Positions 1 through 64,000 of a stretch of DNA of 64,000 nt are shown piece after piece. The DNA is taken from the NCBI GenBank assembly GCA_949296965.1, contig CASFQL010000018.1, positions 3,634 through 67,633 on the forward strand. The letters run 5' to 3'. Position 1 is the first letter of the stretch; the number at the start of each line of letters is the position of its first letter. Made by a program: the position numbers and the translations under genes. The notes beneath the pieces were generated by a model that saw only the letters and a list, made by a program, of their open reading frames with translations, searched no databases and had not been told where the DNA came from. This DNA is from an uncultured Christensenella sp. Lineage in GTDB: Bacteria > Bacillota > Clostridia > Christensenellales > UBA1242.

Positions 1-51
1 ATTAGACAACTTTTCATCAAGTGCTTGATATTCTAAAATTGTCTTAAACAT
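1..51 (-). CDS. 5' end of an unidentified gene running off the window (MFKTILEYQALDEKLSN...)
   Basis: ATG at 51..49 lies ~13 nt downstream of the trmK stop and is open to the window edge. The N-terminus is reminiscent of COG1579/DUF164 coiled-coil zinc-ribbon proteins, but only 17 codons are visible. Confidence 0.25.
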   Translation of the reverse strand, partial: MFKTILEYQALDEKLSN

Positions 52-64
52 CTTCAATACCCCT

Positions 65-742
65 TTAAATTATTTTTTTAATCAAAAGCAATCTTTCATT
101 TATATCTCTCACAAATTTATTTTTCAAAATTTGCTCACATTTATTTTTTTCATAATTTAGATAGCAAATAAAATCTTTACTTTTTTCTTTTAAATTAGTC
201 TTACCAAATAGAAGTTCTTCTCTTGTTAATTCAAAATGTTTATTAGCACGACTAACAACGATTATATTATAAAACATTTTCCCTTCTTTTGCAATAACAT
301 CTTGTTGAATTTCAAACATACTACTTGTAAGAAACTGTCTTAATTCAATAACATTAGTTTGCGGTTGTAAAATAAAATCACTAAAAATTTTCTCTTTATC
401 TTGGGATAGGATTTTTATAATTTCCATACCCCCCATTCCAGCAATAATAACTTGTTTTGGCAAGATTTTTGGAAAATTTGCAGGTAAAAAAGCATCTAAT
501 TCATCATTAAAAACTTCTAAGCCATCACCTACTAAATAAGAAATTTTATCATTAAAATGTTTTAGATTAACGCGTGATTTATTTAAACACTTTAAACTGA
601 TATCTGTAACAAATGCAAAATCAATTAAATTATTTTCAAACAAATATTTAGTTATGTAACCGTGATCTGCTCCAATATCTGCAATAATTTTTGAGTTAAC
701 ATAACTACAAATTTTATTTATTCTTTTATTAATTTTAATCAC
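65..742 (-). CDS. trmK: tRNA (adenine22-N1)-methyltransferase TrmK
   Basis: SAM-binding motif [15 protein letters not shown], with the gene immediately downstream of sigA as in Bacillus (yqfN). The long ORF (to 805) overlaps sigA by 71 nt. The in-frame GTG at 742 ([11 protein letters not shown]...) gives the usual short overlap, so it is chosen as the start. Confidence 0.8.
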
Positions 743-1796
743 AGAACCCTTCCAACTTTTTACATCTATTTGGGTGACGAAGTTTTCTAAGTGCTTTTGC
801 TTCAATTTGTCTAATTCTTTCCCTTGTTACCGAGAATTCTTTCCCCACTTCTTCAAGCGTTCTTGGGTGAGAATCATCAAGTCCATATCTTAACCTAATA
901 ACCTTTTGTTCTCTTGGAGTAAGGGAATCGATAGCGCTCATAAGTTGTTCTCTTAAAATTAATTGAACGGCATTATCAACAGGAGATTTAATTGATTCAT
1001 CTTCAACAAAATCACCTATTTTACTATCATCTTCTTCGCCAACAGGATTTTCAAGCGAAATAGGGTCAAGGGCAATTTTTTGTATTTCACAAACTCTTGC
1101 TTCTGATATACCCATCTTCTCAGCAATTTCTTGGGCTGTTGGATCTCTACCTAGTGTTTGCATTAACTGCCTTGAAACTCTCAATAACTTATTAATTGTT
1201 TCTACCATATGAACAGGAATTCTTATTGTCCTTGATTGGTCTGCTATTGCACGAGAAATTGATTGTCTTATCCACCAAGTTGCATATGTTGAGAACCTAA
1301 ACCCCTTTGTATAGTCAAACTTTTCAACTGCTCTAAGTAAACCTAAGTTCCCTTCTTGGATAAGGTCAAGGAATTGCATACTTGTCCTACCGACATATTT
1401 TTTTGCGATACTAACTACAAGTCTTAAGTTGCTTTCAGAGAGTTTTCTTCTAGCGTATTCATCTCCCTTGCTCATTCTTTTGGCATACTCAATTTCTTCT
1501 TCGCTACTAAGTAAAGCGACCTTGCCTATATCTTTTAGATACATTTTAACAGGGTCATCAACGCTTACTTGACTAGCAATTAAGTTGATATCTTCAACAT
1601 CATCAGTAATCTCAGATGCTTTATTAATTTTAATATCCTTTTCATTAAAAAATGAAATAACTTCTTCTATATCTTTTGGAGAAGCATCATATTTGTTTAA
1701 TAGTCTAACGATGATATCTTCTTCGTTAAGACTACCCTTTTGTTTTGCTATTTCTAAAAATTTGTCTATATCTGGTTGAAATTTTTCATTATACAT
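735..1796 (-). CDS. sigA: primary RNA polymerase sigma factor (sigma-A/RpoD)
   Basis: Regions 2-4 are all recognisable: [37 protein letters not shown] and C-terminal [30 protein letters not shown]. It sits in a dnaG-sigA operon arrangement. Confidence 0.95.
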
Positions 1797-1803
1797 TATT
1801 TGT

Positions 1804-3585
1804 TTATCTCCAATTTTTTATTTCTTTTGCAATAGTATTTAATTGATTAGCAATTTCTTTACGCTTATCTAAATCTTTTTCATTTTTAAAAAGATTTGTA
1901 AGTTCCTCTTGTTTTTGTTTAAGTGCTAAAACCCCCAATTTTTCAACACATTCGTTAAAATAAATATCCTTATTTTCCCCAAAATCATTAAAATTAAAGT
2001 TGATAATTTGAGCAATATCAGGGTTATTTTCCACATCAAAATAATCAAAAAGAGAACTTATAGTATAAGATTTATTATTTTGATAGCAGTTTCTAGCAAA
2101 CTCAAACAAACTATTATAATTTGGATTTTTAAAGATAAGTTTTTTATCTAACACTTTCTTAGCATAATCTTTTTTATGGATAATACTTGCAAGCACAAAT
2201 CTCTCTGCTTTTACATACCCTTCTGGCCTAGAAATTAAGGAATTTTCACCTAAATTCTCGCCTTGTTCAAAATTATTTGATAAATTTAAAGTCATATCTC
2301 GTCTTAAAATATCTTGTGAAATGTTTGTTTTATTAGACAAAATTTTCAAATAAATTTCTCTTTCTGAATTTGTTTCTAAGTTTGTTAAAATCTCCATACA
2401 CTCGACAATAAACTTATTTTTTTCAAAATTATCATTTAAATTATATTTCTTTTCAAGTGCATTTATTTTAAATTCTACCCCACTAGCAGCACTTTCTATA
2501 CATTTTTTTAATTCTTCTGCACCATATTTGTTTAAAAACTCGTCAGGGTCAAGGTTGTCTATTAATGTAACTACCCTAATTTCGAGTCCCGTTTGTGCTA
2601 AAACATCTATCGCCTTAAAGGTGGCTTTTTGTCCAGCACCATCACCGTCTAAACATAAAACGACTTTATCTGTAAACTTTTTTAGTTCTTTGCCGTGGAA
2701 TGATGTGATGGCTGTCCCCATACAAGCAACTGCATTTTTAAAACCTGCTTTGAACATCGCAATTACATCAATTGTTCCCTCACAAACAATTATGTAATCA
2801 ATTTTTTGTTCTTTTCTTAATTGTTTAATTGAATTAATATTATAAACCGTTCTACTCTTATCAAAAACTATTGTTTGAGTGGAATTTCTATATTTTGCAT
2901 ACTTTGGGTTATCTAATAAGGTCCTTGCAGTAAAGCCAATACAATCTCCAAAAGTATTAATTATAGGAAAAATCAATCTTGTAGCAAAGACATCATATGG
3001 CTCATTATTATCGTTATACTCTATTAAACCAGCCTTGTGCATAGTATCAAAATCAATATTATTTTCTCTTAAGAATTTTATAAGACCTTTCCAATCTGGG
3101 CTATAACCAATTTCAAAATTCTTAACTACTTGACTATCAAACTTTCTTTTCTTTAAATAATTTATTGCCTGTTCATCATTTGTTGAATTAAGACAATTTA
3201 TGTAATAATCTTTTGCAAGATTTAACGAGCGTAAAACCCTTTCTTTACTTCTTAACTTTTCTAAGTCCAACGAGTTATCAGTAATCTCAGGGATTTTCAA
3301 ATTAGCAGACTGAGCAAGCATCTTTACTGCTTCAAAAAAACTTACATTTTCATATTTTTGAACAAAGGAAATGACATCTCCACTTTCCCCACACCCGTAA
3401 CAATGATAATACTGTTCATCTTCATTAACGGCAAAAGATGGCGTTTTTTCAAAATGAAAAGGACAACACGCCCAAAAAGTTTTGCCTTTTTTCTCCAATG
3501 TAACGGATTTCGAAATAACGGAAACGATATCATTACTCTGTTTTACTTGCTTAATAAACTCAGCAGGAAAACCACGATTAATCAA
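1804..3585 (-). CDS. dnaG: DNA primase DnaG
   Basis: Zinc-ribbon [25 protein letters not shown] and Toprim EGTIDV...[10 protein letters not shown]. The ORF extends to 3657, but TTG at 3585 is preceded by GGGAG at proper spacing and gives the canonical N-terminus ([24 protein letters not shown]). Confidence 0.9.
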
Positions 3586-3654
3586 AACTTCACTCCCATA
3601 AAAAAAACTAACTAATTTATATATACAACATAAAAAGGCTTTTTCCTTTTTTTT

Positions 3655-3692
3655 CATAAAAAAAAGTCAAAAACTTTTGACTTTTTTATTTT
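3655..3692 (-). terminator. bidirectional rho-independent terminator after yloV
   Basis: Perfect palindrome AAAAAGTCAAAA-AC-TTTTGACTTTTT flanked by A and T runs, between the yloV stop and the dnaG start. Confidence 0.5.
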
Positions 3693-3774
3693 TTCTTAGT
3701 CTTTACACATAAATTTTAAAATTTTACTCAGTGATTTAAACAAAAATTAAAATTTTAAAAGACAAAATTAAATC

Positions 3775-5409
3775 TTACTCAACTGATAAAATATAATAAT
3801 AAACAGGTTGTCCACCACAAATTGCATTAAATTCACACTGAGGATAAACTTCATGCAAATGTTCTTGCAATTTAACCGCGTCATCTTCTTTTACTTCTTG
3901 TCCATAGAAAAGATTTACATTCGCAGTTTGGTCATCAATCAATTTTCCAACAAGACTTTCTACCGTTTCAGGTATTTCCTTTCCTTTTGCTAAAATTGAA
4001 TTATTATCAAGCCCAATTATTTCTCCAATACTTAAATCAAAGCCATCGACATGAGTATCTCTCACAGCATAAGTTACACTGCCTGTTTTGACATTTTTCA
4101 TTGATTCTGTCATTGCTTCAATATTTTCTTCAACTGTTCCCTCAGGGTTAAATGATAAACAAGCAGAAATCCCTTCTGGCACACTCCTTGTAGGTAAAAC
4201 GACAATATTCTTACTTGTTAAATCTTTTGCTTGCTCAGCAGCAAGTATTATATTTTTATTATTTGGCAAAACAAAAACAGTTTCCGCATTTACTTTATCT
4301 ATTGCCTCTGCTATATCGTTTGCACTAGGGTTCATAGTTTGCCCACCCGTTATAATGTGGTCTACCATTAAATCTTTAAATAATAAAGCAAATCCATCAC
4401 CTGCGGAAACAGAAACAATTCCCATAGGCTTAGCAGGTTCCTTCTTTGCTTGTTCTTGTTGAAGTTTTCTATTCTTATCAAGCATATTTTCAATTTTTAT
4501 ACTAACCAACTCTCCAAGTTCAAGTCCATAACCTATTGCTTTTTGAGGTTCATTAGTCAAAACTTGTGCTTTAACAAGACTTAAATCTCCCAAGCAAATT
4601 ACACTATCACCTATTCCAACCAACAATTCTTTAAGTTTATCAATATCACTTTGAGTAGTTTTTTTATGCATATTTACAATCATATACTCAACAGAATAAA
4701 CAAATTGGATTTCGACAATATCAACTGCTACATTTCTATCCTTGTCATTTTGATAAGCAACATCAGGATTAAGATAATCATTATTAGCACTCTCATCGCC
4801 TTCTAGTGCTTTATAAAACCCTGTGAAAATAACAAGCAACCCTCTACCACCTGCATCAACAACTCCCGCTTTTTTTAGAACAGGTAAAAGTTCAGGTGTT
4901 TGCATTAAAATCTCTTCGCCTTTGTCAATCACATCTTTTAAAAAGACTTCAAAATCAGTTACTTTCCTACAACAACTAACAGCATAATCAGCCATTACTC
5001 TAATAACGGTTAATATTGTTCCTTCTTTTGGTTTTGTAACTGCCTTGTAAGCAATGTCAGCCCCTTCTTTCATAGCAAGTGCAAAGTCTTTTGTCTTAAC
5101 TTCTGTGCATTGTCCAATAACTTTTGACATACCTTTTAGAATTTGTGATAAAATAACGCCAGAATTACCTCTTGCTCCCCTTAATGCACCTTTTGTAATT
5201 GCCTCTGCAAGACTGTCAAAATTATTATTTATACACTCATTCACCTCTTTTGTTGCTGACTTAAAAGTCAAATTCATATTTGTCCCTGTATCTCCATCTG
5301 GCACAGGAAAAACATTTAATGAGTCAACATATTTTCTATTTTCATCGAGCAAACTAGAAGCAGTTAAAATCATCTTCCTAAACATTGCTCCATTGATTGT
5401 TTTCTGCAA
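3775..5409 (-). CDS. yloV: DAK2 domain-containing fusion protein (YloV family)
   Basis: N-terminal Dak2 motif LNVFPVPDGDTGTNM, size 544 aa, and position directly downstream of the asp23/yloU homolog as in Bacillus. Confidence 0.85.
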   Translation of the reverse strand: MQKTINGAMFRKMILTASSLLDENRKYVDSLNVFPVPDGDTGTNMNLTFKSATKEVNECINNNFDSLAEAITKGALRGARGNSGVILSQILKGMSKVIGQCTEVKTKDFALAMKEGADIAYKAVTKPKEGTILTVIRVMADYAVSCCRKVTDFEVFLKDVIDKGEEILMQTPELLPVLKKAGVVDAGGRGLLVIFTGFYKALEGDESANNDYLNPDVAYQNDKDRNVAVDIVEIQFVYSVEYMIVNMHKKTTQSDIDKLKELLVGIGDSVICLGDLSLVKAQVLTNEPQKAIGYGLELGELVSIKIENMLDKNRKLQQEQAKKEPAKPMGIVSVSAGDGFALLFKDLMVDHIITGGQTMNPSANDIAEAIDKVNAETVFVLPNNKNIILAAEQAKDLTSKNIVVLPTRSVPEGISACLSFNPEGTVEENIEAMTESMKNVKTGSVTYAVRDTHVDGFDLSIGEIIGLDNNSILAKGKEIPETVESLVGKLIDDQTANVNLFYGQEVKEDDAVKLQEHLHEVYPQCEFNAICGGQPVYYYILSVE

Positions 5410-5478
5410 TTTTAAAATCCTCCACGGTTATTTGTATATAAAAGACCAACTACATAAGTCTAAATTACAATAAAAAAA

Positions 5479-5829
5479 CTAGACCCTTACCCCTATGACT
5501 TTAATATTAACTGCATCTACAATCATACCTGTAAATTTCTCCACACTGTATTTAACTGTGCTTTTTACACTATCACATACGGCTGTGATTGAAACTCCAT
5601 ATTTTAATATGACATTCAAATCTACAACAATATGATTGTCTATACTAGTTATTTTAACGCCACGAGAAAAGGACCTATTCTTAAATATCTCGCCAAAACC
5701 TTCCTTAGCACTCCTTGTAACAAGGTCTACAACTCCATAGCAATCAAGGGCATTGAACCCTGCAACTACGGCGATTGCATTATTATCAATTGTGATATCA
5801 CCAAATGCATTAGATGTTTTAACGAACAT
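5479..5829 (-). CDS. Asp23/Gls24 family (alkaline shock protein, YloU-like)
   Basis: 116 aa protein with typical Asp23 N-terminus GDITIDNNAIAVVAGFNALDCYGVV. Synteny with yloV supports the call. Confidence 0.85.
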   Translation of the reverse strand: MFVKTSNAFGDITIDNNAIAVVAGFNALDCYGVVDLVTRSAKEGFGEIFKNRSFSRGVKITSIDNHIVVDLNVILKYGVSITAVCDSVKSTVKYSVEKFTGMIVDAVNIKVIGVRV

Positions 5830-6118
5830 ATCTCTTCCCTTTTCTTTTTAAGTTTACGCAAACATTAATTAGTATACATAACTTTCAAATAGTATAATAC
5901 TACATTTCTATTTATTGTGCAAGTAATTTAATTAATTTTTTATTTTTTTGAATTACAAATTTTGACAATCATTTGTATTTACTATTATCCTATCTCAATT
6001 TATTTTTACTTTTTTAAAACTATTCTCTAATAAAAAATATTTTTCAATTTTGACCTATTAAACTAAAAATTAAATCTATTTATAAACTTTATTTAAAAAC
6101 GGCAAACTAAACTATTTC

Positions 6119-6219
6119 GGGGACTTTGTGCAAAAAAGTTTCACTTTTTGCGTGAAATTTTTTATAAATTTCACAGTAGCAATCTTGCTACGGCAAGATT
6201 GCTACTGCACAAAGTCCCC
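6119..6219. repeat. cloverleaf-type intergenic repeat, copy 1
   Basis: Outer stem GGGGACTTTGTGC/GCACAAAGTCCCC encloses three hairpins: CAAAAAGT-TTC-ACTTTTTG, GTGAAATTT-loop-AAATTTCAC and TAGCAATCTTGC-TACG-GCAAGATTGCTA. Confidence 0.85.
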
Positions 6220-6317
6220 TAAAATAAAACAAGTTTTCATCAACATAATAAATTTTATATTTGTAATAATTTTTTTAGCATTTTTCTAATAGGACAAAAT
6301 CATAACAAAAAAAAGAC

Positions 6318-6350
6318 ATATAAAAAATAAAAAAGGAAGAAAGCCTTCCT
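6318..6350 (-). terminator. rho-independent terminator after the spoVM-like sORF
   Basis: On the minus strand, GGAAG-GCTTT-CTTCC is followed by TTTTTTATTTTTT, starting 6 nt after the sORF stop. Confidence 0.6.
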
Positions 6351-6355
6351 TTAAT

Positions 6356-6442
6356 CTACTCCATATCAATGTAATGTTTTTTGAATAAAAATTTAAGTAA
6401 TTTCGAAAAAACTTTTGGAACTTTAATACAATAAATTTTCAT
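6356..6442 (-). CDS. spoVM: SpoVM-like small sporulation protein (28 aa, below the ORF-track cutoff)
   Basis: The translation MKIYCIKVPKVFSKLLKFLFKKHYIDME resembles B. subtilis SpoVM as recalled (MKFYTIKLPKFLGG...). It lies between rpe and yloU, where spoVM sits in Bacillus, has a purine-rich stretch upstream and its own terminator. Confidence 0.6.
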   Translation of the reverse strand: MKIYCIKVPKVFSKLLKFLFKKHYIDME

Positions 6443-6574
6443 CTATGTAACCCTACCCTTTAAAAAATAATATGTTAAAACATTTAATATTGTTACAAGA
6501 CAAAAATCAAAAATACATTAATTCATTCTCTTAAAATCTAGTTAAGTTTTAAAAAATATCTTTACCTACTATCT

Positions 6575-7222
6575 TCATTTTAGTTTTAAAATTGCGCTCT
6601 TTTTATCTTTACTTGAAAATAAATAATTCCCAACAACAACCATACCAACACCAAGCGATTTCAAACTATGAATATTACTATCATTGACACCGCCGTCCAC
6701 TTCAATTATACAATTTATTTTATATTCTCTTATAAAATTTTGAATTTGTTTTATTTTATCATAGGTGTTTTCAATAAATTCTTGTCCACTTTTACCAGGT
6801 TCCACACTCATAACAAGCAAAACATCAATAAAACATAAAAAAGGTAAAATCTCATCTACATTTGTTGTCGGTTTGAAAGACAGTCCAACAAATGTATTTT
6901 GTCTTTTTATCTTTTTTAGAATTTTCAAGACTTCTTCACCACTTGAAAAACTCTCATAATGAACAGTTAAAATATTTGCCCCTGCCCTAATATATTTTTT
7001 ATAAACTTTTTGTGGTTGCGAAATCATTAAATGAACATCAAGCGGTCTATTAGTTATTTTTTTAATTTGCTTTATGGTATTGTAATCAAAAGTAGTAGAT
7101 TTAACAAAATTTCCGTCCATAACATCACAATGAATGTAGTCAATATCTAATTTTTCAAGTTGCAAAATATAATTTGATAAATCTTCCACTTTTGGAGGAT
7201 TAGTTGAAGCAGATATTAGCAT
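6575..7222 (-). CDS. rpe: ribulose-phosphate 3-epimerase
   Basis: Motifs YIHCDVMDGNFV, LDVHLM, MSVEPG and EVDGG, plus synteny downstream of rlmN. Confidence 0.85.
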   Translation of the reverse strand: MLISASTNPPKVEDLSNYILQLEKLDIDYIHCDVMDGNFVKSTTFDYNTIKQIKKITNRPLDVHLMISQPQKVYKKYIRAGANILTVHYESFSSGEEVLKILKKIKRQNTFVGLSFKPTTNVDEILPFLCFIDVLLVMSVEPGKSGQEFIENTYDKIKQIQNFIREYKINCIIEVDGGVNDSNIHSLKSLGVGMVVVGNYLFSSKDKKSAILKLK

Positions 7223-7224
7223 TT

Positions 7225-8265
7225 TTACTCCTTATTAATAAATCTTCTTCTAAGTTGCCCACAAGCCCCATCAATATCATTACCCAAACTTCTTCTTGTT
7301 GTAACATTTATTTTATACGATTTTAAAATTTTAGCAAAATTATCTATTGTTTCAGGCTCACATTTTTTAAAATTATTTTCCTTCACTTCATTTAAGTTAA
7401 TTAGATTGACAATACAATTCATATTAGAAATTAATTTTGCTAGCATTAGAGCATCTTCCTTTGACGAATTTATTCCATCAATCATAATATATTCAAATAA
7501 AATTCTTCTATTGGTTTTTGTAAAATAGTATTTGCAAGCATTAATTATGTCATTTATTTTATATGCTTTTGAAACGGGCATAATTTTACTTCTAATTTCA
7601 TCATTTGGAGCGTGAAAAGAGATACATAAATTAATTTGATTGCCCGATTTGGCAAGCATATATATTTTATCAACTAGTCCACAAGTGCTAAGTGAAATAT
7701 TCCTTTGACTATAATTAAGACCGTGTTTATCGGTAGCAATTTTAATAAATTCTAAAACATTATCATAATTGTCAAGCGGTTCGCCACTGCCCATTAAAAC
7801 AATATTTGTAACTTTTCTATCAAATGTTGTCCCACCTAAAAAAGAATTTGCGACAATAGCCTGTGATATAATCTCTCCACTAGTCAAATTTCTAACAAGC
7901 CCATCTATGCCAGACGCACAAAATTTACACCCCATTCGGCAACCCACTTGACTTGACACACAAAGAGTATAGCCAAATTTATAATTCATTAAAACGCCTT
8001 CTATAATATTCCCATCATTTAGTCTATATAAGAACTTCTTTGTCCCGTCTTTTGACTCTTGGACCTTTATTATTTGTAAACATACATCATCATAATTTTC
8101 TTTCAAACTTGTGACTAAATCTTTTGGAATATTACTCATTTGCTCTAAAATTTTGTTATTATGAAGTTGATTAAAAATTTGCTCAGCCCTATATTTTGGT
8201 TGTCCTAATTTAATTAAAACTTCTTGTAATTTCTCAAAAGTCAAACTCAATAAACTTTCTTTCAT
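7225..8265 (-). CDS. rlmN: 23S rRNA/tRNA m2A methyltransferase RlmN (radical SAM)
   Basis: Radical SAM cluster VSSQVGCRMGCKFCASG, downstream GSGEPL and C-terminal DIDGACGQL. There is a 4-nt overlap with fmt. Confidence 0.9.
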   Translation of the reverse strand: MKESLLSLTFEKLQEVLIKLGQPKYRAEQIFNQLHNNKILEQMSNIPKDLVTSLKENYDDVCLQIIKVQESKDGTKKFLYRLNDGNIIEGVLMNYKFGYTLCVSSQVGCRMGCKFCASGIDGLVRNLTSGEIISQAIVANSFLGGTTFDRKVTNIVLMGSGEPLDNYDNVLEFIKIATDKHGLNYSQRNISLSTCGLVDKIYMLAKSGNQINLCISFHAPNDEIRSKIMPVSKAYKINDIINACKYYFTKTNRRILFEYIMIDGINSSKEDALMLAKLISNMNCIVNLINLNEVKENNFKKCEPETIDNFAKILKSYKINVTTRRSLGNDIDGACGQLRRRFINKE

Positions 8266-9215
8266 TTGCTTTCTCCAATTAACATCTCGCCAACTTGTAT
8301 ACTTTTACCATTTAAAAATGCTTTTGAGTGCATTACTTTACTGTTTGGGGCTTGGATAACATCAAGCAAAATATACCCGTCTTTGCATTTTACTACAAGT
8401 CCATCTTTGCTATTTGATAAAACAACTTGACCATTTTTAAATTGATTTTCTTCAATCTCTTTTATATACGGGCTTGATTTAAAAACTTTAATAAAATTAT
8501 CTTTATATTTAACCCTTGCAACAGGCCAAGGATTTAAACCTAAACAAAAGTTTGATATTTCTTCCATAGTATTATTGAAATCAATAAAAGAATTTCCTTT
8601 TTCTAACTTTGGATAATAAGAAGATAAATTCTCATTTTGTTTTACATAAGTTGCTCTATTGTTTTCTATATCTGTAAGAGTTTTAACTAACAACTCTCCG
8701 CCTATGTGAGCAAGCCTAAGTGTTAATTCTCCCGCAGTTTCACCCTCACATATTTGTGTTTTTTTACTACTTATAATATCTCCCGTATCAAGTCCAATGT
8801 CTGTCTTCATTATTGTAATGCCTGTTTCTTTCTCCCCATTTATAATACACCAATTAATTGGACAACTACCCCTATATTTTGGTAAAAGAGAAGCGTGAAC
8901 ATTAATAACTCCATATTTTGCAAGAGTTAAAATGTTTTGCCTTAAAAACTGACCAAATGAAGCCGTTACCAATACATCTGGCTTATATTTCGATATCTCT
9001 AAGACTGCATTTGGTGAACTCACTTTTTCATATTGCAAAACAGGAATATTATGTTCTAAACCATATTGTTTTACTTCACTATATACAATCTTATGCCCTC
9101 GACCGACAGTTTGGTCGGTGTTAGTTACAATGCAAACGACCTTGTGTTCACTCTTTAATAAATACTCTAATACTATTTTTGAAAATTCTGCTGAACCTAA
9201 AAAAGCAACTTTCAT
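8262..9215 (-). CDS. fmt: methionyl-tRNA formyltransferase
   Basis: N-terminal MKVAFLGSAEFS and motif VINVHASLLPKYRGSCPINW. The def-fmt order is conserved. Confidence 0.9.
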   Translation of the reverse strand: MKVAFLGSAEFSKIVLEYLLKSEHKVVCIVTNTDQTVGRGHKIVYSEVKQYGLEHNIPVLQYEKVSSPNAVLEISKYKPDVLVTASFGQFLRQNILTLAKYGVINVHASLLPKYRGSCPINWCIINGEKETGITIMKTDIGLDTGDIISSKKTQICEGETAGELTLRLAHIGGELLVKTLTDIENNRATYVKQNENLSSYYPKLEKGNSFIDFNNTMEEISNFCLGLNPWPVARVKYKDNFIKVFKSSPYIKEIEENQFKNGQVVLSNSKDGLVVKCKDGYILLDVIQAPNSKVMHSKAFLNGKSIQVGEMLIGESK

Positions 9216-9358
9216 ATCTTTACCAACTTTTAAAAACTATTTTATTGTTTTATTTACAAACTATCATTACTACTAAAATAATTAGTTTTTTTGACCTTTT
9301 AAACGGACAATTAGAAAACTTCAATCATCAATTTAGTAACTAAAAACTATTTTTTTAT

Positions 9359-9439
9359 GGGGCTGTGAATAAATTTGATTTCATCAAATTTCAAACACTT
9401 TCGTGTTTTTTTGCCTTAAAGGCAAAAATTCACAGCCCC
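9359..9439. repeat. cloverleaf-type intergenic repeat, divergent copy 2
   Basis: Outer stem GGGGCTGTGAA/TTCACAGCCCC encloses three hairpins: AAATTTGAT-TTC-ATCAAATTT, AAACAC-TTTC-GTGTTT and TTTTGCC-TTAAA-GGCAAAA. It ends 6 nt from the def stop codon. Confidence 0.75.
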
Positions 9440-9445
9440 GTATTT

Positions 9446-9907
9446 TTACCTTCTATAATTTTCCTTGTTATTATTAATTAAATCAATATACAATATTCCG
9501 TTCAAGTGGTCAAACTCATGACAAAATGCTCTTGCCATAAAATCACTCACAGTCATACTAACAGGGTTATTGTATCTATCAACAAACTCCATAGTAACAG
9601 TTTTTGGTCTAACTACTTCTTCGCTTCTATTAGGAACACTTAAACACCCTTCTTGCCCCTTTTGAGTTCCGCTTTGTTTTTTTATAACAGGATTAATTAC
9701 TTCTAAATAATAGTTATTAAGAGATATAACAAAAACTCTTTTTAAAACACCAACTTGTGGAGCCGCAAGTCCAACTCCGTCAGACTTTTTTAAAGTTTCT
9801 TTCATATCATCAAGCAAATCCCATAAAGATTCATCAAATCTAGTAACTACTTTTGAAGTTTTTCTTAAAATTTCATCTCCTACAACTAAAATTCTTCTTA
9901 GCGCCAT
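9446..9907 (-). CDS. def: peptide deformylase
   Basis: Motifs GVGLAAPQVG, EGCLSVP and HEFDHLNG. The ORF reaches 9943, but the ATG at 9907 (MALRRILVVGDEILR) has the SD AAAGGGGA and the canonical N-terminus. Confidence 0.9.
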   Translation of the reverse strand: MALRRILVVGDEILRKTSKVVTRFDESLWDLLDDMKETLKKSDGVGLAAPQVGVLKRVFVISLNNYYLEVINPVIKKQSGTQKGQEGCLSVPNRSEEVVRPKTVTMEFVDRYNNPVSMTVSDFMARAFCHEFDHLNGILYIDLINNNKENYRR

Positions 9908-10184
9908 AATAAAAATCCCCTTTCTACAAAAATATTTTATCACAAATTTAATTGTTATTACTACAAATAATAATAAAAAATTAAAATAAGTTTAAAAAGT
10001 ATTATCAAAATTTTAAATCTTTTAACTCTTTCAAAACTAAATACCATAAATCAAAAACTAATAGACATAAAAAAAACTGCAATTGGATTGTTTAACTTAA
10101 AAATTTTAATTATTTATTAAAAAAACTAATTATTATAATAAAAAGAACTAATTTTAATTATTTAAAAGCAATAACTTTTCTAAA

Positions 10185-12368
10185 TCAACTCAAATTTTGT
10201 GGTTCATTTTCAACAAAAATTGAAACCTTATTTGCCTTATTGCTATCGCAAATATCATAGATTTTTGGAATGATAATTGGAGCATTTTTTTTGTTTATCC
10301 TAATCATAATTTGATATCTATAATTACCTTGTATTCTTTTTTTAGGGCATTTCATAGGGTAAAGATAAACAAAATCGCTTGTGTAAATCTCTTTTAATTT
10401 AACTATCTCATCATATAATTTTTTAAGTGCAAGTTCTGCCTTACTACTATCTTGGCTAATTACCAACACTCTAAGCATACTGACAAATGGCGGAAATTTT
10501 GTAACTTCCCTTAAATTAATTTCTCTTTTATAAAAGGCATTGTAATCATATGTTGAAGCATATCTATAAGCAAAATGTCTTGGAAAATATGTTTGTAAAA
10601 CAACCTTGCCTTCCTTATCACTTCTACCTGCCCTTCCCGCAACTTGTGTGATTAGTTGGAAAGTCCTTTCAATAGCCCTATAATCAGAAAAATGCAAACT
10701 CACATCAGCATCAACAATTCCAACCAGAGTAACTTTATTAAAATCGTGTCCCTTTGCAATCATTTGAGTCCCAACTAAAATTGCTGGACTTGTTTTATTA
10801 AATTTTTCTAATATTTCACCAAAACTATTTTTATTTCTCGTAACATCATTATCAAGTCTAAAAATTGGGACATTAAAAAGTTTTTTAAGTTCGTCAACAA
10901 TTCTTTGAGTTCCAACTGCACCATATCTAATTGAAGTGCTACCACATTTTGGGCATTTAGTAAATTTTTTATATCTTCTACTACAATAATGGCACTTTAA
11001 AAGGTCATCTTCTTTATGGTAAACAAGTGAAACATCACAATCTTGGCACTTTGGCACATAGCCACAATTAGTGCACATAATAAACGAAGAAAAGCCTCGT
11101 CTATTAATAAAAATCATTGCTTGGTTATTATTGTTTATACAATTTTCTAGTTCGGCAATTAACCTATATGAAAAAATATTCATATTCCCTTTTCTTGGTT
11201 CTAGGAGCATATCTACTATTTCAATGTTTGGAAGTTGTTTAGCATTTGCTCTATCTGTTAAGGTTAAAAGCCTATACTCTCCCTTTTTAACTAAGTAGAA
11301 ACTTTCAATGCTAGGCGTAGCACTACCTAAAACAAGCGGGCAATCGTTTAAAAATGCAAGATATTTTGCGACTTCGTGGGTATGAAATCTTGGGTTGCTT
11401 TCACTATAATAACTGCCGTCGTGTTCTTCATCAATTATTATAATACCAATATCTTCAAGCGGTGCAAAGATACAAGAACGAGCCCCTATTGCAATCTTTG
11501 CCTCTTTATTTTTTAGTCTATTCCACTCATCAAACTTTTCGCCTTGTGAAAGGTTACTGTGAAGAATAGCAACAGTATCTCCAAAAGCATTTCTAAAACG
11601 AGCAAACATTTGTGGAGTTAATGAAATCTCTGGGACTAACATTATAGCCGTTTTATTTCTACTAAGTGCCTTTTTAATACACTCAATATAGACTTCTGTT
11701 TTCCCACTGCCTGTTACTCCGTGAAGCAAATAAGTTGCATATCTGCTATTTGAAATACTATCCACTGCTTTTTGTTGTTGGTCATTAAGAGTAATTTGTT
11801 TTTTCTCCAATGTAAAACTTGATTTAGGAAGTCTATTTTCTTTTACTTTTCTGATCTTTACAAAATTTTTTTCCAAAACAGTTTTTAAAACCGTGCTTGA
11901 AAACTTATTTAAAAGTTGGTCTTTTCTAACTTCTCCATTTTCTTTCAAATATAGTAAAAGTTCAACTTGCTTATTTGCCCTTTTAATACAAGGGATATCA
12001 TCAACATTAATTGAAATATACTCAACAATTTTATCCTTAACCTTACCGTTAATAATAAGCGGTGGCAAACACAACTTTATTACATCTATTTGGCGAAGAT
12101 AAAATGTTTTCTTCATAAAAAAACACAACCTTAGCATATTTTCACTTAGCAAAGGTTGTGAATCTCTTACACTAATAATATCTTTTAATTTATCTAAATC
12201 GTAAGTAGAAGTTTCTTTGATATTAATTACAAATCCCTCAACCTTTCTATTACCAAACTCAACAACTACCCTATGTCCCTTTTCAACTACAAGGTTATTT
12301 GGTATAGAATAGTCGAAAATCTTATCAGTTGTGCTGGACATAACATCAACTATTACTTCTGCAATCAT
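10185..12368 (-). CDS. priA: primosomal replication restart helicase PriA
   Basis: Walker A HGVTGSGKTEVY, DEAH-like IIIDEEHD and the Cys-rich zinc insert CTNCGYVPKCQDCDVSLVYH..CHYC..CPKCGS. Confidence 0.9.
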   Translation of the reverse strand: MIAEVIVDVMSSTTDKIFDYSIPNNLVVEKGHRVVVEFGNRKVEGFVINIKETSTYDLDKLKDIISVRDSQPLLSENMLRLCFFMKKTFYLRQIDVIKLCLPPLIINGKVKDKIVEYISINVDDIPCIKRANKQVELLLYLKENGEVRKDQLLNKFSSTVLKTVLEKNFVKIRKVKENRLPKSSFTLEKKQITLNDQQQKAVDSISNSRYATYLLHGVTGSGKTEVYIECIKKALSRNKTAIMLVPEISLTPQMFARFRNAFGDTVAILHSNLSQGEKFDEWNRLKNKEAKIAIGARSCIFAPLEDIGIIIIDEEHDGSYYSESNPRFHTHEVAKYLAFLNDCPLVLGSATPSIESFYLVKKGEYRLLTLTDRANAKQLPNIEIVDMLLEPRKGNMNIFSYRLIAELENCINNNNQAMIFINRRGFSSFIMCTNCGYVPKCQDCDVSLVYHKEDDLLKCHYCSRRYKKFTKCPKCGSTSIRYGAVGTQRIVDELKKLFNVPIFRLDNDVTRNKNSFGEILEKFNKTSPAILVGTQMIAKGHDFNKVTLVGIVDADVSLHFSDYRAIERTFQLITQVAGRAGRSDKEGKVVLQTYFPRHFAYRYASTYDYNAFYKREINLREVTKFPPFVSMLRVLVISQDSSKAELALKKLYDEIVKLKEIYTSDFVYLYPMKCPKKRIQGNYRYQIMIRINKKNAPIIIPKIYDICDSNKANKVSIFVENEPQNLS

Positions 12369-12376
12369 ATAAAAAC

Positions 12377-12598
12377 CTACTTACTTGTATTTTCATCTTT
12401 TTTATTAGGGTCAGTGATTACGACTTTACCTGCATAAAACTCACGCAAAGCGAGCGAAATCTCTTTTTCATCATTTGACTCAATAAATTCTGGCATTTGT
12501 TTTGCAAGTTCTTTTGCTCTTTTTGAAATAACATTAGTTAAAATATATTCATTTCCAGCAAGTTTTCTTAATTCTTCAATAGGTGGATCAATCATCAT
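12377..12598 (-). CDS. rpoZ: RNA polymerase omega subunit
   Basis: 73 aa protein with IDPPIEELRKLAGNEYILTNVISKRAKEL typical of RpoZ. It sits directly upstream of priA. Confidence 0.8.
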   Translation of the reverse strand: MMIDPPIEELRKLAGNEYILTNVISKRAKELAKQMPEFIESNDEKEISLALREFYAGKVVITDPNKKDENTSK

Positions 12599-12742
12599 AA
12601 TAAATCATTTTCCTTTTATTACTTTTAACTTGATTATTTTAACACACAATTTTTATAATTGCAAGAGATTATTTTGCTAAAATTTGATAAAAACTTAAAC
12701 AATGATAATAAGGTAGATAAGCAAATATTAAAATTCACAAAA

Positions 12743-14698
12743 TTAAAGTTTATCTATAAAATCTTTTTCATATAAAATATTTATTTTAAGCGCGCGTGCT
12801 TTATCTAATTTGCTACCAGCGTCAGCCCCACAAATTACATAATCTGTGTTTTTTGAAACACTAGAAACAACTTCCCCGCCCCTATCTTCAATAAGTTTAG
12901 TGGCTTCTTGTCGTTTATAATTATCAAGTGTTCCTGTTAAAACAAACTTTTTATTATAAAAAAAACTATCTTTATTGATTTGTTTTTGCTCACTCTTTTT
13001 TATATTAACTCCTAACTCAAATAATCTCTCAATCTCATCTAAGTTGTCCTTATTTGAAAAATATTCAATTATATTTTTAGCAATAATATCTCCTATATCA
13101 TTTATATTTATTAATTGTTCGTAAGTAGCATTTTTTAACGAGTTAATATCTAAAAATTTTTTTGCTAAATCTTTTGCTGTTTTTTCGCCAACCCCGTCAA
13201 TACTTAAAGCGTCAATAAAGTTATTTAAGTTAACATTTTTACTTTTCTCAATACTAGATAAAATATTGTTAATCTTTTTATCTTTAAACCCTTCTATTCC
13301 TTCAAAATCTTGGGGGGTTAATTGATATAAATCGCTTGCTTTTCTAATTAAATTTTTATCAAATAATGTAGCAATAATTTTATCACTAAGCCCCACAATA
13401 TCCATACAATTTTTAGAAGCAAAATATGTTATCTTATTAATTTGCTTATCTCTACAATTTGGGTTAACGCAAAATAAATTTATTCCTATCTCTTGTAACT
13501 TCTCTTTACAGCAAGGGCAAATTATTGGCTTTTCTATCTCTTTTGAATTTTCAAAATCTTGTGCAAGCCCTAGAATTTCAGGGATAACTTCATTACTTCT
13601 TCTGACAAAAACCAAACTATTGATTTTTATTTTTTTCCTTTTTATATCGTCATAATTATTTAGTGTCGCCCTTGTAATTTTAGCCCCAGCAAGTTCAATA
13701 GGCTCAATTATACCCGTTGGATTGATTTTACCTGTTCTTCCAACATTCCACTCAACACCTTTTAACATACTTGTCATCTCTTGTGGTGCGAATTTATATG
13801 CTATTGCCCACTTAGGAAATTTTGCAGTAAAGCCTAACTCCTCTCTACTAGCAAGGTCATCTAATTTAAAAACTAGTCCATCTATAAGAATATTTAATTT
13901 ACTCTTTTCTTTGTCAACCTTATTTATAACTTCTTGCATTTTTTCTATTGACGAGGTTGTTTCAAACAAATCACCTGTCAAAAATTTGTTCTTTTTTAAG
14001 AAGTTTTGAACATCGCTTTGAGTTTTTATCTCACTATTTTCAATGCTAATTATATCGTAAAAAACAACATCAAGGTTTCTTTTTGCAGTTACTTTTGGGT
14101 CAAGGTTTCTCATTGCCCCCGCAACAGCATTTCTTGCATTTTTTAATTTTTCACTAGCGGTTTTATTGTATTTTTCCAAATTTTCTAATGTAATAATTCC
14201 TTCCCCTGCAATAGTTAAATCTTTTTTATATTCGATTTGCAAAGGGACAGATTTTATCGTCTTAACCTGCTCAGTTATATCTTCTCCAACTACACCATTT
14301 CCCCTAGTTGAAGCCCTAAATAGTAATCCGTTTTTATATTCGACAATTACCCTTAATCCATCGAATTTATATTCTATTGTAAACTTTGGATTTTTTACAA
14401 CTTCCCTAACATCATCTACAAATTTCTGTAAAGATTGCAAATCGTTGCATTTATTCAAACTATATAATCTTACCTTGTGTTCAACTTTTTTAAATTCTGG
14501 CAAAACTTCCCCACCCACTCTAAGCGTTGGTGAAGATGGTAAAACTTTATTAAGTTTTTGTTCTAACAAAACGAGTTCATCATACAAAACATCATAATCA
14601 TAATCTGATACAATAGGTTTATCTAAAACATAGTAATGATAAGCATAGTCATTTAAGATTTTAACAAGTTCTTCCATTCTATCCATATCATTTTGCAT
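12743..14698 (-). CDS. ligA: NAD-dependent DNA ligase LigA
   Basis: Adenylation motif EYKFDGLRV, Zn finger CPCCKEKL...CVNPNC, HhH repeats and a C-terminal BRCT (FVLTGTL). pcrA-ligA synteny supports the call. Confidence 0.95.
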   Translation of the reverse strand: MQNDMDRMEELVKILNDYAYHYYVLDKPIVSDYDYDVLYDELVLLEQKLNKVLPSSPTLRVGGEVLPEFKKVEHKVRLYSLNKCNDLQSLQKFVDDVREVVKNPKFTIEYKFDGLRVIVEYKNGLLFRASTRGNGVVGEDITEQVKTIKSVPLQIEYKKDLTIAGEGIITLENLEKYNKTASEKLKNARNAVAGAMRNLDPKVTAKRNLDVVFYDIISIENSEIKTQSDVQNFLKKNKFLTGDLFETTSSIEKMQEVINKVDKEKSKLNILIDGLVFKLDDLASREELGFTAKFPKWAIAYKFAPQEMTSMLKGVEWNVGRTGKINPTGIIEPIELAGAKITRATLNNYDDIKRKKIKINSLVFVRRSNEVIPEILGLAQDFENSKEIEKPIICPCCKEKLQEIGINLFCVNPNCRDKQINKITYFASKNCMDIVGLSDKIIATLFDKNLIRKASDLYQLTPQDFEGIEGFKDKKINNILSSIEKSKNVNLNNFIDALSIDGVGEKTAKDLAKKFLDINSLKNATYEQLININDIGDIIAKNIIEYFSNKDNLDEIERLFELGVNIKKSEQKQINKDSFFYNKKFVLTGTLDNYKRQEATKLIEDRGGEVVSSVSKNTDYVICGADAGSKLDKARALKINILYEKDFIDKL

Positions 14699-14711
14699 AT
14701 TATACTCCTTT

Positions 14712-17081
14712 TTATTCGCTAACTATTGAAATTGGGGCATATTCTATTGAAAGAGTTTTTCTACCAACATTTTCAAATTCAATAGTTACACATTTTGTTA
14801 AAGCAATTCCCAAATTGCCTGTAATAACTCCTTGCCCAAACTTAGGGTGCGAAACTTTAACTCCGACAGCATATTTTTTTTCTAAATTTTCATCTTTCTT
14901 GTTTTTAATAGTATCTCCACCAAGAGAAAAACTAGTCTTTTTAGAAAAAGTTGGAAAATCTTCGTGGATACTCTCTTTTGAAGTGCTATAATTATCTCTA
15001 TATTTATAAGCATTTGAATAAGTGTTTCTAAAAGAAGATGTATTATATCCACTTGAAAATCTATTTTGATAGCCATAACCATCATCAAAAGAATTGTTAA
15101 AATTAGAATACATTGGAGTTTTAATTAGGTCACATTCTTCCAAAAACCTTGATGGAATTAAATACTCACTTCTACCATACATAAACCTTGAATTTGCACT
15201 TGATAAAAATAACTTTTTTTCTGCCCTTGTGATTGCCACAAACATAAGTCGTCTTTCTTCTTCAATGTCGCTTGATGACGAATTTGCTCTAATAATAGGA
15301 AACATTTTTTCTTCAAGTCCAACAATAAAGACAACTTTAAATTCAAGCCCCTTTACCGCGTGAACGGTTGCTATTGTTACAGTATTATTTTTATCATCAT
15401 AAGAGTCCATATCCGTAATGAGTGTTATTGACTGTAAAAACTCACTAACAGTGCTTTTTGGGTTATTTTTAAAATATTCCTGTGCCATAAGTATAAAATT
15501 GCCTATGTTAAGAAGTCGTGCCATATCCTCTTCACTTGTAGAAGAATAAATAGACTTAAAATCAATTAAATTTATCATATAATTAACAAATTCAAATCCC
15601 GCTAGATTTTGATATGCGTCATTTAATTTTACTACAATATCTTTAAAAGGCTTTATTTTTTTCTCAATGCTAGCATCTAGCAAATATTCTTCTGAATTTA
15701 AAATTAAGTTATATGGAGTTGTATTATGAAAATCTGCAAGTTGGAGTAAATTTTTTATAGTTGCCTCACCTATTCCCCTTTTTGGAAAATTAATTATTCT
15801 AGCAAATGAAGTTGAGTCATAAGGGTTTGTAAGCATTTTTAAGTATGCAACAATATTTTTTATTTCTAACCTATCAAAGAACTTATTTCCGCCAAATACT
15901 TTATAGGGTATATTATTGTTTAAAAATTTTTCTTCTATTGGAGCAGTCATTGAGTTTAATCTAGTCAAGACAGCAAAATCATTATAACTATATCCTTCGT
16001 TTGTTACCATTCTCTTTATTGTATTTGAAACAAAATCTGCTTCATTAAACTCATCTCTTGCCTTATAGTAAACAACACTATCCCCCATTTCGTTATCTGT
16101 CCATAAAATTTTATCATTCCTTGACCTATTATTTCTTATCAATCTGTTTGCAAGGGTTATAATAGATTTTGTGCTACGATAATTTTGCTCCAACTTTAAG
16201 ATTTTATGATTAGGAAAATCTTTTTGGAAATCTCTAATGTTTTGTATGTTCGCCCCACGCCAAGAGTAAATACATTGGTCCTCATCACCTACTACAAATA
16301 TGTTTTTGTATTCCCCAGCAAGTTCTCTAACTATATGATATTGAATTTCGTTAGTATCTTGGAACTCGTCGACATGAATATACATAAATCTATTTTGATA
16401 CCTTTTTAAAATATCTGGAAATTCTTTAAAAAGTTCATAAGTCCTTATTAAAAGGTCGTCAAAATCAAGCGCATTATTACTTGCTAAAAAATTTTGATAA
16501 GCAGAATAAACGCTAGTAATTTCGTCTATATTGTTTTCATATTGATTTAACTTTTTATATTCCCACGGGGAAAGATTTTTGTTTTTAGCATTAGAAATAT
16601 GATAACTTACCTTTGAAGCAAAATTGTCAATCTTTATTCCTAAATTTTCTATAACCGTTTTTATAGCCCTTTCCTTTTCCGTGTCAGTGTAAATAGAAAA
16701 GTTACTATCAAAATTTGCCGTATGGTTTAAATTTTTAGATGACTTTAAACTTGAAATATGTTTCCTAAGTATTTTTACACACATTGAATGAAATGTCGAA
16801 ATCCATATGTCTTGTGCATCATCTCCTAAAAGAGTAAATAGCCTTTCTCTCATTTCATTCGTTGCCTTATTTGTAAAAGTTATAGCAAGTATATTATGAG
16901 GATTTACTCCTAAATTCTTAATTAAATAGGCAATCCTATATGTAACAAGTCTAGTTTTGCCACTTCCTGCTCCTGCTAAAACCATAATTGCACCATTTAT
17001 TTCGTTTAAAGCAGTTAGTTGTGCATTATTTAATAAACTTAAATCTATATTATCCACTCGTAAAACTTTCACTTTTTGCAA
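14712..17081 (-). CDS. pcrA: ATP-dependent DNA helicase PcrA (UvrD family)
   Basis: Walker A AGAGSGKTRLV and motif II HVDEFQDTN, with a C-terminal KFGQGVI Tudor-like tail. A Y/N/S-rich linker occupies about 14877..15113. Confidence 0.9.
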   Translation of the reverse strand: MQKVKVLRVDNIDLSLLNNAQLTALNEINGAIMVLAGAGSGKTRLVTYRIAYLIKNLGVNPHNILAITFTNKATNEMRERLFTLLGDDAQDIWISTFHSMCVKILRKHISSLKSSKNLNHTANFDSNFSIYTDTEKERAIKTVIENLGIKIDNFASKVSYHISNAKNKNLSPWEYKKLNQYENNIDEITSVYSAYQNFLASNNALDFDDLLIRTYELFKEFPDILKRYQNRFMYIHVDEFQDTNEIQYHIVRELAGEYKNIFVVGDEDQCIYSWRGANIQNIRDFQKDFPNHKILKLEQNYRSTKSIITLANRLIRNNRSRNDKILWTDNEMGDSVVYYKARDEFNEADFVSNTIKRMVTNEGYSYNDFAVLTRLNSMTAPIEEKFLNNNIPYKVFGGNKFFDRLEIKNIVAYLKMLTNPYDSTSFARIINFPKRGIGEATIKNLLQLADFHNTTPYNLILNSEEYLLDASIEKKIKPFKDIVVKLNDAYQNLAGFEFVNYMINLIDFKSIYSSTSEEDMARLLNIGNFILMAQEYFKNNPKSTVSEFLQSITLITDMDSYDDKNNTVTIATVHAVKGLEFKVVFIVGLEEKMFPIIRANSSSSDIEEERRLMFVAITRAEKKLFLSSANSRFMYGRSEYLIPSRFLEECDLIKTPMYSNFNNSFDDGYGYQNRFSSGYNTSSFRNTYSNAYKYRDNYSTSKESIHEDFPTFSKKTSFSLGGDTIKNKKDENLEKKYAVGVKVSHPKFGQGVITGNLGIALTKCVTIEFENVGRKTLSIEYAPISIVSE

Positions 17082-17167
17082 TTTTTAAAGGTTTAAAATA
17101 AACTAAATTAAATCATAAATTAACAGCAAAAAGCATTCTCTCCTATGTTAAAAATTATAACAACAAG

Positions 17168-17220
17168 CACAAAAAAAATCAACTAAACAATATGTAAGAT
17201 TGACATTTATTTAGTTGATT
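17168..17220 (-). terminator. putative terminator after the 131-aa gene
   Basis: 11-bp stem AATCAACTAAA/TTTAGTTGATT with a large loop, followed on the minus strand by TTTTTTTTG. Confidence 0.35.
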
Positions 17221-17524
17221 TAATTTGATAACTCATAAATTTTGAGTATATAGTAAAATTATTACTTAGCAATAAAAGTTATAAATAAATTTATTTTGAT
17301 AAATTTCTTAGATAAAATTTAGATTAAACATTTTTAGAAAATTTTTTACTTATTTAGATGCCCTTTAAGGTAAGTATAAAAATACTAATAAATAACAATC
17401 TATCAATTTGAAAACTAAGTTAAAACCTTTCTAACTTTTCTTGCAAAAAAATTTCTTTTTATTAGTTTAAAATTAGTCAAAATATTTTTTTAAGTAAGTG
17501 ATTTTAATAACTTTTATAACCGTT

Positions 17525-17920
17525 TTAAATAATATTTACTCTATGTTCTTTAAAATATCTGTTTCTTAAAAACTTATACTTTTGTGTAAGATTATTGATA
17601 TAAAATTGTTTTGCCTCTGTATCTAGTGCGGTAAACAAATCTTTATCAATGAGAGATAAAATAGGATTCTGGGTGCAATTCGTTTCAATAATTCTACAAA
17701 CTCTTTTATAAAGTTCCTCATCATAAGAAATAACTTTCTTTACTTCATCTTTCTTTTTAGTTGGGCTCTCCTTATGAGCACAAATATAATGAGCAAATGA
17801 AGTAGCGTTGTCTATTGTATTTGATTTGTAATCTCTTGTATAATTATTGTTTTTTAATCTTTCTTTTGCACGCTTAGCCAGTGAATAAATATCCCCTCTT
17901 TTATTCTCCTTACTAATCAT
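17525..17920 (-). CDS. hypothetical protein (131 aa, basic)
   Basis: Intact ORF in the co-oriented strand with an AAGGAGG upstream at rather long spacing. No family was recognised. Confidence 0.5.
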   Translation of the reverse strand: MISKENKRGDIYSLAKRAKERLKNNNYTRDYKSNTIDNATSFAHYICAHKESPTKKKDEVKKVISYDEELYKRVCRIIETNCTQNPILSLIDKDLFTALDTEAKQFYINNLTQKYKFLRNRYFKEHRVNII

Positions 17921-18192
17921 TATAACACAAAAAACCTCCTTTAAATTACATGCAAAAACATTGAATATTATAATGATTAATTGCTAAATCGCAACTTTAA
18001 AAATTGCAATAAAATGACTTTTTTTGTAGAATAAAATACAATATAAAACAACAAAATTATTCAAGTTTTTTTAGCATAATTTTTTGTTAAATTTTACTAA
18101 CTAATGACTTAATTTGTCTAATATTTTAACAATTTTTAGCATAATAAATGTAGACTTTTATGATTTTGTTTCTAAGTTAACAACACTTTATT

Positions 18193-18375
18193 ACTAAGAT
18201 AAAAAATATTTATATTAAGATAAACAAAATTATATATAAAATTAAAAAAAATCTTTATATTAAGATAAATAAATTTTATATTAAGACAAATAAATTTTAT
18301 ATTAAGATAAATAAATTTTATATTAAGATAAAAATAATCTATATTAAAATAAAAAAACTTTATAGTAGAACAAAA
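18193..18375. repeat. tandem array of ~21-bp repeats (TTTATATTAAGATAAATAAAT), about 7-8 units
   Basis: Three near-identical central units at 18254-18316 are flanked by degenerate units. The 71-aa ORF 18172..18387 is just this repeat read as protein. Confidence 0.85.
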
Positions 18376-18399
18376 AAGTCTAAACAAAAAGTTTAGACT
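18371..18399 (-). terminator. rho-independent terminator of rpsU
   Basis: On the minus strand, AGTCTAAAC-TTTTT-GTTTAGACT is followed by TTTTTTG, 9 nt after the rpsU stop. Confidence 0.7.
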
Positions 18400-18407
18400 T
18401 CTAAAAA

Positions 18408-18584
18408 TTATTTATATTTTTTCTTTCTAGCATTTTCAGACTTTTTCTTTCTAGCGACAGAAGGCTTTTCATATGCTTCTTTCTTTCTAAGGTCGCCAAT
18501 TATGCCATCTTTTTGACATTTTCTCTTAAATCTTTTGATAGCACTTTCAAGGCTCTCAGTTTCTCCAACTTTAACTGTTGACAT
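18408..18584 (-). CDS. rpsU: 30S ribosomal protein S21
   Basis: The product [28 protein letters not shown]... is typical S21. The ATG at 18584 follows AAGGAGGTGA, so the ORF-track start at 18611 is an upstream extension. Confidence 0.9.
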
Positions 18585-18648
18585 ATCTATTTCACCTCCT
18601 TTATCTCGCACATAATCTTAGGTATTATACTAGACCTAAAAAAAATTG

Positions 18649-19896
18649 TCAATCTATTATTTCACATTTTACGCCATCTAAATAAATACTTTTTGCTCTA
18701 ACTTTTAGAATTTGATTGCATTTTGCATTTTGAACATAGCATTTAACATAATTTTCACTAAATCCTTCAAAGAGATTTTGAGAAATTTCTTTTTCAATAA
18801 GAACACTAAAATCTTTATTCAAACAACTTTTTAAATATTCTATTTTTTGTTTTTCTACTATTTCTCTTAATTTATTCTCTCTTTCTTTTATGACTTTTCC
18901 ATTTAACTGTTTTAGTTTACTAGCCCTTGTCCCTTCCCGTGAAGAATATGCAAAAAAGTGGACGGCACTAAATTTTACTTTATTCACAAATTCAAGGGTT
19001 TTTAAAAAATCTTCATCAGTTTCTGTTGGATAACCTACAATAATATCGGTAGTAATTGCAGGGTTATCAAAATATTTTCTTATTAAAGCAACTTTTTCAA
19101 AATATTCTTGTGTAGTGTAGTGTCTATTCATATCTTTTAAGGTTTTATCGCAACCGCTTTGCAAAGACAAATGAAAATGCGGACAAAAATTAGGCATACT
19201 TGAAATTATATTCAAAAAATCATTATTAATAATTCTAACTTCCATAGAACTTAGTCTAATTCTGCAAGGTAAATTTGAAAGGGCTTTCAAAAGAGTTCCA
19301 AGGGCGGGCTTATTATCAATCTTATAATCAGAAACATCAATTCCTGTAAGGACAATCTCTTTACAAGTTTTTGAGAGTTGTGTTGCTTCATTTACAATGC
19401 TTTTTAAATCTCTTGACCTACTAAAACCCCTTAAATAAGGAATAAGACAATAAGAACAATAGTTATTACAACCATCTTGTATTTTTACATAACCACGAGT
19501 TCTAACATTTGTAGCAAGAAAATCATCTTCGTATTCTTTGGATAGTGGAAAAACAAAATTGCCCTTTTTATCAAAAAACTCAAGGATTTTACCTTTTTTG
19601 GCGTTCCCAAAAACATTTCTGACTTGCTTTCTATTTAAAAATTGATTTGGATTATTTTGTGAAGCACAACCACACACATAAATTTTTGCATCTTTATTAA
19701 TTTTTATAATTTTTGATATCATTTGCCTACTTTTTTTTTCGGCTTCTTTTGTTACAGCACAAGTGTTAACTATGTAAATGTCAGCAAATTCAAGTTGATT
19801 TGTCGTTTCATATTTATTTTTTAAACTATTTAACAAACTGTCAATTTCGTATTGATTAACCTTGCACCCTAAATTTAATAAACAAACTTTTTCCAT
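18649..19896 (-). CDS. mtaB: tRNA t6A37 methylthiotransferase MtaB (YqeV-like, radical SAM)
   Basis: N-terminal LGCKVNQYE, radical SAM CNNYCSYC and a TRAM-like C-terminus. Its position between rsmE and rpsU matches Bacillus. Confidence 0.85.
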   Translation of the reverse strand: MEKVCLLNLGCKVNQYEIDSLLNSLKNKYETTNQLEFADIYIVNTCAVTKEAEKKSRQMISKIIKINKDAKIYVCGCASQNNPNQFLNRKQVRNVFGNAKKGKILEFFDKKGNFVFPLSKEYEDDFLATNVRTRGYVKIQDGCNNYCSYCLIPYLRGFSRSRDLKSIVNEATQLSKTCKEIVLTGIDVSDYKIDNKPALGTLLKALSNLPCRIRLSSMEVRIINNDFLNIISSMPNFCPHFHLSLQSGCDKTLKDMNRHYTTQEYFEKVALIRKYFDNPAITTDIIVGYPTETDEDFLKTLEFVNKVKFSAVHFFAYSSREGTRASKLKQLNGKVIKERENKLREIVEKQKIEYLKSCLNKDFSVLIEKEISQNLFEGFSENYVKCYVQNAKCNQILKVRAKSIYLDGVKCEIID

Positions 19897-20024
19897 AATA
19901 AACCTATTTTCTTATTATTAATTAAAACTAATTTTAGTTTAAACTGCATTTTATATTGTTTCAAATTTTTATTATTTAGTTAAATAATATTTATTTTTTT
20001 CAAAATCTATAATATAAAGTTTTT

Positions 20025-20747
20025 TTAATTTTCCAAGTTAAGTAAAACAGCACTACTTAAACAAATAGCACAAGTTTCTGCTCTTAAAATTCTTTTCCCA
20101 AGTGTCAAAGATATTGCATTACACGAAACAATTTTATCTACTTCTTCTTTTGAAAAACCGCCTTCGCTACCAACAATAACTGCAATATTTTTTGAATTTT
20201 CAAACTTTACATCTTTAAGTCTAACACTCCCCGAAACTTCATTTGCAAACAAGATTAAATCATATTCTTTCAAACATTCTAGCATTTGCTTAAAGGTCAA
20301 GGAATTTTCTATTTGAAGTAACTTAGTCCTTCCACATTGTTTACAAGCATTAATGATTATCTTTTTTAACCTTTCAATTTTGTTTGGGTTATCTTTTTTA
20401 ATACAAAAAGTTGACGAGAAAGGCACAATTTTAGTCGCTCCAAGTTCAGTTAATTTTTGAGCAATTATTTCGAGTTTATCAAGTTTTGGCAATGCTTGAA
20501 AAAGTGTAAAATTAATCTTAGGATTTGCTAAACAATCTGTTGAATTTAAAATTTTTAAAGTAGTTGAAACCTTATCTATAAAAACAATCTCGCAATGAAA
20601 AAACTTAGAAGAATTATAAAAACATTTAACTTTATCTCCCACTCTATGCCTTAAAACTTTATACAAATGTTCGTGTTCTTCACCTTTAATTACAATTTTA
20701 TCGTCACAAATATTTTGCATATCTATATAAAAACAATCTTCTCTCAT
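20025..20747 (-). CDS. rsmE: 16S rRNA m3U1498 methyltransferase RsmE
   Basis: 240 aa protein with HLYKVLRHRVGD, LFQALPKLDKLEIIAQKLTELG and C-terminal LGKRILRAETCAI. Confidence 0.85.
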   Translation of the reverse strand: MREDCFYIDMQNICDDKIVIKGEEHEHLYKVLRHRVGDKVKCFYNSSKFFHCEIVFIDKVSTTLKILNSTDCLANPKINFTLFQALPKLDKLEIIAQKLTELGATKIVPFSSTFCIKKDNPNKIERLKKIIINACKQCGRTKLLQIENSLTFKQMLECLKEYDLILFANEVSGSVRLKDVKFENSKNIAVIVGSEGGFSKEEVDKIVSCNAISLTLGKRILRAETCAICLSSAVLLNLEN

Positions 20748-20802
20748 AACAAAAGTAGTCTATCAAACAAATTAAAACAAGTCAATTCTTATTAATTTTA
20801 AT

Positions 20803-20848
20803 AACAAAAAAAGAAACTTTATTACGAATAATCTTTTTAAAGTTTCTT
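20803..20848 (-). terminator. terminator after dnaJ
   Basis: Stem AAGAAACTTTA/TAAAGTTTCTT is followed on the minus strand by TTTTTTTGTTAT. Confidence 0.5.
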
Positions 20849-20969
20849 TTTTATGAAAAATTTTTTTAATAAAATTTTTATTATATAAAAATTCTATTAC
20901 AGAAAATTTTTTTAGAAAGGTTTTTATAGAAATTTTTTTACAAAATAAAAACATTTAACGCATTAAAAA

Positions 20970-22115
20970 CTATTTTAATTTTGACATCTTATCAGAAAAT
21001 ATTTTTGATTTTTTGTAATTAGAAAGGTTTTGAGAAATTTGTTCGACAAGTTCTTTATCTTTTTTGTTCATTTCTTTTGGCATTTCAACTCTTATGGTAA
21101 CTAATAAATCTCCATAACCATCTCTTTGTAAAAATTTAACACCTTTATTCTTTATTTTAAAAACTGTGTTAGGTTGAGTTAATGCTGGAATTTTTAATTC
21201 ATAAGTTCCATCGGCAGTTGGAATAGTAACTTTCCCACCAAGATAAGCGGTCGTAAAAGGTATAGGAAGTTCTAGTAAAAGATTAAAGCCTTCTCTTACT
21301 AAAATAGGGTGTTCTTCTACCTTTATATTAACTACAAGGTCGCCGTTTGGTCCATTTTTTATAGAAGCACTTCCCTTGCCCCTAATTGTAATTATTTGAC
21401 CATCATCAATACCTGCTGGAATTTTAATTTTAACTTCTTGGCGAGTCTTAACAGTCCCTTTACCTTGACAAGCAGAACATTTTTCTTTAATAACTTTACC
21501 CGTTGCATTACAAGTTTTACAAGGGGCGACAGTCGACATTTGCCCAAAGAAAGTCCTTTGGGTAACATGAACCTGACCTGTGCCGTTACATTCAGGGCAA
21601 ATAGAATATTCTGTTCCGTTTTTTGCCCCCGTTCCACGACAAGCGTCACATTTTTCAATTTTATTTACCTCAATTATTTTTTCGCAACCAAAAACGGCTT
21701 CTTTAAAAGACAAATTAAGAAAAACTCTAATATCTTCACCTTCAACTTGGACAGTAGATGACCTTGCACCCCTTGAACCACCGCCAAAAGATGAAAAAAT
21801 GTCAAAAATATCATCAAAGCCACTAAAACTACCACCACTAAAACCACCAAATCCACCAAATCCGCCAGAACCCGAGCCAAATGGATTTGGCTCAGCACTA
21901 CCAAATTGGTCATAATTTGACCTTTTGTTTGCATCCCCTAAAATCTCATATGCTTCATTAACTTCTTTAAACTTTTTAGCACACTCTGGGTCGTTTGGGT
22001 GCAAGTCTGGGTGATATTGCTTAGCAAGTTTTCTATAAGCAGACTTAATCTCGTCTTGTGTGGCTTTTTTGTCTACTCCTAAAATTTTGTAATAATCTTT
22101 GTTTTCGTTTGGCAT
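20970..22115 (-). CDS. dnaJ: chaperone DnaJ
   Basis: J-domain with YHPDLHP, a G/F-rich linker and four CxxCxGxG zinc motifs. Confidence 0.95.
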   Translation of the reverse strand: MPNENKDYYKILGVDKKATQDEIKSAYRKLAKQYHPDLHPNDPECAKKFKEVNEAYEILGDANKRSNYDQFGSAEPNPFGSGSGGFGGFGGFSGGSFSGFDDIFDIFSSFGGGSRGARSSTVQVEGEDIRVFLNLSFKEAVFGCEKIIEVNKIEKCDACRGTGAKNGTEYSICPECNGTGQVHVTQRTFFGQMSTVAPCKTCNATGKVIKEKCSACQGKGTVKTRQEVKIKIPAGIDDGQIITIRGKGSASIKNGPNGDLVVNIKVEEHPILVREGFNLLLELPIPFTTAYLGGKVTIPTADGTYELKIPALTQPNTVFKIKNKGVKFLQRDGYGDLLVTIRVEMPKEMNKKDKELVEQISQNLSNYKKSKIFSDKMSKLK

Positions 22116-22127
22116 TATTCTTTACCT

Positions 22128-23963
22128 TTACTTATTATCTTTGTCGTCAATAATTATTTCGTCATCACCTTTATTGTCATCATCTTTTTTATTTTCTTCG
22201 TTCTTCTTTGCCTCTGCTTCTTTTGATGCTTCAACGTATAATTTTGAAATTATGCTACTTGAAGTTGAAGTCAAGTCTTCAAGTGCTTTCTTAATTTGTT
22301 CAACATCGTCAGACTTAATTTTATTTTTGCAATCTTCAATAGCATTTTTAAGAGTTGTTGATTCTTCTTCTGTCAATTTGCTTCCATTTTCTTTAAGCAT
22401 TTTTTCAAGCGACAAAATCATATTTTCTGCGTTATTTTTTTGTTCAAATAATTCTTTCTTTTTCTTATCTTCGTCAGCAAATTTCTCTGCTTCTTTAATT
22501 GCTTCTTCAATATCTTTTTCACTCAAATTTGAAGAAGATGTAATTGTAATACTTTGTTCTTTATTTGTTCCAAGGTCTTTTGCTGAAACATGGACGATTC
22601 CGTTAGCATCAATATCAAATGTAACTTCAATTTGTGGAACTCCCCTTGGTGCTGGTGGAATGTCAACTAGACTAAATCTACCCAAAGTCTTATTACCGCT
22701 AGCAAATTCTCTTTCACCTTGCAAAACATGGATATCAACACCCGGTTGATTATCAGTTGCAGTTGAGAAAATTTGTGATTTTCTTGTAGGAATAGTTGTA
22801 TTTCTTTCAATAAGTTTAGTAAATATTCCGCCAAGAGTTTCAATTCCTAGTGAAAGAGGCGTTACATCAAGTAGTAAAACATCTTTAACTTCGCCAGCAA
22901 GAACACCGCCTTGAATTGCTGCCCCCATAGCGACACATTCATCAGGGTTTATACCTTTAAATGGTTCTTTTCCTGTTAATTTTTTTACTTCTTCAACAAC
23001 CGCTGGAATACGAGTTGAACCACCAACAAGAATAACCTTATCTATTTCATTAAGAGAAAGTTTACTATCTTTAAGTGCCCTTGAAACAGCCTGACTTGTT
23101 TTTTCAACAAGGTCTTCTGTAATACTATTAAATTTTGCTCTTGTAAGGTCATATTCAAAGTGCTTTGGCCCCGTTGCATCTGCTGTTATAAATGGAAGAT
23201 TTATTGTAGTTTTCATAACACTTGAAAGGTCAATTTTTGCCTTTTCGCTTGCTTCTTTAATTCTTTGCATAGCAAGTTTATCCTTTGACAAATCAATTCC
23301 TTCTTTATTTTTAAATTCCTCTACAATAAGGTCCATAATTTTTCTATCAAAATCATCTCCACCAAGTCTATTATCCCCTGCGGTTGCAATAACTTCAAAA
23401 ACGCCATCGCCGATTTCTAGTATTGAAACATCAAATGTTCCGCCACCTAAATCATAAACAAGAATTTTTTGATTTTTACCATTTTCAACTTTATCAAGTC
23501 CATAAGCAAGAGAGGCTGCTGTTGGCTCGTTAATAATTCTTAATACTTCAAGTCCAGCAATTTTACCAGCATCTTTTGTTGCTTGTCTTTGGCTATCAGT
23601 AAAATATGCAGGAACAGTAATGACTGCCTGTGTAACTTTTTGACCAAGATAACTCTCAGCATCTTGTTTTAATTTTTGCAAAATCATTGCTGAAATTTCT
23701 TGTGGAGTATAACTCTTACCTTCGATATTAACCTTGTAATCACTACCCATTTCTCTCTTAATTGAAATAACCGTATTATCTGGGTTAGCAATTGCTTGCC
23801 TTTTTGCGACTTGACCTACAAGCCTTTCTCCTTTTGAAAATGCTACAACAGATGGAGTTGTTCTCTCTCCTTCTGCATTTGGTATAACAGTTGGAGTGCT
23901 ACCTTCCATAACTGCTACACATGAATTTGTTGTTCCTAAATCTATACCTATAACTTTTGACAT
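22128..23963 (-). CDS. dnaK: chaperone DnaK (Hsp70)
   Basis: Motifs [24 protein letters not shown] and [11 protein letters not shown], with an acidic C-terminal tail. Confidence 0.97.
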
Positions 23964-24091
23964 TTTAATTTTTCTCCTTTTTTGTCTTTGTTAAAAATTT
24001 ATATTAAACTAACTTTATTCAAGTAAATCAAATAAATGAAATTTTTACCTAAATTACATAAATAAAGTAGATAGTTCGCTTTTTGTTTAAA

Positions 24092-24688
24092 CTACTTAGC
24101 AACTATAACCTGACTATACTTTATAATTGTATCTTCAAGGGTATAACCTGCTTCAAGTTCTTCAATAATATGTCCGCTCTTAAAATTTTTGTCTTCGACC
24201 ATTAAAACAGCATTGTGTTTTTCTGGGTCAAATTTTTTATTTATGCACTCAATTTTTTTAACGCCTATTTTTTCAAGGCTACTAATGATAGATTTTTCTA
24301 TCATATTTATACCTTCAAGCACCTTTTCATCACTAATTAATTTTTTTGCTTTTTTAAAAGAGTCTAATGAAGGCAAAATTGTTTCAAGTGCTTTAACCAT
24401 ACCATCTCGTTTTAATAAAACTTCTTCTTCCCTTGTTCGTTTTCTATAATGTTCAAAGTCTTTTTCAAGTTCCTTATAATCATTTAAGATTTTTGCCATT
24501 TGGACCTTAATCCCATCAAACTCTTCTTGGCTTAAAACAACTTCGTTTTTATCATTTTGACTAGTTTGTTCTTCTTTTTTAGTTTGAGATTTCAAATCTT
24601 TTTCATTGACATTTGACTTTTTGTCAACATTTATTTTCTCGTCAGGTTGTATATTGTCTTTACTTTCCTTTTGTTCGTTAGACATCAA
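24092..24688 (-). CDS. grpE: nucleotide exchange factor GrpE
   Basis: 198 aa protein with coiled-coil YKELEKDFEHYRKRTREE and a C-terminal beta domain. It lies between hrcA and dnaK. Confidence 0.9.
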   Translation of the reverse strand: MMSNEQKESKDNIQPDEKINVDKKSNVNEKDLKSQTKKEEQTSQNDKNEVVLSQEEFDGIKVQMAKILNDYKELEKDFEHYRKRTREEEVLLKRDGMVKALETILPSLDSFKKAKKLISDEKVLEGINMIEKSIISSLEKIGVKKIECINKKFDPEKHNAVLMVEDKNFKSGHIIEELEAGYTLEDTIIKYSQVIVAK

Positions 24689-25731
24689 TCTCCCCCCTTA
24701 TTAAGTTTGTTTTTTACTTCGTCTGTAATAAATTTTAAAACACCTGCAACGCTTGCATAATCTATTCTCTCTGGACCAATAACTCCAACGGTAGCAATTT
24801 TTTCCCCGTTTAGAATTACAGGGGCTTTAATAACTGCACAATCAGGCAACTTTTCAAGTCCGTTTTCATCTCCCAAATTAACCGTAATTTCGCTATTATC
24901 ATCGGTTGCCATAACATCTTCAAGACTAGAATTGTCATCAAGCACACTTAAAATATTCTTTGCTTTATCCGTATCAAATTCAGGGCTATCTAAAAGTCTT
25001 ATTAAACCTTTATTACTAACCTTACTCTTTGTTTTATTGTAATAAACATCTAAAACTTTTAAGACCAACTTAAAAACCTCTTCATATTCTTTCATACAAT
25101 TTTTGATACTCGTATTAAAAACATCAATATTTTGATTTAAAAATTTAATATTTTTACCAATAAATATGCTAGAAAAAACTTTACTTGCGTTCTCACAATC
25201 TTGTTTTGTTATACTAGAAGATGCCCCAATAGTATTTGAAATTGCCCCTGCATTTGTTTCAATAAGCACCAAAACCTGTGAATTAATAAGATATAAAACT
25301 TTTATTGACTCAACAATCAAATTATCAAAACCATCAAACATAAAAACTGTTGGATAATTTGTTTTCGTGCTAACTACCTTTGAAATACTATCAACTATTT
25401 CGCTAAGGCAACTAGTCCTTGCAAATAACTCACCTTTTATATCATCTAAACAACCATTGTAGAACTTACTGTTTTTTAAAGTTTCATTGACAAAAAATCT
25501 ATAACCTTTTGTAGTAGGCACTCTCCCGCCAGATGTGTGAAGTTGTTTCAAATACCCCATTGCTTCAAGTGCATTCAATTCATTCCTAATCGTCGCCGTT
25601 GAAAGATCGTGTAAATTAGTTTGTTTGACAAATAAACTTGTAATCGGACTTGCAACTTTTATATAATTATCTATTGCATTATATAACAATTTTTTCTTTC
25701 TATCAGATAATTCTGGCAAGTCGTCAGTCAT
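24685..25731 (-). CDS. hrcA: heat-inducible transcription repressor HrcA
   Basis: N-terminal winged helix LSDRKKKLLYNAIDNYIKVASPITS...TIRNELNALEAMGYLKQLHTSGGRVPT. There is an ATGA overlap with grpE. Confidence 0.9.
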   Translation of the reverse strand: MTDDLPELSDRKKKLLYNAIDNYIKVASPITSLFVKQTNLHDLSTATIRNELNALEAMGYLKQLHTSGGRVPTTKGYRFFVNETLKNSKFYNGCLDDIKGELFARTSCLSEIVDSISKVVSTKTNYPTVFMFDGFDNLIVESIKVLYLINSQVLVLIETNAGAISNTIGASSSITKQDCENASKVFSSIFIGKNIKFLNQNIDVFNTSIKNCMKEYEEVFKLVLKVLDVYYNKTKSKVSNKGLIRLLDSPEFDTDKAKNILSVLDDNSSLEDVMATDDNSEITVNLGDENGLEKLPDCAVIKAPVILNGEKIATVGVIGPERIDYASVAGVLKFITDEVKNKLNKGGD

Positions 25732-25773
25732 TGTTTTCCCCTCCTTATAAAAATTATGCTTAAAATTTATTTT

Positions 25774-25824
25774 TTAGCACTTGTAACATACTAAGTGTTA
25801 GCACTCTCATTTGTTAAGTGCTAA
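25774..25824. promoter_or_regulatory. CIRCE operator(s) of the hrcA-grpE-dnaK-dnaJ operon
   Basis: 25798..25824 reads TTAGCACTC-N9-AAGTGCTAA, one mismatch to the consensus TTAGCACTC-N9-GAGTGCTAA. An overlapping weaker copy, TTAGCACTT-N9/10-AAGTGTTAG, lies at 25774..25801. Confidence 0.85.
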
Positions 25825-25828
25825 CACT

Positions 25829-25856
25829 ATTATATGCTGAAATTTTTAAAAGTCAA
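25829..25856 (-). promoter_or_regulatory. sigma-A type promoter of the hrcA operon
   Basis: The minus strand reads TTGACT-16 nt-TATAAT, ending 4 nt upstream of the CIRCE element. Confidence 0.6.
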
Positions 25857-25870
25857 CAATTTAATCATAT

Positions 25871-25910
25871 TTTTTTAAAATTTTTTAAAATTTTTTAAAT
25901 AATTTTTTAT
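25871..25910. repeat. four phased decamers TTTTTTAAAA
   Basis: The sequence ttttttaaaa ttttttaaaa ttttttaaat aattttttat has an exact 10-bp period, just upstream of the hrcA promoter. Confidence 0.7.
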
Positions 25911-25926
25911 CAACATAATTTTACAT

Positions 25927-25952
25927 AAAAAAGACCGAAAAATCTTCGGCGC
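25927..25952 (-). terminator. putative terminator closing the accessory island
   Basis: On the minus strand, CCGAA-GATTT-TTCGG is followed by TCTTTTTTATG, about 45 nt after the stop at 25996. Confidence 0.45.
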
Positions 25953-25995
25953 TTTTTCTATAATGTAGATAATGGTATTAAAGATTAAATTTTCT

Positions 25996-26553
25996 TTATC
26001 TAGTCAATTCTTCCCCAAAATTATCAATTGAACTTTGAACATAATCTGCAAAATTTTTATCTACTGAATAATTTGTTTTTTCTTTAATATCTTTTACTGT
26101 TTCAAAAACCTTTATCTTAGATAATTTACTAAAAGTTTCTTCTTTATCTTCTTTTGTGAAATAATCATATGAAAAGTCTTTGTCTTTTATCAAATCAATT
26201 ATACATTCTCTTAACATACTTTCTAAGTAAAAATCATTTTCAAATCTACCGCTTATATTAAAATCCTTGTCATTAGTTGAAACATTTTTCTTTCCATCTT
26301 TTGCCCAATTAACTCCACAATTAACAAAATCTGTTAAAAATATTCTGCTAGTTTTATTAACATTATTTTTTAAGTAAAGATTATTTTCAAAAGAAGCATT
26401 ATTATTGCAAGCAAGGTTCATAATAATAGTCTTTATTCTATCTTTTTTAACCTTATTTTCAAAAAACTTATTCATTATCATAAATCTTTTAAGATGAATA
26501 TATGCATCATCTACTTCATCATATCTAGAACTTTGTTGCAATAAGGTCGACAT
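25996..26553 (-). CDS. island paralog 4, C-terminal fragment (hypothetical)
   Basis: Carries family motif B (KKDRIKTIIMNLACNNNASFENNLYL) and motif C (VKDIKEKTNYSVDKNFADYV). There is no SD before its ATG, and it overlaps the upstream fragment by 43 nt. Confidence 0.5.
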   Translation of the reverse strand: MSTLLQQSSRYDEVDDAYIHLKRFMIMNKFFENKVKKDRIKTIIMNLACNNNASFENNLYLKNNVNKTSRIFLTDFVNCGVNWAKDGKKNVSTNDKDFNISGRFENDFYLESMLRECIIDLIKDKDFSYDYFTKEDKEETFSKLSKIKVFETVKDIKEKTNYSVDKNFADYVQSSIDNFGEELTR

Positions 26554-26984
26554 AGATTTTGTTTCTTTAATAATTTAAAAACGGGGCTATCCTCTTTGTA
26601 AAGCAAACCTAACTCCTTATCATCGTAACTATCAATTAATTTATCTAATTCCATTACCTTACCATAATTTGATTTATCATAAAAAGCCCCTTTATGAAGT
26701 TTTGAAAGAACAAGGGGTGTAAATTTAACAGTATCTAAGCCTAGTTGTTGATATAACTCAGGCAATAAAACGCACGAATCAATCACACCTTTTTCATAAG
26801 ATTTTCTTGGATTTATAAATATAACTTGCTCGTCCTTATTTATTTCATCTAAATTAAAATTTCCATTCATAAAATTTGCTATAACTTTTCTCTTATATTG
26901 TCTGTAAAGTTCTTTTAAATAAGGATTGTTGATAAATCCTTTACTATCATATCTCAGATCAAATAAATCAAAAAAATCTCTCAT
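26511..26984 (-). CDS. island paralog 4, N-terminal fragment (hypothetical)
   Basis: Carries family motif A (DSCVLLPELYQQLGLDTVKFTPL). An SD GGAGAG lies upstream. Confidence 0.5.
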   Translation of the reverse strand: MRDFFDLFDLRYDSKGFINNPYLKELYRQYKRKVIANFMNGNFNLDEINKDEQVIFINPRKSYEKGVIDSCVLLPELYQQLGLDTVKFTPLVLSKLHKGAFYDKSNYGKVMELDKLIDSYDDKELGLLYKEDSPVFKLLKKQNLCRPYCNKVLDMMK

Positions 26985-27004
26985 ATTCTCTCCAATTAAA
27001 TTTT

Positions 27005-27640
27005 TTAGAACTCTCTTTCTGACTCTTGTGCTATTCTAACACCCGTGCTACTAAGATTTTCATTAAGTTTATGCAAGTAATCTCCATTCAAACAATACCC
27101 CGTTGCACTCTCAATATCCATACTCTTTTCTCTTGGGTCAACAAGTTGCATTTTTACGCCAATTTGTCTTTTTATTCTATCAGGGAAATAATTTTTTACT
27201 TCTTTTCTATAAATAAAACTATCAACTACTTCATCGCTAAATTTCTTTTCATCTGAAAATTCACTTGTATATTTTGGTAATTTATAAGACTTTTCATTTT
27301 GTGCATTATCAAAATATTCTCTAAAATTTTGACCACTTCTCATAAAGGAAGAAGGCATAACATCACATATCTTGCCCTGTGAATTTACTGAGTAAATCAA
27401 AGATGAGTTATCTACACTATTGCCCATTGTAGCATTCAAAACATTAAGTAAAAGTTTTCTTTTCATACCACTTTTTGTAAAATAATTTACTAGTAAATTT
27501 CCTTTTTTAGTTCTGCAAAAAGCACCTGTATCAATGGTAAAATCAGTCCCTTCTTTTCTATTGATACTCTCAATAAAATCTCTTGCCCAAACACCTTTTC
27601 TTAAAATATTATCATATGCTAAACCTTTTTTTGAAGCCAA
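27005..27640 (-). CDS. island paralog 3, C-terminal fragment (hypothetical)
   Basis: Carries motif B (MKRKLLLNVLNATMGNSVDNSSLIY) and motif C (MDIESATGYCLNGDYLHKL). It starts at a TTG inside an A7 tract and overlaps the upstream fragment by 29 nt. Confidence 0.5.
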   Translation of the reverse strand: MASKKGLAYDNILRKGVWARDFIESINRKEGTDFTIDTGAFCRTKKGNLLVNYFTKSGMKRKLLLNVLNATMGNSVDNSSLIYSVNSQGKICDVMPSSFMRSGQNFREYFDNAQNEKSYKLPKYTSEFSDEKKFSDEVVDSFIYRKEVKNYFPDRIKRQIGVKMQLVDPREKSMDIESATGYCLNGDYLHKLNENLSSTGVRIAQESEREF

Positions 27641-27887
27641 CCTTCACAGGAACATAATTTGGCGTAGTAAAACCAAATTCACTTTCCAAAATTTCTGATA
27701 ATAAAATATCTGCGTCAAGTATAAGTTTTGCATTTTTTCTATCGGTTGGTATGTATAAGCCGTATTTAGCAAAGGTTTTATCCATATTTGCTGAACTAAG
27801 GCATTTTTTTACTAATTCATCACTTTTAATAAAACCTTTTCTTCCTAAATTATTAAAATATTCCTTTAAAATATCACTATTAAGCAT
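27612..27887 (-). CDS. island paralog 3, N-terminal fragment (hypothetical)
   Basis: Carries motif A (DADILLSEILESEFGFTTPNYVPV). The ATG at 27887 is preceded by GGGGG. Confidence 0.5.
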   Translation of the reverse strand: MLNSDILKEYFNNLGRKGFIKSDELVKKCLSSANMDKTFAKYGLYIPTDRKNAKLILDADILLSEILESEFGFTTPNYVPVKVGFKKRFSI

Positions 27888-27920
27888 TTTAACCCCCAAA
27901 TTCCATTTAATTAATAACTA

Positions 27921-27949
27921 AATATACTACATAAATATCTTAATTTCAA
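27921..27949 (-). promoter_or_regulatory. putative sigma-A promoter for paralogs 3-4
   Basis: The minus strand reads TTGAAA-17 nt-TATATT, about 35 nt upstream of the ATG at 27887. Confidence 0.45.
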
Positions 27950-28040
27950 TACCCATTTTTTTTAGGCATATATTTTTAGGCATTTTGCTAAGTAAAAAAA
28001 GAAAAAGGATAGAAATTATTAAAATTTTTACCCTTTTTTG

Positions 28041-28162
28041 ACTATTTTTTTAAGTTTTTTCAAGTTTTTTATCCCTTAAAAGTTTTAAAGTTTTGTTAAG
28101 TTTTATTAACTTTTTTATAGTTTTATTAAGTTTTTTAAAACTTTTATTAAGATAGATTTTTT
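28041..28162. repeat. phased T-tract array (about 10 units of AAGTTTTNTT, period 9-11 bp)
   Basis: Units include aagttttttc, aagttttgtt, aagttttatt, aactttttt and aacttttatt. It shares the decamers AAGTTTTATT and AACTTTTATT with the array at 31141. Confidence 0.75.
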
Positions 28163-28219
28163 AACAAACAAAATTAAAATAACTTATTTTTTTTTAAATT
28201 ATTATTATATACATTTTAT

Positions 28220-29248
28220 TTACATTACAAGTTCATCATCTTTTAATAAATTAGAAACAAACTCACAATTATCATAAATTGTATCTTGATAGCGTCTATC
28301 TATCTCGTAACCAATGTTTTCCTTTACATCGCTTGCTATATCAAAACTTGTAACTTGACTAAGTTGTTTAGCAAACTCATTTCTTTCTTTTTCGTCAAAA
28401 TATTTTTTTAAAATTTCATTATTTTTAGTATCATATATAAGTTTATCTCTACCAACATATCCAAATCTTGTTTCAGATAAGTATTTTTTTTGCATTTTCT
28501 TACTCAAATTATTTTGCATATAATAAACATTTTGAGCACTATTCATACTACTAAGCGGAACACAAGATTCAATCATATCAACATCGCCCTTGCTAAAAAA
28601 TTTGTATAAATAATTATATGGACTTCTAGCATTATTATACATTACACAGTCAAGGATTCTCATCTTTATTTTATCTTTAACTGCTCCATGAAAAAATTTC
28701 ATCCTAAACAAATTATTTTTCTCGTGTATAATTGTGTCCAAAGCAAAATTATGTATTTTAGTATCATTTATTCCATTTAAATATCTTAAATTATTTGCCA
28801 TAGTTTTAAGATATTTAATATAAGGAATTCCGATTTTGCTTTCAAGTTTAAACTTATGAAAACTATCTGCAAGAATTGTCTTTCTATCTAAATCTTTATG
28901 AAAAAGTATTTGTAAATATTTTGCATACGCATCTTTTCCGTAAATATCAAGTTTATTATCGCAAGCAAGAAAATTTTTACCATTAACATTTATCATAAAG
29001 TAAATAGGCATATCAAAACCAAAATGTGAATAAAACTGTGAAAAAAATATTTCTGCATCTGTATAAAGATTTTTTTCAATATTAAAAACTCTATATAGTC
29101 CAACATCTGTAAGAATATCTTGGGTTTTACCATTATTTGAAAAAAATGATTTTTCATTTTCGGCTTTACTGCAATAAAGGTCGGAATTAATAAATCTACG
29201 CAAGTTATCTTTTTGTTGTATATCAAAAATAAATCTATTTTTATACAT
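28220..29248 (-). CDS. island paralog 2 (hypothetical, 342 aa)
   Basis: SD AGGAGA upstream. Motif A is DAEIFFSQFYSHFGFDMPIYFMI, motif B KDKIKMRILDCVMYNNARSPYNYLY and motif C DIASDVKENIGYEIDRRYQDTIY. It is clearly homologous to 29260..30306. Confidence 0.75.
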   Translation of the reverse strand: MYKNRFIFDIQQKDNLRRFINSDLYCSKAENEKSFFSNNGKTQDILTDVGLYRVFNIEKNLYTDAEIFFSQFYSHFGFDMPIYFMINVNGKNFLACDNKLDIYGKDAYAKYLQILFHKDLDRKTILADSFHKFKLESKIGIPYIKYLKTMANNLRYLNGINDTKIHNFALDTIIHEKNNLFRMKFFHGAVKDKIKMRILDCVMYNNARSPYNYLYKFFSKGDVDMIESCVPLSSMNSAQNVYYMQNNLSKKMQKKYLSETRFGYVGRDKLIYDTKNNEILKKYFDEKERNEFAKQLSQVTSFDIASDVKENIGYEIDRRYQDTIYDNCEFVSNLLKDDELVM

Positions 29249-29259
29249 AATTTTTTCTC

Positions 29260-30306
29260 CTATAAACAGAGATTACATATCCCAGACCTTAAATCACGGC
29301 TTAAATCTTTTGCTCTTAAATAAACTTCATCTTGGTAAAATTTATTTAATGAATAACCTATATTTTCTTTAACTTCATCAGCAATATCTTTATCTGTAAT
29401 CTTATCAAAATCTTGTGCCAACATAATCCTGCTACCCCTACTAAAATATGTATTTAACTTAAAATCAGTCTTTACATCATTCACAATTTTTTCAACAGTG
29501 GTTGGACTATATACAGTATCAAATGGAAATCTCTTTGAATATGGAGTATCTTTTCTTCGGTAAACTCTACTAAAAACATTGTAGGCACTATTACCGCAAT
29601 TGAGCGGGACTATTGAAGAAACTTGAATGTCATCATTTTTCATTTTTGTTTTGTATACATAGTTAGTAGAATTTCTAGAACTATTGAGCAAAGTTGTGTC
29701 AAGTAAACCCATTTTAATTTTCTCAACGACAGCATTTGTTGAAAAAAGCGAAATGTATTCAGTATTATTTTTTAAAAACAATGAACTCATTATTCTATTT
29801 TTTTTGTCAAAAGAAAACCCTTTTCTATCTTCTTTTTTTGCACTAAAATAGTATTTTAATTTTTCGTAATTTGGCATACTATCATCACTAACCAAATGCG
29901 AACAAACCTTATTAAAATCTCGTGCTAAAATATCTTCATCGCTGTAAGCAAATGAAGGCAAGCCCTGTCTATCCAAATTTAAGTAATTTTCTAAACTTCC
30001 CTTATTTTTTATCATTACATTACAAGCAAGATAATCTATACCACACTTTCTAACCATAAAATAAACGGGAGTAGTAAGACCAAATTTTGAATAGTATTGA
30101 GAAAAGAAAATTTGTGCATCGCAATATTCTTTTGACACAGAATAAAGCAAATAACTACCTAAATCGCAGTCTAAACGCAATAATTTGTCATTAATGGTAG
30201 TTATATTTCCGTTTTCCTTTTTTATAAAATCTGTTTTATCTAAATCTAATACACCATCGTTAGAAAATTTGTCTTTATACTTAGTTATTATACTATTATC
30301 AACCAT
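29260..30306 (-). CDS. island paralog 1 (hypothetical, 348 aa)
   Basis: SD AGGAG upstream. Motif A is DAQIFFSQYYSKFGLTTPVYFMV, motif B VEKIKMGLLDTTLLNSSRNSTNYVY and motif C DIADEVKENIGYSLNKFYQDEVY. Confidence 0.75.
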   Translation of the reverse strand: MVDNSIITKYKDKFSNDGVLDLDKTDFIKKENGNITTINDKLLRLDCDLGSYLLYSVSKEYCDAQIFFSQYYSKFGLTTPVYFMVRKCGIDYLACNVMIKNKGSLENYLNLDRQGLPSFAYSDEDILARDFNKVCSHLVSDDSMPNYEKLKYYFSAKKEDRKGFSFDKKNRIMSSLFLKNNTEYISLFSTNAVVEKIKMGLLDTTLLNSSRNSTNYVYKTKMKNDDIQVSSIVPLNCGNSAYNVFSRVYRRKDTPYSKRFPFDTVYSPTTVEKIVNDVKTDFKLNTYFSRGSRIMLAQDFDKITDKDIADEVKENIGYSLNKFYQDEVYLRAKDLSRDLRSGICNLCL

Positions 30307-30318
30307 TTTATCTCCTAA

Positions 30319-30963
30319 TTAAAATTTACTCTTATCGTCAATATCATCATCAAAAATTGGAGCAAGATACATCATTGCAAGTCGTCTTTCTTTTGCAAGT
30401 TCAGCATCTCTCCTTGCAATTTGTGCCCTATACTCAGCCTTTTTTATCTGTTCTTCTTCTTCATTTAATTGCTTTTTAATTTTCTCTCTTTTCTTAGATA
30501 AAGCCCTTTTGTCTTTTTCAACTTTTAAAAACATCTTTTTTGCTTTTTCAAATTTTCGTATTTCTTCGGTATTTTCAAGTGTGATATTATATTTTTTTCT
30601 TTCATAAATTGGAAGTGCTTTCTTAACCTTTTCTTCTAGCGTAGCAAGTCTAAATTTCATTGCCTTTAAACTGTCAATAAGTCTGTCAAGCAGGTCTATT
30701 TCTCCTTTACAACTATAAATTACACTAACCCCATTCTCATCTTTTGATAAAACTTTCTCATCTTCTCTATCACTATACTCTTTTCTAAACCTTTCATAAG
30801 TCAATATGAGATTGTCAAGTTGTGCTTTTTCGGCTTGTATCTCAATTTGTCTTTTTTGCAACTGCTCAATGTTTTTTTGAGCAACTTTATAGGCAGTTTC
30901 ATTATCAACACTTCTGTCTGTCAAATATCCTATGATGCCTTTTTCTTTTAATTCTTTAAACAT
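30319..30963 (-). CDS. coiled-coil protein (hypothetical, ~214 aa), first gene of the island
   Basis: The ATG at 30963 is preceded by AAGAGAGG, so the ORF-track TTG at 30987 is an extension. The protein is highly charged and heptad-rich (QLQKRQIEIQAEKAQLDNL; KKQLNEEEEQIKKAEYRAQIARRDAELAKERR). Confidence 0.65.
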   Translation of the reverse strand: MFKELKEKGIIGYLTDRSVDNETAYKVAQKNIEQLQKRQIEIQAEKAQLDNLILTYERFRKEYSDREDEKVLSKDENGVSVIYSCKGEIDLLDRLIDSLKAMKFRLATLEEKVKKALPIYERKKYNITLENTEEIRKFEKAKKMFLKVEKDKRALSKKREKIKKQLNEEEEQIKKAEYRAQIARRDAELAKERRLAMMYLAPIFDDDIDDKSKF

Positions 30964-30991
30964 AAAGACCTCTCTTTCTAAGAACAAAAAT

Positions 30992-31020
30992 ATTATACTC
31001 TAATAGCAAATTTTTTTCAA
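30992..31020 (-). promoter_or_regulatory. putative sigma-A promoter of the island operon
   Basis: The minus strand reads TTGAAA-17 nt-TATAAT, about 30 nt upstream of the ATG at 30963. Confidence 0.5.
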
Positions 31021-31100
31021 GAGTTAAAATATTCTTATATATTTTGACATAAAATAACAAAATATTACAAAGAATTTATACAATTAATTTATTTTAAAAT

Positions 31101-31138
31101 TAAAAAAGACTAGAATTTTTTAAATCTAGCCTTTTTTG
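31101..31138 (-). terminator. putative terminator downstream of hemW
   Basis: On the minus strand, GGCTAGA-loop-TCTAGTC is followed by TTTTTTAATTTT. Confidence 0.45.
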
Positions 31139-31140
31139 TT

Positions 31141-31260
31141 AACTTTTATTAAGTTTTATTATATTTTATTATGTTTTATTATCTTTTACTATGTTTTATT
31201 AATTTTTGTTATTTTTTATTATATTTTATTAGATTTTAACATTTTCTATTAGTTTTTTCA
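31141..31260. repeat. strictly 10-bp-phased T-tract array, 12 units (A-N-N-TTTTATT)
   Basis: The units are aacttttatt aagttttatt atattttatt atgttttatt atcttttact atgttttatt aatttttgtt attttttatt atattttatt agattttaac attttctatt agttttttca. The register is exact over 120 bp. Confidence 0.9.
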
Positions 31261-31274
31261 TAAAATGCTTTTCT

Positions 31275-32414
31275 TTATAATAACTTTAAAACAATACTAT
31301 CCAATACATAGTAAGCATTTTCACATACTTTTATTCTTCCGTTCCTTAATGAAATAAAGCCATGGCTACATAGAAATTCAATCTCATCTTTTTTATCTCT
31401 TACAATATGTGTTCCAAAATTATAATCTAAGTCTTCAATACTAATTCCATACTTTGTTCTAAGTCCTAGCATAATAGTCTCTTCCTTTCGCATTTGTAAA
31501 GTAAGTTTCTCTTTTGAAACAACAGGAATTATATCATCTCTTAAATTCTCAATATACAAATCAAAATCTTCGGTATTGTTAAACCTAGTTTCTTCCATAT
31601 AAGAATGTGAAGAAAGTCCAAATCCTAAATATTCTCCAACTGACCAATAGTTTAGGTTATGTTTACACTCATAGTCCGGGAGTGCAAAATTAGATACTTC
31701 ATATCTTTTTATTCCCGCCTTATTAAGCAAACTATAAACGGCATTATACATATCAATAGTTTCATCTTCTGTTGGGAAAGGAATATTTTGTTCAAGCGAC
31801 ATATTAAATAATTTTGTGCCTTCTTCCAAAATTAGTGAGTAACAAGAAATATGTTTAATCTTACTTTTAATTAAATATCTAGCCATCTTTTTAACATCAC
31901 TTAGAGTTTGATATGGAAGACCTATCATCATATCTACATTTATATTATCAAAACCACATTTTTTAACGAGTTTAATTGCGTTTTTAAGTTGTTTTGAGTT
32001 ATGGCGTCTACCTATAAAACTTAACACTTTATCATTAAGTGATTGTCCACCAATACTTATTCTATTAACTCCAATAAGTTTATATTCTCTTAGTTTGTCT
32101 TCCGTAATATTATCTGGGTTACATTCAAGCGTAATCTCCGCATCTTTAACTACTTTAAAATTGTTTTTAATTTCTAAAACAATTCTAGTCATTTCCCCCT
32201 GTTCCAACTCACTAGGCGTTCCGCCACCAAAATAGATTGAGATAACTTTATAGAAATTACCATATTCCTTTGCTCTAAGTCTTATTTCCTTGCAAAGCAT
32301 ATCAACATACTCTTTTTTTCTATTTTCCTTATCGCAAAAGGATACAAATGAACAATAATTACATTTTTCCCCACTACAAAATGGGATATGAACATATAAA
32401 GATAGAGTTTTCAT
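31275..32414 (-). CDS. hemW: radical SAM heme chaperone HemW (HemN-like, oxygen-independent coproporphyrinogen oxidase family)
   Basis: N-terminal YVHIPFCSGEKCNYCSF and a 379 aa length. It lies immediately downstream of lepA as in Bacillus. Confidence 0.85.
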   Translation of the reverse strand: MKTLSLYVHIPFCSGEKCNYCSFVSFCDKENRKKEYVDMLCKEIRLRAKEYGNFYKVISIYFGGGTPSELEQGEMTRIVLEIKNNFKVVKDAEITLECNPDNITEDKLREYKLIGVNRISIGGQSLNDKVLSFIGRRHNSKQLKNAIKLVKKCGFDNINVDMMIGLPYQTLSDVKKMARYLIKSKIKHISCYSLILEEGTKLFNMSLEQNIPFPTEDETIDMYNAVYSLLNKAGIKRYEVSNFALPDYECKHNLNYWSVGEYLGFGLSSHSYMEETRFNNTEDFDLYIENLRDDIIPVVSKEKLTLQMRKEETIMLGLRTKYGISIEDLDYNFGTHIVRDKKDEIEFLCSHGFISLRNGRIKVCENAYYVLDSIVLKLL

Positions 32415-32415
32415 A

Positions 32416-34212
32416 TTAATCTAATTTGAGAATACTCATAAAGGCTTCGCTTGGTATTTCAACCGAACCCACCTGACGCATTCTCTTTTTCCCCTCCTTT
32501 TGTTTTTCTAAGAGTTTTCTCTTTCTTGTTATATCTCCGCCGTAACACTTAGCAAGAACATCTTTTCTCATAGCCTTAACAGTTTCTCTTGCAATAACTT
32601 TATTGCCTATACACGCTTGAATTGGCAATTCAAAAAGTTGTCTTGGAATAACTTGTTTTAATTTTTCTGCAAGTTTTTTACCTCTTTCATAAGCGTTATC
32701 TCTATGAACAATAATACTTAAAGCATCACACTTCTCATTGTTTAATAAAATATCTAACTTAACTAAATCACTCTTAACATACTTGTTTACATCATAATCA
32801 AGGCTCGCATAACCCCTTGAACGAGATTTTAACCCGTCAAAAAAATCATAAACAATCTCATTAAGTGGTATGTCATATTTGAGCAAAACTCTATTAGTGT
32901 CAAGGTATTGCATATCAAGGTATATTCCTCTTTTATTTTGACATAACTCCATAATATTCCCAACATATTCAGGCGGAGTGTAAATACTGACACTTGCAAT
33001 AGGTTCTTCTATTCTATCTATATCAGTAACAGGTGGCAAGACTGAGGGGTTAGAAACTTCTAACATACTTCCGTCCGTCTTATAAACATTATAACTAACA
33101 CTTGGGGCGGTTGTGATGATATCAAGGTTAAATTCCCTTTCAAGTCTTTCAGTTATGATTTCCAAATGTAGCAAACCCAAAAACCCACACCTAAAACCAA
33201 ACCCTAATGCCGTTGAAGTTTCTGGGGTATAATGAATTGAATCGTCGTTTAGTTTTAACTTTTCTAGTGCATCTTTTAAGTCATTGTATCTTGCCCCGTC
33301 CGTTAAAAAAATTCCACAGTAAACCATCGGTTTTATATCTTTATAGCCATCTAGTGGCTTTTCGGTTGGATTATCTGCATAGGTTATAGTATCGCCCACC
33401 TTTGTTTCTGCAACTTTTTTTATGCTCGCACAAACATAACCAACACTACCACTTTGCAAAACTTCAACAGGCTTAGGACTTGGAGTGAAAACGCCAACTT
33501 CCGTAACTTCATAAACAAGTCCCGTTCTCATCATTTTAATTTTAGTGCCTTGTTCTATTTTCCCATCAAAAACTCTAACTAGACTTACCGCTCCTTTAAA
33601 ATTATCATAATAACTATCAAATATAAGTGCCTTTAACGGCTTGTCATTATTACCTTTTGGACTAGGGATATTTACGATGATTGACTCCAAAACTTTGTCA
33701 ATATTTATACCTTCCTTTGCTGAAATTAGCGGTGCGTCCTTGCAAGAAATGCCGATAACATCTTCAATTTCTTTTTTTACTTCATCAACTCTTGCGCTAG
33801 GTAAATCAATTTTATTAATAACTGGAATTATAGTTAAATCATTTTCAAGTGCCAAATAAACATTAGCAAGTGTTTGAGCCTCAACTCCCTGAGTTGCATC
33901 AACCACTAAAATTGCCCCTTCGCACGCTTTAAGAGAACGCGAAACTTCATAGGTAAAGTCCACATGCCCGGGGGTGTCAATAAGATTTAAAGTATATTCT
34001 TCCCCATCATAATTGTAAAACATACGAGTCGGGGTTAATTTTATAGTAATACCCCTTTCCCTTTCTATATCCATACTATCAAGCACTTGCTCAGTAAGTT
34101 CTCTTTTAGACAAGGTCCCTGTCATTTCAATAAGTCTATCAGCAAGGGTGCTTTTACCGTGGTCAATATGTGCGATAATACAAAAATTTCTAATCTTATC
34201 CAAACTTGTCAT
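32416..34212 (-). CDS. lepA: elongation factor 4 (LepA)
   Basis: G-domain [23 protein letters not shown] and NKID, with the LepA-specific C-terminus. Confidence 0.97.
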
Positions 34213-34379
34213 ATATAATTTATTATAAAATAACTAAAACAATATTACAACTAAATTTGCAAATAAAATTTTTCACAAAAAATGTTAAAGCAAATTTAAG
34301 GTAGCATTTTAACAAATTTTGTAACCAACAAAACTAAAAAATAAAAATAATTCAACTTTTTGCAAAGAATGAAATATAT

Positions 34380-34640
34380 AAAAAATTAGATAAATAAAAT
34401 AAATAGGAAATAAAGATAAATAAAATTAAAAAGTAGATAAATTATCAAATAATTAAACACAATAAAAATAAATATTTAATAAGCAAAATAGATAAAAATA
34501 AGGACTAATAAAAAAAACTAATAAAAGTAAAAAAACAAATGTAGAAATAAAAGTAAAAAATAAAGTTAAATAAGAACTAGTTAGAAAAAAATAAATAAGA
34601 ATAAATAAATAATAAATAAGAATAAAATAACAAAACTTAA
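34380..34640. repeat. A-tract-rich quasi-periodic region (AATAAATAAG-type units)
   Basis: GATAAATAAAA and AATAAATAAG units recur. The clearest 10-11 bp phasing is at 34591-34630, which is the reverse complement of the CTTATTTATT type. Confidence 0.5.
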
Positions 34641-34847
34641 TAAAAAAACTAATTGACTATTTAATCTAAAAATCAATTAGTTATTTATTAAAGTTAATTT
34701 TAATAAAAACTCTTTTACAATAAATTTTAAAATATAAATAACAAATTTTAAAGTGTTAATAATAAATTTTAAAGTGTAAAAACTTTATCTCAAAAACAAA
34801 AGTATTGCTACTAACAATTTTCATTTTTACTTAACGACGACAAATTC

Positions 34848-34948
34848 AAATTTTGTGCCAAAAGTGTTAACTTTTGAATTAAAATTTAACTTAGTTAAAT
34901 TTTAATAGTTGATATTTTGCAAAGTAAAATATCAACAGCACAAAATTT
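34848..34948. repeat. cloverleaf-type intergenic repeat, copy 3
   Basis: Outer stem AAATTTTGTGC/GCACAAAATTT encloses CAAAAGT-GTTA-ACTTTTG, ATTAAAATTTAAC-TTA-GTTAAATTTTAAT and GTTGATATTTT-loop-AAAATATCAAC. It overlaps the stop codon of the phosphodiesterase gene by 2 nt. Confidence 0.85.
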
Positions 34949-35681
34949 ATATTCTAGGAATAAAATTCTCAAAGATAATATTATCGCAATATTTAACAAC
35001 TTTCATATAATCTGCTTGACTTTGAACAGGCCAAACAATAAGTGGTAAATCTTTAACTTTCTTTAAATGTCTATTTGGAACTTCGTCCCACTTATAAGCG
35101 ATAAAATCAGGGTTAGCAGTTTTTTTACTAAGGGCAATTCTTCTAAGAAATAAACGCTTTAAAAGACCTATTTTCTCATTTTTTAAGGAAGAAGATAGTT
35201 GCCCTCGCTTTATTTCTGGGGCATTTTGTAAAAACCACCTAAGACTAAAAGGATTAAAACTCATTATCGCAAATTCGCCCTTATAATCTTTTAAAATCTC
35301 ATACACTCTTTTCTCAAAAGAAGTTGACAAATTGCCATTTTTTATCTCAATCAAAAGTGGAACTTGCCCATTTACAAAATCAAGTGTTTCTTTAAGAGTT
35401 GGAATTGTTTGAGTAGTGTCAAGCAATCTATATGTCTTTAACTCTTTTTCATCTTTTATATGTTTTACATAGCCGTCTTTACCTGTTAATCTCATAAGAG
35501 TAGAGTCGTGGTAAACGACAGGTGTGCCATCTTCAATAGGCTGAATATCAAGTTCTATTGGGTAATCTCTCTCTATTGCCTTTTTAAAAGATAACAAACT
35601 ATTTTCAGGGGCTTCCTTATCGTGCAGACCACGATGGGCAATAAATCTCGTTACTATCCAACTTTCAAAAATATCTTCCAT
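34947..35681 (-). CDS. glycerophosphodiester phosphodiesterase family protein
   Basis: GDPD motifs IAHRGL...APENSL and IELDIQ. Confidence 0.85.
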   Translation of the reverse strand: MEDIFESWIVTRFIAHRGLHDKEAPENSLLSFKKAIERDYPIELDIQPIEDGTPVVYHDSTLMRLTGKDGYVKHIKDEKELKTYRLLDTTQTIPTLKETLDFVNGQVPLLIEIKNGNLSTSFEKRVYEILKDYKGEFAIMSFNPFSLRWFLQNAPEIKRGQLSSSLKNEKIGLLKRLFLRRIALSKKTANPDFIAYKWDEVPNRHLKKVKDLPLIVWPVQSQADYMKVVKYCDNIIFENFIPRI

Positions 35682-35839
35682 ATTTAACCTCTATATGAGT
35701 TATTTATTCTTACGATTGTAAATTATACCATTTTTTCTACTTTTCTCAAACAAATTTTACAAAAAAATTGTTTTTTTACTCATTTTAAAAGGTTTTTTAT
35801 TAAAATCTTAAATTTTATAATCTATTTTATATAAAACAA

Positions 35840-36832
35840 TTAATTAGGAACAGGACAGTTATTTTCATCATAACTCCACTCCCCTGCCCAATAGACAGGT
35901 CCATCACTATAATTCCAATTACTATTCCACCCACTAGGCTTGCTACTTACTTCGCAATATATTGTTAAACTGCTACAAAATTGAAATACAGAAGAACCTA
36001 TACTTATTACTCCACTTAGAATTACTATACTTGTTAAACTACTACAATATCGAAATGCATAATCACCTATACTTGTTATGCTATTTGGAATTTCTACATT
36101 CACTAAATTTGAACAATTATAAAACACTCCAGTTGAAGAACTAGCACTTATAATATTAGACATTGAGTTTGGGAGCACTATACTTGTTATATTGCTTTCT
36201 TTAAAGCCCGCCTCCGATAGACTTGTTACACTATGCGAAATAATAATATCAGTTGCCCCATTTATAATACCACTTTTATCACCCGTCGAGCAGTTTGGGG
36301 TTAAGTAGGTTGGGGTTAGATAAGTAAAGTCACTATTTGGAACATCATACCAATATTCTTGTGTCGGAGTTGATATGTAATATTTTTTACTATCAAAATT
36401 TACTCCATTTATTGAGTTATATGTAGTTGAACTATTTAAACTACCATTTACATTTAAATTAAAGTTAACATTTAATTGTATTTCACTTACTTTTTCAAAA
36501 TAATAAAACCCTGCCCCGTCGCTATTTGTTATATCATTCATATTTGTAGTCGTGCCATTACTTACTATTGGAGTTACACCCGTTAATTTAAACTTAGTTT
36601 TATCGCTATTGTATACAACCGCAGTATCTTCAACTGCTTGTGTAGAATTAACTCCATCATAACTAAGTTGTATTGGACTATATTTGTATGTTGCAGATAT
36701 ATCTGTTTGAATATTTTGCATAGTTGCAGAAAAAACAACAACCGCCGTTGTAATCGCTAAACAAATTAAGGCAATCAATAAAAATATTAATAATTGAATA
36801 CTCCTTTTTTCACTTTTTCTCCATCTGCACAC
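35840..36832 (-). CDS. BspA-type leucine-rich-repeat surface protein with N-terminal membrane anchor
   Basis: N-terminal TM IQLLIFLLIALICLAITTAVVVF and C-terminal LRR units (IPNSITSIGDYAFRYCSSLTSIVILSGVISIGSSVFQFCSSLT). The GTG start is uncertain. Confidence 0.7.
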   Translation of the reverse strand: MCRWRKSEKRSIQLLIFLLIALICLAITTAVVVFSATMQNIQTDISATYKYSPIQLSYDGVNSTQAVEDTAVVYNSDKTKFKLTGVTPIVSNGTTTNMNDITNSDGAGFYYFEKVSEIQLNVNFNLNVNGSLNSSTTYNSINGVNFDSKKYYISTPTQEYWYDVPNSDFTYLTPTYLTPNCSTGDKSGIINGATDIIISHSVTSLSEAGFKESNITSIVLPNSMSNIISASSSTGVFYNCSNLVNVEIPNSITSIGDYAFRYCSSLTSIVILSGVISIGSSVFQFCSSLTIYCEVSSKPSGWNSNWNYSDGPVYWAGEWSYDENNCPVPN

Positions 36833-36982
36833 TCCCTACAATAAATTTTACATATACTTACAACGAATTTTGAATTCATTTACAATATATCTTCCATACA
36901 CTTACAATATATTTTGCATACATTCACAATATAATTTGCATACACTTACAATATATTTTTCATACATTCACAATATATAATA
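36829..36982. repeat. tandem array of ~22-bp repeats (CATACAYTYACAATATAWTTTG), about 7 units
   Basis: Four near-perfect units occupy 36895-36982, preceded by three degenerate units. The array fills the divergent region between the LRR gene and rarA. Confidence 0.85.
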
Positions 36983-37080
36983 ATAGTTTTTGTAATTTTT
37001 TTGCAAATAAATTAATATATTTTGACATACTTTACTTTTATTGTCATTTGTGTTATCTTTTTTATATGGAATATTTTTCA

Positions 37081-38346
37081 ATGTATAGTAACAAAAAACC
37101 TTTAAGCGAGAGAATGAGACCTACCACATTAGAAGAATTTGTAGGACAAAAGCACATTGTTTCAAAGAACTCTCTTTTAGATAGAGCAATTAGAGCACAA
37201 GTGCTAGGTAGTTGTATTTTTTATGGGCCACCCGGAACGGGCAAAACTACTCTTGCTCATATCATTGCCACTAACTCGCAAGGGGAAATTCAAAAACTCA
37301 ATGCAGTTTCTAGCGGTGTTAACGAAGCAAGAGAAATAATTGACAAGGCAAAACAGGAATTTGAATTGTTTGGCAAAAAGACATACTTATTTTTGGACGA
37401 ATGTCATAGGTGGAGCAAGGCGCAAAGTGATTGTATTTTGCAAGCCATTGAAGAAGGTCATATTATTTTTATTGGCTCTACAACCGAAAATCCCTACACT
37501 AGTATGACTCGCGCTATTGTTTCTAGGTGCAGAGTCTTTGAGTTTAAACCAATAGAAAAGAAAGATATAATTGAAGTCTTAAAAAGGGCTGTGAATGATA
37601 AAGAAAAAGGTCTAGGTGCCCTACCTGTAAAAGTTGAAGATGATGCTTATGAGTATTTTGCCTTTGCTTGTGGCGGAGATGTTAGACAGGCTATTAACGG
37701 GCTTGAACTTGCCGTTAACACTACAAATCTAAACAAAAATAAAGAAATTGTTATAACAAAAGAAGTTGCTAGTCAAAGTATTGGGACTTCTTCTTATAGT
37801 TTAGACTCAACAATGTTCTATGATATGTTGTCCGCTTTTTGTAAGAGTATTCGTGGTAGTGATTCAGATGCTGCTCTCTATTGGTCAAGTAGATTGATAA
37901 AGGCTGGCTGCGACCCTAGAATTATTGCTAGAAGACTGATTGCTCATTCTAGTGAAGATATTGGAATGGCGGATAGTAATGCACTACTACTTTCAACTTG
38001 CGCTCTAATAAGTTGCGAAAAACTAGGCTTGCCTGAGTGTTTGCTTACCCTTTCTCACGCAATTATATATGCCTGTGAAGCGGAAAAATCAAATTCGGTT
38101 TATATTGCTATGTCAAAGGCAACTAGCGATGTCGAAAATTCAAAAGATGATGCAGTCCCAAACAACTTAAAGAATCACCCTTCTATCAATGATGACAAAA
38201 CGGCTGGCTACAAATATCCACACGATTTTGGCGGATATGTTAAACAAGATTACTTGCCAAAATCTCTTAAAGATAGAGTCTACTATACTCCAAGTAATAA
38301 CGGAAAAGAAAGGGGTTTAAAGAGAAAAAAATTTGATAAAGTGTAG
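37081..38346 (+). CDS. rarA: replication-associated recombination protein RarA/MgsA (AAA+ ATPase)
   Basis: Motifs RMRPTTLEEFVGQKHIV, Walker A GPPGTGKTT and Walker B LFLDECHRW. The ATG at 37081 gives the usual short N-terminus; alternatives are 37066 ATG and 37048 TTG. Confidence 0.9.
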   Translation: MYSNKKPLSERMRPTTLEEFVGQKHIVSKNSLLDRAIRAQVLGSCIFYGPPGTGKTTLAHIIATNSQGEIQKLNAVSSGVNEAREIIDKAKQEFELFGKKTYLFLDECHRWSKAQSDCILQAIEEGHIIFIGSTTENPYTSMTRAIVSRCRVFEFKPIEKKDIIEVLKRAVNDKEKGLGALPVKVEDDAYEYFAFACGGDVRQAINGLELAVNTTNLNKNKEIVITKEVASQSIGTSSYSLDSTMFYDMLSAFCKSIRGSDSDAALYWSSRLIKAGCDPRIIARRLIAHSSEDIGMADSNALLLSTCALISCEKLGLPECLLTLSHAIIYACEAEKSNSVYIAMSKATSDVENSKDDAVPNNLKNHPSINDDKTAGYKYPHDFGGYVKQDYLPKSLKDRVYYTPSNNGKERGLKRKKFDKV

Positions 38347-38449
38347 GAACTTTGTGCTGTAAAAATTTTATAAAATAAAATTTTTACTTTTGAAATTTTG
38401 CATTCCTGCAAAATTTCAAACAAAAGTGGAACTTTTGGCACAAAGTTCC
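38346..38449. repeat. cloverleaf-type intergenic repeat, copy 4
   Basis: Outer stem GGAACTTTGTGC/GCACAAAGTTCC (12 bp) encloses GTAAAAATTTT-ATAAAAT-AAAATTTTTAC, TTTGAAATTTTGCA-TTCC-TGCAAAATTTCAAA and CAAAAGT-GGA-ACTTTTG. It starts on the last base of the rarA stop codon and is followed by TTTTTTATTT. Confidence 0.9.
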
Positions 38450-38549
38450 TTTTTTATTTATTAAGAAAGTTCTATAAATCTTAAATAATTTTATATGGAC
38501 TAGCAAATTTTGACAAATTTCAACATATAAGTTAGAAAGGAAGGTCAAA

Positions 38550-39251
38550 ATGATTGTTGAAAGTTTTATAGCCTTTATGAACAAAATAATGCTATTTAGT
38601 GCGTATGTAAACAATGCTTCAAATTTTCCAAAGCCACTAACAGCCCAGCAAGAAAAAGAATACTTTAAAGCATACAAAAATGGTGACAATAAAGCAAAAG
38701 AAAAATTAATCTCACACAACTTAAGATTAGTTGTTCATGTAGCAAAAAAATACAGTGGGACCGCCGAGAGTGATGATTTAATATCAGTAGGCTCAATAGG
38801 TCTAATAAAGGCAGTAAACACATACGAATTTGACAAAAACACACAGTTTTCCACCTATGCAGCAAGATGTATAGAAAATGAGATTTTAATGTTACTACGA
38901 ATAAATAAGAAACATATCCCCGTTATGAGTTTAAACGAAAGTTTAGGGAAAGATAAAGAAGGAAATGATGTTGCAATACAAGATATCATACCAGACGAAA
39001 ATGAAAATGTTGTTGAAAGAGTTGAGAACTCAGTTTTAACTGAAAAATTACTAAAAATCATTGAAAAGTCTTTAAGTCACAGAGAATATCAAATTATGTG
39101 TATGAGATATGGACTTAATAACACACCCGTCTACACCCAAAGAGAAATTGCTAAAAAATTAAATATTTCTCGTTCGTATATAAGTAGACTTGAAAAAAAA
39201 TCACTTGATATACTAAGAGAAAAGACAGAAAAGGAAGATATTTATTACTAA
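38550..39251 (+). CDS. sigK: sporulation sigma factor, pro-sigma-K type
   Basis: The N-terminal pro-sequence and junction IMLFSAYVNNASNFPKPLT resemble B. subtilis pro-sigma-K as recalled (..VFLVSYVKNNAFPQPLS). Further matches are HNLRLVVHVAKKY, TYAARCIENEILM and LGKDKEGNDVAIQDII, and an SD AGGAAGG lies upstream. The gene is uninterrupted. Confidence 0.85.
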   Translation: MIVESFIAFMNKIMLFSAYVNNASNFPKPLTAQQEKEYFKAYKNGDNKAKEKLISHNLRLVVHVAKKYSGTAESDDLISVGSIGLIKAVNTYEFDKNTQFSTYAARCIENEILMLLRINKKHIPVMSLNESLGKDKEGNDVAIQDIIPDENENVVERVENSVLTEKLLKIIEKSLSHREYQIMCMRYGLNNTPVYTQREIAKKLNISRSYISRLEKKSLDILREKTEKEDIYY

Positions 39252-39752
39252 AATAAAATTATGTCCCTAAATTAACAAGCAAAAATCAATATATTAATAT
39301 CTCTTTCTTAAATTTATTTTAGAAAAAATTATAATTATTATTTTAAGTGATACAAAATACCTCACTTTAAAAAATTACATATTCTTGCAGTGAATTATTA
39401 TTTTGATTAAAATGCAGAATACACTTAGAAAAAAACTATCCCTTTTTAGTTTTTAATAAAGTTTTTTTAATAGCAATTAATATATAGTTTACTTATAAGA
39501 AAACCAATAATTTATTTACATATTTAGACGCCATAATGTTTTGTTTTCATATTTATAAAAAATTGTAGATTATTTGACTACTAAAAAATTTAATAATAGA
39601 TTAACTATTTTGTAACTTTATAAATTTACTTTAAATTCTAATGATTGCTAAAAATTTTGCACAAATTTGAAAAAATTATAAGGAATAATATCAACTTTAA
39701 TGATAAATGTTAAAGTGTTTATGTGTTTTAAGACTATATACTTCTTCCCCAC

Positions 39753-39781
39753 TTGACAAATTAGAAAAATTTAATTATACT
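39753..39781 (+). promoter_or_regulatory. sigma-A promoter of rnpB
   Basis: TTGACA-17 nt-TATACT places the predicted start ~7 nt downstream, at the 5' end of the P1 stem. Confidence 0.7.
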
Positions 39782-39787
39782 TCTACT

Positions 39788-40134
39788 GTTAGGCAGACAG
39801 GTGGTCGCAGTCCAATCGTAAAGGTTGGAGTGAGGAAAGTCCGAGCTTCATAGAACAGGGTGCTGAGTAACTCTCAGTGAAGGTGACTTTAAGGAAAGTG
39901 CAACAGAAATAGACAGCAAAGTAAAATTTGCAATGGTGGAAAGGCGGAGTAAGAGCCCACCGACAAGTTAGTGATAACTAGTGCCATGTAAACCCCACCC
40001 GAAGCAAGATTAAAAAGAATCGTTATAAAGTTGTTCGCTAGATTCTTTAAAAATATCGCTTGAACTATCTGGCAACAGATAGTCTAGATAGATGACCATC
40101 AAATACAGAACTCGGCTTATAGTTTGCACTAATC
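39788..40134 (+). ncRNA. rnpB: RNase P RNA (bacterial type B)
   Basis: Universally conserved P4 halves GAGGAAAGTCCG (39832-) and ACAGAACTCGGCTTA (40106-), plus GTAAACCCCACCCGAAGCAAG. The 5' GTTAGGCAGAC pairs with the 3' GTTTGCACTAA (P1). The ends are approximate. Confidence 0.9.
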
Positions 40135-40170
40135 ATAACTACTTGCGTATGCAGGTAGTTATGTTTTTGT
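40135..40170 (+). terminator. rho-independent terminator of rnpB
   Basis: ATAACTACTTGC-GTAT-GCAGGTAGTTAT is followed by GTTTTTGT. Confidence 0.7.
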
Positions 40171-40286
40171 ATAAAGAAAACAAAAAAGTAGATGCTTTTT
40201 GATATGTTATCATTTTGTATCTACTTTTTTATATTTGATTTTTATATCTAACTTTTTTAATTTTATTTTTGCATTATTTTTTATAT

Positions 40287-42254
40287 TTAAAATTTAGCAA
40301 TCATAACATTGAGCATAGGTTTTCTTTTTACTTTTCTACTTATTGCACTAGAAGCAATTTTTCTAACCATACCTTGAATTTCTTCGTCAGTATAATTTCT
40401 CAAATCTGTTTCCTTTAAAGTGTTAAAAATTGTTTCTTTTGCCTGTGGGACAATTTTGTCATACTCATTTTCATAAATTGAGCCCCTTGAAACGATATCT
40501 GGTTTATCAATAATTTTCCCTGTTTGAAGCGACATTTTAACTAAAATTATAACAAGGCCACTTTCACTTAAAGCCCTTCTATCTCTCATTACTTGACAAT
40601 CAGGGGTGCCAACGCCCGTTCCGTCAATTAAAATATCCCCCGCCTTGACCATCTTTGAAACTTTTAAAACATCTTTATTAAGTTCGACCTGCATACCAAG
40701 TTCTGGGATAATGACATTTCTTTCAGGCATACCAAGTTCAAGGGCTAACATTTGATGATTTTTCAAATGCCTATATTCCCCGTGTATTGGTATAAAAAAT
40801 TTAGGTTTAATAACTGAATGTAAAATTTTTAGTTCTTCTTTATAAGCGTGCCCTGATGCGTGGACATCTGCAATTTGATTATAAATTAGATTACAATCTT
40901 TTCTATAAAGTTTATTAATTAAATCATTTATTTGAGTTTCATTTCCTGGGATAGGAGAAGATGACAAGATGACAACATCATTTTTGCCAAGCTTAACCTT
41001 ATTAAAAGCATCACTTGCAATTCTAGCAAGCGCGCTAGCACCTTCCCCCTGAGAACCTGTCGAAATTATAAGCAAGTTCTTGTCTGCATAATTTGAAATT
41101 CTATCAATCTCAATAATCGCTTCTTTTTGGCAATAAAGTTCCCCCATTTTAAAAGCAATATCACTGACATTGAGCATACTTCTACCTGTAAAAGCGACCT
41201 TCCTATTGTGTTTTACAGCAGAATTAATTATTTGTTGCAAACGGTAAACATTTGAAGCAAAAGTTGCAATAATAATTCTTTCTTCACTATATTTATCTAG
41301 CAAACTATCAATCGTTTTACCTACAACAGTTTCACTAAGAGAAAATCCCTCTCGCTCCACATTAGTGCTTTCACATAACAACAAATCGACGCCTTTTTTA
41401 CCTGCTTCTGCAAGCCTTTTCATATCGCAAACATTATTAGGAATATTAAAATCAATCTTAAAATCGCCCGTATGAACAACTACGCCTGCTGGGGTGGTTA
41501 TAATATAAGCGCATGCCCCGGGAATTGAGTGAGTTATAGAAACGGCTTCTAGCATAAATTTACCCGCATACACAACAGTGCCCGTTTTAATAGGTTTTAA
41601 AAGAGCATTAAGTTTTCCTTGATGGTCCCTTAGTTTTTTATCAACAAGCCCAAGAGTTATTGGAGTCCCATAAATTGGAGCCTTGACAATGCTTAAAACA
41701 TTTGGAATACAGCCAATATGGTCTTCGTGTCCGTGTGTTATAAAAATTGCTCTTAATTTAGATTTTCTTTCTTCAAGGTATGATAAATCTTGTATAACTT
41801 TTTCAACTCCTGGAATACTTTCATCTCCAAAAGCGTGCCCAGCATCAACCATTATCATATCATCGCCATACTCAAACAAAGTCATATTCTTTCCAATCTC
41901 GTCAATGCCACCTAAAAATGTTATTTTTAAGTTATTGTAACCATGGGGCTTTCTTTGTCTATCAATATTCAAATTTGTATTTTGATTTCTTAAATTCTTA
42001 ATATTTAAGTTTTGCTTATTTTGCTTTAATGATGATTGATTAGAATTTTTATTTTGTCTTAAATCGCTATTTACATAAACCTTTTTATTATTTTCTTTTC
42101 TATTAAAACTTTTTTTATTTACACTTTTATCATCATTATTTGGAACCTTATAATACCTAACAACTTTTTTCTCACTTTCACTTTTCATTTCTTCCATACT
42201 ATCTAAAATACTCCTATAAAATATAAATTTATTATCAATTAATTTTTTAAACAT
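40287..42254 (-). CDS. rnj: ribonuclease J (beta-CASP metallo-beta-lactamase) with N/K-rich N-terminal extension
   Basis: The core starts at about aa 110 (LKITFLGGIDEIGKNM), with the HGHEDHIG motif and a beta-CASP plus C-terminal domain. The first ~105 aa are low-complexity, and the exact start is uncertain. Confidence 0.9.
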   Translation of the reverse strand: MFKKLIDNKFIFYRSILDSMEEMKSESEKKVVRYYKVPNNDDKSVNKKSFNRKENNKKVYVNSDLRQNKNSNQSSLKQNKQNLNIKNLRNQNTNLNIDRQRKPHGYNNLKITFLGGIDEIGKNMTLFEYGDDMIMVDAGHAFGDESIPGVEKVIQDLSYLEERKSKLRAIFITHGHEDHIGCIPNVLSIVKAPIYGTPITLGLVDKKLRDHQGKLNALLKPIKTGTVVYAGKFMLEAVSITHSIPGACAYIITTPAGVVVHTGDFKIDFNIPNNVCDMKRLAEAGKKGVDLLLCESTNVEREGFSLSETVVGKTIDSLLDKYSEERIIIATFASNVYRLQQIINSAVKHNRKVAFTGRSMLNVSDIAFKMGELYCQKEAIIEIDRISNYADKNLLIISTGSQGEGASALARIASDAFNKVKLGKNDVVILSSSPIPGNETQINDLINKLYRKDCNLIYNQIADVHASGHAYKEELKILHSVIKPKFFIPIHGEYRHLKNHQMLALELGMPERNVIIPELGMQVELNKDVLKVSKMVKAGDILIDGTGVGTPDCQVMRDRRALSESGLVIILVKMSLQTGKIIDKPDIVSRGSIYENEYDKIVPQAKETIFNTLKETDLRNYTDEEIQGMVRKIASSAISRKVKRKPMLNVMIAKF

Positions 42255-42881
42255 AGAAATTGTCTACAAGTTTTTAAGTAGGTAAAATTTTAAAAATTTT
42301 AAATTAAAAACTATAAATTTTTTTAATAATTTTTTTTATATTTCAAAAAAAATATAAAACATTAAATACTAAGAAAAATATTAGACAATAACTAAATTAA
42401 AATATATTTAATTTGAATTATTTAAGTTCAAAATTATTTACATACTAAAATGTTTACTAATTATTATAGTAAACTACAATTTGTTAGTCTGGCAATTTTG
42501 CTAGACAAAATTATAACAACTTAATAAAACTTATTGTAATAATTATTACAAAAAAGTTTAAAAATAAAATGACAAGTTTTTGTGTTTTTTAAATAATTTT
42601 GTAAACACAAAAATAAATATTCGAGATAATATATCTAAAAAATAATTATTAATTAAACTAAAAAACAATATTCTTAAATTAATAAATCTTTAACAAACTA
42701 TTTTTTTAAAAACTAAGTTAACTAGATTAGTAAAATAAATTAAAACTTAACCGAAAAACACTCTACCATAAAACAATTATAAAGTCAATGCAAATTTTGT
42801 AAATTATTATAAACAAATTTCAAGTATTTTAATTAATATATGCTTTTAGGTAAAAAACAAAATAAAAATGAGCCAAACAAG

Positions 42882-43826
42882 TTACAAAACATATTTTATC
42901 TTTTTTATACTGTCCGTTTCTTCAAAAGTCTTTGGACTAACAACTGTATCTGGGTAGACATAAAATCTCATACCCTGACAAGTAAAGAAACTGACCATAT
43001 TAAAGACCACAAAAGTAAATGCAGTAAGAGGTAAAGTTATTATTAACGAAAGAGTAAACGAAAAAACAGCAAAGATTAAGTTTACAACAAAAGCAATAAT
43101 AACAAGTAAAATACAAGTTGAGAAGATGCTAAAAAATTTTTTAAAAACACACTTAAAATTAGTTTTTAGTGCATAAAAAGCATTGTGATTAAAGACCGCT
43201 ATTGCAGGAAGCCAACAGGCAAACAAAGAATACTTTAAAGCAACAACACAAAGCAACACACCCAACAATAAAATATCTAATAAATAATACAAAAACACCC
43301 CAAGCGTTGCAATTTTTATAATTGAATAAATTAAAAAAATAATAAGAACATTGAGTGGAAGCAAAACAATAAACCTTGCTAAACTATAAAGTAAACTCTT
43401 GCCAATGTATTTAATATATTTTACCGTCCAACTATATTTTACATGACTTGTCATATATCCATATAAAACTTCTGCATTTGGAACAAGTGCCAAGTTTAAT
43501 AAAAATGGAAACATAAATATAATCCAAAAGGATAAAAAGACATAATTTGGAATAAATTGCGAATTTTGAGTTAAAACATTCCAAAAAGTTTCATTAACTT
43601 GGTCTATTGAATAGGCTGTTGTTTGTGGTTTTGAAGAAAAAAAGTTATTTAGAATAGCAAAAAAATCATTGAAAACATTTGCTTCATTTAACTTATTTAT
43701 TATTGGCATAGCAATAACTGTGCAGACTAATAAACTAAGTAAAATACAAATTACATAGTATAATAAAGACTTCCACACATTTGAAAAATTTGTTATCAAC
43801 AATCTAAATGTATTTCTAAAAATCAT
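42882..43826 (-). CDS. polytopic membrane protein (hypothetical, 314 aa)
   Basis: Six or more hydrophobic segments are visible. No family was recognised. Confidence 0.6.
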   Translation of the reverse strand: MIFRNTFRLLITNFSNVWKSLLYYVICILLSLLVCTVIAMPIINKLNEANVFNDFFAILNNFFSSKPQTTAYSIDQVNETFWNVLTQNSQFIPNYVFLSFWIIFMFPFLLNLALVPNAEVLYGYMTSHVKYSWTVKYIKYIGKSLLYSLARFIVLLPLNVLIIFLIYSIIKIATLGVFLYYLLDILLLGVLLCVVALKYSLFACWLPAIAVFNHNAFYALKTNFKCVFKKFFSIFSTCILLVIIAFVVNLIFAVFSFTLSLIITLPLTAFTFVVFNMVSFFTCQGMRFYVYPDTVVSPKTFEETDSIKKIKYVL

Positions 43827-44207
43827 TTATATAACCTTTTTATTTACAATTAACAACCTTGAAAAAATTATAATTTATTTCGACAATAAAATCAACTAAA
43901 ATGATATGTTTTATTTGTTTTGATAATATTTACTGTTTAATTTATATTTATATGTTTAATTTTTTAGAAAAATAATAGTTTTTTGTTTTAATTAAATGTA
44001 TAAAATCGTAAAGGTTTTTATCTCATCAATTTTGTTATATAACAAAAATTTGTGTTTTATTTTGTCTTACTTAGAAGTTTTTACAATTCATTTTACTATT
44101 ATTTTACTTATATTATATTTATTATTACAAATATACTTTATAACCTATTAAAATTTAACTTTATGAAGTTCATAGAACTAATTATATTTACTGCAACTAA
44201 ACATGTT

Positions 44208-44301
44208 GGGGCTTTGTGGTCAAAAGTGAAACTTTTGTATGAAGTTTTTTTAAAAAAACTTCATAGTAAAAATTTTTCAAATTTTTACACCACAAAGCCC
44301 C
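44208..44301. repeat. cloverleaf-type intergenic repeat, copy 5
   Basis: Outer stem GGGGCTTTGTGG/CCACAAAGCCCC encloses CAAAAGT-GAA-ACTTTTG, ATGAAGTTTTTTT-AAAAAAACTTCAT and GTAAAAATT-TTTCA-AATTTTTAC. Confidence 0.9.
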
Positions 44302-44395
44302 TTTCCCAAATATAGTTTTTTACCAACTAATAAATTCTACTACTAATAAAAATAAAAAAAAGAGAGTGCAAAAATACTCACACTCTCCAAAAAAA

Positions 44396-44788
44396 TTATT
44401 TATCATTATCTAACTTATCTTTCATTGCCTGCTTTATATCATTTTTAGAAACTTTTCTTGACTTTACTTTAAGGACGCCAAAACAAACAAGTAAAGACAA
44501 AGCAAAAGCACAAACATCTATAATAATATTAGTTTGCAAATTAACACCAAAAACAAAACAAAGTGATTGAACAAATCCTATAACTAAACAAATAACAGTA
44601 ATCCAAAAAGATAAACTTGTGAACTTATCACTACTATTTTGCTCTAATTCATAACTAGAATCAATTTCTTCACTTCCTGTTAAAACTGATGAATTTTCGT
44701 TACCATTTTTAGTAAGATTTTCTTCAATATTATTAATTGTTTGTTGTTGTGTTATGTCTAAATTATTTTGATTAACTTCATTTTTCAA
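44396..44788 (-). CDS. small membrane protein (2 TM, hydrophilic N-terminus), possible holin partner
   Basis: C-terminal TM pair FWITVICLVIGFVQSLCFVFGV / VCAFALSLLVCFGVL. It overlaps the bhlA-like gene by 11 nt. Confidence 0.5.
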   Translation of the reverse strand: MKNEVNQNNLDITQQQTINNIEENLTKNGNENSSVLTGSEEIDSSYELEQNSSDKFTSLSFWITVICLVIGFVQSLCFVFGVNLQTNIIIDVCAFALSLLVCFGVLKVKSRKVSKNDIKQAMKDKLDNDK

Positions 44789-45005
44789 TTTGTTTATCCC
44801 CCTTTTTAAGTAAGGTCGAACGAATTTCCTTAATTTCGTCTTTTATATCTTCAACAATATCTAAATGTTGGTTTAACTTTGAAATTGTATCTTGGTATTT
44901 TTTTTCTCTCTTAGCACTATCCTTTAACTGATAGACAAGCAAAGAAACAAATAGCACTGCCCATATACCATTTGCCAAAGCCTGATTTAAAATTTCTTCC
45001 CACAT
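44778..45005 (-). CDS. BhlA/UviB-family holin-like protein
   Basis: 75 aa protein in which NGIWAVLFVSLLVYQLKDSAKREKKY matches the BhlA pattern (QGPFAVLF..LLFY..K...ERE.K) followed by a coiled tail. Confidence 0.6.
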   Translation of the reverse strand: MWEEILNQALANGIWAVLFVSLLVYQLKDSAKREKKYQDTISKLNQHLDIVEDIKDEIKEIRSTLLKKGDKQIEK

Positions 45006-45084
45006 AAAACTAACTTAACTGTTTAGAATCTTTCTTAGTCGCTTTCTTATTTTAATTGGATTAATTTTTTGTTTTTTCATAATG

Positions 45085-46569
45085 CTACTCTAAAATTTTA
45101 AAGTTCATTTCAATAGAAGAAATTTTTACAACTTCTTCATTTGAAGTTATTTCAAAACTAAATTCTTTTCCTGTTAAGTTAACTCTAATTATGTTAACTC
45201 TTTTATTTGGGACTATATTAAAAGTTTTAGACTTATTATCATAATTTATTTTAAGTTCAAAAGGACTAGTGCATATAACCTTAATATCTTTTAAAATTTT
45301 TTTATGCTCTAGGTCATTAAAAACCAAATTAGTGCTAACAAATTTTTTTGTTAAAATTTGCCCATTATTTTTACCAGAATTATCTAAACACCAAAGTCTA
45401 TTTCCACCCCTTATTAAAAAGACTAATCTTTTAAAGAATAGATAATTTACAGAAATCATTGAACAAATATCAATGTTTCCTAAAATGTTAAAATCTCCAT
45501 TTTCAAGGTTATATTCTACAAGAGAATTGTTTGTAGACTCCTCACTTGATGTTTCTAATGGTAAATCATAACTTTCGTCCAAATTTAAGTTACAAGCAAT
45601 ATAAAGTTTATTGTCATGATAACACATAAGAGAAGCCTCTTGGCTACATCTTGAAATTCTATCTGACAAAATTCCCTCTACTTTCTCAACATCATAGCCA
45701 TCAAAAAAGTAAAGTCCGTCTTGTTGTAAAAAATAAATTTTATCGCCACAAACACAAGCGCTTGAACAATAAATTCTTTGACCTGCATCATAAATGTTAC
45801 TTGTAGTATAATCTGACTTTAAATATGTATTTATTTTACTTATACCTTGGTCCCTAAAAACATAAACATTTTCCATAAATGAAAATAAATTTTTTAGTTC
45901 CCCCTTGTAGTCATTGAGTTCTAGCATACCTGCTTCTTCTTGGTCAAGGGAGTCTTTTCTCCAATCAAGCGGGTTACAGTTTGCACTATATCTTACAATA
46001 TAATCCCAAGTTGTATCAATTGCGAAAAGTCTTTCATTATGGAAACAAACACTTTTAAATCTAGGTGCCGTGCTAACGACATAAGGGTCATCATCACAAT
46101 ACCAAACTAAAAGGTCATCGTCTTTTGAAGAAAATCCCATAACATCATCGCCATCAATTCTAAAATTAATTCCATTTGGTTCAGATATAAAGGTGTGATT
46201 TAAAGCATAATAGCCTTCAGCCCAAAAAAATAGTGGCGTAGCATAAATTTTTTTATCACTGCCAAGGATAACGAGCAAATACATAACACTGCTATTTTTG
46301 TTGCTATAATATTTATATTTATAAAGTTTTTTAGCAACAACCGGCATTTCGCCTCTTGCTTCAAACAGGTTTTCTGAATGAGGGGTTTGCATAAGAGGTA
46401 TTGTTAATTCTTTAATACCATTTCCCTGAACTAATGCACCATCTACTACTTTTAAATTATAGCAATATTTCGGGTTAATATAACTATCATTAAACTCATT
46501 AAGCGAACTAAGGTTAGTTGAAAATTTTGTAATTAAGATTTTATAATCTTTGTAATTTTTATTATTCAT
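45085..46569 (-). CDS. phage structural protein, beta-propeller-like (possible short-tail or stabilisation protein)
   Basis: Repeated strand motifs (ERLFAID, VYVFRDQGISKI, DKIYFLQQDGLYFFDG, NKLYIAC). The ATG at 46569 overlaps the upstream TGA (TGATG) and follows AGGTGGGAG; a GTG at 46578 is the alternative. Confidence 0.55.
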   Translation of the reverse strand: MNNKNYKDYKILITKFSTNLSSLNEFNDSYINPKYCYNLKVVDGALVQGNGIKELTIPLMQTPHSENLFEARGEMPVVAKKLYKYKYYSNKNSSVMYLLVILGSDKKIYATPLFFWAEGYYALNHTFISEPNGINFRIDGDDVMGFSSKDDDLLVWYCDDDPYVVSTAPRFKSVCFHNERLFAIDTTWDYIVRYSANCNPLDWRKDSLDQEEAGMLELNDYKGELKNLFSFMENVYVFRDQGISKINTYLKSDYTTSNIYDAGQRIYCSSACVCGDKIYFLQQDGLYFFDGYDVEKVEGILSDRISRCSQEASLMCYHDNKLYIACNLNLDESYDLPLETSSEESTNNSLVEYNLENGDFNILGNIDICSMISVNYLFFKRLVFLIRGGNRLWCLDNSGKNNGQILTKKFVSTNLVFNDLEHKKILKDIKVICTSPFELKINYDNKSKTFNIVPNKRVNIIRVNLTGKEFSFEITSNEEVVKISSIEMNFKILE

Positions 46570-47183
46570 CACTCCCACCTACGCGCTTTAATATGAAAAT
46601 TTTTGTTTAAGCAACAATCAACTCCATTTAAAAACTCGTTCTTAAAATATGTTGCGTCATCAAAGATACCAGAGAGTAAATAATATTCGCCAACGACCCC
46701 CATAGCAAGAATTTTTGCACCAATAAAATTAAATTCATTAACTTTGTCGTTAAGAGTTGAAACAAAAGGAATATAACTAAATTCAATACAAACAGGAACA
46801 TTCGAGTAAAAATTTACTTTATCGTTCTCTATTTTAAAATCAACATTACCAAACTTGTTAAAAATTCTAATTATCTTTATAACATTTGCGTGAATATCAC
46901 TCAAATTTATAACTGTTTGTCCAAGACAATCATAAGAAAGCACTTTTTTAGGTTTAAATTTTGTAGTTGCTAACTCGTGAAGAACGCTATTTAATGACAA
47001 CATCATTTTAGTAAAATCTTTTTGGGCTTCCACATTTTGAGTTTCTTCATTTTGTGTATTATCAGTCTGCGACCCTTCATTTTGTGAAACACTACCTGTT
47101 TCTTCGCCTTCAAAAATAGGTAAAAGTTCGTCATCTAAGTCTAAATAGCCACTAGCAAGTTTTAATATTTCTAAAACAGTCAT
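46569..47183 (-). CDS. phage head-associated protein (hypothetical, 204 aa)
   Basis: Strong SD AAGGAGAAAGG and a position after the capsid gene. The N-terminal half is acidic. Confidence 0.5.
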   Translation of the reverse strand: MTVLEILKLASGYLDLDDELLPIFEGEETGSVSQNEGSQTDNTQNEETQNVEAQKDFTKMMLSLNSVLHELATTKFKPKKVLSYDCLGQTVINLSDIHANVIKIIRIFNKFGNVDFKIENDKVNFYSNVPVCIEFSYIPFVSTLNDKVNEFNFIGAKILAMGVVGEYYLLSGIFDDATYFKNEFLNGVDCCLNKNFHIKARRWE

Positions 47184-47234
47184 ACCTTTCTCCTTTTATA
47201 AATTTTAAAAAAAGAGCAAGAAAAATGGGCTAAT

Positions 47235-47609
47235 TTATATCCATTTTGTTTTATTTATATTATTAAAAGTTAAGTCCCCACCTTTTTTATCTGCATATTC
47301 TAACATATCGTTAAGTAATGAAATGTTTTTGCTTCTTAACAAATCTTGTTCTTTTTTTTGCAACTTTTCATTAGACATTTCAAGTTCAGTTAAAATCTGT
47401 TTACTTCTTCTAATATGAGTTAAATATGCTTTTTTAAGTGCAAAACTTGTTAATTTTGTGCCAATATTAAAAGCGTAAGAGTTTTTAAAAGTTACAAAAT
47501 ACTTCTTAGTTTTTTTAGAATAATAAATTTTATACTCTCTATCTATTTGACTTATCCTTTTAGAAATATTAAATAAATCTCTTTTTACTTGATATATGAA
47601 ATTATCCAT
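47235..47609 (-). CDS. hypothetical phage protein (124 aa, basic)
   Basis: An SD is present and the gene lies directly downstream of the capsid gene. Confidence 0.5.
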   Translation of the reverse strand: MDNFIYQVKRDLFNISKRISQIDREYKIYYSKKTKKYFVTFKNSYAFNIGTKLTSFALKKAYLTHIRRSKQILTELEMSNEKLQKKEQDLLRSKNISLLNDMLEYADKKGGDLTFNNINKTKWI

Positions 47610-47633
47610 TTTCCTGCCTTTTATAAAAATGAA

Positions 47634-48797
47634 TTATGATTTTACTATGTTTGAAATTTTTCCTTGCCCTGCTGGTCTATCACAAATAAGTTCAGCATAT
47701 TTTACCAAAGTAGCAGAATAAGTTGGAGTTGTGCTAGATGGAATTAAAATGCTTCCATTTTCAGTTTCAAGCCATTCCCAATCGCAAAGTTGATGTAAGA
47801 CAAAATCTTTTGAGTTAAGCAAATACATTGTCCCGTCTTCGACAAATCTTTCATAAATAACAGGTATTCCTGCATAAGTCATTGCCTTATATCCACCTTC
47901 CAAAACAGTAGTATCAATGTTTCTTCTAAAATTTGAAAGATAAGTTTGATATGCAGTTCTTACATCGCCAGATACGGCAATAAAGTCAACCTGCTCGCCT
48001 GTTTCTTCTTCAATAGAATTAAGTGCATTTTGAATTAAAGCATCACTAACTTGATTTGAAGTGCTACTATCATTAATATATGGATATAACCACTTATAAT
48101 TTGCTCTATCTACACCATAAATTACTGAATTTTCAGCACTTGTATCAAAAATTCTTTTTATTCCTGTAATTTCGTTGTCTTTTGAAGCACAAGCATAGAC
48201 TTTATCACCGTTAATAAAATCGTAAGTTTGGTCAAAAGTTACCTTTTTTGCCTTTCTATCTACATATGTAATAGTAAATTCAGTTTTTACAGGACTATTT
48301 GAAGAATAGATGTCAACTTTCATACCCTCGACTAAATTCTTAACACTATCAAAAGTTACATCGCTTTCATCAACAACAGCAGTCGCTACAAGGCCTGTGC
48401 CATCGCCATAAAGCATACGACCTAGGTTAAAAGCACTTGATTTAATAAGACTATCCATTTCATCATTTAAAAGATTTACAAAAGCACCTGTGTCTGACAT
48501 ACTTGCCCTAATAGCCTTGTCTGAAAGTGCGATTGTCCCATATAAATTTTTCAAACTTGTTTTAAATTGTAAGAATTTGTGAGAACTTGCTTTTGGAAGG
48601 TCGCCTGTTTCAGTTGATGCCGATATGCCACCATTCAAGCCATATGGTGCAAGTTTAATAATTTCTTTTCCATAAACATCTTTACTCGATTGCTTTATCA
48701 TAGATAAAAATGCGTTAGATTTTACATTAAGTTGTTCACTTAAAACGCCTAAATAAACAGATTTTAAAGCGTTTTGTGCAGAAGTTAAAGTTACCAT
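47634..48797 (-). CDS. phage major capsid protein (HK97-fold type)
   Basis: 387 aa protein with SD AAGGAGA, positioned after the scaffold gene. The GRMLYGDGTGLVAT and ALSDKAIRAS regions are typical of capsid families. Confidence 0.7.
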   Translation of the reverse strand: MVTLTSAQNALKSVYLGVLSEQLNVKSNAFLSMIKQSSKDVYGKEIIKLAPYGLNGGISASTETGDLPKASSHKFLQFKTSLKNLYGTIALSDKAIRASMSDTGAFVNLLNDEMDSLIKSSAFNLGRMLYGDGTGLVATAVVDESDVTFDSVKNLVEGMKVDIYSSNSPVKTEFTITYVDRKAKKVTFDQTYDFINGDKVYACASKDNEITGIKRIFDTSAENSVIYGVDRANYKWLYPYINDSSTSNQVSDALIQNALNSIEEETGEQVDFIAVSGDVRTAYQTYLSNFRRNIDTTVLEGGYKAMTYAGIPVIYERFVEDGTMYLLNSKDFVLHQLCDWEWLETENGSILIPSSTTPTYSATLVKYAELICDRPAGQGKISNIVKS

Positions 48798-48849
48798 TTT
48801 TTTCTCCTTATATTTAACTTTTTTGTTTTTAAAACTATTTTACTAAAAG

Positions 48850-49344
48850 TTATTTATTACTAGTAAAAAGTTCTTTAACTATTCTTTCTGCCTCCTCCAA
48901 AGTCTTAGGTTTGCTTTGCGGACTAACTAAAACATTGCTTCCCCTATCAACACCTATTAACTTTGGAGTTGGTGAAAGATTGAGATTATCAATATAATTT
49001 GCAACCACCTTATCTTTTAAGGCTTGGTTAGACAAAATATATTCTAAAATTCTCTTTTCTTTATCTTCTTTTGTAAGAGAATTTTCTTCTTGCTCAACAA
49101 GTTCTTTTGGTGAAGATTTTTCTTCATTATCATTTAGAGTTTTTTGTAGAGCAGCAAGCGATTGACATTTTTTTGTGTAATCGCTTTGTAAATTGTTATA
49201 GGCATTTAATAGACTAATTGCGTCCTTAAATTTGCCTAATTTGGAGCCATTATCATCATTTTTAGACCCTTCATTCTCAATTTGCAAAATTCCTTTGCCT
49301 TGTCCATCTGTGATATTTGGTTGTTCCAGAATTTCATTATCCAT
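48850..49344 (-). CDS. putative scaffolding protein
   Basis: 164 aa acidic, helical protein between the portal and capsid genes, with SD AAGGAGA. Confidence 0.5.
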   Translation of the reverse strand: MDNEILEQPNITDGQGKGILQIENEGSKNDDNGSKLGKFKDAISLLNAYNNLQSDYTKKCQSLAALQKTLNDNEEKSSPKELVEQEENSLTKEDKEKRILEYILSNQALKDKVVANYIDNLNLSPTPKLIGVDRGSNVLVSPQSKPKTLEEAERIVKELFTSNK

Positions 49345-49633
49345 AAAATAATCTCCTTTATAATAAAAAATTTAATGTAATTAATATTTAATTATTTATA
49401 ATTAATTTAAAATCTACAAACTATAAAAATAATTTTGAAAATGAATTTTTAACTAATTTAGTTATGATAAAAACTGATATTACAAAATTTGAAATAAAAA
49501 TTGATAAATAATGATAATTATTTGTAAAATTTTATTGGTTTTTTAAAAAATTTATAAAAATTTGTTTTTAAATAATATAAAAAGTATCATAAAGAAATAA
49601 AAAGTTTTTTTACTTTTTAAATAAAAACTAAAA

Positions 49634-51211
49634 CTAAATATTTATTCCAAAAAGTTCTAAAATTTTTCTCTTTGCTTCTTCTTCAAAATTTCCATTTTCA
49701 TCTCTAAAAATATTTGAAGATAAAAGTTTTAAAATATTATCTCGTTTTGTAGATAAGCTTTCAGTAAGAACGCAATCACTAACAAATACAATGTCTTCAA
49801 GCCCTAAATCACTATTTTTAAAGTATTTAATACTGATTTCTTTCTTGTCATTTGAAATTTTTACAAGTCTAGGAAGAACGGCAAACTGTTTATATAATCT
49901 CAAAATCATTTTCGCTAAACTTTTTACAGCACCATCAATTTCTTCTATTGTAATATTTAACCTTGATGAATCTTGTTCAATAAGCAATTCAAGTGCTGTC
50001 CCGCTTAAAGAATTTGCACTAAATTGGTTTGTTAAGATATTGGTAACACCGCTAATTTCACTAAATTCATTTAGTAAACTTTCTTCTTCATCATCAAAAC
50101 AATTTGGGAGAGTTTCTTCACTTAAAAATTTTGGAGCATTCCCTCCCCTTTTATAAACTATTACTTTGCCAGGTTCTAGTCCGTCTTGGACAAGACTATC
50201 TATATCTACACTTCCATCTTCAACTGTTAACACTCCCATACTAATACGGTTAAGGTATTCGTGTTTTCTATTTTTCACAGCATTGTATGCCCTTTGAATT
50301 GGAATGATTTTATCTATGACACTTTTACCCCAGAAGCACCCTGCAATTGGTATACAAGTTTGTTTAATAAATGGGAATCCTCTTTGTCCATCAGGTAAAT
50401 TAACAAAAGGAAGTTCTCCTAGATAAAGCAATTTGTCTTCGCAAACAATAATTAACCGTCCATTTGGAAATTCTTGTGAAGGCATTTCATATTTTTCAAT
50501 AATGATAGCATGGTTATGTTTACACCCAGAAGAAAGTGAAGTTGTAGTATAATCAAAAATGTCAATATCTCTACCCTTCACATCTATTCCCCAAATATTT
50601 TTGATAGCCTTTACACTGTATGCTTTTGCATGAATAATACTTTCGCAGTCATTTATATTTTCGCAAAAATTATTATCTGGGAAAATTTCAAAAGGAGAAA
50701 CAACACTTATATCGACTTCCCCTTCTTTCACATAATTGTTATCATTATTATAAATCTTTTTACCAATAGTGGAATTCCAAACAACTTTATAAAAACTTGT
50801 ACCTGTTATTTCGCTCCACTTTATTGCATTTGAGATAGATTTAGACAAATTTAGTTTCTCATAAACTGACCTTAAAATATCTTGCGACAAGTCGGCAATT
50901 TTTTGGTCATCTATTGATGAACTTGCAGGAAGAATATCCATTTCGGGTTTAACAGCGGTAAGTTTTGAAATTCTGTTTTCAATTAACGGGGCAATATGAT
51001 TGAAAACTTCTCTTTCTTGCCAATAGTAATTTTTTTGATTATCTTCAATATCACTTAAAATGTTAATGCTAGTGAACTGATTACCTATAAAAAAATTATT
51101 ATTGAGTCGCCACTGTGCTTCAAAAGGTTTTCTTTCCTTTTGTCTATTTTCAAAATCTTCCCTAACAGATTTAACTAAATCTTCAACAAAATAATCTTTT
51201 TTCTTTCTCAT
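49634..51211 (-). CDS. putative phage portal protein
   Basis: 525 aa protein in the canonical position between terminase and scaffold/capsid. The call rests on size and order. Confidence 0.6.
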   Translation of the reverse strand: MRKKKDYFVEDLVKSVREDFENRQKERKPFEAQWRLNNNFFIGNQFTSINILSDIEDNQKNYYWQEREVFNHIAPLIENRISKLTAVKPEMDILPASSSIDDQKIADLSQDILRSVYEKLNLSKSISNAIKWSEITGTSFYKVVWNSTIGKKIYNNDNNYVKEGEVDISVVSPFEIFPDNNFCENINDCESIIHAKAYSVKAIKNIWGIDVKGRDIDIFDYTTTSLSSGCKHNHAIIIEKYEMPSQEFPNGRLIIVCEDKLLYLGELPFVNLPDGQRGFPFIKQTCIPIAGCFWGKSVIDKIIPIQRAYNAVKNRKHEYLNRISMGVLTVEDGSVDIDSLVQDGLEPGKVIVYKRGGNAPKFLSEETLPNCFDDEEESLLNEFSEISGVTNILTNQFSANSLSGTALELLIEQDSSRLNITIEEIDGAVKSLAKMILRLYKQFAVLPRLVKISNDKKEISIKYFKNSDLGLEDIVFVSDCVLTESLSTKRDNILKLLSSNIFRDENGNFEEEAKRKILELFGINI

Positions 51212-51415
51212 AACTTTTTCCTTTTTTTTGATTTTAATTAAAACTTTTAAAAACTCGTAATTTATAATGACTAAACAAATGTAAAAACTTTTTATTAGTA
51301 TAGTAATCTTTGATAAATTGTTATCTAAACTTGCATTTTAACAAATTCTTATGGGTTTAAGTTAAACAAACTATTTAGACCTTTAAAAAAATAATTTATA
51401 AATAAAAATAAAATT

Positions 51416-51727
51416 TTAACTTTTGTCTTTTAATAATTTAAGAAGTCTTTCTTTTTCTAATTCCAATTCTTCATCGCTTAAAGATGAAAGATTTTGAGAA
51501 TTTGTGTTCATATCAAATAAAATTTTAATAGAACTTAAATCAGGTGCGTGATTTTTTGTAGTTACCTTTTGACTTTTTAAAATCTTTTTCCCATTGTTAT
51601 CTAAAATAAATTCTTCAACTGTTTCGCTAGTAGAAACTCCCTTTGCAAGATTAATCAAGGAATCTATCAAAATTTTTTCTTGTTCTTCTAATACTTTATT
51701 CTTACTTTCGTCCTTACTTTTCTTCAT
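51416..51727 (-). CDS. hypothetical acidic protein (103 aa)
   Basis: Intact ORF between terL and portal, with a coiled C-terminus LSDEELELEKERLLKLLKD. Confidence 0.4.
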   Translation of the reverse strand: MKKSKDESKNKVLEEQEKILIDSLINLAKGVSTSETVEEFILDNNGKKILKSQKVTTKNHAPDLSSIKILFDMNTNSQNLSSLSDEELELEKERLLKLLKDKS

Positions 51728-51806
51728 TTTTTAATCCTTATTAAAAAAACAACAGTTCATCTTTAAAATTTTTCTTATTAAAAATATATAAAATTTTAAT
51801 TATAAT

Positions 51807-53231
51807 TTAATTCCAATTCTTTCTTTGATTTCTCAGTGCTATTTTATCCTTATGTTTTTCAAGTGGTCCTTTTGGTCTTATATGGGCGTTAGGTTTGGTC
51901 ATCAAATAATATCTTAATTCATCAAGGCAGTGGTCATCTTTTTTTATAGGATTATCACCAGCACCCCAGAAATATGTTTTAAACTCTCTAATTAAATTCA
52001 CACAATTACTGAAAATAAATAACTTAGATTCATTAAGAGAATTTCTTAAATAACTTTTAACCTGAGCAATGCCTGAAAACAAATCTTTGTTAACCTTAGT
52101 ATTAACATTAATTCCTCTTTCAAAGAAAAGTTCTGCCACACTTTTAACACCATTCAAAGTTCTTTGCCCAGCAGCACTATCAATGTAGGCTTCATATCTT
52201 CCGTTACTATCTTGCTTCCAATCTAAAATCTTGCATATCTCTTTTATTTTATTTGCATGATAGTCAATATCTTTGTTTGCTTCAAAGTGTTCGGCAATTA
52301 CAAAAACATTACCATCATAATCAACTGCATACCAATGACAAGCAAGCGGATTATTAAGCCCGGGATCTATTGATATAGAGTCATACCAATCTTTTGGGAC
52401 GCTAAAAGGTTCTATAACATTAACTTCACTATCAAATTCTTTATAAACTAACCCCGTAGAAGACATAAATCTACCATATTTTCGTGCTTCTAAATCATCT
52501 TTTGAAAGAGATTTTTCAAAATATTCAATTTCTTTCTTATCAAGGAAAGGATTATCCTTCCACTCCATTTGTTCAAACCAAATTTCGCTGTCATTTTTAG
52601 TATTTAAAAAAATTTCATCATACACCCAAGTTAAACCCTTTAATGGAGTCATTGTCCCAAACAAATCTCCCTTTTTATCAAGGACTCTCATTTTACATTC
52701 TAAATAAATTTCAAAAGGCGGTTCTTCGTCAAACCAAACAAAATCTAAACTTGTCCCTTGAAACTTTTCTCTACCTTGGTCGCAACTTTTAAAGCCAATA
52801 GTAGAAATTCCGCCAAAAATATTCTTAATTTTTATATAATCAATAATTCCGCTTTCAGGGAAATCTTTTTTGCCTTGAAGCATTACAATTTCTTGTATCC
52901 AAAGAGGGTTAAGATAGTGCAAAATTTTCTTTTGTGAGACATCTCTTTGAACTTGTTTTGACAAACTAACTACCCAACCACTAACATTTTTTTTATTCTC
53001 TCTAAAAGGGTGATTCCCCCTTGCCATATATATTGCTTCTACTGCACCACATTCAGTTTTGCCTGTTCTATTACCACCAAAAACCCACCTATTTCTCTTT
53101 TGATTTTTATGAAAAGCAATTTGTTTTAAGTGTTTTGTTTTCCCACAATTATATAATGATAATTTATCAAACTTCTTTCTTTTTGAAATTTCATTTAAAA
53201 TCATATTAAGTTTGTAAATAATTTCTCTCAT
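51807..53231 (-). CDS. terL: phage terminase large subunit
   Basis: Walker A FGGNRTGKTE, Walker B LDFVWFDEE and a C-terminal RNaseH-like nuclease region (SIDPG...DD). The ATG at 53231 follows AAAGGTGA. Confidence 0.85.
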   Translation of the reverse strand: MREIIYKLNMILNEISKRKKFDKLSLYNCGKTKHLKQIAFHKNQKRNRWVFGGNRTGKTECGAVEAIYMARGNHPFRENKKNVSGWVVSLSKQVQRDVSQKKILHYLNPLWIQEIVMLQGKKDFPESGIIDYIKIKNIFGGISTIGFKSCDQGREKFQGTSLDFVWFDEEPPFEIYLECKMRVLDKKGDLFGTMTPLKGLTWVYDEIFLNTKNDSEIWFEQMEWKDNPFLDKKEIEYFEKSLSKDDLEARKYGRFMSSTGLVYKEFDSEVNVIEPFSVPKDWYDSISIDPGLNNPLACHWYAVDYDGNVFVIAEHFEANKDIDYHANKIKEICKILDWKQDSNGRYEAYIDSAAGQRTLNGVKSVAELFFERGINVNTKVNKDLFSGIAQVKSYLRNSLNESKLFIFSNCVNLIREFKTYFWGAGDNPIKKDDHCLDELRYYLMTKPNAHIRPKGPLEKHKDKIALRNQRKNWN

Positions 53232-53528
53232 TAACTTCACCTTTCGACAAAAAAACTAAAAATAAAATTCTTGATAAAATGTAAAATTTAATTAATAAGT
53301 TCAAAAGAAAATTTATAAGCAAAACACCTTAAATAAATTAAAAAAGTTAGAGAGTATAAAGTTTAAATTATTAAATTTAGTTAATAATTATAAGTGCTAA
53401 CTTTTTCATCTTTTTTTAAAAGTATTATGGTTTAATATTTTACTAAAATTAAGTTAACTAAATTTTCTAAAGATTTTAAAATTTATAAATACAATTTCTT
53501 TTATAAAGACTAAGGAGGCAATTCTAGT

Positions 53529-54332
53529 TTGAAAAAATTTTTTGTTTTGCTTTTTCTTGCTCTTTGTTTAATCGCAAATGTTCCAAAAACTAAATTAGCA
53601 AGTGCAAAGTATACTACTTACATTTATGCAAGAGTGGAAAATTCTGGTGTATATTTATATAAAAACACTACTCCTACACCTACTAATGCTCTTTTTGAAA
53701 TTCCACAAACCTATTTTGTTTTAATTCTTTCAAACTTTGATGCTAACTTTTATAAAGCACAATATAGAGATGTAGTGGGTTATGTTTTGAAAAAAGAAGT
53801 CGTTCCCGTTTCGGAAACTCCCAAAAATCCGTTTTTAGAAACTGTTACATTTAGAGTATATTCAAGTGATGGAACGGGAATTATGTCCACTCCATTTGAT
53901 AATAAAGTTGAGATTGGTAAAGTCAAAGAACTTGAAGACATTGATTATTACGGAACTATAATTGGAACAGAAGAAATTGAAGATAGGGGCTTTACATGGA
54001 TTTATGGAAAAACAAATAGCGGAGTTATGGGATACTTTTATGCAGGTTTATGTGATAAAATTGAAGGATATGTAGAAAATAATGAAACAACTACTATTTT
54101 AAAAGACGCATTTAAAACAGAAAATAAAGATTATTTATATAATTTAGTTGATATTTCTACGGGACTAAAAATTCTCTTAATATCATTAATAACTATTCCT
54201 GCTATTGCTCTTTTAGTTTTGTTGTTTGTTCCATTTCCAAAAAAACAAGTTGAAATTATAAAAAAGAAAAATACTATCAAAAAACCTAAAACTTTTAAGC
54301 AAATCCAAGACTATAATGATGACTTATTATAG
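53529..54332 (+). CDS. secreted/membrane-anchored SH3b-like domain protein
   Basis: Signal peptide MKKFFVLLFLALCLIANV, two SH3-like segments (FYKAQYRDVVGYVLKKEV; GFTWIYGKTNSGVMGYFY) and a C-terminal TM. The TTG start follows AAGGAGG. Confidence 0.6.
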   Translation: MKKFFVLLFLALCLIANVPKTKLASAKYTTYIYARVENSGVYLYKNTTPTPTNALFEIPQTYFVLILSNFDANFYKAQYRDVVGYVLKKEVVPVSETPKNPFLETVTFRVYSSDGTGIMSTPFDNKVEIGKVKELEDIDYYGTIIGTEEIEDRGFTWIYGKTNSGVMGYFYAGLCDKIEGYVENNETTTILKDAFKTENKDYLYNLVDISTGLKILLISLITIPAIALLVLLFVPFPKKQVEIIKKKNTIKKPKTFKQIQDYNDDLL

Positions 54333-54414
54333 TTATTAATAACATATTAAGTTTTCATAAGTTTAATTTAAACAATTATTTTAAAAACGAAAAATTAAAA
54401 AACTACTTAAATAC

Positions 54415-54506
54415 GAACTATGTGCAGTAAAAATTTTTATAAAATTTTTACAGTGAAATTTTTAAATAAAATTTCACACAAAAGTGAAACTTTTGGCACA
54501 TAGTTC
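54415..54506. repeat. cloverleaf-type intergenic repeat, copy 6
   Basis: Outer stem GAACTATGTGC/GCACATAGTTC encloses GTAAAAATTTT-TAT-AAAATTTTTAC, GTGAAATTTT-TAAAT-AAAATTTCAC and CAAAAGT-GAA-ACTTTTG. It is followed by CTTTTTTAAAAAA. Confidence 0.9.
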
Positions 54507-54802
54507 CTTTTTTAAAAAACTAATTGCAAACAAAAAAATAATTTAACTTATACTACAATTTTCGACCAATCAGTCAATAATTCATAAAGATTATTGTTAA
54601 AATAATAAGAAATCAAAGAAAATTAATAAAATTAAATAATAATTTATTAAAAACTGTGTAAAAAACACAAATCAAAACCGACTAACTAATCGAATTTATA
54701 GAAATAAACCTTATATGTAAAAATTAATATAGTAAAATTTTATGTATTTCTCTTACTAAAATTATATCATTAGTTACCACATAAAATATCAAAAAAATAT
54801 TT

Positions 54803-55435
54803 CTAAAACAGTTTTCTAAACTTATTAACTATAAGTCCACAAAGAAAATCCTTATTATTAGTAACCATTTCTTCCCCGTCGTTTTTTATTTGAGTTTTTA
54901 AGATATTATTTAAAATATTATCAATAAATTCATCTTTAAGAGATTCCCTAACTGTTAAAGGGGACATCAAAATTTTATATGAAAGTATTTTTTGAAAACT
55001 ATCAAGGGCTGATGCTAGTTTTCTAAAAAAAGTTCTACGGTCCATATCAAAAAGCATTGGGCATTGGCTTGAAGGAAGTGAATCAACATATCTTACAATA
55101 AGCAAGTTTCTATATTCGCTTTTAATATCAACAAGAGATTCTTCTATCATTATTTTTAGATTAATAAAATTAATTTTTTGCTGTTCTAAAAGAAGAATTT
55201 TATCTGCTAAATCATAAACAGTTTGACCTTGCTGTAAATAGATTGAATTTTTTGCTTTTGACAAAACCAAACTATCAATTGAAGAAACAATATTAGGAAT
55301 TAGAGAGTAAATAGAGAGAAAGGCTTTACTCCACGACCTTAAATTCTTCTTTGACAACTTATTAATCTCGTTTAAGGAAGGAATAATCTTATCGGTTTTA
55401 GAAATCTTTGTGTTATTTAAAATATTCAAAATCAT
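54803..55435 (-). CDS. putative sigma-70 region-4-like transcription regulator (ArpU/RinA/DUF1492-like)
   Basis: The segment EYRNLLIVRYVDSLPSSQCPMLFDMDRRTFFRKLASALDSF resembles a region-4 HTH. An SD GGAGGT lies upstream. The family assignment is tentative. Confidence 0.4.
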   Translation of the reverse strand: MILNILNNTKISKTDKIIPSLNEINKLSKKNLRSWSKAFLSIYSLIPNIVSSIDSLVLSKAKNSIYLQQGQTVYDLADKILLLEQQKINFINLKIMIEESLVDIKSEYRNLLIVRYVDSLPSSQCPMLFDMDRRTFFRKLASALDSFQKILSYKILMSPLTVRESLKDEFIDNILNNILKTQIKNDGEEMVTNNKDFLCGLIVNKFRKLF

Positions 55436-55908
55436 TTATACCTCCATTTTAATTTGTGCTTCTTTATCTTATCACCATAAACCTGACAGAGAATGTCCAC
55501 TTAAAAACTTTTTTGTGAAAATTTTCTCTGTTACCAAAATTTTTTCATAATAAGAAAACACATTCAAGTTTTAGTGTCAATTTTTTATTTTAACGCTTAA
55601 TAAAGTTATAAATAAAAAGAAAAAACAAATAAAATTATTTTTTAAAATTTTATTTAAGCAAAAAAAAATTATAAAAAGAAAAATAAAGATTGTTTAGAAA
55701 ATAGAAAGAAAAAGATAGTTTATTTTGACTTTTTTTAAAGATTTTTGTCATAAAATAGAATAAGAACAAGTATTATTCAATAAACCAAACATTAAAAACA
55801 TAATTATAAAACTATAATAATTAATATATTTCTTATGTAAATCTTTTTTATAATATAAGAACATTTTTATAAAATTTATTTATTAACTACTATAAATTTC
55901 TATAAAAA

Positions 55909-55998
55909 AACTATGTGCCAAAAGTTTTACTTTTGTGTGAAATTTTAACTAAAATTTCACAGTAAAAATTTTTATTAAAATTTTTACAGCACATAGTT
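55909..55998. repeat. cloverleaf-type intergenic repeat, copy 7
   Basis: Outer stem AACTATGTGC/GCACATAGTT encloses CAAAAGT-TTT-ACTTTTG, GTGAAATTTT-AACT-AAAATTTCAC and GTAAAAATTTT-TATT-AAAATTTTTAC. It is nearly the inverted copy of copy 6. Confidence 0.9.
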
Positions 55999-56050
55999 CG
56001 TGTTTATTAGATACGAATTTTTATATAAAGGTTAAAATAAAAAAAACAAA

Positions 56051-56707
56051 CTAAGCAAGTTTGTTTTCCCCTTGATTTTCAATAACAAAGTCCTGTCCTT
56101 CAAGTGTTATTTTATTAATTGAAATTTCATATGCAGTTCGCGTTTCTGTCTCACTTTCTGATAATTTCTTTTGGTATTCTCTGCTTTGAATTCTACCAAT
56201 AATACTTACCTTTTGCCCAACAGTTGAATTTTTTACATATCTAGCATTTCTTCCCCAAGCAATACAAGGTAGATAATCAGATTTATTATAAGACCTATTA
56301 ACCGCTACTAAGACATCACAAATCTCTCTACCAAAGGGAGTTGTTCTAAAAATTGGTTCTTTACAAATAAAACCACTTATTTCAACTAAATTTGGATTCA
56401 TTGTATCATCAATCTCTGCGATACTTCTAACAAAAACATTTAATATTAATTTACTCTTACCATCAACAAATTTATTATAACTTCTAAATTGACCTTGAAT
56501 TGCAACAAGATTACCAACTTCAAAAGATTTATCTAATAGTTTTTCAGAAATAATAACAGGAATAACATCTGAATTTTGTGATAATCTATTCACTGTTATA
56601 TAAATTTCATAAAAACCTTCGCCAAATGATTCGTGGCTAAATACAGGGCGAGAAGAAACCACACCCCTTAAAAAAACTTTGTTATTTTCCATCAATTCGT
56701 AATTCAT
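56051..56707 (-). CDS. tandem OB-fold single-stranded-DNA-binding-like protein (no acidic C-terminal tip)
   Basis: Two SSB-like halves are present: NKVFLRGVVSSRPVF...ITVNR...VAIQGQFRSYN and NLVEISGFICKEPIFRTTPFGREICDVLVAVNR..DYLPCIAWGRNARYV...VSIIGRIQSREY. An SD AGGAGA lies upstream. Confidence 0.65.
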   Translation of the reverse strand: MNYELMENNKVFLRGVVSSRPVFSHESFGEGFYEIYITVNRLSQNSDVIPVIISEKLLDKSFEVGNLVAIQGQFRSYNKFVDGKSKLILNVFVRSIAEIDDTMNPNLVEISGFICKEPIFRTTPFGREICDVLVAVNRSYNKSDYLPCIAWGRNARYVKNSTVGQKVSIIGRIQSREYQKKLSESETETRTAYEISINKITLEGQDFVIENQGENKLA

Positions 56708-56871
56708 TTTTTTCTCCTAATTTTATTTTTTAACTTACTTTTTTGTTTTTTTATATTTACTAAATACATTAGTAATTTCTTAATGATTATTTACTAAAAT
56801 TTTCTATTTAATCTTTATATTTATTTAATTTTTAAATATTTATACTTTTATCAAACAAAACTATTAAACAC

Positions 56872-56964
56872 GACTTTGTGCTGTAAAAATTTTAGCAAAA
56901 TTTTTACAATGAAATTTTAAGCATTAAAATTTCATATAAAAGTGAAACTTTTAAGCACAAAGTC
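56872..56964. repeat. cloverleaf-type intergenic repeat, copy 8
   Basis: Outer stem GACTTTGTGC/GCACAAAGTC encloses TGTAAAAATTTT-AGC-AAAATTTTTACA, ATGAAATTTTAA-GCA-TTAAAATTTCAT and TAAAAGT-GAA-ACTTTTA. Confidence 0.9.
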
Positions 56965-57051
56965 CATTTACAAAACTCAAACCTCATACGAAATTATAAA
57001 TAAAAGTTTAATATTGTTTTAAAAATTAAATCGGATAAAAGAAAATTAAAA

Positions 57052-57837
57052 TTATTTTGCTACTTGTTTGCCTGTAACATCAATATAATAATTTGATTTA
57101 ATTAAAAGGTCGCTAATTTTAACAAATTCATAACCTCTTGATTTTAAATTAGTTAAAACACTAGGCAGATAGTCCAAAACATGATCTGCATTATTATGAC
57201 AAAGAATAATCGAACCAGAGCTAACTTTTTTTATAATATTACTACAAACTTGTTCAGTTGAAATAGATTTCCAATCAAGCGAGTCAACATTCCATTGAAT
57301 AGTTTGTAATCCAAGGTCAGTAGCAACCTCAATCAAGTTATCGTTATAAGCACCATAAGGAGCCCTAAATAAACTTACTTTTGAATTTGTAATTTTTTCA
57401 ATTTTTTCAATAGAAGTTGTAAGTTCAAGTTGCATCTGTTCTTTTGAAAGTCTTGTCATATCAGGGTGAGAATTACTATGAGTTCCTATTTCATTTCCGC
57501 TATCATAAATCATTTTAGTTTGCTCTGGGTATTTATCCACCCACATACCAACTAAAAAGAAAGTTGCCTTAACATCAAACTCATCCAAAATTTTTAAAAT
57601 GCTCTCTGTTTTATCGGCGCCCCAGGAAGCATCAAAAGAAATTGAAATTTGTTTAGAAGTTGAATCTACACAGTAAATTGGTAATTTTTTTGTTTTGCTA
57701 TTTAAGAAAACACTTGCAACGGGCGCGTCCGCCCCTAGTGGAGATGAAAGCAAAATTAAAACAACCAACAAAAGAATTAATAATTTAAAAGTTTTAATTG
57801 AAATTGTCCAAAAAACTACCTTCCCCTGCCTTAACAT
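57052..57837 (-). CDS. polysaccharide deacetylase (NodB homology domain, PdaA/PdaB-like) with signal/anchor
   Basis: NodB motifs ISFDASWG, THSNSHP, FRAPYG and ILCHNN, with an N-terminal hydrophobic segment. The ATG at 57837 follows GAGGTG. Confidence 0.85.
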   Translation of the reverse strand: MLRQGKVVFWTISIKTFKLLILLLVVLILLSSPLGADAPVASVFLNSKTKKLPIYCVDSTSKQISISFDASWGADKTESILKILDEFDVKATFFLVGMWVDKYPEQTKMIYDSGNEIGTHSNSHPDMTRLSKEQMQLELTTSIEKIEKITNSKVSLFRAPYGAYNDNLIEVATDLGLQTIQWNVDSLDWKSISTEQVCSNIIKKVSSGSIILCHNNADHVLDYLPSVLTNLKSRGYEFVKISDLLIKSNYYIDVTGKQVAK

Positions 57838-58219
57838 AATACACCTCAATAAAGCAAAAATAATGACAATAAATGTAGTTAAAAATCTAAAATTAACGAA
57901 TTATTTTTTTTAATTTACGAATAATGATTTAAAAAATTAAATTATAGATGGGAAAAATCCATTTTTATTTTTTTAAAAGTATTAAAAATCAAAAGACTTA
58001 AAAAATAATAAATTATAAATTAATTATTTAAGCACTTTTTAATAAAAATTAAGAAATCATATCTAATAACTTAAAAATAAAAAAAACTTTTAACTATAAA
58101 AAATTGTCATCAATTAAAATTTATATAAAATTTTTAAGAATAATAAAAATTTACTAAATTTTAATATATTAAAACATATTCAGTAAAATATAAAAAAATG
58201 AGAAAAAACAAAAATTGGA

Positions 58220-58267
58220 TATAAAAAAAGAACAAGATTTGAGCAAACATGCTCTACTCTCGTTCTT
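58220..58267 (-). terminator. rho-independent terminator of parC
   Basis: On the minus strand, AAGAACGAGAGTAGAGCA-TGTT-TGCTCAAATCTTGTTCTT is followed by TTTTTTTAT, about 20 nt after the stop. Confidence 0.6.
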
Positions 58268-58288
58268 TATTAAAATTTTTTCTATAAA

Positions 58289-61200
58289 TTAACTATCAGC
58301 ACTAGCAACAACAGTTTTAACTGCAATTAATTTTTTACCCTTTTCAAAAGGTTTAGCCTTATCATTTTTTGTTGCAATTCTTATCTCATTTGTAGACCTA
58401 AAATATAGATTGTCGTGGGTATCAAAAACACATATTTCCTTTGGCAATGTAATTAAACTAGCAAAAGCAAGATTTTCGCCCGTATTTATTTTAACTCCCT
58501 TTCTATACCTAACACTCTCATCAATGCTTGCTACAATAACTCTCTTAGTTTGTCCACTATTTGTAATAATAACAATTTCGCCTTCATTATTTACGCAACT
58601 ATCAATACTTAAACAATAATCTTTATCCGCAAGCATAATTCCCTTTACTCCCCCAGCAACTCTACCTTGAACAGGAATATCATCAGTTTTAGCATTTAAA
58701 ACAATGCCTTGCTTAGTAACAAAAATTAAATTATATTTATCTGTCTTTTCAATTTCAACTTTCATAAGTTCATCGCCATCTTTTAATTTAATAGCCTGAT
58801 AGAAGGTTTTTAGCAAATTATATTCAGCCTTTGGCGTCTTTTTAAGCATACCAAATTTGGTATAGAACATTAAATTGCCTTCTTCATTAATAACATCTTG
58901 GTTAATTATAGAAATAATTCTCTCTTCCTTTTCCATACCCTTAAAGATATTATAATCTTCAATACCTTTACCTTTAAATTTACACTCTGGTATAGCAGAA
59001 GCATCAAGTTTATAGCAATTTCCAAGACTTGTGAAACAAAGTAATTTTGAATTAGAAAGGCACTCAAACTTTAATACATTTATATCCGCAGGAGATGTTT
59101 CTTCTTTTATTTCTTTGTTTGCAAGTTCGTAGTTTTTCTTTTTTACCAATTTAAAAGTTTCGTTCATTGACTTTAAAATAATAACATTTTGTGGAGTCGC
59201 TTCTTTTTTTACTTCTTCTGAGAAACTAATTTTTGCGCTATCTTTTAAGAATTTAGTTTTTCTATCTTTCTTATATTTTTTCTTAATTTCGTTTAATTCC
59301 TGTTTAACTATTTCAAATTGTTTTTTAGGAGAAGCAATGACGGCTGAAAGATATTTTATAAGATTATGAAGATTTTTCAATTCTTCTTCGAGTTTGTAGA
59401 CTTCCAAACTAGTCAACTTTGCAAGTCGCATATCAAGTATAGCCTGAGCCTGCTTATCACTCAACTTAAATTTCTCTTTAAGTCTTAATTTTGCTTCTGT
59501 TGTATTCTTACTTGTTTTAATAATTTTAACAACGGCATCAATATTTTTAATGGCAATTACAAGACCTTCTAATATGTGTGCCCTTTCTTTTGCTTGTTCT
59601 AATTCATACTTAGACCTACGCAAAATAATTTCTTTTTGATACTGACTATAATAGGCAATTATATCAATTAAACCCATTTGTTTTGGTTTACTTCCAGCAA
59701 TGGCGACCATATTAACGCCAAAAGTGCACTGTAAGTCGGTATTTTTTAGCAAAGAGTTGTAAATTTTATTAACATCAGCGTCTTTTTTAAGAACAATAAC
59801 CGCTCTCATTCCTTCTCGGTCTGACTCATCTCTAATATCCTGTATTCCGCTTAATCCGTATTTTTCTTCTTCCCTTAATTCAACAATCTTTCTAAGTAGC
59901 GCTGCTTTATTAACTCCATAAGGGATTTCTGTAATTACTAAACTTTTTTTCTCGTTTTCTGCCCCTTCCAAATGAATTTTTCCACGTAAATAAATTTTAC
60001 CCTTACCCGTTGCATAGGCTTGAACAAGTTCTGACGAATCAAGGATATATCCACCTGTTGGAAAATCTGGCCCTTTAATGATTTTCATCATTTCTTTTAA
60101 AGTGATGTTTGGATTGTCTATATAAGCAATGACACCATCTATCGTTTCTGCAAGATTATGTGTTGGGATATTGGTTGCTAAACCAACTGCTATACCGGTG
60201 GCACCATTAACTAAAAGATTAGGAAACCTACCGGGCAACATTTCAGGTTCTTTTAATGTATCGTCAAAATTAAGCCCCCACTTAACAGTATTTTTGTCTA
60301 AATCTCTTAAAAGTTCAAGTGCAAGTGGAGAAAGTTTTGCTTCTGTATACCTCATAGCAGCAGGGCTATCTCCGTCAATGCTACCAAAATTACCCTGCCC
60401 TTCAATTAAAATTTCGTTATAGTTAAAAGGTTGAGCCATATTAACAAGAGCCATATATACAGAACTGTCGCCGTGTGGATGGAACTTACCTAAGCAGTCA
60501 CCAACAATACGAGCAGACTTAACTTTTGCAGAATTTTCTCTAAGACCTAAGACATCATACATATCATAAAGAATTCTTCTTTGAACAGGTTTAAGACCAT
60601 CTTCTACTCTTGGCAATGCTCTATCAAGGATAATGTGTTCAGAATAAGGGATCATAGATTCGTGTAAAACAGTTTCTATATTCTTATAAATCATACCATC
60701 AATAACTTCGCTAGAACCGCCATCATATAAAACTTGGTCCTTAAAAAGTTTAGCCTTTTCAGCACTAACACCAAAAGCATCACTCCCTACATTTAAACCA
60801 ACTTCTTCAAAATCTCTATTCAACAAATCAACATCATGTTGAAGGTCTTTTTCTTTTTTTATTTGTTCGCTATCTTCACCGCCACCTTCGTCAATAAAAG
60901 TTTTAGCGCTTGACCTAATTTTTGAATTTTGTTTATCACTATTACTACTTCTTAAATCTTTACTAGCCACTTCATTACCTTCTCTTTCTTCAAAATTTTC
61001 ATCTTCTAAGTATTCGTTTTCAAAATTAGTAAAATCATCTTTGATTTTTTTAATATCTTCCTGCTTTAAATTGCTATCTCCTTCTTTATTTTCGTTTATA
61101 TTCTCGCTTTCTGTTTCTAAAATTTCCTTAAAATTTTGATTATTTTCTAATTTTTCCACATTAAAATCGTTCTCGTCATCTTCACTAAAATCTTCTTTAT

Positions 61201-62098
61201 TATCTTCTTCATTCTTTTCATCAAAAGAATTTAAGTTATTACTTTTTCCATCAATTTTAAATGCTTTATTTTCATTTGAATAGCCTTCATTAAACGAATT
61301 TGAATTTATGTAATTTTGACTTTCTTCATATAATTCTTTGTCATCTAATTCTTCCTTGTCTAGTTCTTCTTTTAATTTTTCGTCTAGTTCTTTCTTTAAT
61401 TTTTCTTCGTGTATTTCTTCGCTTTTTAATTCATCGTCAATTAATTTTTCCTTATCTAATTTTTTATTGTTTATTTTTTCATTATCCAAATTTTTAACTA
61501 ATTCTTCTTCTTTAGCAAGATTATTATCAAACTTATTTTCTATATTTTCATTAAAATCAACAGAGTCATCTCTTAATTTTTCAATAAGAGTTTCCTTTAT
61601 ATTTTTATCTTCTTCCAATACTTCTTGTTCGTCGTCTTCAAATAATGGAGAGTTATTTAAATTATCATCAAAAACTTCCCCCTTATTATATGAGTTTTCA
61701 ATTCTATTATCAGTATCATATGTTTTTAATTTTTCGTCATCTTTAACAGAACTTTTAGATAATTTTTCTAAAAGTTTTTCACTCGTATTTTGGCTATTGT
61801 CTTGTTGTTTACTACCAGCAATTTTTTGCAAAAATTGTTTTTCTTCTTGGTTTGTTTTACTATGCTCGCCCATTATTTTATTAAGTATTTCTTCTTTATT
61901 TAAAGATTTATCATCTTTTCTATCCATACCTTCTCCGTTATAAGTAGCATTATCAAAAGAAATTTGTCCATCTATGGTAGTATTGACTCTCTCTTCTTCC
62001 TCGTCCTTATTGCTATCTTCATCTCTAACAAATAACTCACTCACATCAATTTGACCAGGGATAGTAGAGTCCAAATCTTCATCTTCATCATCATACAT
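58289..62098 (-). CDS. parC: type IIA topoisomerase A subunit, ParC-like, with ~468-aa acidic N-terminal extension
   Basis: The core from aa ~469 ([42 protein letters not shown]) has FHPHGD and catalytic AAMRYTE. No GyrA box (QRRGGKG) precedes the C-terminal beta-pinwheel, hence ParC rather than GyrA. The ATG at 62098 lies 4 nt after the parE stop. Confidence 0.85.
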
Positions 62099-62101
62099 AA
62101 A

Positions 62102-64000
62102 CTATTTCCCCTCAATTTTCATAAAATCATCATCTTTGTTAAAGTCTACATATTGCGAAAGATAAACTTTTCTAGCATCAATATCATTACCCATAAGAGT
62201 AGTTATTGAAAGTTCGGCATTTGCAATATCGTCAATTCCAACACGAACGAGAGTCCTTTTTTCTGGGTCCATTGTTGTTTCCCAAAGTTGTTCAGACTCC
62301 ATTTCACCAAGACCTTTATATCTTTGGATAGAATAACCTTTACCAAACCTTTTCAAAACTTCTGGTAATTCTTTATCAGAGTAAACATATTCAATATTTC
62401 CCCTTTTTTCGACACGATACAAAGGAGGAAGAGCGATATAAACATGTCCACTGCTAATAAGTTCTCTCATATACCTAAAAAAGAAAGTAATTAATATTGC
62501 TCTAATATGAGCACCATCTTGGTCAGCATCAGAAAGTATGACAACTTTATGATACTTCAAATTTTTTATATTAAAATCATCTCCAATTCCAGCCCCAAGA
62601 GAAGCGATAATAAGCCTAAATTCTTCGTTAGAAAGGACTTGGTCAAGTCTTTTTTTCTCAGCATTCAAAGGCTTACCTCTCAAACTTAAAACTGCTTGAA
62701 AGCGCCTATCTCTACCTTGCTTAACAGTTCCACCAGCACTTTGACCTTCTACAATAAACAATTCATTAAGTTCCGCATTTTTACCTGTGCAGTGAGCAAA
62801 TTTTCCAATAAGGCTTGAACTTTCAATACTGTTCTTTGCTCTTGCAACTTCTTTTGCGTGTTTTGCAGCAACTCTTGCCTTGCAAGCATTTTTTGCCTTA
62901 TCAATTATAATATTGGCAATTTTAACATTTTCTTTTTTGTCAAAAAACCTTACAAGCCCCGTATAAACCATATTTTCGACTATACCCTTTACTTCTGGGT
63001 TACCAAGTTTAGTCTTTGTCTGTCCTTCAAACTCAATATCTCTCATTTTAATTGACAAAATGACTGAAATTCCTTCTCTAAAATCATCACTAATTAAGTT
63101 TTCTTCTTTTGCTTTGATTAAATTTAGTTTTCTAGCAACTTCATTCATTGCCTTTGTAAGACCACTCTTAAAACCGACTTCATGGGTTCCGCCTTCGGTT
63201 GTAGGAATATTATTAACATAAGAAAAAACACTCTCAGCATAAGAGTCCGTATAACTTATTGCAAGGTGCATTTTTAGCCTTTCGTTTTCATCTTCAATAT
63301 AAATATATGGTTTAAAAAGAGAAAGTTTTGCATCATTTAGGTAATTTAAGAAATCTATAAGTCCACTTTGGAAACAATATTTATGTTCAATACCTTCCTT
63401 ATCATCTTTAAAATAAAGATTAAGTCCTTTATTTAAAAAAGCAAGTTCTTTTAATCTTTTTTTGATAACTCCTGCTTCAAGGACATTTTCGCCAAAAATT
63501 CTTTTATCAGGTAAAAAAGTTACAGTTGTCCCCGTTTTATCAGTTTTCCCAACTTCGGTCAACTTTTTATCAAGCACACCTCCGTGAATTTTTTTCTTTT
63601 TATCCATAGCACACTTGAAACTAATCTTATACATTTTACCATTTCTACAAATAGTTGCTTCAAGGTATTCACTTAGTGCGTTCGTAACACTTGCGCCAAC
63701 ACCATGTAATCCCCCAGAGTAATTGTAATTGGACGAGTCAAATTTACCACCTGCGTGAAGTTTAGTAAAAACAAGTTCTGCCCCCGAAATTTTGTATGTA
63801 GGATGAATATCAACAGGAATACCTCTACCATTATCTTCTACTGTGATAGAACCATCTTCATGGAGATTAACCCAAACGGAATCGCCAAAACCATTTGAGA
63901 TTTCATCAATGCTATTATCAACTATTTCCCAAAGGATATGATGAACTCCTTTACTACCTGTGCTACCAATATACATACCAGGTCTAAGTCTAACGGCGTC
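62102..64000 (-). CDS. parE: type IIA topoisomerase B subunit (ParE-like), 5' end outside the window
   Basis: The frame stays open to the window edge (DAVRLRPGMYIG). It has the GHKL ATPase region (EIVDNSIDE, DNGRGIP, GLHGVG) and Toprim EGQSAGG...LRGKPLN...DADQDGAHI. Confidence 0.9.
   Translation of the reverse strand, partial: DAVRLRPGMYIGSTGSKGVHHILWEIVDNSIDEISNGFGDSVWVNLHEDGSITVEDNGRGIPVDIHPTYKISGAELVFTKLHAGGKFDSSNYNYSGGLHGVGASVTNALSEYLEATICRNGKMYKISFKCAMDKKKKIHGGVLDKKLTEVGKTDKTGTTVTFLPDKRIFGENVLEAGVIKKRLKELAFLNKGLNLYFKDDKEGIEHKYCFQSGLIDFLNYLNDAKLSLFKPYIYIEDENERLKMHLAISYTDSYAESVFSYVNNIPTTEGGTHEVGFKSGLTKAMNEVARKLNLIKAKEENLISDDFREGISVILSIKMRDIEFEGQTKTKLGNPEVKGIVENMVYTGLVRFFDKKENVKIANIIIDKAKNACKARVAAKHAKEVARAKNSIESSSLIGKFAHCTGKNAELNELFIVEGQSAGGTVKQGRDRRFQAVLSLRGKPLNAEKKRLDQVLSNEEFRLIIASLGAGIGDDFNIKNLKYHKVVILSDADQDGAHIRAILITFFFRYMRELISSGHVYIALPPLYRVEKRGNIEYVYSDKELPEVLKRFGKGYSIQRYKGLGEMESEQLWETTMDPEKRTLVRVGIDDIANAELSITTLMGNDIDARKVYLSQYVDFNKDDDFMKIEGK

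Follow-up and report, generated by a model that had tools for sequence, protein, structure and literature searches.

Kinases of the HipA type offer the closest described points of comparison for the proteins analyzed here. CtkA (JHP940) of Helicobacter pylori (PDB 3akj/3akk/3akl) is encoded by a single gene and was deposited as an active proinflammatory kinase; it has a single-domain HipA-like kinase fold and no large N-terminal lid. Hip kinases require both catalytic and Mg-binding motifs (Gerdes et al., PMC8262856). In PADLOC, the HipA-like protein PDC-M03A, which has been annotated as HipA (PMC13245101), is combined with a HIRAN protein in PDC-M03, itself a candidate system. Here, we analyzed a stretch of 64,000 nucleotides (hereafter the window) in which four paralogous genes, P1 to P4, and a coiled-coil gene occupy 5 kb between hemW and hrcA. 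We consider it likely that they form a vertically inherited tandem array of kinase-fold proteins, which were ancestrally phosphotransferases and are now non-catalytic pseudokinases.

The promoters, genes and terminator of the array are found on the minus strand. A sigma-70-type promoter (TTGAAA-17-TATAAT, 30992-31020, 11/12 matches), whose -10 region is kept in the L001 ortholog, precedes the coiled-coil gene CC (30319-30963), which starts with an ATG at 30963 after a GAGAGG ribosome-binding site. CC heads the locus, as in the original prediction, and encodes a highly charged 214-aa protein (K/R/D/E, 44%) with significant heptad periodicity at residues 120-214 (p=0.001). It is followed by P1 (29260-30306, 348 aa) and P2 (28220-29248, 342 aa), two intact ORFs for type-A kinase-fold proteins predicted to be pseudokinases, and by the disrupted genes P3 (27005-27887, type B) and P4 (25996-26984, type C). 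An intrinsic terminator (25934-25950) ends the array ahead of the hrcA promoter (25829-25856) and CIRCE (25798-25824). The promoter and terminator of the array, as well as the adjacent hrcA promoter/CIRCE, were all recovered as described in the original prediction, whereas its single self-contained operon was replaced by two units. The P2/P3 spacer is 330 bp long and carries a second promoter-like site (TTGAAA-17-TATATT, 27949-27921), annotated at 27921-27954 with the conserved -35 region GGGTATTGAAA. L004 and L006 carry this region 5' of the gene that opens their array, and L005 carries it 5' of its only copy. Judging from these signals, the array is apparently organized as two transcription units, CC-P1-P2 and P3-P4. 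An array of approximately twelve 10-bp A-tract repeats in phase, reading AATAAAAnnT on the minus strand, is present 5' of the first promoter (31134-31263). Arrays of this kind also precede the second unit (28046-28150) and are seen in numerous further intergenic stretches of the window, so that they represent a genome-wide feature. CC had no family match in library searches, and was present in L001, L002 and L003 and missing from all other arrays compared; it appears to be a genus-specific gene.

The proposal of four diverged paralogs sharing three motifs agreed with the sequence comparisons. BLASTP connected P1 with P2 (1e-35) and P2 with P4 (3e-7, across nearly full length), the P1-P3 pair being weak (0.02), and a family HMM, whose seed alignment already contained P3 (the sister-strain copy) and a repaired P4, scored the pieces of P3 at 3e-17 to 4e-40 and those of P4 at 4e-11 to 4e-40. 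All three motifs were confirmed, and they recur throughout a family far larger than P1-P4. HMMER against 1.84 billion cluster representatives returned at least 150 matches with E<=1e-3 (112 at E<=1e-10), and family members are cytoplasmic proteins of ~270-370 aa. P1-P4 matched no model of Pfam, NCBIfam, PADLOC or PHROG, in line with the earlier view that the family is unrecognized by curated libraries. It is an undescribed, kinase-like family in an unusual array, and we call it new in so far as P1-P4 match none of these four collections. A neighbour-joining tree resolved subtypes A (P1 and P2), B (P3) and C (P4), which are common to the window, L004 and L019; these subtypes appear to be ancient and kept by purifying selection (dN/dS ~0.05-0.3).

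The statement that no known domain could be assigned has been superseded by structure prediction. AF2 models of P1 reached a pLDDT of 74.8 and a pTM of 0.80 with nine sequences, and 85.4 and 0.87 with 66 sequences. The order of elements in the model is beta1-3/alphaC/beta4-5, a helix (190-205), a loop (206-215), a beta segment (216-234) and a further loop (235-239), corresponding to alphaE, the catalytic loop, beta7-8 and DFG, and therefore to a protein-kinase topology. For both models, CtkA was the top Foldseek match (probability 1.0, TMq 0.41, TMt 0.48), followed by HipA, 7wcf and 7vkc, and all remaining matches were kinases; TM-scores to solved kinases were modest (0.4-0.5). P1 is thus predicted to adopt a two-lobed protein-kinase-like fold that is nearest to CtkA and HipA. 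YtaA was also among these matches, which bears on the idea that P1-P4 are spore-associated kinase-like proteins comparable to CotS/CotI/YtaA, serving as coat structural or maturation factors. Multiple paralogs, often degenerate ones, characterize the bacterial spore kinase families, and a SigK/SigE-like pro-sigma factor is encoded at 38550-39251 of the window. However, the YtaA match had a probability of 0.35-0.57, a TM of ~0.2 and an rmsd above 20 A, against a probability of 1.0 for CtkA. Moreover, both promoters of the array are sigma-A-like rather than SigE-/SigK-like, and sporulation genes are linked to none of the arrays, so that we regard a spore role as very unlikely.

Examination of the catalytic positions divided the family. 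The full set (K/R55, D210, N215 and D236) is present in 30 of 64 representative proteins. Of the 20 copies that make up the arrays of L010, L014 and L020, 19 have it. The motifs of these three arrays comprise the beta3 Lys, an alphaC Asp/Glu motif (DAEILLSQ), the catalytic loop NTDRHxxN[FY], which is of the PI3/4K and HipA type, and ID[FY]xxSG with the Mg-binding Asp. Some of the canonical relatives matched Pfam models, all of them kinase families (ABC1, 5/28; PI3_PI4, 2; HipA_2, 1; Fam20C, 1), at E ~0.02-0.04, far under the gathering thresholds. Among the 17 copies of the window, L001, L004, L005 and L019, none has the full set, and P1-P4 and the other copies of this clade are therefore predicted to be pseudokinases. 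In P1, K, D, H and D are replaced by Y55, S210, N212 and N236; the corresponding residues are F55, A210, S212 and S236 in P2, P55, V210 and S236 in P3, and N55 and A210 in P4, which retains D236. D203, N208, R211 and N215 are still present in P1 and P2. Some kinase-fold proteins without canonical residues remain enzymes through other residues or chemistry.

Of the four genes originally proposed, P1 and P2 stand as intact ORFs, and one frameshift apiece interrupts P3 and P4. A single additional A within an A7 run (27626-27632) divides P3 into ORFs 27612-27899 and 27005-27640, and a 1-nt deletion at 26566-26568 (AAA in the window, AAAA in L002) divides P4 into ORFs 26511-26984 and 25996-26553. 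In two metagenome contigs that are 99.4% identical to the window, L002 and L003, P3 is continuous across the A7 site, with its full length of 293 aa in L002; P4 of L002 is likewise continuous across the deletion site as far as the contig end, and L003 stops before P4. Both contigs carry a TTG>TAG nonsense codon in P2 (L170*). The frameshifts are probably real rather than assembly noise, because the window's long ORFs for housekeeping proteins are undisrupted. The only B and C copies of the window strain are frameshifted, and the set is therefore partly inactivated in this strain; the array may be losing function in the window's species. Taken further, these disruptions, the loss of the full catalytic set and the within-species differences (9 non-synonymous vs 8 synonymous) would fit a functionless array undergoing pseudogenization, a reading that partly overlaps the pseudokinase array, since the latter accepts partial inactivation in the strain. 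We find such a relic quite unlikely, however. P1 is intact in all strains, with a dN/dS of 0.13 against its 65%-identical L001 ortholog. CC is identical across 180 aa in L002 and L003, the 543 nt compared between strains being invariant, and has a dN/dS of 0.06 against its L001 ortholog (79% identity). The degenerate copies of L004, L006 and L019 are all intact and under purifying selection, with family dN/dS values of 0.16-0.22 for L004 vs L006 (0.05 for mgsA) and 0.05-0.32 for L012 vs L019. In addition, short divergence times inflate dN/dS, and transcriptional slippage could occur at the A7 run of P3.

The genomic position of the array also argues against the accessory island of the original prediction. 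The family is located immediately 5' of hrcA in seven other contigs, with 1-8 tandem copies. The order lepA-hemW-array-...-hrcA was found in L010 (5 copies), L014 (8), L016 (1) and L020 (7), mgsA-array-hrcA in L004 (3), and rubrerythrin-array-hrcA-grpE-dnaK-dnaJ in L019 (7). The first four thus share with the window an array placed between lepA-hemW and hrcA. Relatives thus carry the family at the very junction whose comparison was to decide the matter, and it is therefore conserved clade content. The array is, as far as gene order indicates, vertically inherited, lineage-specific content of a clade of low-GC uncultured Clostridia. It may adjoin hrcA for historical reasons only, because the terminator and a separate CIRCE promoter set the two apart. 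The same evidence bears on the defence or conflict locus that had been suggested, in which tandem, fast-diverging HipA-like paralogs, partnered by CC, would be toxin-like kinases or decoys directed at phages or competitors. HipA kinases are toxins of toxin-antitoxin systems (PMC8262856), and weak matches to PDC-M03A, a candidate defence protein, were obtained with some of the canonical relatives. Copy number varies among relatives, some of whose arrays include unrelated genes (GNAT, FeoAB and YpsA/HTH); the disruptions are polymorphic among strains, and the evolutionary rate of the array genes is 3-4 times that of mgsA. Nevertheless, the chromosomal site is stable over lineages with identities, where comparable, of 87-92% for DnaK, 62-78% for HrcA, 56-57% for HemW and 56-76% for MgsA. 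The G+C content of the array equals that of its flanks, no tRNA gene, integrase or flanking att-like repeat was found at the array, and searches of phage, plasmid and viral collections returned no relatives. P1-P4 have no PADLOC match, the window contains no HIRAN or HTH antitoxin partner, and the loss of catalytic residues leaves no kinase toxin in the window. A defence role is accordingly considered unlikely.

For the pseudokinase array, we propose the following scenario. Most likely, the ancestors of these proteins were ATP-dependent phosphotransferases; the arrays of three relatives retain the catalytic motifs. The window's subclade would have lost the full catalytic set from every copy and yet have retained subtypes A, B and C by purifying selection. 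Their mode of action is most likely non-catalytic: the fold would be kept for binding a ligand, a nucleotide or a protein partner, and the pseudokinases would act as regulators or scaffolds. The subtypes possibly bind each other and, in the window's genus, CC. Expression would proceed from the two sigma-A-type promoters, one for CC-P1-P2 and the other for P3-P4.

Compared with known systems, P1 resembles CtkA in size (~280-350 aa) and single-domain architecture, and CtkA is its top structural match (probability 1.0, E 2e-4 to 7e-4, TMt up to 0.49), although identity is only ~11% and the TM-score is modest. Unlike the single active kinase, P1-P4 are tandem paralogs without the catalytic Lys, Asp and Asp. 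As a further difference from CtkA, P1-P4 showed neither a hydrophobic N-terminus nor a membrane-spanning stretch in a hydropathy scan; the predicted absence of signal peptides and TM segments held for every protein of the locus (max KD19 <=1.07). The Hip-family Ser/Thr kinase toxins, among them HipA of E. coli, HipT and the HipT of Legionella (7wcf/7vkc), have a related fold (probability 0.9-1.0, TMq 0.37-0.46). NTDRHxxN[FY] of the canonical members aligns with HipA ATDGHAKNF (residues 294-324), and their DAE...G[LI]xxP motif with HipA 201-262; hhalign against E. coli HipA was not significant (E 0.4 and 0.07), with the best local alignments on the catalytic loop and alphaC. Unlike HipA, the family occurs in arrays of 1-8, matches neither Pfam HipA_C nor HipA_N, and has no adjacent HTH or HipS antitoxin; the window copies lack both motifs required by Hip kinases. 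PDC-M03A matched 7 of 28 canonical relatives (best 4e-5) from the N-lobe through the catalytic loop, and these partial, weak matches therefore indicate superfamily-level kinship only; P1-P4 have no such match and, unlike PDC-M03, no HIRAN partner. With PI3K/PI4K and ABC1/UbiB, the canonical relatives share DRHxxN followed by a DFG-like Asp, as well as the sub-threshold Pfam matches, whereas accessory domains of lipid kinases are lacking in the family and the motif is lost in the window copies. Bacterial pseudokinase and novel kinase-like families have also come from structure-based surveys, namely KINtaro and an oral-microbiome survey (bioRxiv 10.64898/2026.09.18.752743). In the passages of the preprint that were covered, there are no tandem arrays tied to one conserved chromosomal site in which every copy of a subclade has turned to degenerate motifs, and tandem genes, paralogs, CtkA and hrcA are not mentioned. 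As with P1-P4, these surveys deal with kinase folds that are recognized by structure only and have degenerate catalytic motifs, and regulation or scaffolding would be the presumed role in both cases.

The CC-P1-P2-P3-P4 locus lies entirely on the minus strand and is flanked by hemW (31275-32414) and hrcA (24685-25731). The coiled-coil gene CC (30319-30963; 214 aa), with a GAGAGG ribosome-binding site 5' of its ATG, is preceded by a TTGAAA-17-TATAAT promoter (31020-30992) and followed after 12 nt by P1 (29260-30306; 348 aa), with P2 (28220-29248; 342 aa) 11 nt further on. A 330-bp A+T-rich spacer containing a second promoter-like site (27949-27921) lies between P2 and P3 (27005-27887), and P4 (25996-26984) is followed by a terminator (25950-25934), next to which are the hrcA promoter and CIRCE (25798-25824). 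The array therefore has its own promoter and terminator, as had been claimed in the original prediction. The description of CC as a charged coiled-coil protein heading the locus was also borne out: 44% of its residues are charged, and heptad periodicity is significant for residues 85-125 and 120-214. In agreement with the proposed lack of signal peptides and transmembrane segments, a hydropathy scan detected no hydrophobic segment in any protein of the locus. CC is present only in the window, in the near-identical sister contigs L002 and L003, and in the 72%-identical contig L001, whose CC ortholog gives a dN/dS of 0.06. Its best match in PADLOC was JetC, at an E-value of only 0.58.

Paralogy of P1-P4 was examined by BLASTP, in which P1 matched P2 at E=1e-35 and P2 matched P4 at 3e-7 over nearly the full length; the pairwise match between P1 and P3 was weak. 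A family HMM matched all pieces (4e-11 to 5e-72), a check that is partly circular because its seed included P1, P2, P3 (the sister-strain copy) and a repaired P4. An alignment with the split P3 and P4 fragments was left out, the N-terminal piece of P4 being misplaced in it. Scans of CC, P1, P2 and the four P3/P4 pieces against Pfam, NCBIfam, PADLOC and PHROGs yielded only noise, with zero matches of P1-P4 to Pfam or NCBIfam at E<=1, so the family is indeed unrecognised in these libraries. By HMMER against 1.84 billion cluster representatives, at least 150 proteins were found at E<=1e-3 and 112 at E<=1e-10, mostly of 270-350 aa; word-indexed homolog searches, which returned 2-4 proteins each, badly understated the family compared with full HMMER. 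Among 66 sampled members, no kinase-family Pfam match was observed at E<=0.01, and the Pfam matches obtained were to five unrelated families, with one member each (E 0.003-0.008) and nothing consistent. None of 10 checked family clusters carries a name in the source database. Family profiles gave nothing or noise against PDB sequences; one match to actin-fragmin kinase (E 0.8) was disregarded. A scan of species-representative genomes with a narrower alignment found a single locus, on contig L005, and a metagenome scan found only 3 further loci.

Structure prediction gave a different view of the claim that no known domain could be assigned, which holds for library matches but not for the fold. 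AlphaFold2 models of P1 were obtained from 9 sequences (pLDDT 74.8, pTM 0.80) and from 66 sequences (pLDDT 85.4, pTM 0.87), and both have a two-lobed fold with a five-stranded N-lobe and alphaC between beta3 and beta4, placing P1 at the fold level in the HipA/CtkA branch of the protein-kinase-like superfamily. The N-lobe comprises strands 34-39, 42-47 and 50-55, a helix at 59-73, and strands 82-87 and 90-96, followed by a helix at 190-205, a loop at 206-215, strands 216-223 and 226-234, and a loop at 235-239. This predicted order corresponds to the beta1-3/alphaC/beta4-5 ... alphaE/catalytic loop/beta7-8/DFG order of protein kinases. When Foldseek was run against PDB, Helicobacter pylori CtkA was the top match of each model (probability 1.0, TMq 0.41, TMt 0.48), with HipA and the HipT-type kinases of Legionella (7wcf and 7vkc) next; the probability was about 1.0 for both CtkA and HipA. 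The remaining matches were all APH, choline-kinase or eukaryotic-type kinases of lower probability, and viral structures gave only weak kinase-like matches. The modest TM-scores indicate that the P1 family is a distant kinase branch.

In alignments of the wider family, the kinase residue set is recognisable in about half of the members. In canonical members (P1 numbering), beta3 ends with a Lys (position 55); these proteins also contain the alphaC motif K59-x3-D63-A-E65-I-L-L-S-Q, the motif F-T-x2-A-x5-K-M-R-x2-D203-x-A-S-[FY]-N208-T-D210-R-H-x2-N215-[FY], and [IV]-D236-[FY]-x2-S-G. A single Gly before beta3 (G50) is conserved, and the DRHxxN loop is of the HipA and PI3/4-kinase type. We regarded as a pseudokinase any kinase fold without at least one of the beta3 Lys, the catalytic Asp and the DFG Asp; P1-P4 are predicted to be such proteins, with the fold kept and the catalytic residues replaced relative to canonical homologs. 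In P1, P2, P3 and P4, respectively, the canonical K/R at residue 55 is Y, F, P and N, D210 is S, A, V and A, H212 is N, S, N and F, and D236 is N, S, S and D. Judged from these replacements, P1-P4 have probably lost kinase activity. The canonical set was found in 19 of the 20 copies in the L010, L014 and L020 arrays and in 0 of the 17 copies in the window, L001, L004, L005 and L019. Among 64 family representatives, the set is canonical in 30, and 27 have neither of the two Asp residues.

A neighbour-joining tree revealed a lineage-specific expansion in L014, one-to-one orthologs between L010 and L020, and, within the degenerate clade, three old subtypes: A (P1, P2, L004_3, L019_5-7 and L005), B (P3, L004_1 and L019_1-2) and C (P4, L004_2 and L019_3-4). 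In L004 the genes run B-C-A, in L019 BB-CC-AAA, and in the window (coiled-coil gene)-A-A | B-C, the last of which agrees with two transcription units. Between L004 and L006, dN/dS is 0.16-0.22 for the array genes and 0.05 for mgsA; it is 0.05-0.32 for array genes of L012 and L019, and 0.13 for P1 and its L001 ortholog. Such low values indicate that the degenerate copies are functional genes, although they evolve faster than housekeeping genes.

Of the four homologous genes originally described, P1 and P2 are intact and the paralogy is real, but P3 and P4 are each broken in the window, which had been overlooked. In P3, an A7 run (27626-27632; context TTC AAA AAA AGG) is one A longer than the A6 of the sister strain, and P4 has AAA in place of AAAA at 26566-26568. 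The metagenome contigs L002 and L003 share 99.4% identity with the window. P3 is uninterrupted at its site in both, and it is full length (293 aa) in L002; P4 reads through to the contig end in L002, and L003 stops before P4. Both contigs share a nonsense codon (TTG>TAG) in P2. The two frameshifts are probably true mutations rather than sequencing or assembly errors, since the remaining long ORFs in the window (sigA, trmK, rpe, rlmN, fmt, def, dnaK, lepA and several others of 600-1269 aa) are uninterrupted. A7-type runs are capable of transcriptional slippage or phase variation, and some full-length P3 might therefore still be made. Strains within the species of the window differ by 8 synonymous and 9 non-synonymous changes and by three disrupting mutations, a pattern compatible with relaxed constraint or very recent divergence. 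Sample ERZ24773311 holds both L003, from a near-identical strain with the 4-gene array and CC, and L019 with a 7-gene array; thus, carriers of different array versions co-occur.

The P3 promoter region contains GGGTATTGAAA, in which a -35 hexamer is extended by conserved bases on its 5' side and which is common to the promoters of L004_1, L006_1 and the single L005 copy, that is, to array promoters of four contigs from different species (window 27944-27954; about 4920 in L004, 1040 in L006 and 410 in L005). Only one exact copy is present in the 64-kb window, and an origin as a general promoter feature of the genome was rejected on this basis; GGGTATTGAAA may be a common regulatory site. Phased A-tract tandem repeats of 10-11 bp or 21-22 bp occur in many intergenic regions of the window (31134-31263, 28046-28150, 18173-18364, 20847-20945, 34374-34780, 36837-36978 and 40195-40290) and are a genome-wide trait. 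Such repeats, which look like intrinsically curved upstream DNA, lie upstream of both array promoters with a nearly identical unit (CTTAATAAAA). The repeat at 36837-36978 (22 bp, 6.5 copies) precedes a gene for a BspA-type leucine-rich-repeat protein (35840-36832; Pfam LRR_5) with an N-terminal hydrophobic stretch.

Related contigs were used to examine whether the locus is an accessory or defence island. In L010, the order is GDPD, lepA, hemW, array (5 copies), ypsA, HTH and hrcA-grpE-dnaK-dnaJ, and L020 has the same frame with 7 copies. L014 has lepA, hemW, array (8 copies), feoAB and hrcA; L016 has lepA, hemW, a single copy, hrcA, grpE and dnaK; L019 (the same as L012) has rubrerythrin, 7 copies and hrcA-grpE-dnaK-dnaJ; and L004 has a sigK-like gene, mgsA, 3 copies and hrcA. 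L006-L009 resemble L004, with 3 copies, an inserted GNAT gene and the hrcA side outside the contig view, and L005 ('uncultured Christensenella sp.') has a single copy elsewhere. The family thus adjoins hrcA in all 7 related contigs showing the hrcA side. Identity to the window is 87-92% for DnaK, 62-78% for HrcA, 56-57% for HemW and 56-76% for MgsA, with a G+C content of 26-34% in all contigs, which represent different species up to family-level relatives. Presence at the hrcA junction across such diverged relatives points to an old, vertically inherited occupant, whose copy number has changed by birth and death. The junction tolerates insertions: in different relatives, unrelated genes interrupt the array or separate it from hrcA (GNAT acetyltransferase, feoA-feoB, ypsA with Xre-type HTH genes, and CN-hydrolase; L006 3286-3891, L014 13457-16415, L010 13075-13887 and L020 14491-16440). 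In L008, one ORF (465-1271) combines the N-terminus of a glycosyltransferase-2 with the C-terminal half of the type-B paralog, the junction lying exactly at 'DVACGITSRP'; it reflects either genuine recombination or chimeric metagenome assembly. In the window, a SigK/SigE-like pro-sigma factor gene (38550-39251), which suggests a spore-former, adjoins mgsA (37048-38346); the sigK-like gene and mgsA directly precede the array in L004 and not in the window, indicating rearrangement between relatives. The window also encodes a bacterial class A RNase P RNA (39789-40136; 272 bits), in a 28% G+C genome with an hrcA-grpE-dnaK-dnaJ operon of the Bacillota type.

Signatures of a genomic island or mobile element were not observed in composition (G+C 0.20-0.30 in the region, 0.284 in the whole window), tRNA genes (none in a tRNA scan), flanking att-like repeats (none, only A-tract repeats), integrase or transposase ORFs between hemW and hrcA (none), or patchiness. 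No family relatives were found by tblastn against phage and plasmid collections or in two scans of viral contigs. Taken together with the stable synteny and the absence of PADLOC matches to P1-P4, these results leave the proposed defence island unsupported. Tandem diverging paralogs splitting a conserved block are insufficient evidence for such an island, since comparative synteny shows vertical inheritance.

The best supported reading is that P1-P4 belong to a new HipA/CtkA-like kinase-fold family that was ancestrally active. In the subclade of the window, this family would have become a trio of pseudokinase subtypes that keep a non-catalytic function; CC would be a genus-specific coiled-coil partner of this set, which is probably partly inactivated in the strain of the window. 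We consider it rather unlikely that the array is an unrecognised multi-paralog kinase/pseudokinase module, specific to a gut clostridial clade and functionally coupled to the adjacent HrcA-GrpE-DnaK-DnaJ operon, in which kinases and derived pseudokinases might, for example, modify or sequester chaperones or clients, or else a chromosomally anchored, diversifying immune or decoy array. If either were true, the conversion of whole arrays from active kinases to pseudokinases within one subclade would serve as a natural experiment on how pseudoenzymes evolve.

Under the new-family reading, a fold and an evolutionary background can be assigned to proteins from uncultured low-GC gut Clostridia that are unnamed in curated libraries, being absent from the Pfam, NCBIfam, PHROGs and PADLOC libraries scanned. 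The organisation is unusual, with 1-8 tandem copies kept next to the dnaK operon at a single core-genome site. Because every copy is catalytically degenerate in one subclade and three subtypes are under purifying selection, the family is a tractable bacterial model for studying the role of pseudokinases and the diversification of kinase arrays. Structure-guided discovery of new kinase-like proteins and pseudokinases in bacteria is actively pursued, so this kind of finding is already known; neither the fixed-site tandem arrays of this family nor its subclade-wide loss of catalytic residues was found in our literature searches.

Compared with known systems, bacterial spore kinases (CotS/CotI/YtaA) were rejected as relatives: YtaA was matched with a Foldseek probability of 0.35-0.57, a TM-score of ~0.2 and an rmsd >20 A, and P1-P4 have no Pfam APH or CotS match. 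Spore kinases are expected to have sporulation-sigma promoters, whereas the array promoters are sigma-A-like, and nothing beyond the weak YtaA match supports a spore-kinase role. Among known anti-phage defence systems (PADLOC-DB 2.0), P1-P4 had no match. Distant canonical relatives weakly match PDC-M03A (up to 4e-5), which one paper annotates as HipA, paired with a HIRAN protein (PMC13245101), and the HIRAN partner is absent here.

By the criteria of Gerdes et al. (2021, PMC8262856), Hip-kinase toxins have a D-x-H-x-x-N catalytic motif, a Mg2+-binding Asp motif, a Gly-rich loop with an adjacent autophosphorylated Ser/Thr, an activation loop, an adjacent antitoxin gene, usually for HipS or a DNA-binding HTH protein, and a sequence match to the HipA_C, HipA_N or HipA_2 profiles. 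Membership of P1-P4 in this toxin family was rejected on four of these features. Unlike Hip toxins with their antitoxins, the window has CC as its only extra gene, which contains no HTH by Pfam and NCBIfam scans; the HTH genes near the L010 and L020 arrays are downstream, with ypsA in between. None of the three profiles is matched by P1-P4 (Pfam, NCBIfam, E<=1). Sub-threshold Pfam matches of canonical members are all to kinases (ABC1, PI3_PI4, HipA_2 and Fam20C), the HipA_2 match being seen in 1 of 28 (E 0.028). Because hhalign against Escherichia coli HipA was not significant (E 0.07-0.4), we do not claim sequence-level HipA membership; in the best local alignments, the DRHxxN loop falls on HipA 294-324 (ATDGHAKNF) and the alphaC motif on HipA 201-262. 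With respect to the Mg2+-binding Asp of Hip toxins, only P4 among P1-P4 keeps D236, and the D-x-H-x-x-N motif of these toxins, which P1-P4 lack, is present in their relatives in L010, L014 and L020.

Follow-up and report, generated by a model that had tools for sequence, protein, structure and literature searches.

Dispersed repeats of nested palindromes form a lineage-restricted family in an uncultured Clostridia species

In the window, the whole 64,000-nucleotide stretch of DNA analysed here, the rarA gene is followed by a structured element (c4) whose first base is the G of the rarA TAG stop codon; a run of six T residues lies immediately after the element, 95 nucleotides upstream of the sigK start. 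The first-pass annotation had described eight such copies in the window, each with an outer stem and three hairpins, and folding of single copies confirmed this at all eight intervals. Every copy had an outer stem of 10–13 bp and, within the multiloop that this closes, three simple hairpins and no other branch; 85–89% of its bases were paired. Fold energies ranged from −32 to −56 kcal/mol (z −7.0 to −12.3); dinucleotide-shuffled sequences gave approximately −10 to −18 kcal/mol, and none of 200 shuffles folded equally well. We refer to the window copies as c1 to c8, and n1 to n4 complete the set of 12 elements present in a 76.7-kb reconstruction of the window and its surroundings. Copies and their parts are listed below in window coordinates, with scores from R1, a covariance model made from seven window copies (c2 not among them).

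c1, 6119..6219, minus strand: fold −55.6 kcal/mol, z −12.3; R1 89.4 bits; hairpins a-b-c on the minus strand
c1 hairpin a, within 6119..6219: divergent stem GTAGCAATCTTGC
c2, 9359..9439, strand not confidently assignable: 12-bp outer stem GGGGCTGTGAAT and three hairpins; z −9.7; detected in the architecture scan but missed by R1
c3, 34848..34948, minus strand: R1 69.3 bits; folded
c4, 38346..38449, plus strand: focal copy, whole element; R1 82 bits; folded
c4 outer stem 5′ arm, 38346..38357, plus strand: GGAACTTTGTGC
c4 hairpin a, 38359..38387, plus strand: 13 bp, from the fold
c4 hairpin b, 38389..38420, plus strand: 14 bp, variant stem TTTGAAATTTTGCA, from the fold
c4 hairpin c, 38421..38437, plus strand: CAAAAGT-GGA-ACTTTTG, from the fold
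c4 outer stem 3′ arm, 38438..38449, plus strand: GCACAAAGTTCC, from the fold
T6 run, 38450..38455, plus strand: immediately after c4
c5, 44208..44301, minus strand: R1 95.2 bits; folded
c6, 54415..54506, plus strand: R1 88.3 bits; between convergent genes, followed by CTTTTTT
c7, 55909..55998, minus strand: R1 88.8 bits; 53 nucleotides past the ssb stop, followed by TTTTT
c8, 56872..56964, plus strand: R1 90.4 bits; 88 nucleotides past the stop codon of a deacetylase gene on the minus strand, and opposed to it in orientation

We also scanned for the architecture in a sequence-blind manner, accepting inverted 7-mer pairs 50–150 nucleotides apart whose fold gave an outer stem with two to four simple hairpins and at least 78% of bases paired. 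The 76.7 kb contained 12 three-hairpin elements, and five dinucleotide shuffles contained none. One unrelated two-hairpin object was also returned from the 76.7 kb. Units are 81–104 bp long and have perfect terminal inverted repeats of 10–13 bp and no coding capacity; the arms of stems and hairpins are 7–14 bp, and loops and flanks are not conserved between copies. Because three independent perfect palindromes sit inside the terminal inverted repeat, each single strand, DNA or RNA, folds into a four-way junction in which hardly any bases at the junction are left unpaired. A search of the window with R1 recovered exactly its seven copies (69–95 bits, E 1e-12 to 1e-17) and no other match. These seven constitute one sequence family, and c2 has the common architecture with an unrelated interior sequence. 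The earlier description of an eight-copy family therefore stands for the architecture of all eight copies and not for the sequence of c2, which R1 missed.

In a covariation tally over 480 cells, 97.5% paired. Two-sided changes were observed at 23 of 40 pairs, in 49 cells, a level reached by none of 500 shuffles, whereas one-sided (wobble) changes affected approximately 4 cells; the signal was lost when pairing partners were slid. The two-sided changes occurred in all four helices, in agreement with the earlier claim that pairing is preserved despite divergence of the stems, and indicate that architecture outweighs primary sequence. The helices of the 12 copies comprise approximately 490 Watson-Crick pairs versus 2 G-U pairs, with no internal mismatches, and fold energies of the two strands were near-equal, computed both as RNA and as DNA. 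The near absence of G-U pairs together with the equal folding of both strands points to a constraint at the DNA level rather than on a single RNA strand. The loop of hairpin c is GAA in five copies and its exact reverse complement, TTC, in two, a flip that fits flipping or templating at palindromes.

Several copies adjoin the ends of genes. As c4 does at rarA, c3 overlaps a stop codon, its first two bases being the AA of the TAA of a GDPD-family (phosphodiesterase) gene, and c2 ends 6 nucleotides from the def stop; these details of the first-pass annotation were verified from the ORF ends. With n1, these copies lie 0–6 nucleotides from stop codons. The accompanying statement that all copies are 0–135 nucleotides downstream of a gene failed for c1, which is 356 nucleotides from the nearest upstream stop (rpe, 6575). 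The a-b-c order matched the upstream gene in six of the seven typable window copies, with c8 as the exception, as had been reported. Over the 76.7 kb, 9 of 11 orientable copies have the orientation of the upstream gene (P ~0.03), and c8 and n2 are antisense to it. Runs of five or six T residues lie 3′ of c4, c6, c7 and n4, on the a-b-c strand only (4 of 11 copies; binomial P ~0.012); the earlier list, which named c4 and c6, was correct for both and lacked c7. The remaining seven copies have no U-run after them, and no copy has a T-run on the opposite side. Both the orientation bias and the association with T-runs are only modest.

A terminator scan flagged only a local alternative hairpin of c4, in which the 3′ arm pairs with GGAACTTT (38428–38435), forming a terminator-like hairpin of 8 bp. 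Three copies are preceded by canonical intrinsic terminators belonging to the upstream gene: c5, which sits approximately 50 nucleotides past the canonical terminator (44388–44361 and T-run) of a holin-like gene; c1, behind a terminator-like hairpin at 6352–6332; and n4. Given these terminators between the upstream gene and the copy, the element is not obligately part of a 3′ UTR. Promoter-like hexamers are present in some copies, with inconsistent strands and spacing, and their counts approximated the shuffle expectation in the c6–c8 and n3–n4 regions and were somewhat higher in the other two. An internal promoter or mini-inverton was rejected on the basis of this inconsistency and of the near-expected counts in the c6–c8 and n3–n4 regions.

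The family is lineage-restricted, and its positions are non-orthologous in a sister species. In this species (GCA_949290565.1; SSB 80% identical), 20 syntenic kb contained one copy, located in the GT28/gyrB spacer, which is empty in the window genome, and no copies were present at the sites corresponding to c6, c7, c8 and n3. Intergenic divergence between the two species was too great for an exact empty site to be aligned. Contigs of the same species carried an identical set of copies throughout. Copy c4 is identical in L002, a 98%-identical strain, and c4 with the following 100 nucleotides is unchanged among strains whose overall divergence is 2%, an invariance compatible with constraint in situ. 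Relatives with 80–88% RarA identity had no copy in the 3–21 kb examined in each, and a search for Rpe orthologues gave only one relative (66% identical) with a doubtful, decayed copy. A 24-base pattern (ACTTTGTGC-N50-80-ACTTTT-N1-3-GCACAAAGT) gave one chance match, in Prevotella and without hairpins, among 185,579 species genomes. A 21-base pattern matched 14 loci in JGI metagenomes, none of which R1 confirmed, and one locus in IMG/VR, likewise unconfirmed by R1; blastn with c6 gave no match in plasmid and phage collections. An apparently conserved four-way junction after rarA in a relative (L003, 11381–11491) was rejected, as it consists of two inverted Gut-1-like units, which score 43.8 and 42.9 bits where 50 is the gathering score, and is therefore a repeat different from the window family.

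The first-pass annotation had recognised no Rfam family in these repeats, and no match in the window reached an Rfam gathering score. The closest family was TD-2 (RF03162; clan CL00124), with 40.6 bits for both c4 and its L002 counterpart and 39.5 bits for n4 (E 4e-5, 200-nucleotide search), short of its 48.7-bit gathering score; the remaining copies had no match at E ≤0.5. The TD-2 alignment lies on the c-b-a strand and has a different first hairpin. In the cmscan alignment, an alternative 6-bp hairpin supplants the outer stem and hairpin c: the 5′ arms of these two helices pair with each other in place of the native helices. TD-1 and TD-2 of Treponema denticola are AT-rich hairpin arrays with covariation, present in 28–36 copies in a single species, and some instances overlap on opposite strands (PMC1950547). 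TD-2 is similar to the present family in being multi-copy, species-restricted, three-hairpin and covarying, but its consensus consists of three consecutive hairpins with a 14-nucleotide linker and no closing stem, whereas the family forms a closed four-way junction, and its host belongs to a different phylum. A tRNA-like element was rejected, given that ARAGORN predicted neither a tRNA nor a tmRNA across the window, the arms are 7–14 bp and the loops are unconserved. Cuckoo RNA, an alphaproteobacterial array of tandem hairpins lacking multiloops, was also rejected.

On balance, we favour the view that these elements are a new, lineage-restricted, non-autonomous family of dispersed DNA repeats, a nested palindrome of about 90–104 bp and of REP/MITE/bcr1-like character, and not a new kind of RNA gene. 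The repeat occurs about once per 6–8 kb in one uncultured, gut-type Clostridia species and is sparser in the sister species. It would multiply and turn over as DNA. Its spread would depend on the folded single strand, as it does in REP/REPIN and in substrates of the IS200/IS605 type, and/or arm identity would be maintained by hairpin-templated correction. Copies would persist where they are harmless, just 3′ of genes. Less firmly, co-transcribed copies may act as 3′-end structures, the U-run copies c4, c6, c7 and n4 probably being terminators or 3′-exonuclease blocks. Among the roles considered in the first-pass annotation, a REP- or MITE-like mobile repeat fits best; an RNA 3′-UTR module as the primary role is weakened by the strict Watson-Crick pairing on both strands, the terminators before c5, c1 and n4, and the modest strand signals.

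That module, a cis-acting RNA 3′ end transcribed together with the upstream gene, whose four-way junction would block 3′-to-5′ exonucleases and, where a U-run follows, terminate transcription, with each copy kept in place by selection on the RNA fold, nevertheless has several observations in its favour. Nine of 11 copies are oriented with the upstream gene, c2, c3, c4 and n1 lie 0–6 nucleotides from stops, the T5–6 runs of c4, c6, c7 and n4 are on the a-b-c strand only, covariation is strong, and c4 is invariant among 98%-identical strains; indeed, the strand-specific signals (9/11 for orientation, 4/11 for T-runs) are not predicted for a purely DNA-level element. RNA-selected helices normally tolerate wobble intermediates, however, and here G-U pairs are almost absent and both strands fold equally. 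Moreover, c5, c1 and n4 lie behind terminators, c8 and n2 run against the direction of the upstream gene, the sister species does not keep the copies at corresponding positions, and a 90-nucleotide branched structure would be an atypical terminator. We thus regard a primary function in RNA as rather doubtful. The four perfect palindromes of each unit and the strict Watson-Crick symmetry of both strands would also suit sites in double-stranded DNA, either palindromic operator arrays or sites prone to cruciform formation, to which dimeric or junction-specific proteins would bind and which might help to organise the nucleoid, direct site-specific recombination or inversion, or act as signals for the replication fork. 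The perfect inverted outer arms could invert the interior, which would explain the two antisense copies and the flipped GAA/TTC loop. The stems of hairpins a and b vary freely among copies, however, which argues against sequence-specific operators; no linked recombinase or regulator was found near the copies, and AT-rich arms of 7–14 bp would be expected to extrude poorly unless strongly supercoiled. Such sites are therefore quite unlikely.

Genes for multi-copy trans-acting small RNAs, like TD-1 and TD-2 of T. denticola, appear highly improbable. The sub-threshold full-length TD-2 matches (40.6 and 39.5 bits) and the multi-copy, species-restricted, three-hairpin, covarying nature of TD-2 (PMC1950547) are in line with this reading, but the scores are below 48.7, on the c-b-a strand and with a different first hairpin, and TD-2 lacks the outer stem. 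Promoter-like hexamers are at about chance level in and around the copies, three copies overlap stop codons, and the unconserved loops would leave such RNAs without an obvious seed region. An extension of the dispersed-repeat reading, in which the family is a new folded-DNA mobile unit with a single-stranded four-way junction as the substrate of a structure-specific enzyme of a kind so far unconnected with mobile elements, arms held perfectly complementary by templated correction or flipping of each palindrome, and transcript-oriented copies domesticated as branched terminators or stabilisers, seems unlikely.

Structured repeats of the dispersed type, among them REP, BOX, Correia, bcr1 and TD, influence mRNA ends, the rearrangement of genomes and the typing of strains. 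The family alone does not open a long-standing question. It is an unusually clean case, with four perfect helices, many two-sided changes and virtually no wobble, in a lineage represented only by metagenomes. It thereby offers a sharp test of whether covariation in a repeat reports RNA function or the maintenance of palindromes at the DNA level, and a caveat for RNA-motif discovery pipelines that take covariation as proof of structured RNA. R1 may also serve as a marker for tracking the host Clostridia lineage.

Among the known repeats, bcr1 (~155 bp), from the Bacillus cereus group, resembles the family in its published description (Okstad 2004 and Klevan 2007, summarised in PMC3184786). Both are lineage-restricted, dispersed intergenic repeats of Firmicute chromosomes in which a closing stem surrounds internal stem-loops that are independent of one another (“cruciform-like”); in both, the fold is preserved through compensatory changes, and positions vary between related genomes. 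The bcr1 repeat differs in having two internal stem-loops rather than three, ~155 bp rather than ~95 bp, 5-bp direct-repeat flanks (TTTAT duplication) where the family shows none, and copies of varying stability where those of the family are perfect on both strands; it is confined to the B. cereus group, distant from the uncultured Clostridia host.

REP elements occur in E. coli at a density of about one per 8 kb. The density of the family is comparable, and REP/REPIN, which RAYT (Y1/HUH) transposases mobilise and which typically flank the cognate RAYT gene, also lie just 3′ of genes and lack target duplication. Like the family, they retain palindromy through compensatory change, and they fall into species-specific sequence families (PMC3116915; PMC2817692). 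A REP is a single imperfect palindrome of 20–40 bp, often with a GTAG or CGTC tag, and in a REPIN a pair of REPs in inverted orientation makes up a single long hairpin, whereas the family has four perfect nested palindromes in a four-way junction, 81–104 bp long and without a tetranucleotide tag. MITEs share the size of ~100 bp, terminal inverted repeats and intergenic location, but classical MITEs form one long imperfect hairpin, usually with target-site duplications, TA in the case of Correia; the family is branched, with perfect stems and no duplication. MITEs such as Correia/NEMIS, RUP, BOX and ERIC are co-transcribed and show occasional terminator or promoter activity (PMC3184786).

The family thus has the terminal inverted repeats and small non-coding unit of a MITE, and no consistent direct repeat was found at the junctions of the 12 copies. 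PATE elements, derived from IS200/IS605, have subterminal hairpins without terminal inverted repeats and insert 3′ of a fixed tetra- or pentanucleotide; the family has perfect terminal inverted repeats and no flank motif, with no conserved tetranucleotide in either flank and no common motif in the left flanks. No transposase of any kind was present among the window ORFs tested and the gene tables of the flanking loci (L021 and L025; 77 kb covered), including a RAYT/TnpA(Y1) gene (PF01797), which the first-pass annotation had considered as a mobiliser. The hexamer AAACTA/TAGTTT recurs near several copies; its enrichment, counted as AAACTA along one strand of the entire contig, is only about 1.5-fold (103 occurrences versus 67 expected).

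When each of the eight window copies (c1 to c8) was folded singly, we observed one topology in all eight intervals: an outer stem of 10-13 bp, a multiloop and three simple hairpins (a, b and c), with 0-2 junction bases left unpaired per copy and fold energies 7-12 standard deviations below those of dinucleotide shuffles. The window belongs to ENA ERZ16268208 scaffold_36, and its extension by 4.6 kb and 8.1 kb, to 76.7 kb, revealed four further copies (n1 to n4). These and the focal copy, c4, are as follows.

38346-38449, plus strand: c4, between rarA and sigK, with the order GGAACTTTGTGC-T-[GTAAAAATTTTAT...ATAAAATTTTTAC]-T-[TTTGAAATTTTGCA...TGCAAAATTTCAAA]-[CAAAAGT GGA ACTTTTG]-GCACAAAGTTCC, then TTTTTT
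-2734 to -2640 (window coordinates), minus strand: n1, in the extension
-824 to -729 (window coordinates), plus strand: n2, in the extension
65788-65880, minus strand: n3, in the extension
70413-70505, minus strand: n4, in the extension

The total is 12 elements in 76.7 kb, the eight window copies taking up approximately 7% of window intergenic DNA. The host DNA has 28% G+C, and the adjacency of SigK and RarA, together with best protein matches to 'MAG: Clostridia bacterium', assigns the host to uncultured Clostridia. A sequence-blind architecture scan of the 76.7 kb recovered c2 as well as the family members; five shuffles of this sequence gave no comparable element. A repeat family with an outer stem and three hairpins, as described in the first-pass annotation, is present well above chance. 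For alignment, c1, c3, c5 and c7 were oriented on the minus strand and c4, c6 and c8 on the plus strand. Mean column identity across these seven copies was 74%, and compensated changes were apparent in 17 of the 41 pairs of the consensus fold. A covariance model built from the seven (R1) matched exactly those copies in the window, at 69-95 bits. It missed c2, whose architecture matches and whose start is similar (GGGGCT-GTG), but whose interior is unrelated to the family; the eight proposed members therefore share an architecture, whereas only seven form a sequence family.

The c4 element is unchanged in a 98%-identical strain (L002), and identical copies occur in other samples of the same species. 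R1 gave no match in relatives of 80-88% RarA identity (3-21 kb examined each). Exact-pattern scans with hairpins a and b left free (species-representative genomes) or the whole 5' part left free (JGI metagenomes, IMG/VR) returned chance matches only, and plasmid and phage collections yielded none. In the sister species GCA_949290565.1 (SSB 80% identical), synteny is complete between the glycosyltransferase 28 (GT28) gene and the portal gene, and one good copy is present (67.3 bits with R1; one G-U pair, and a compensated change in hairpin c). It occupies the divergent spacer between GT28 and gyrB, a spot with no copy in the window genome, and the sites of c6, c7, c8 and n3 have none in the sister genome. 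This puts the depth of the family at genus level or beyond, with positions that are not conserved. Copy density differs approximately five-fold between the two genomes, between which exact empty sites could not be aligned; non-conserved positions together with this density gap characterize a repeat that is mobile or turns over rapidly. L033, from a relative whose Rpe is 66% identical, may carry a decayed copy at 2145-2219 (AAATTTTGTGCC-CAAAGT...; 14.5 bits, E 0.28), 57 nt after rpe and oriented against it.

At gathering thresholds, Rfam detected only RNase P RNA in the window, in agreement with the earlier remark that the copies were not recognised as any Rfam family. With permissive thresholds, TD-2 gave full-length matches to c4 (40.6 bits) and n4 (39.5 bits), both below its gathering score of 48.7, on the c-b-a strand, with an alternative first hairpin substituted. 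The TD-1 and TD-2 hairpin motifs occur in many copies, only in T. denticola, and have no assigned function (PMC1950547); we regard them as an analogue rather than the family of the element. By analogy, the closest described counterpart in Firmicutes is bcr1, a transcribed dispersed repeat with a closing stem, independent stem-loops, compensatory changes and non-conserved positions (PMC3184786); it differs in its imperfect stems, its 5-bp duplication and the number of its inner hairpins, which is two. REP/REPIN-RAYT systems resemble the element in density, 3' location, lack of duplication and compensated palindromy, but not in anatomy.

Covariation, proposed earlier as a check, proved strong in a set of 12 distinct sequences (11 from the window genome and one sister-species copy). 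Standard pairs filled 97.5% of 480 cells, two-sided changes affected 23 of 40 pairs (49 cells, versus approximately 4 with one-sided, wobble states), and none of 500 shuffles reached any of five covariation measures. When the 3' partners were offset by 1-3 columns, pairing fell to 31-56%. All four helices covaried, hairpin c at just one pair, in the sister-species copy. The per-copy tally comprised approximately 490 Watson-Crick pairs and 2 G-U pairs, with zero internal stem mismatches. Near-identical copies, n3 and n4 among them, differ solely by fully compensated stem changes and loop bases. Both strands adopt the same topology at nearly equal energy, as RNA and as DNA. Five copies have GAA as the loop of hairpin c, and two have TTC, exactly the reverse complement of GAA. 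Where selection acts on an RNA helix, G-U intermediates are tolerated on that strand; symmetry as strict as this between the two strands is expected from a DNA-level constraint. From this symmetry and the few G-U pairs we infer a constraint at the DNA level, a step that leans on established knowledge of quasipalindrome mutagenesis and REPIN evolution. The constraint might act on either strand in its folded, single-stranded form or, alternatively, reflect palindrome-templated correction or flipping.

The distances from upstream stop codons to the copies were as follows.

0 nt: n1, c3 and c4
6 nt: c2
46 nt: n4 (from a 52-aa ORF)
53 nt: c7
71 nt: n2
83 nt: c6
88 nt: c8
95 nt: c5
356 nt: c1
429 nt: n3

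The stop codon is completed by the element's first base(s) at n1, c3 and c4. The reported stop overlaps of c3 and c4 and the 6-nt distance of c2 were reproduced, and the range of 0-135 nt given for all copies holds for seven in the window (0-95 nt) and fails for c1. The order a-b-c follows the sense of the upstream gene in 9 of the 11 orientable copies (one-sided binomial P 0.033), among them both copies behind plus-strand genes; a Fisher test against replication-only orientation gave P = 0.11. T5-6 runs follow c4 and c6, as the first-pass annotation noted, and also c7 and n4, on the a-b-c strand, with none on the other side (P ~0.012). An alternative pairing is available in c4, where the outer 3' arm and the loop plus 3' arm of hairpin c can form an 8-bp hairpin ahead of the T-run; this alternative, read from the sequences by eye, is just 4-5 bp in most other copies. 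Canonical hairpin and T-run terminators separate three copies from their upstream genes.

44388-44361: terminator ahead of c5
6352-6332: terminator ahead of c1
L025 (flanking locus) 1251-1270: terminator ahead of n4

The orientation and T-run signals favor an RNA-first 3'-end module, a serious rival that we nonetheless consider unlikely in view of the two-strand symmetry with almost no G-U pairs and the three terminators, which also count against an obligatory 3'-UTR role. Among the roles suggested earlier, a REP/MITE-like repeat is the most likely: we somewhat favor a new family of dispersed nested palindromes, confined to one lineage and akin to REP, MITE and bcr1 elements, in which the four-way junction belongs to the DNA, and some copies have probably been exapted as 3'-end structures. 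The family is valuable chiefly as a clean case in which to tell DNA-palindrome maintenance from RNA-structure selection. Neither the tested ORFs nor the pre-computed gene tables of the flanking loci (77 kb) contained a transposase domain, and the copies showed no target duplication or conserved flank. AAACTA(A) tends to sit 5' and (T)TTAGTT(T) 3' within ~30 nt of c1, c2, c5, c6, c8, n1 and n3, sometimes as an extra inverted pair (n3); over the whole contig, AAACTA is just ~1.5-fold enriched (103 versus 67 expected, one strand).

In the window (37048-39251) and L002, rarA is followed on the same strand by c4 and then sigK, whereas in all the more distant relatives (L003, L004, L028, L029) sigK is upstream and divergent, placing c4 at a rearrangement junction. 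Just after rarA in L003 (82% RarA identity), at 11351-11535, are two inverted Gut-1 copies, sub-threshold at 43.8 and 42.9 bits (Rfam gathering score 50); we rejected this unit as a copy of the repeat, the Gut-1 pair mimicking an outer stem and three hairpins. Hairpin-array repeats of other kinds seem to be present at the 3' ends of genes in related gut Clostridia. The spacer separating the LRR_5 gene from rarA contains a 22-bp unit (TACAATATATTTTGCATACACT) repeated ~6.5 times (36837-36990); with one more unit in L002, the copy number of this array varies within the species. A class A bacterial RNase P RNA (39789-40136, plus strand, 272 bits) is followed by a terminator with a 13-bp hairpin and T-run (40134-40163).

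Arrays of 10-11 copies of phased 10-bp units (TTTTATTAWG / TTTTGTTAAG) occur at 31134-31263, 28046-28150 and L028 2870-2987, in spacers upstream of genes without a Pfam match. An array of this kind also directly follows rarA in a sister species, at the place taken by c4 in the window; intrinsic bending of the DNA is suggested by the phasing. A 21-bp unit (TAAGATAAAWAAATTTTATAT) repeated nine times in tandem at 18173-18364, between a 131-aa ORF without a Pfam match (17525-17920) and a radical-SAM/UPF0004 gene (18649-19896), looks like iterons. A phage-like cluster (42882-53240) encloses c5, with c6 (54415-54506) just beyond, and holds many ORFs without a Pfam match in addition to the following genes.

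44396-44788: holin-like gene
49634-51211: P22/SU10-type portal
51807-53240: large terminase

The portal (P22/SU10-type), holin and large terminase also occur near RNase J in L003 and adjoining ssb/gyrA in L030, both of them relatives whose RarA or SSB is ~80% identical. Rather than a recent prophage, the cluster may represent a prophage of long residence, a domesticated one or a GTA-like unit.
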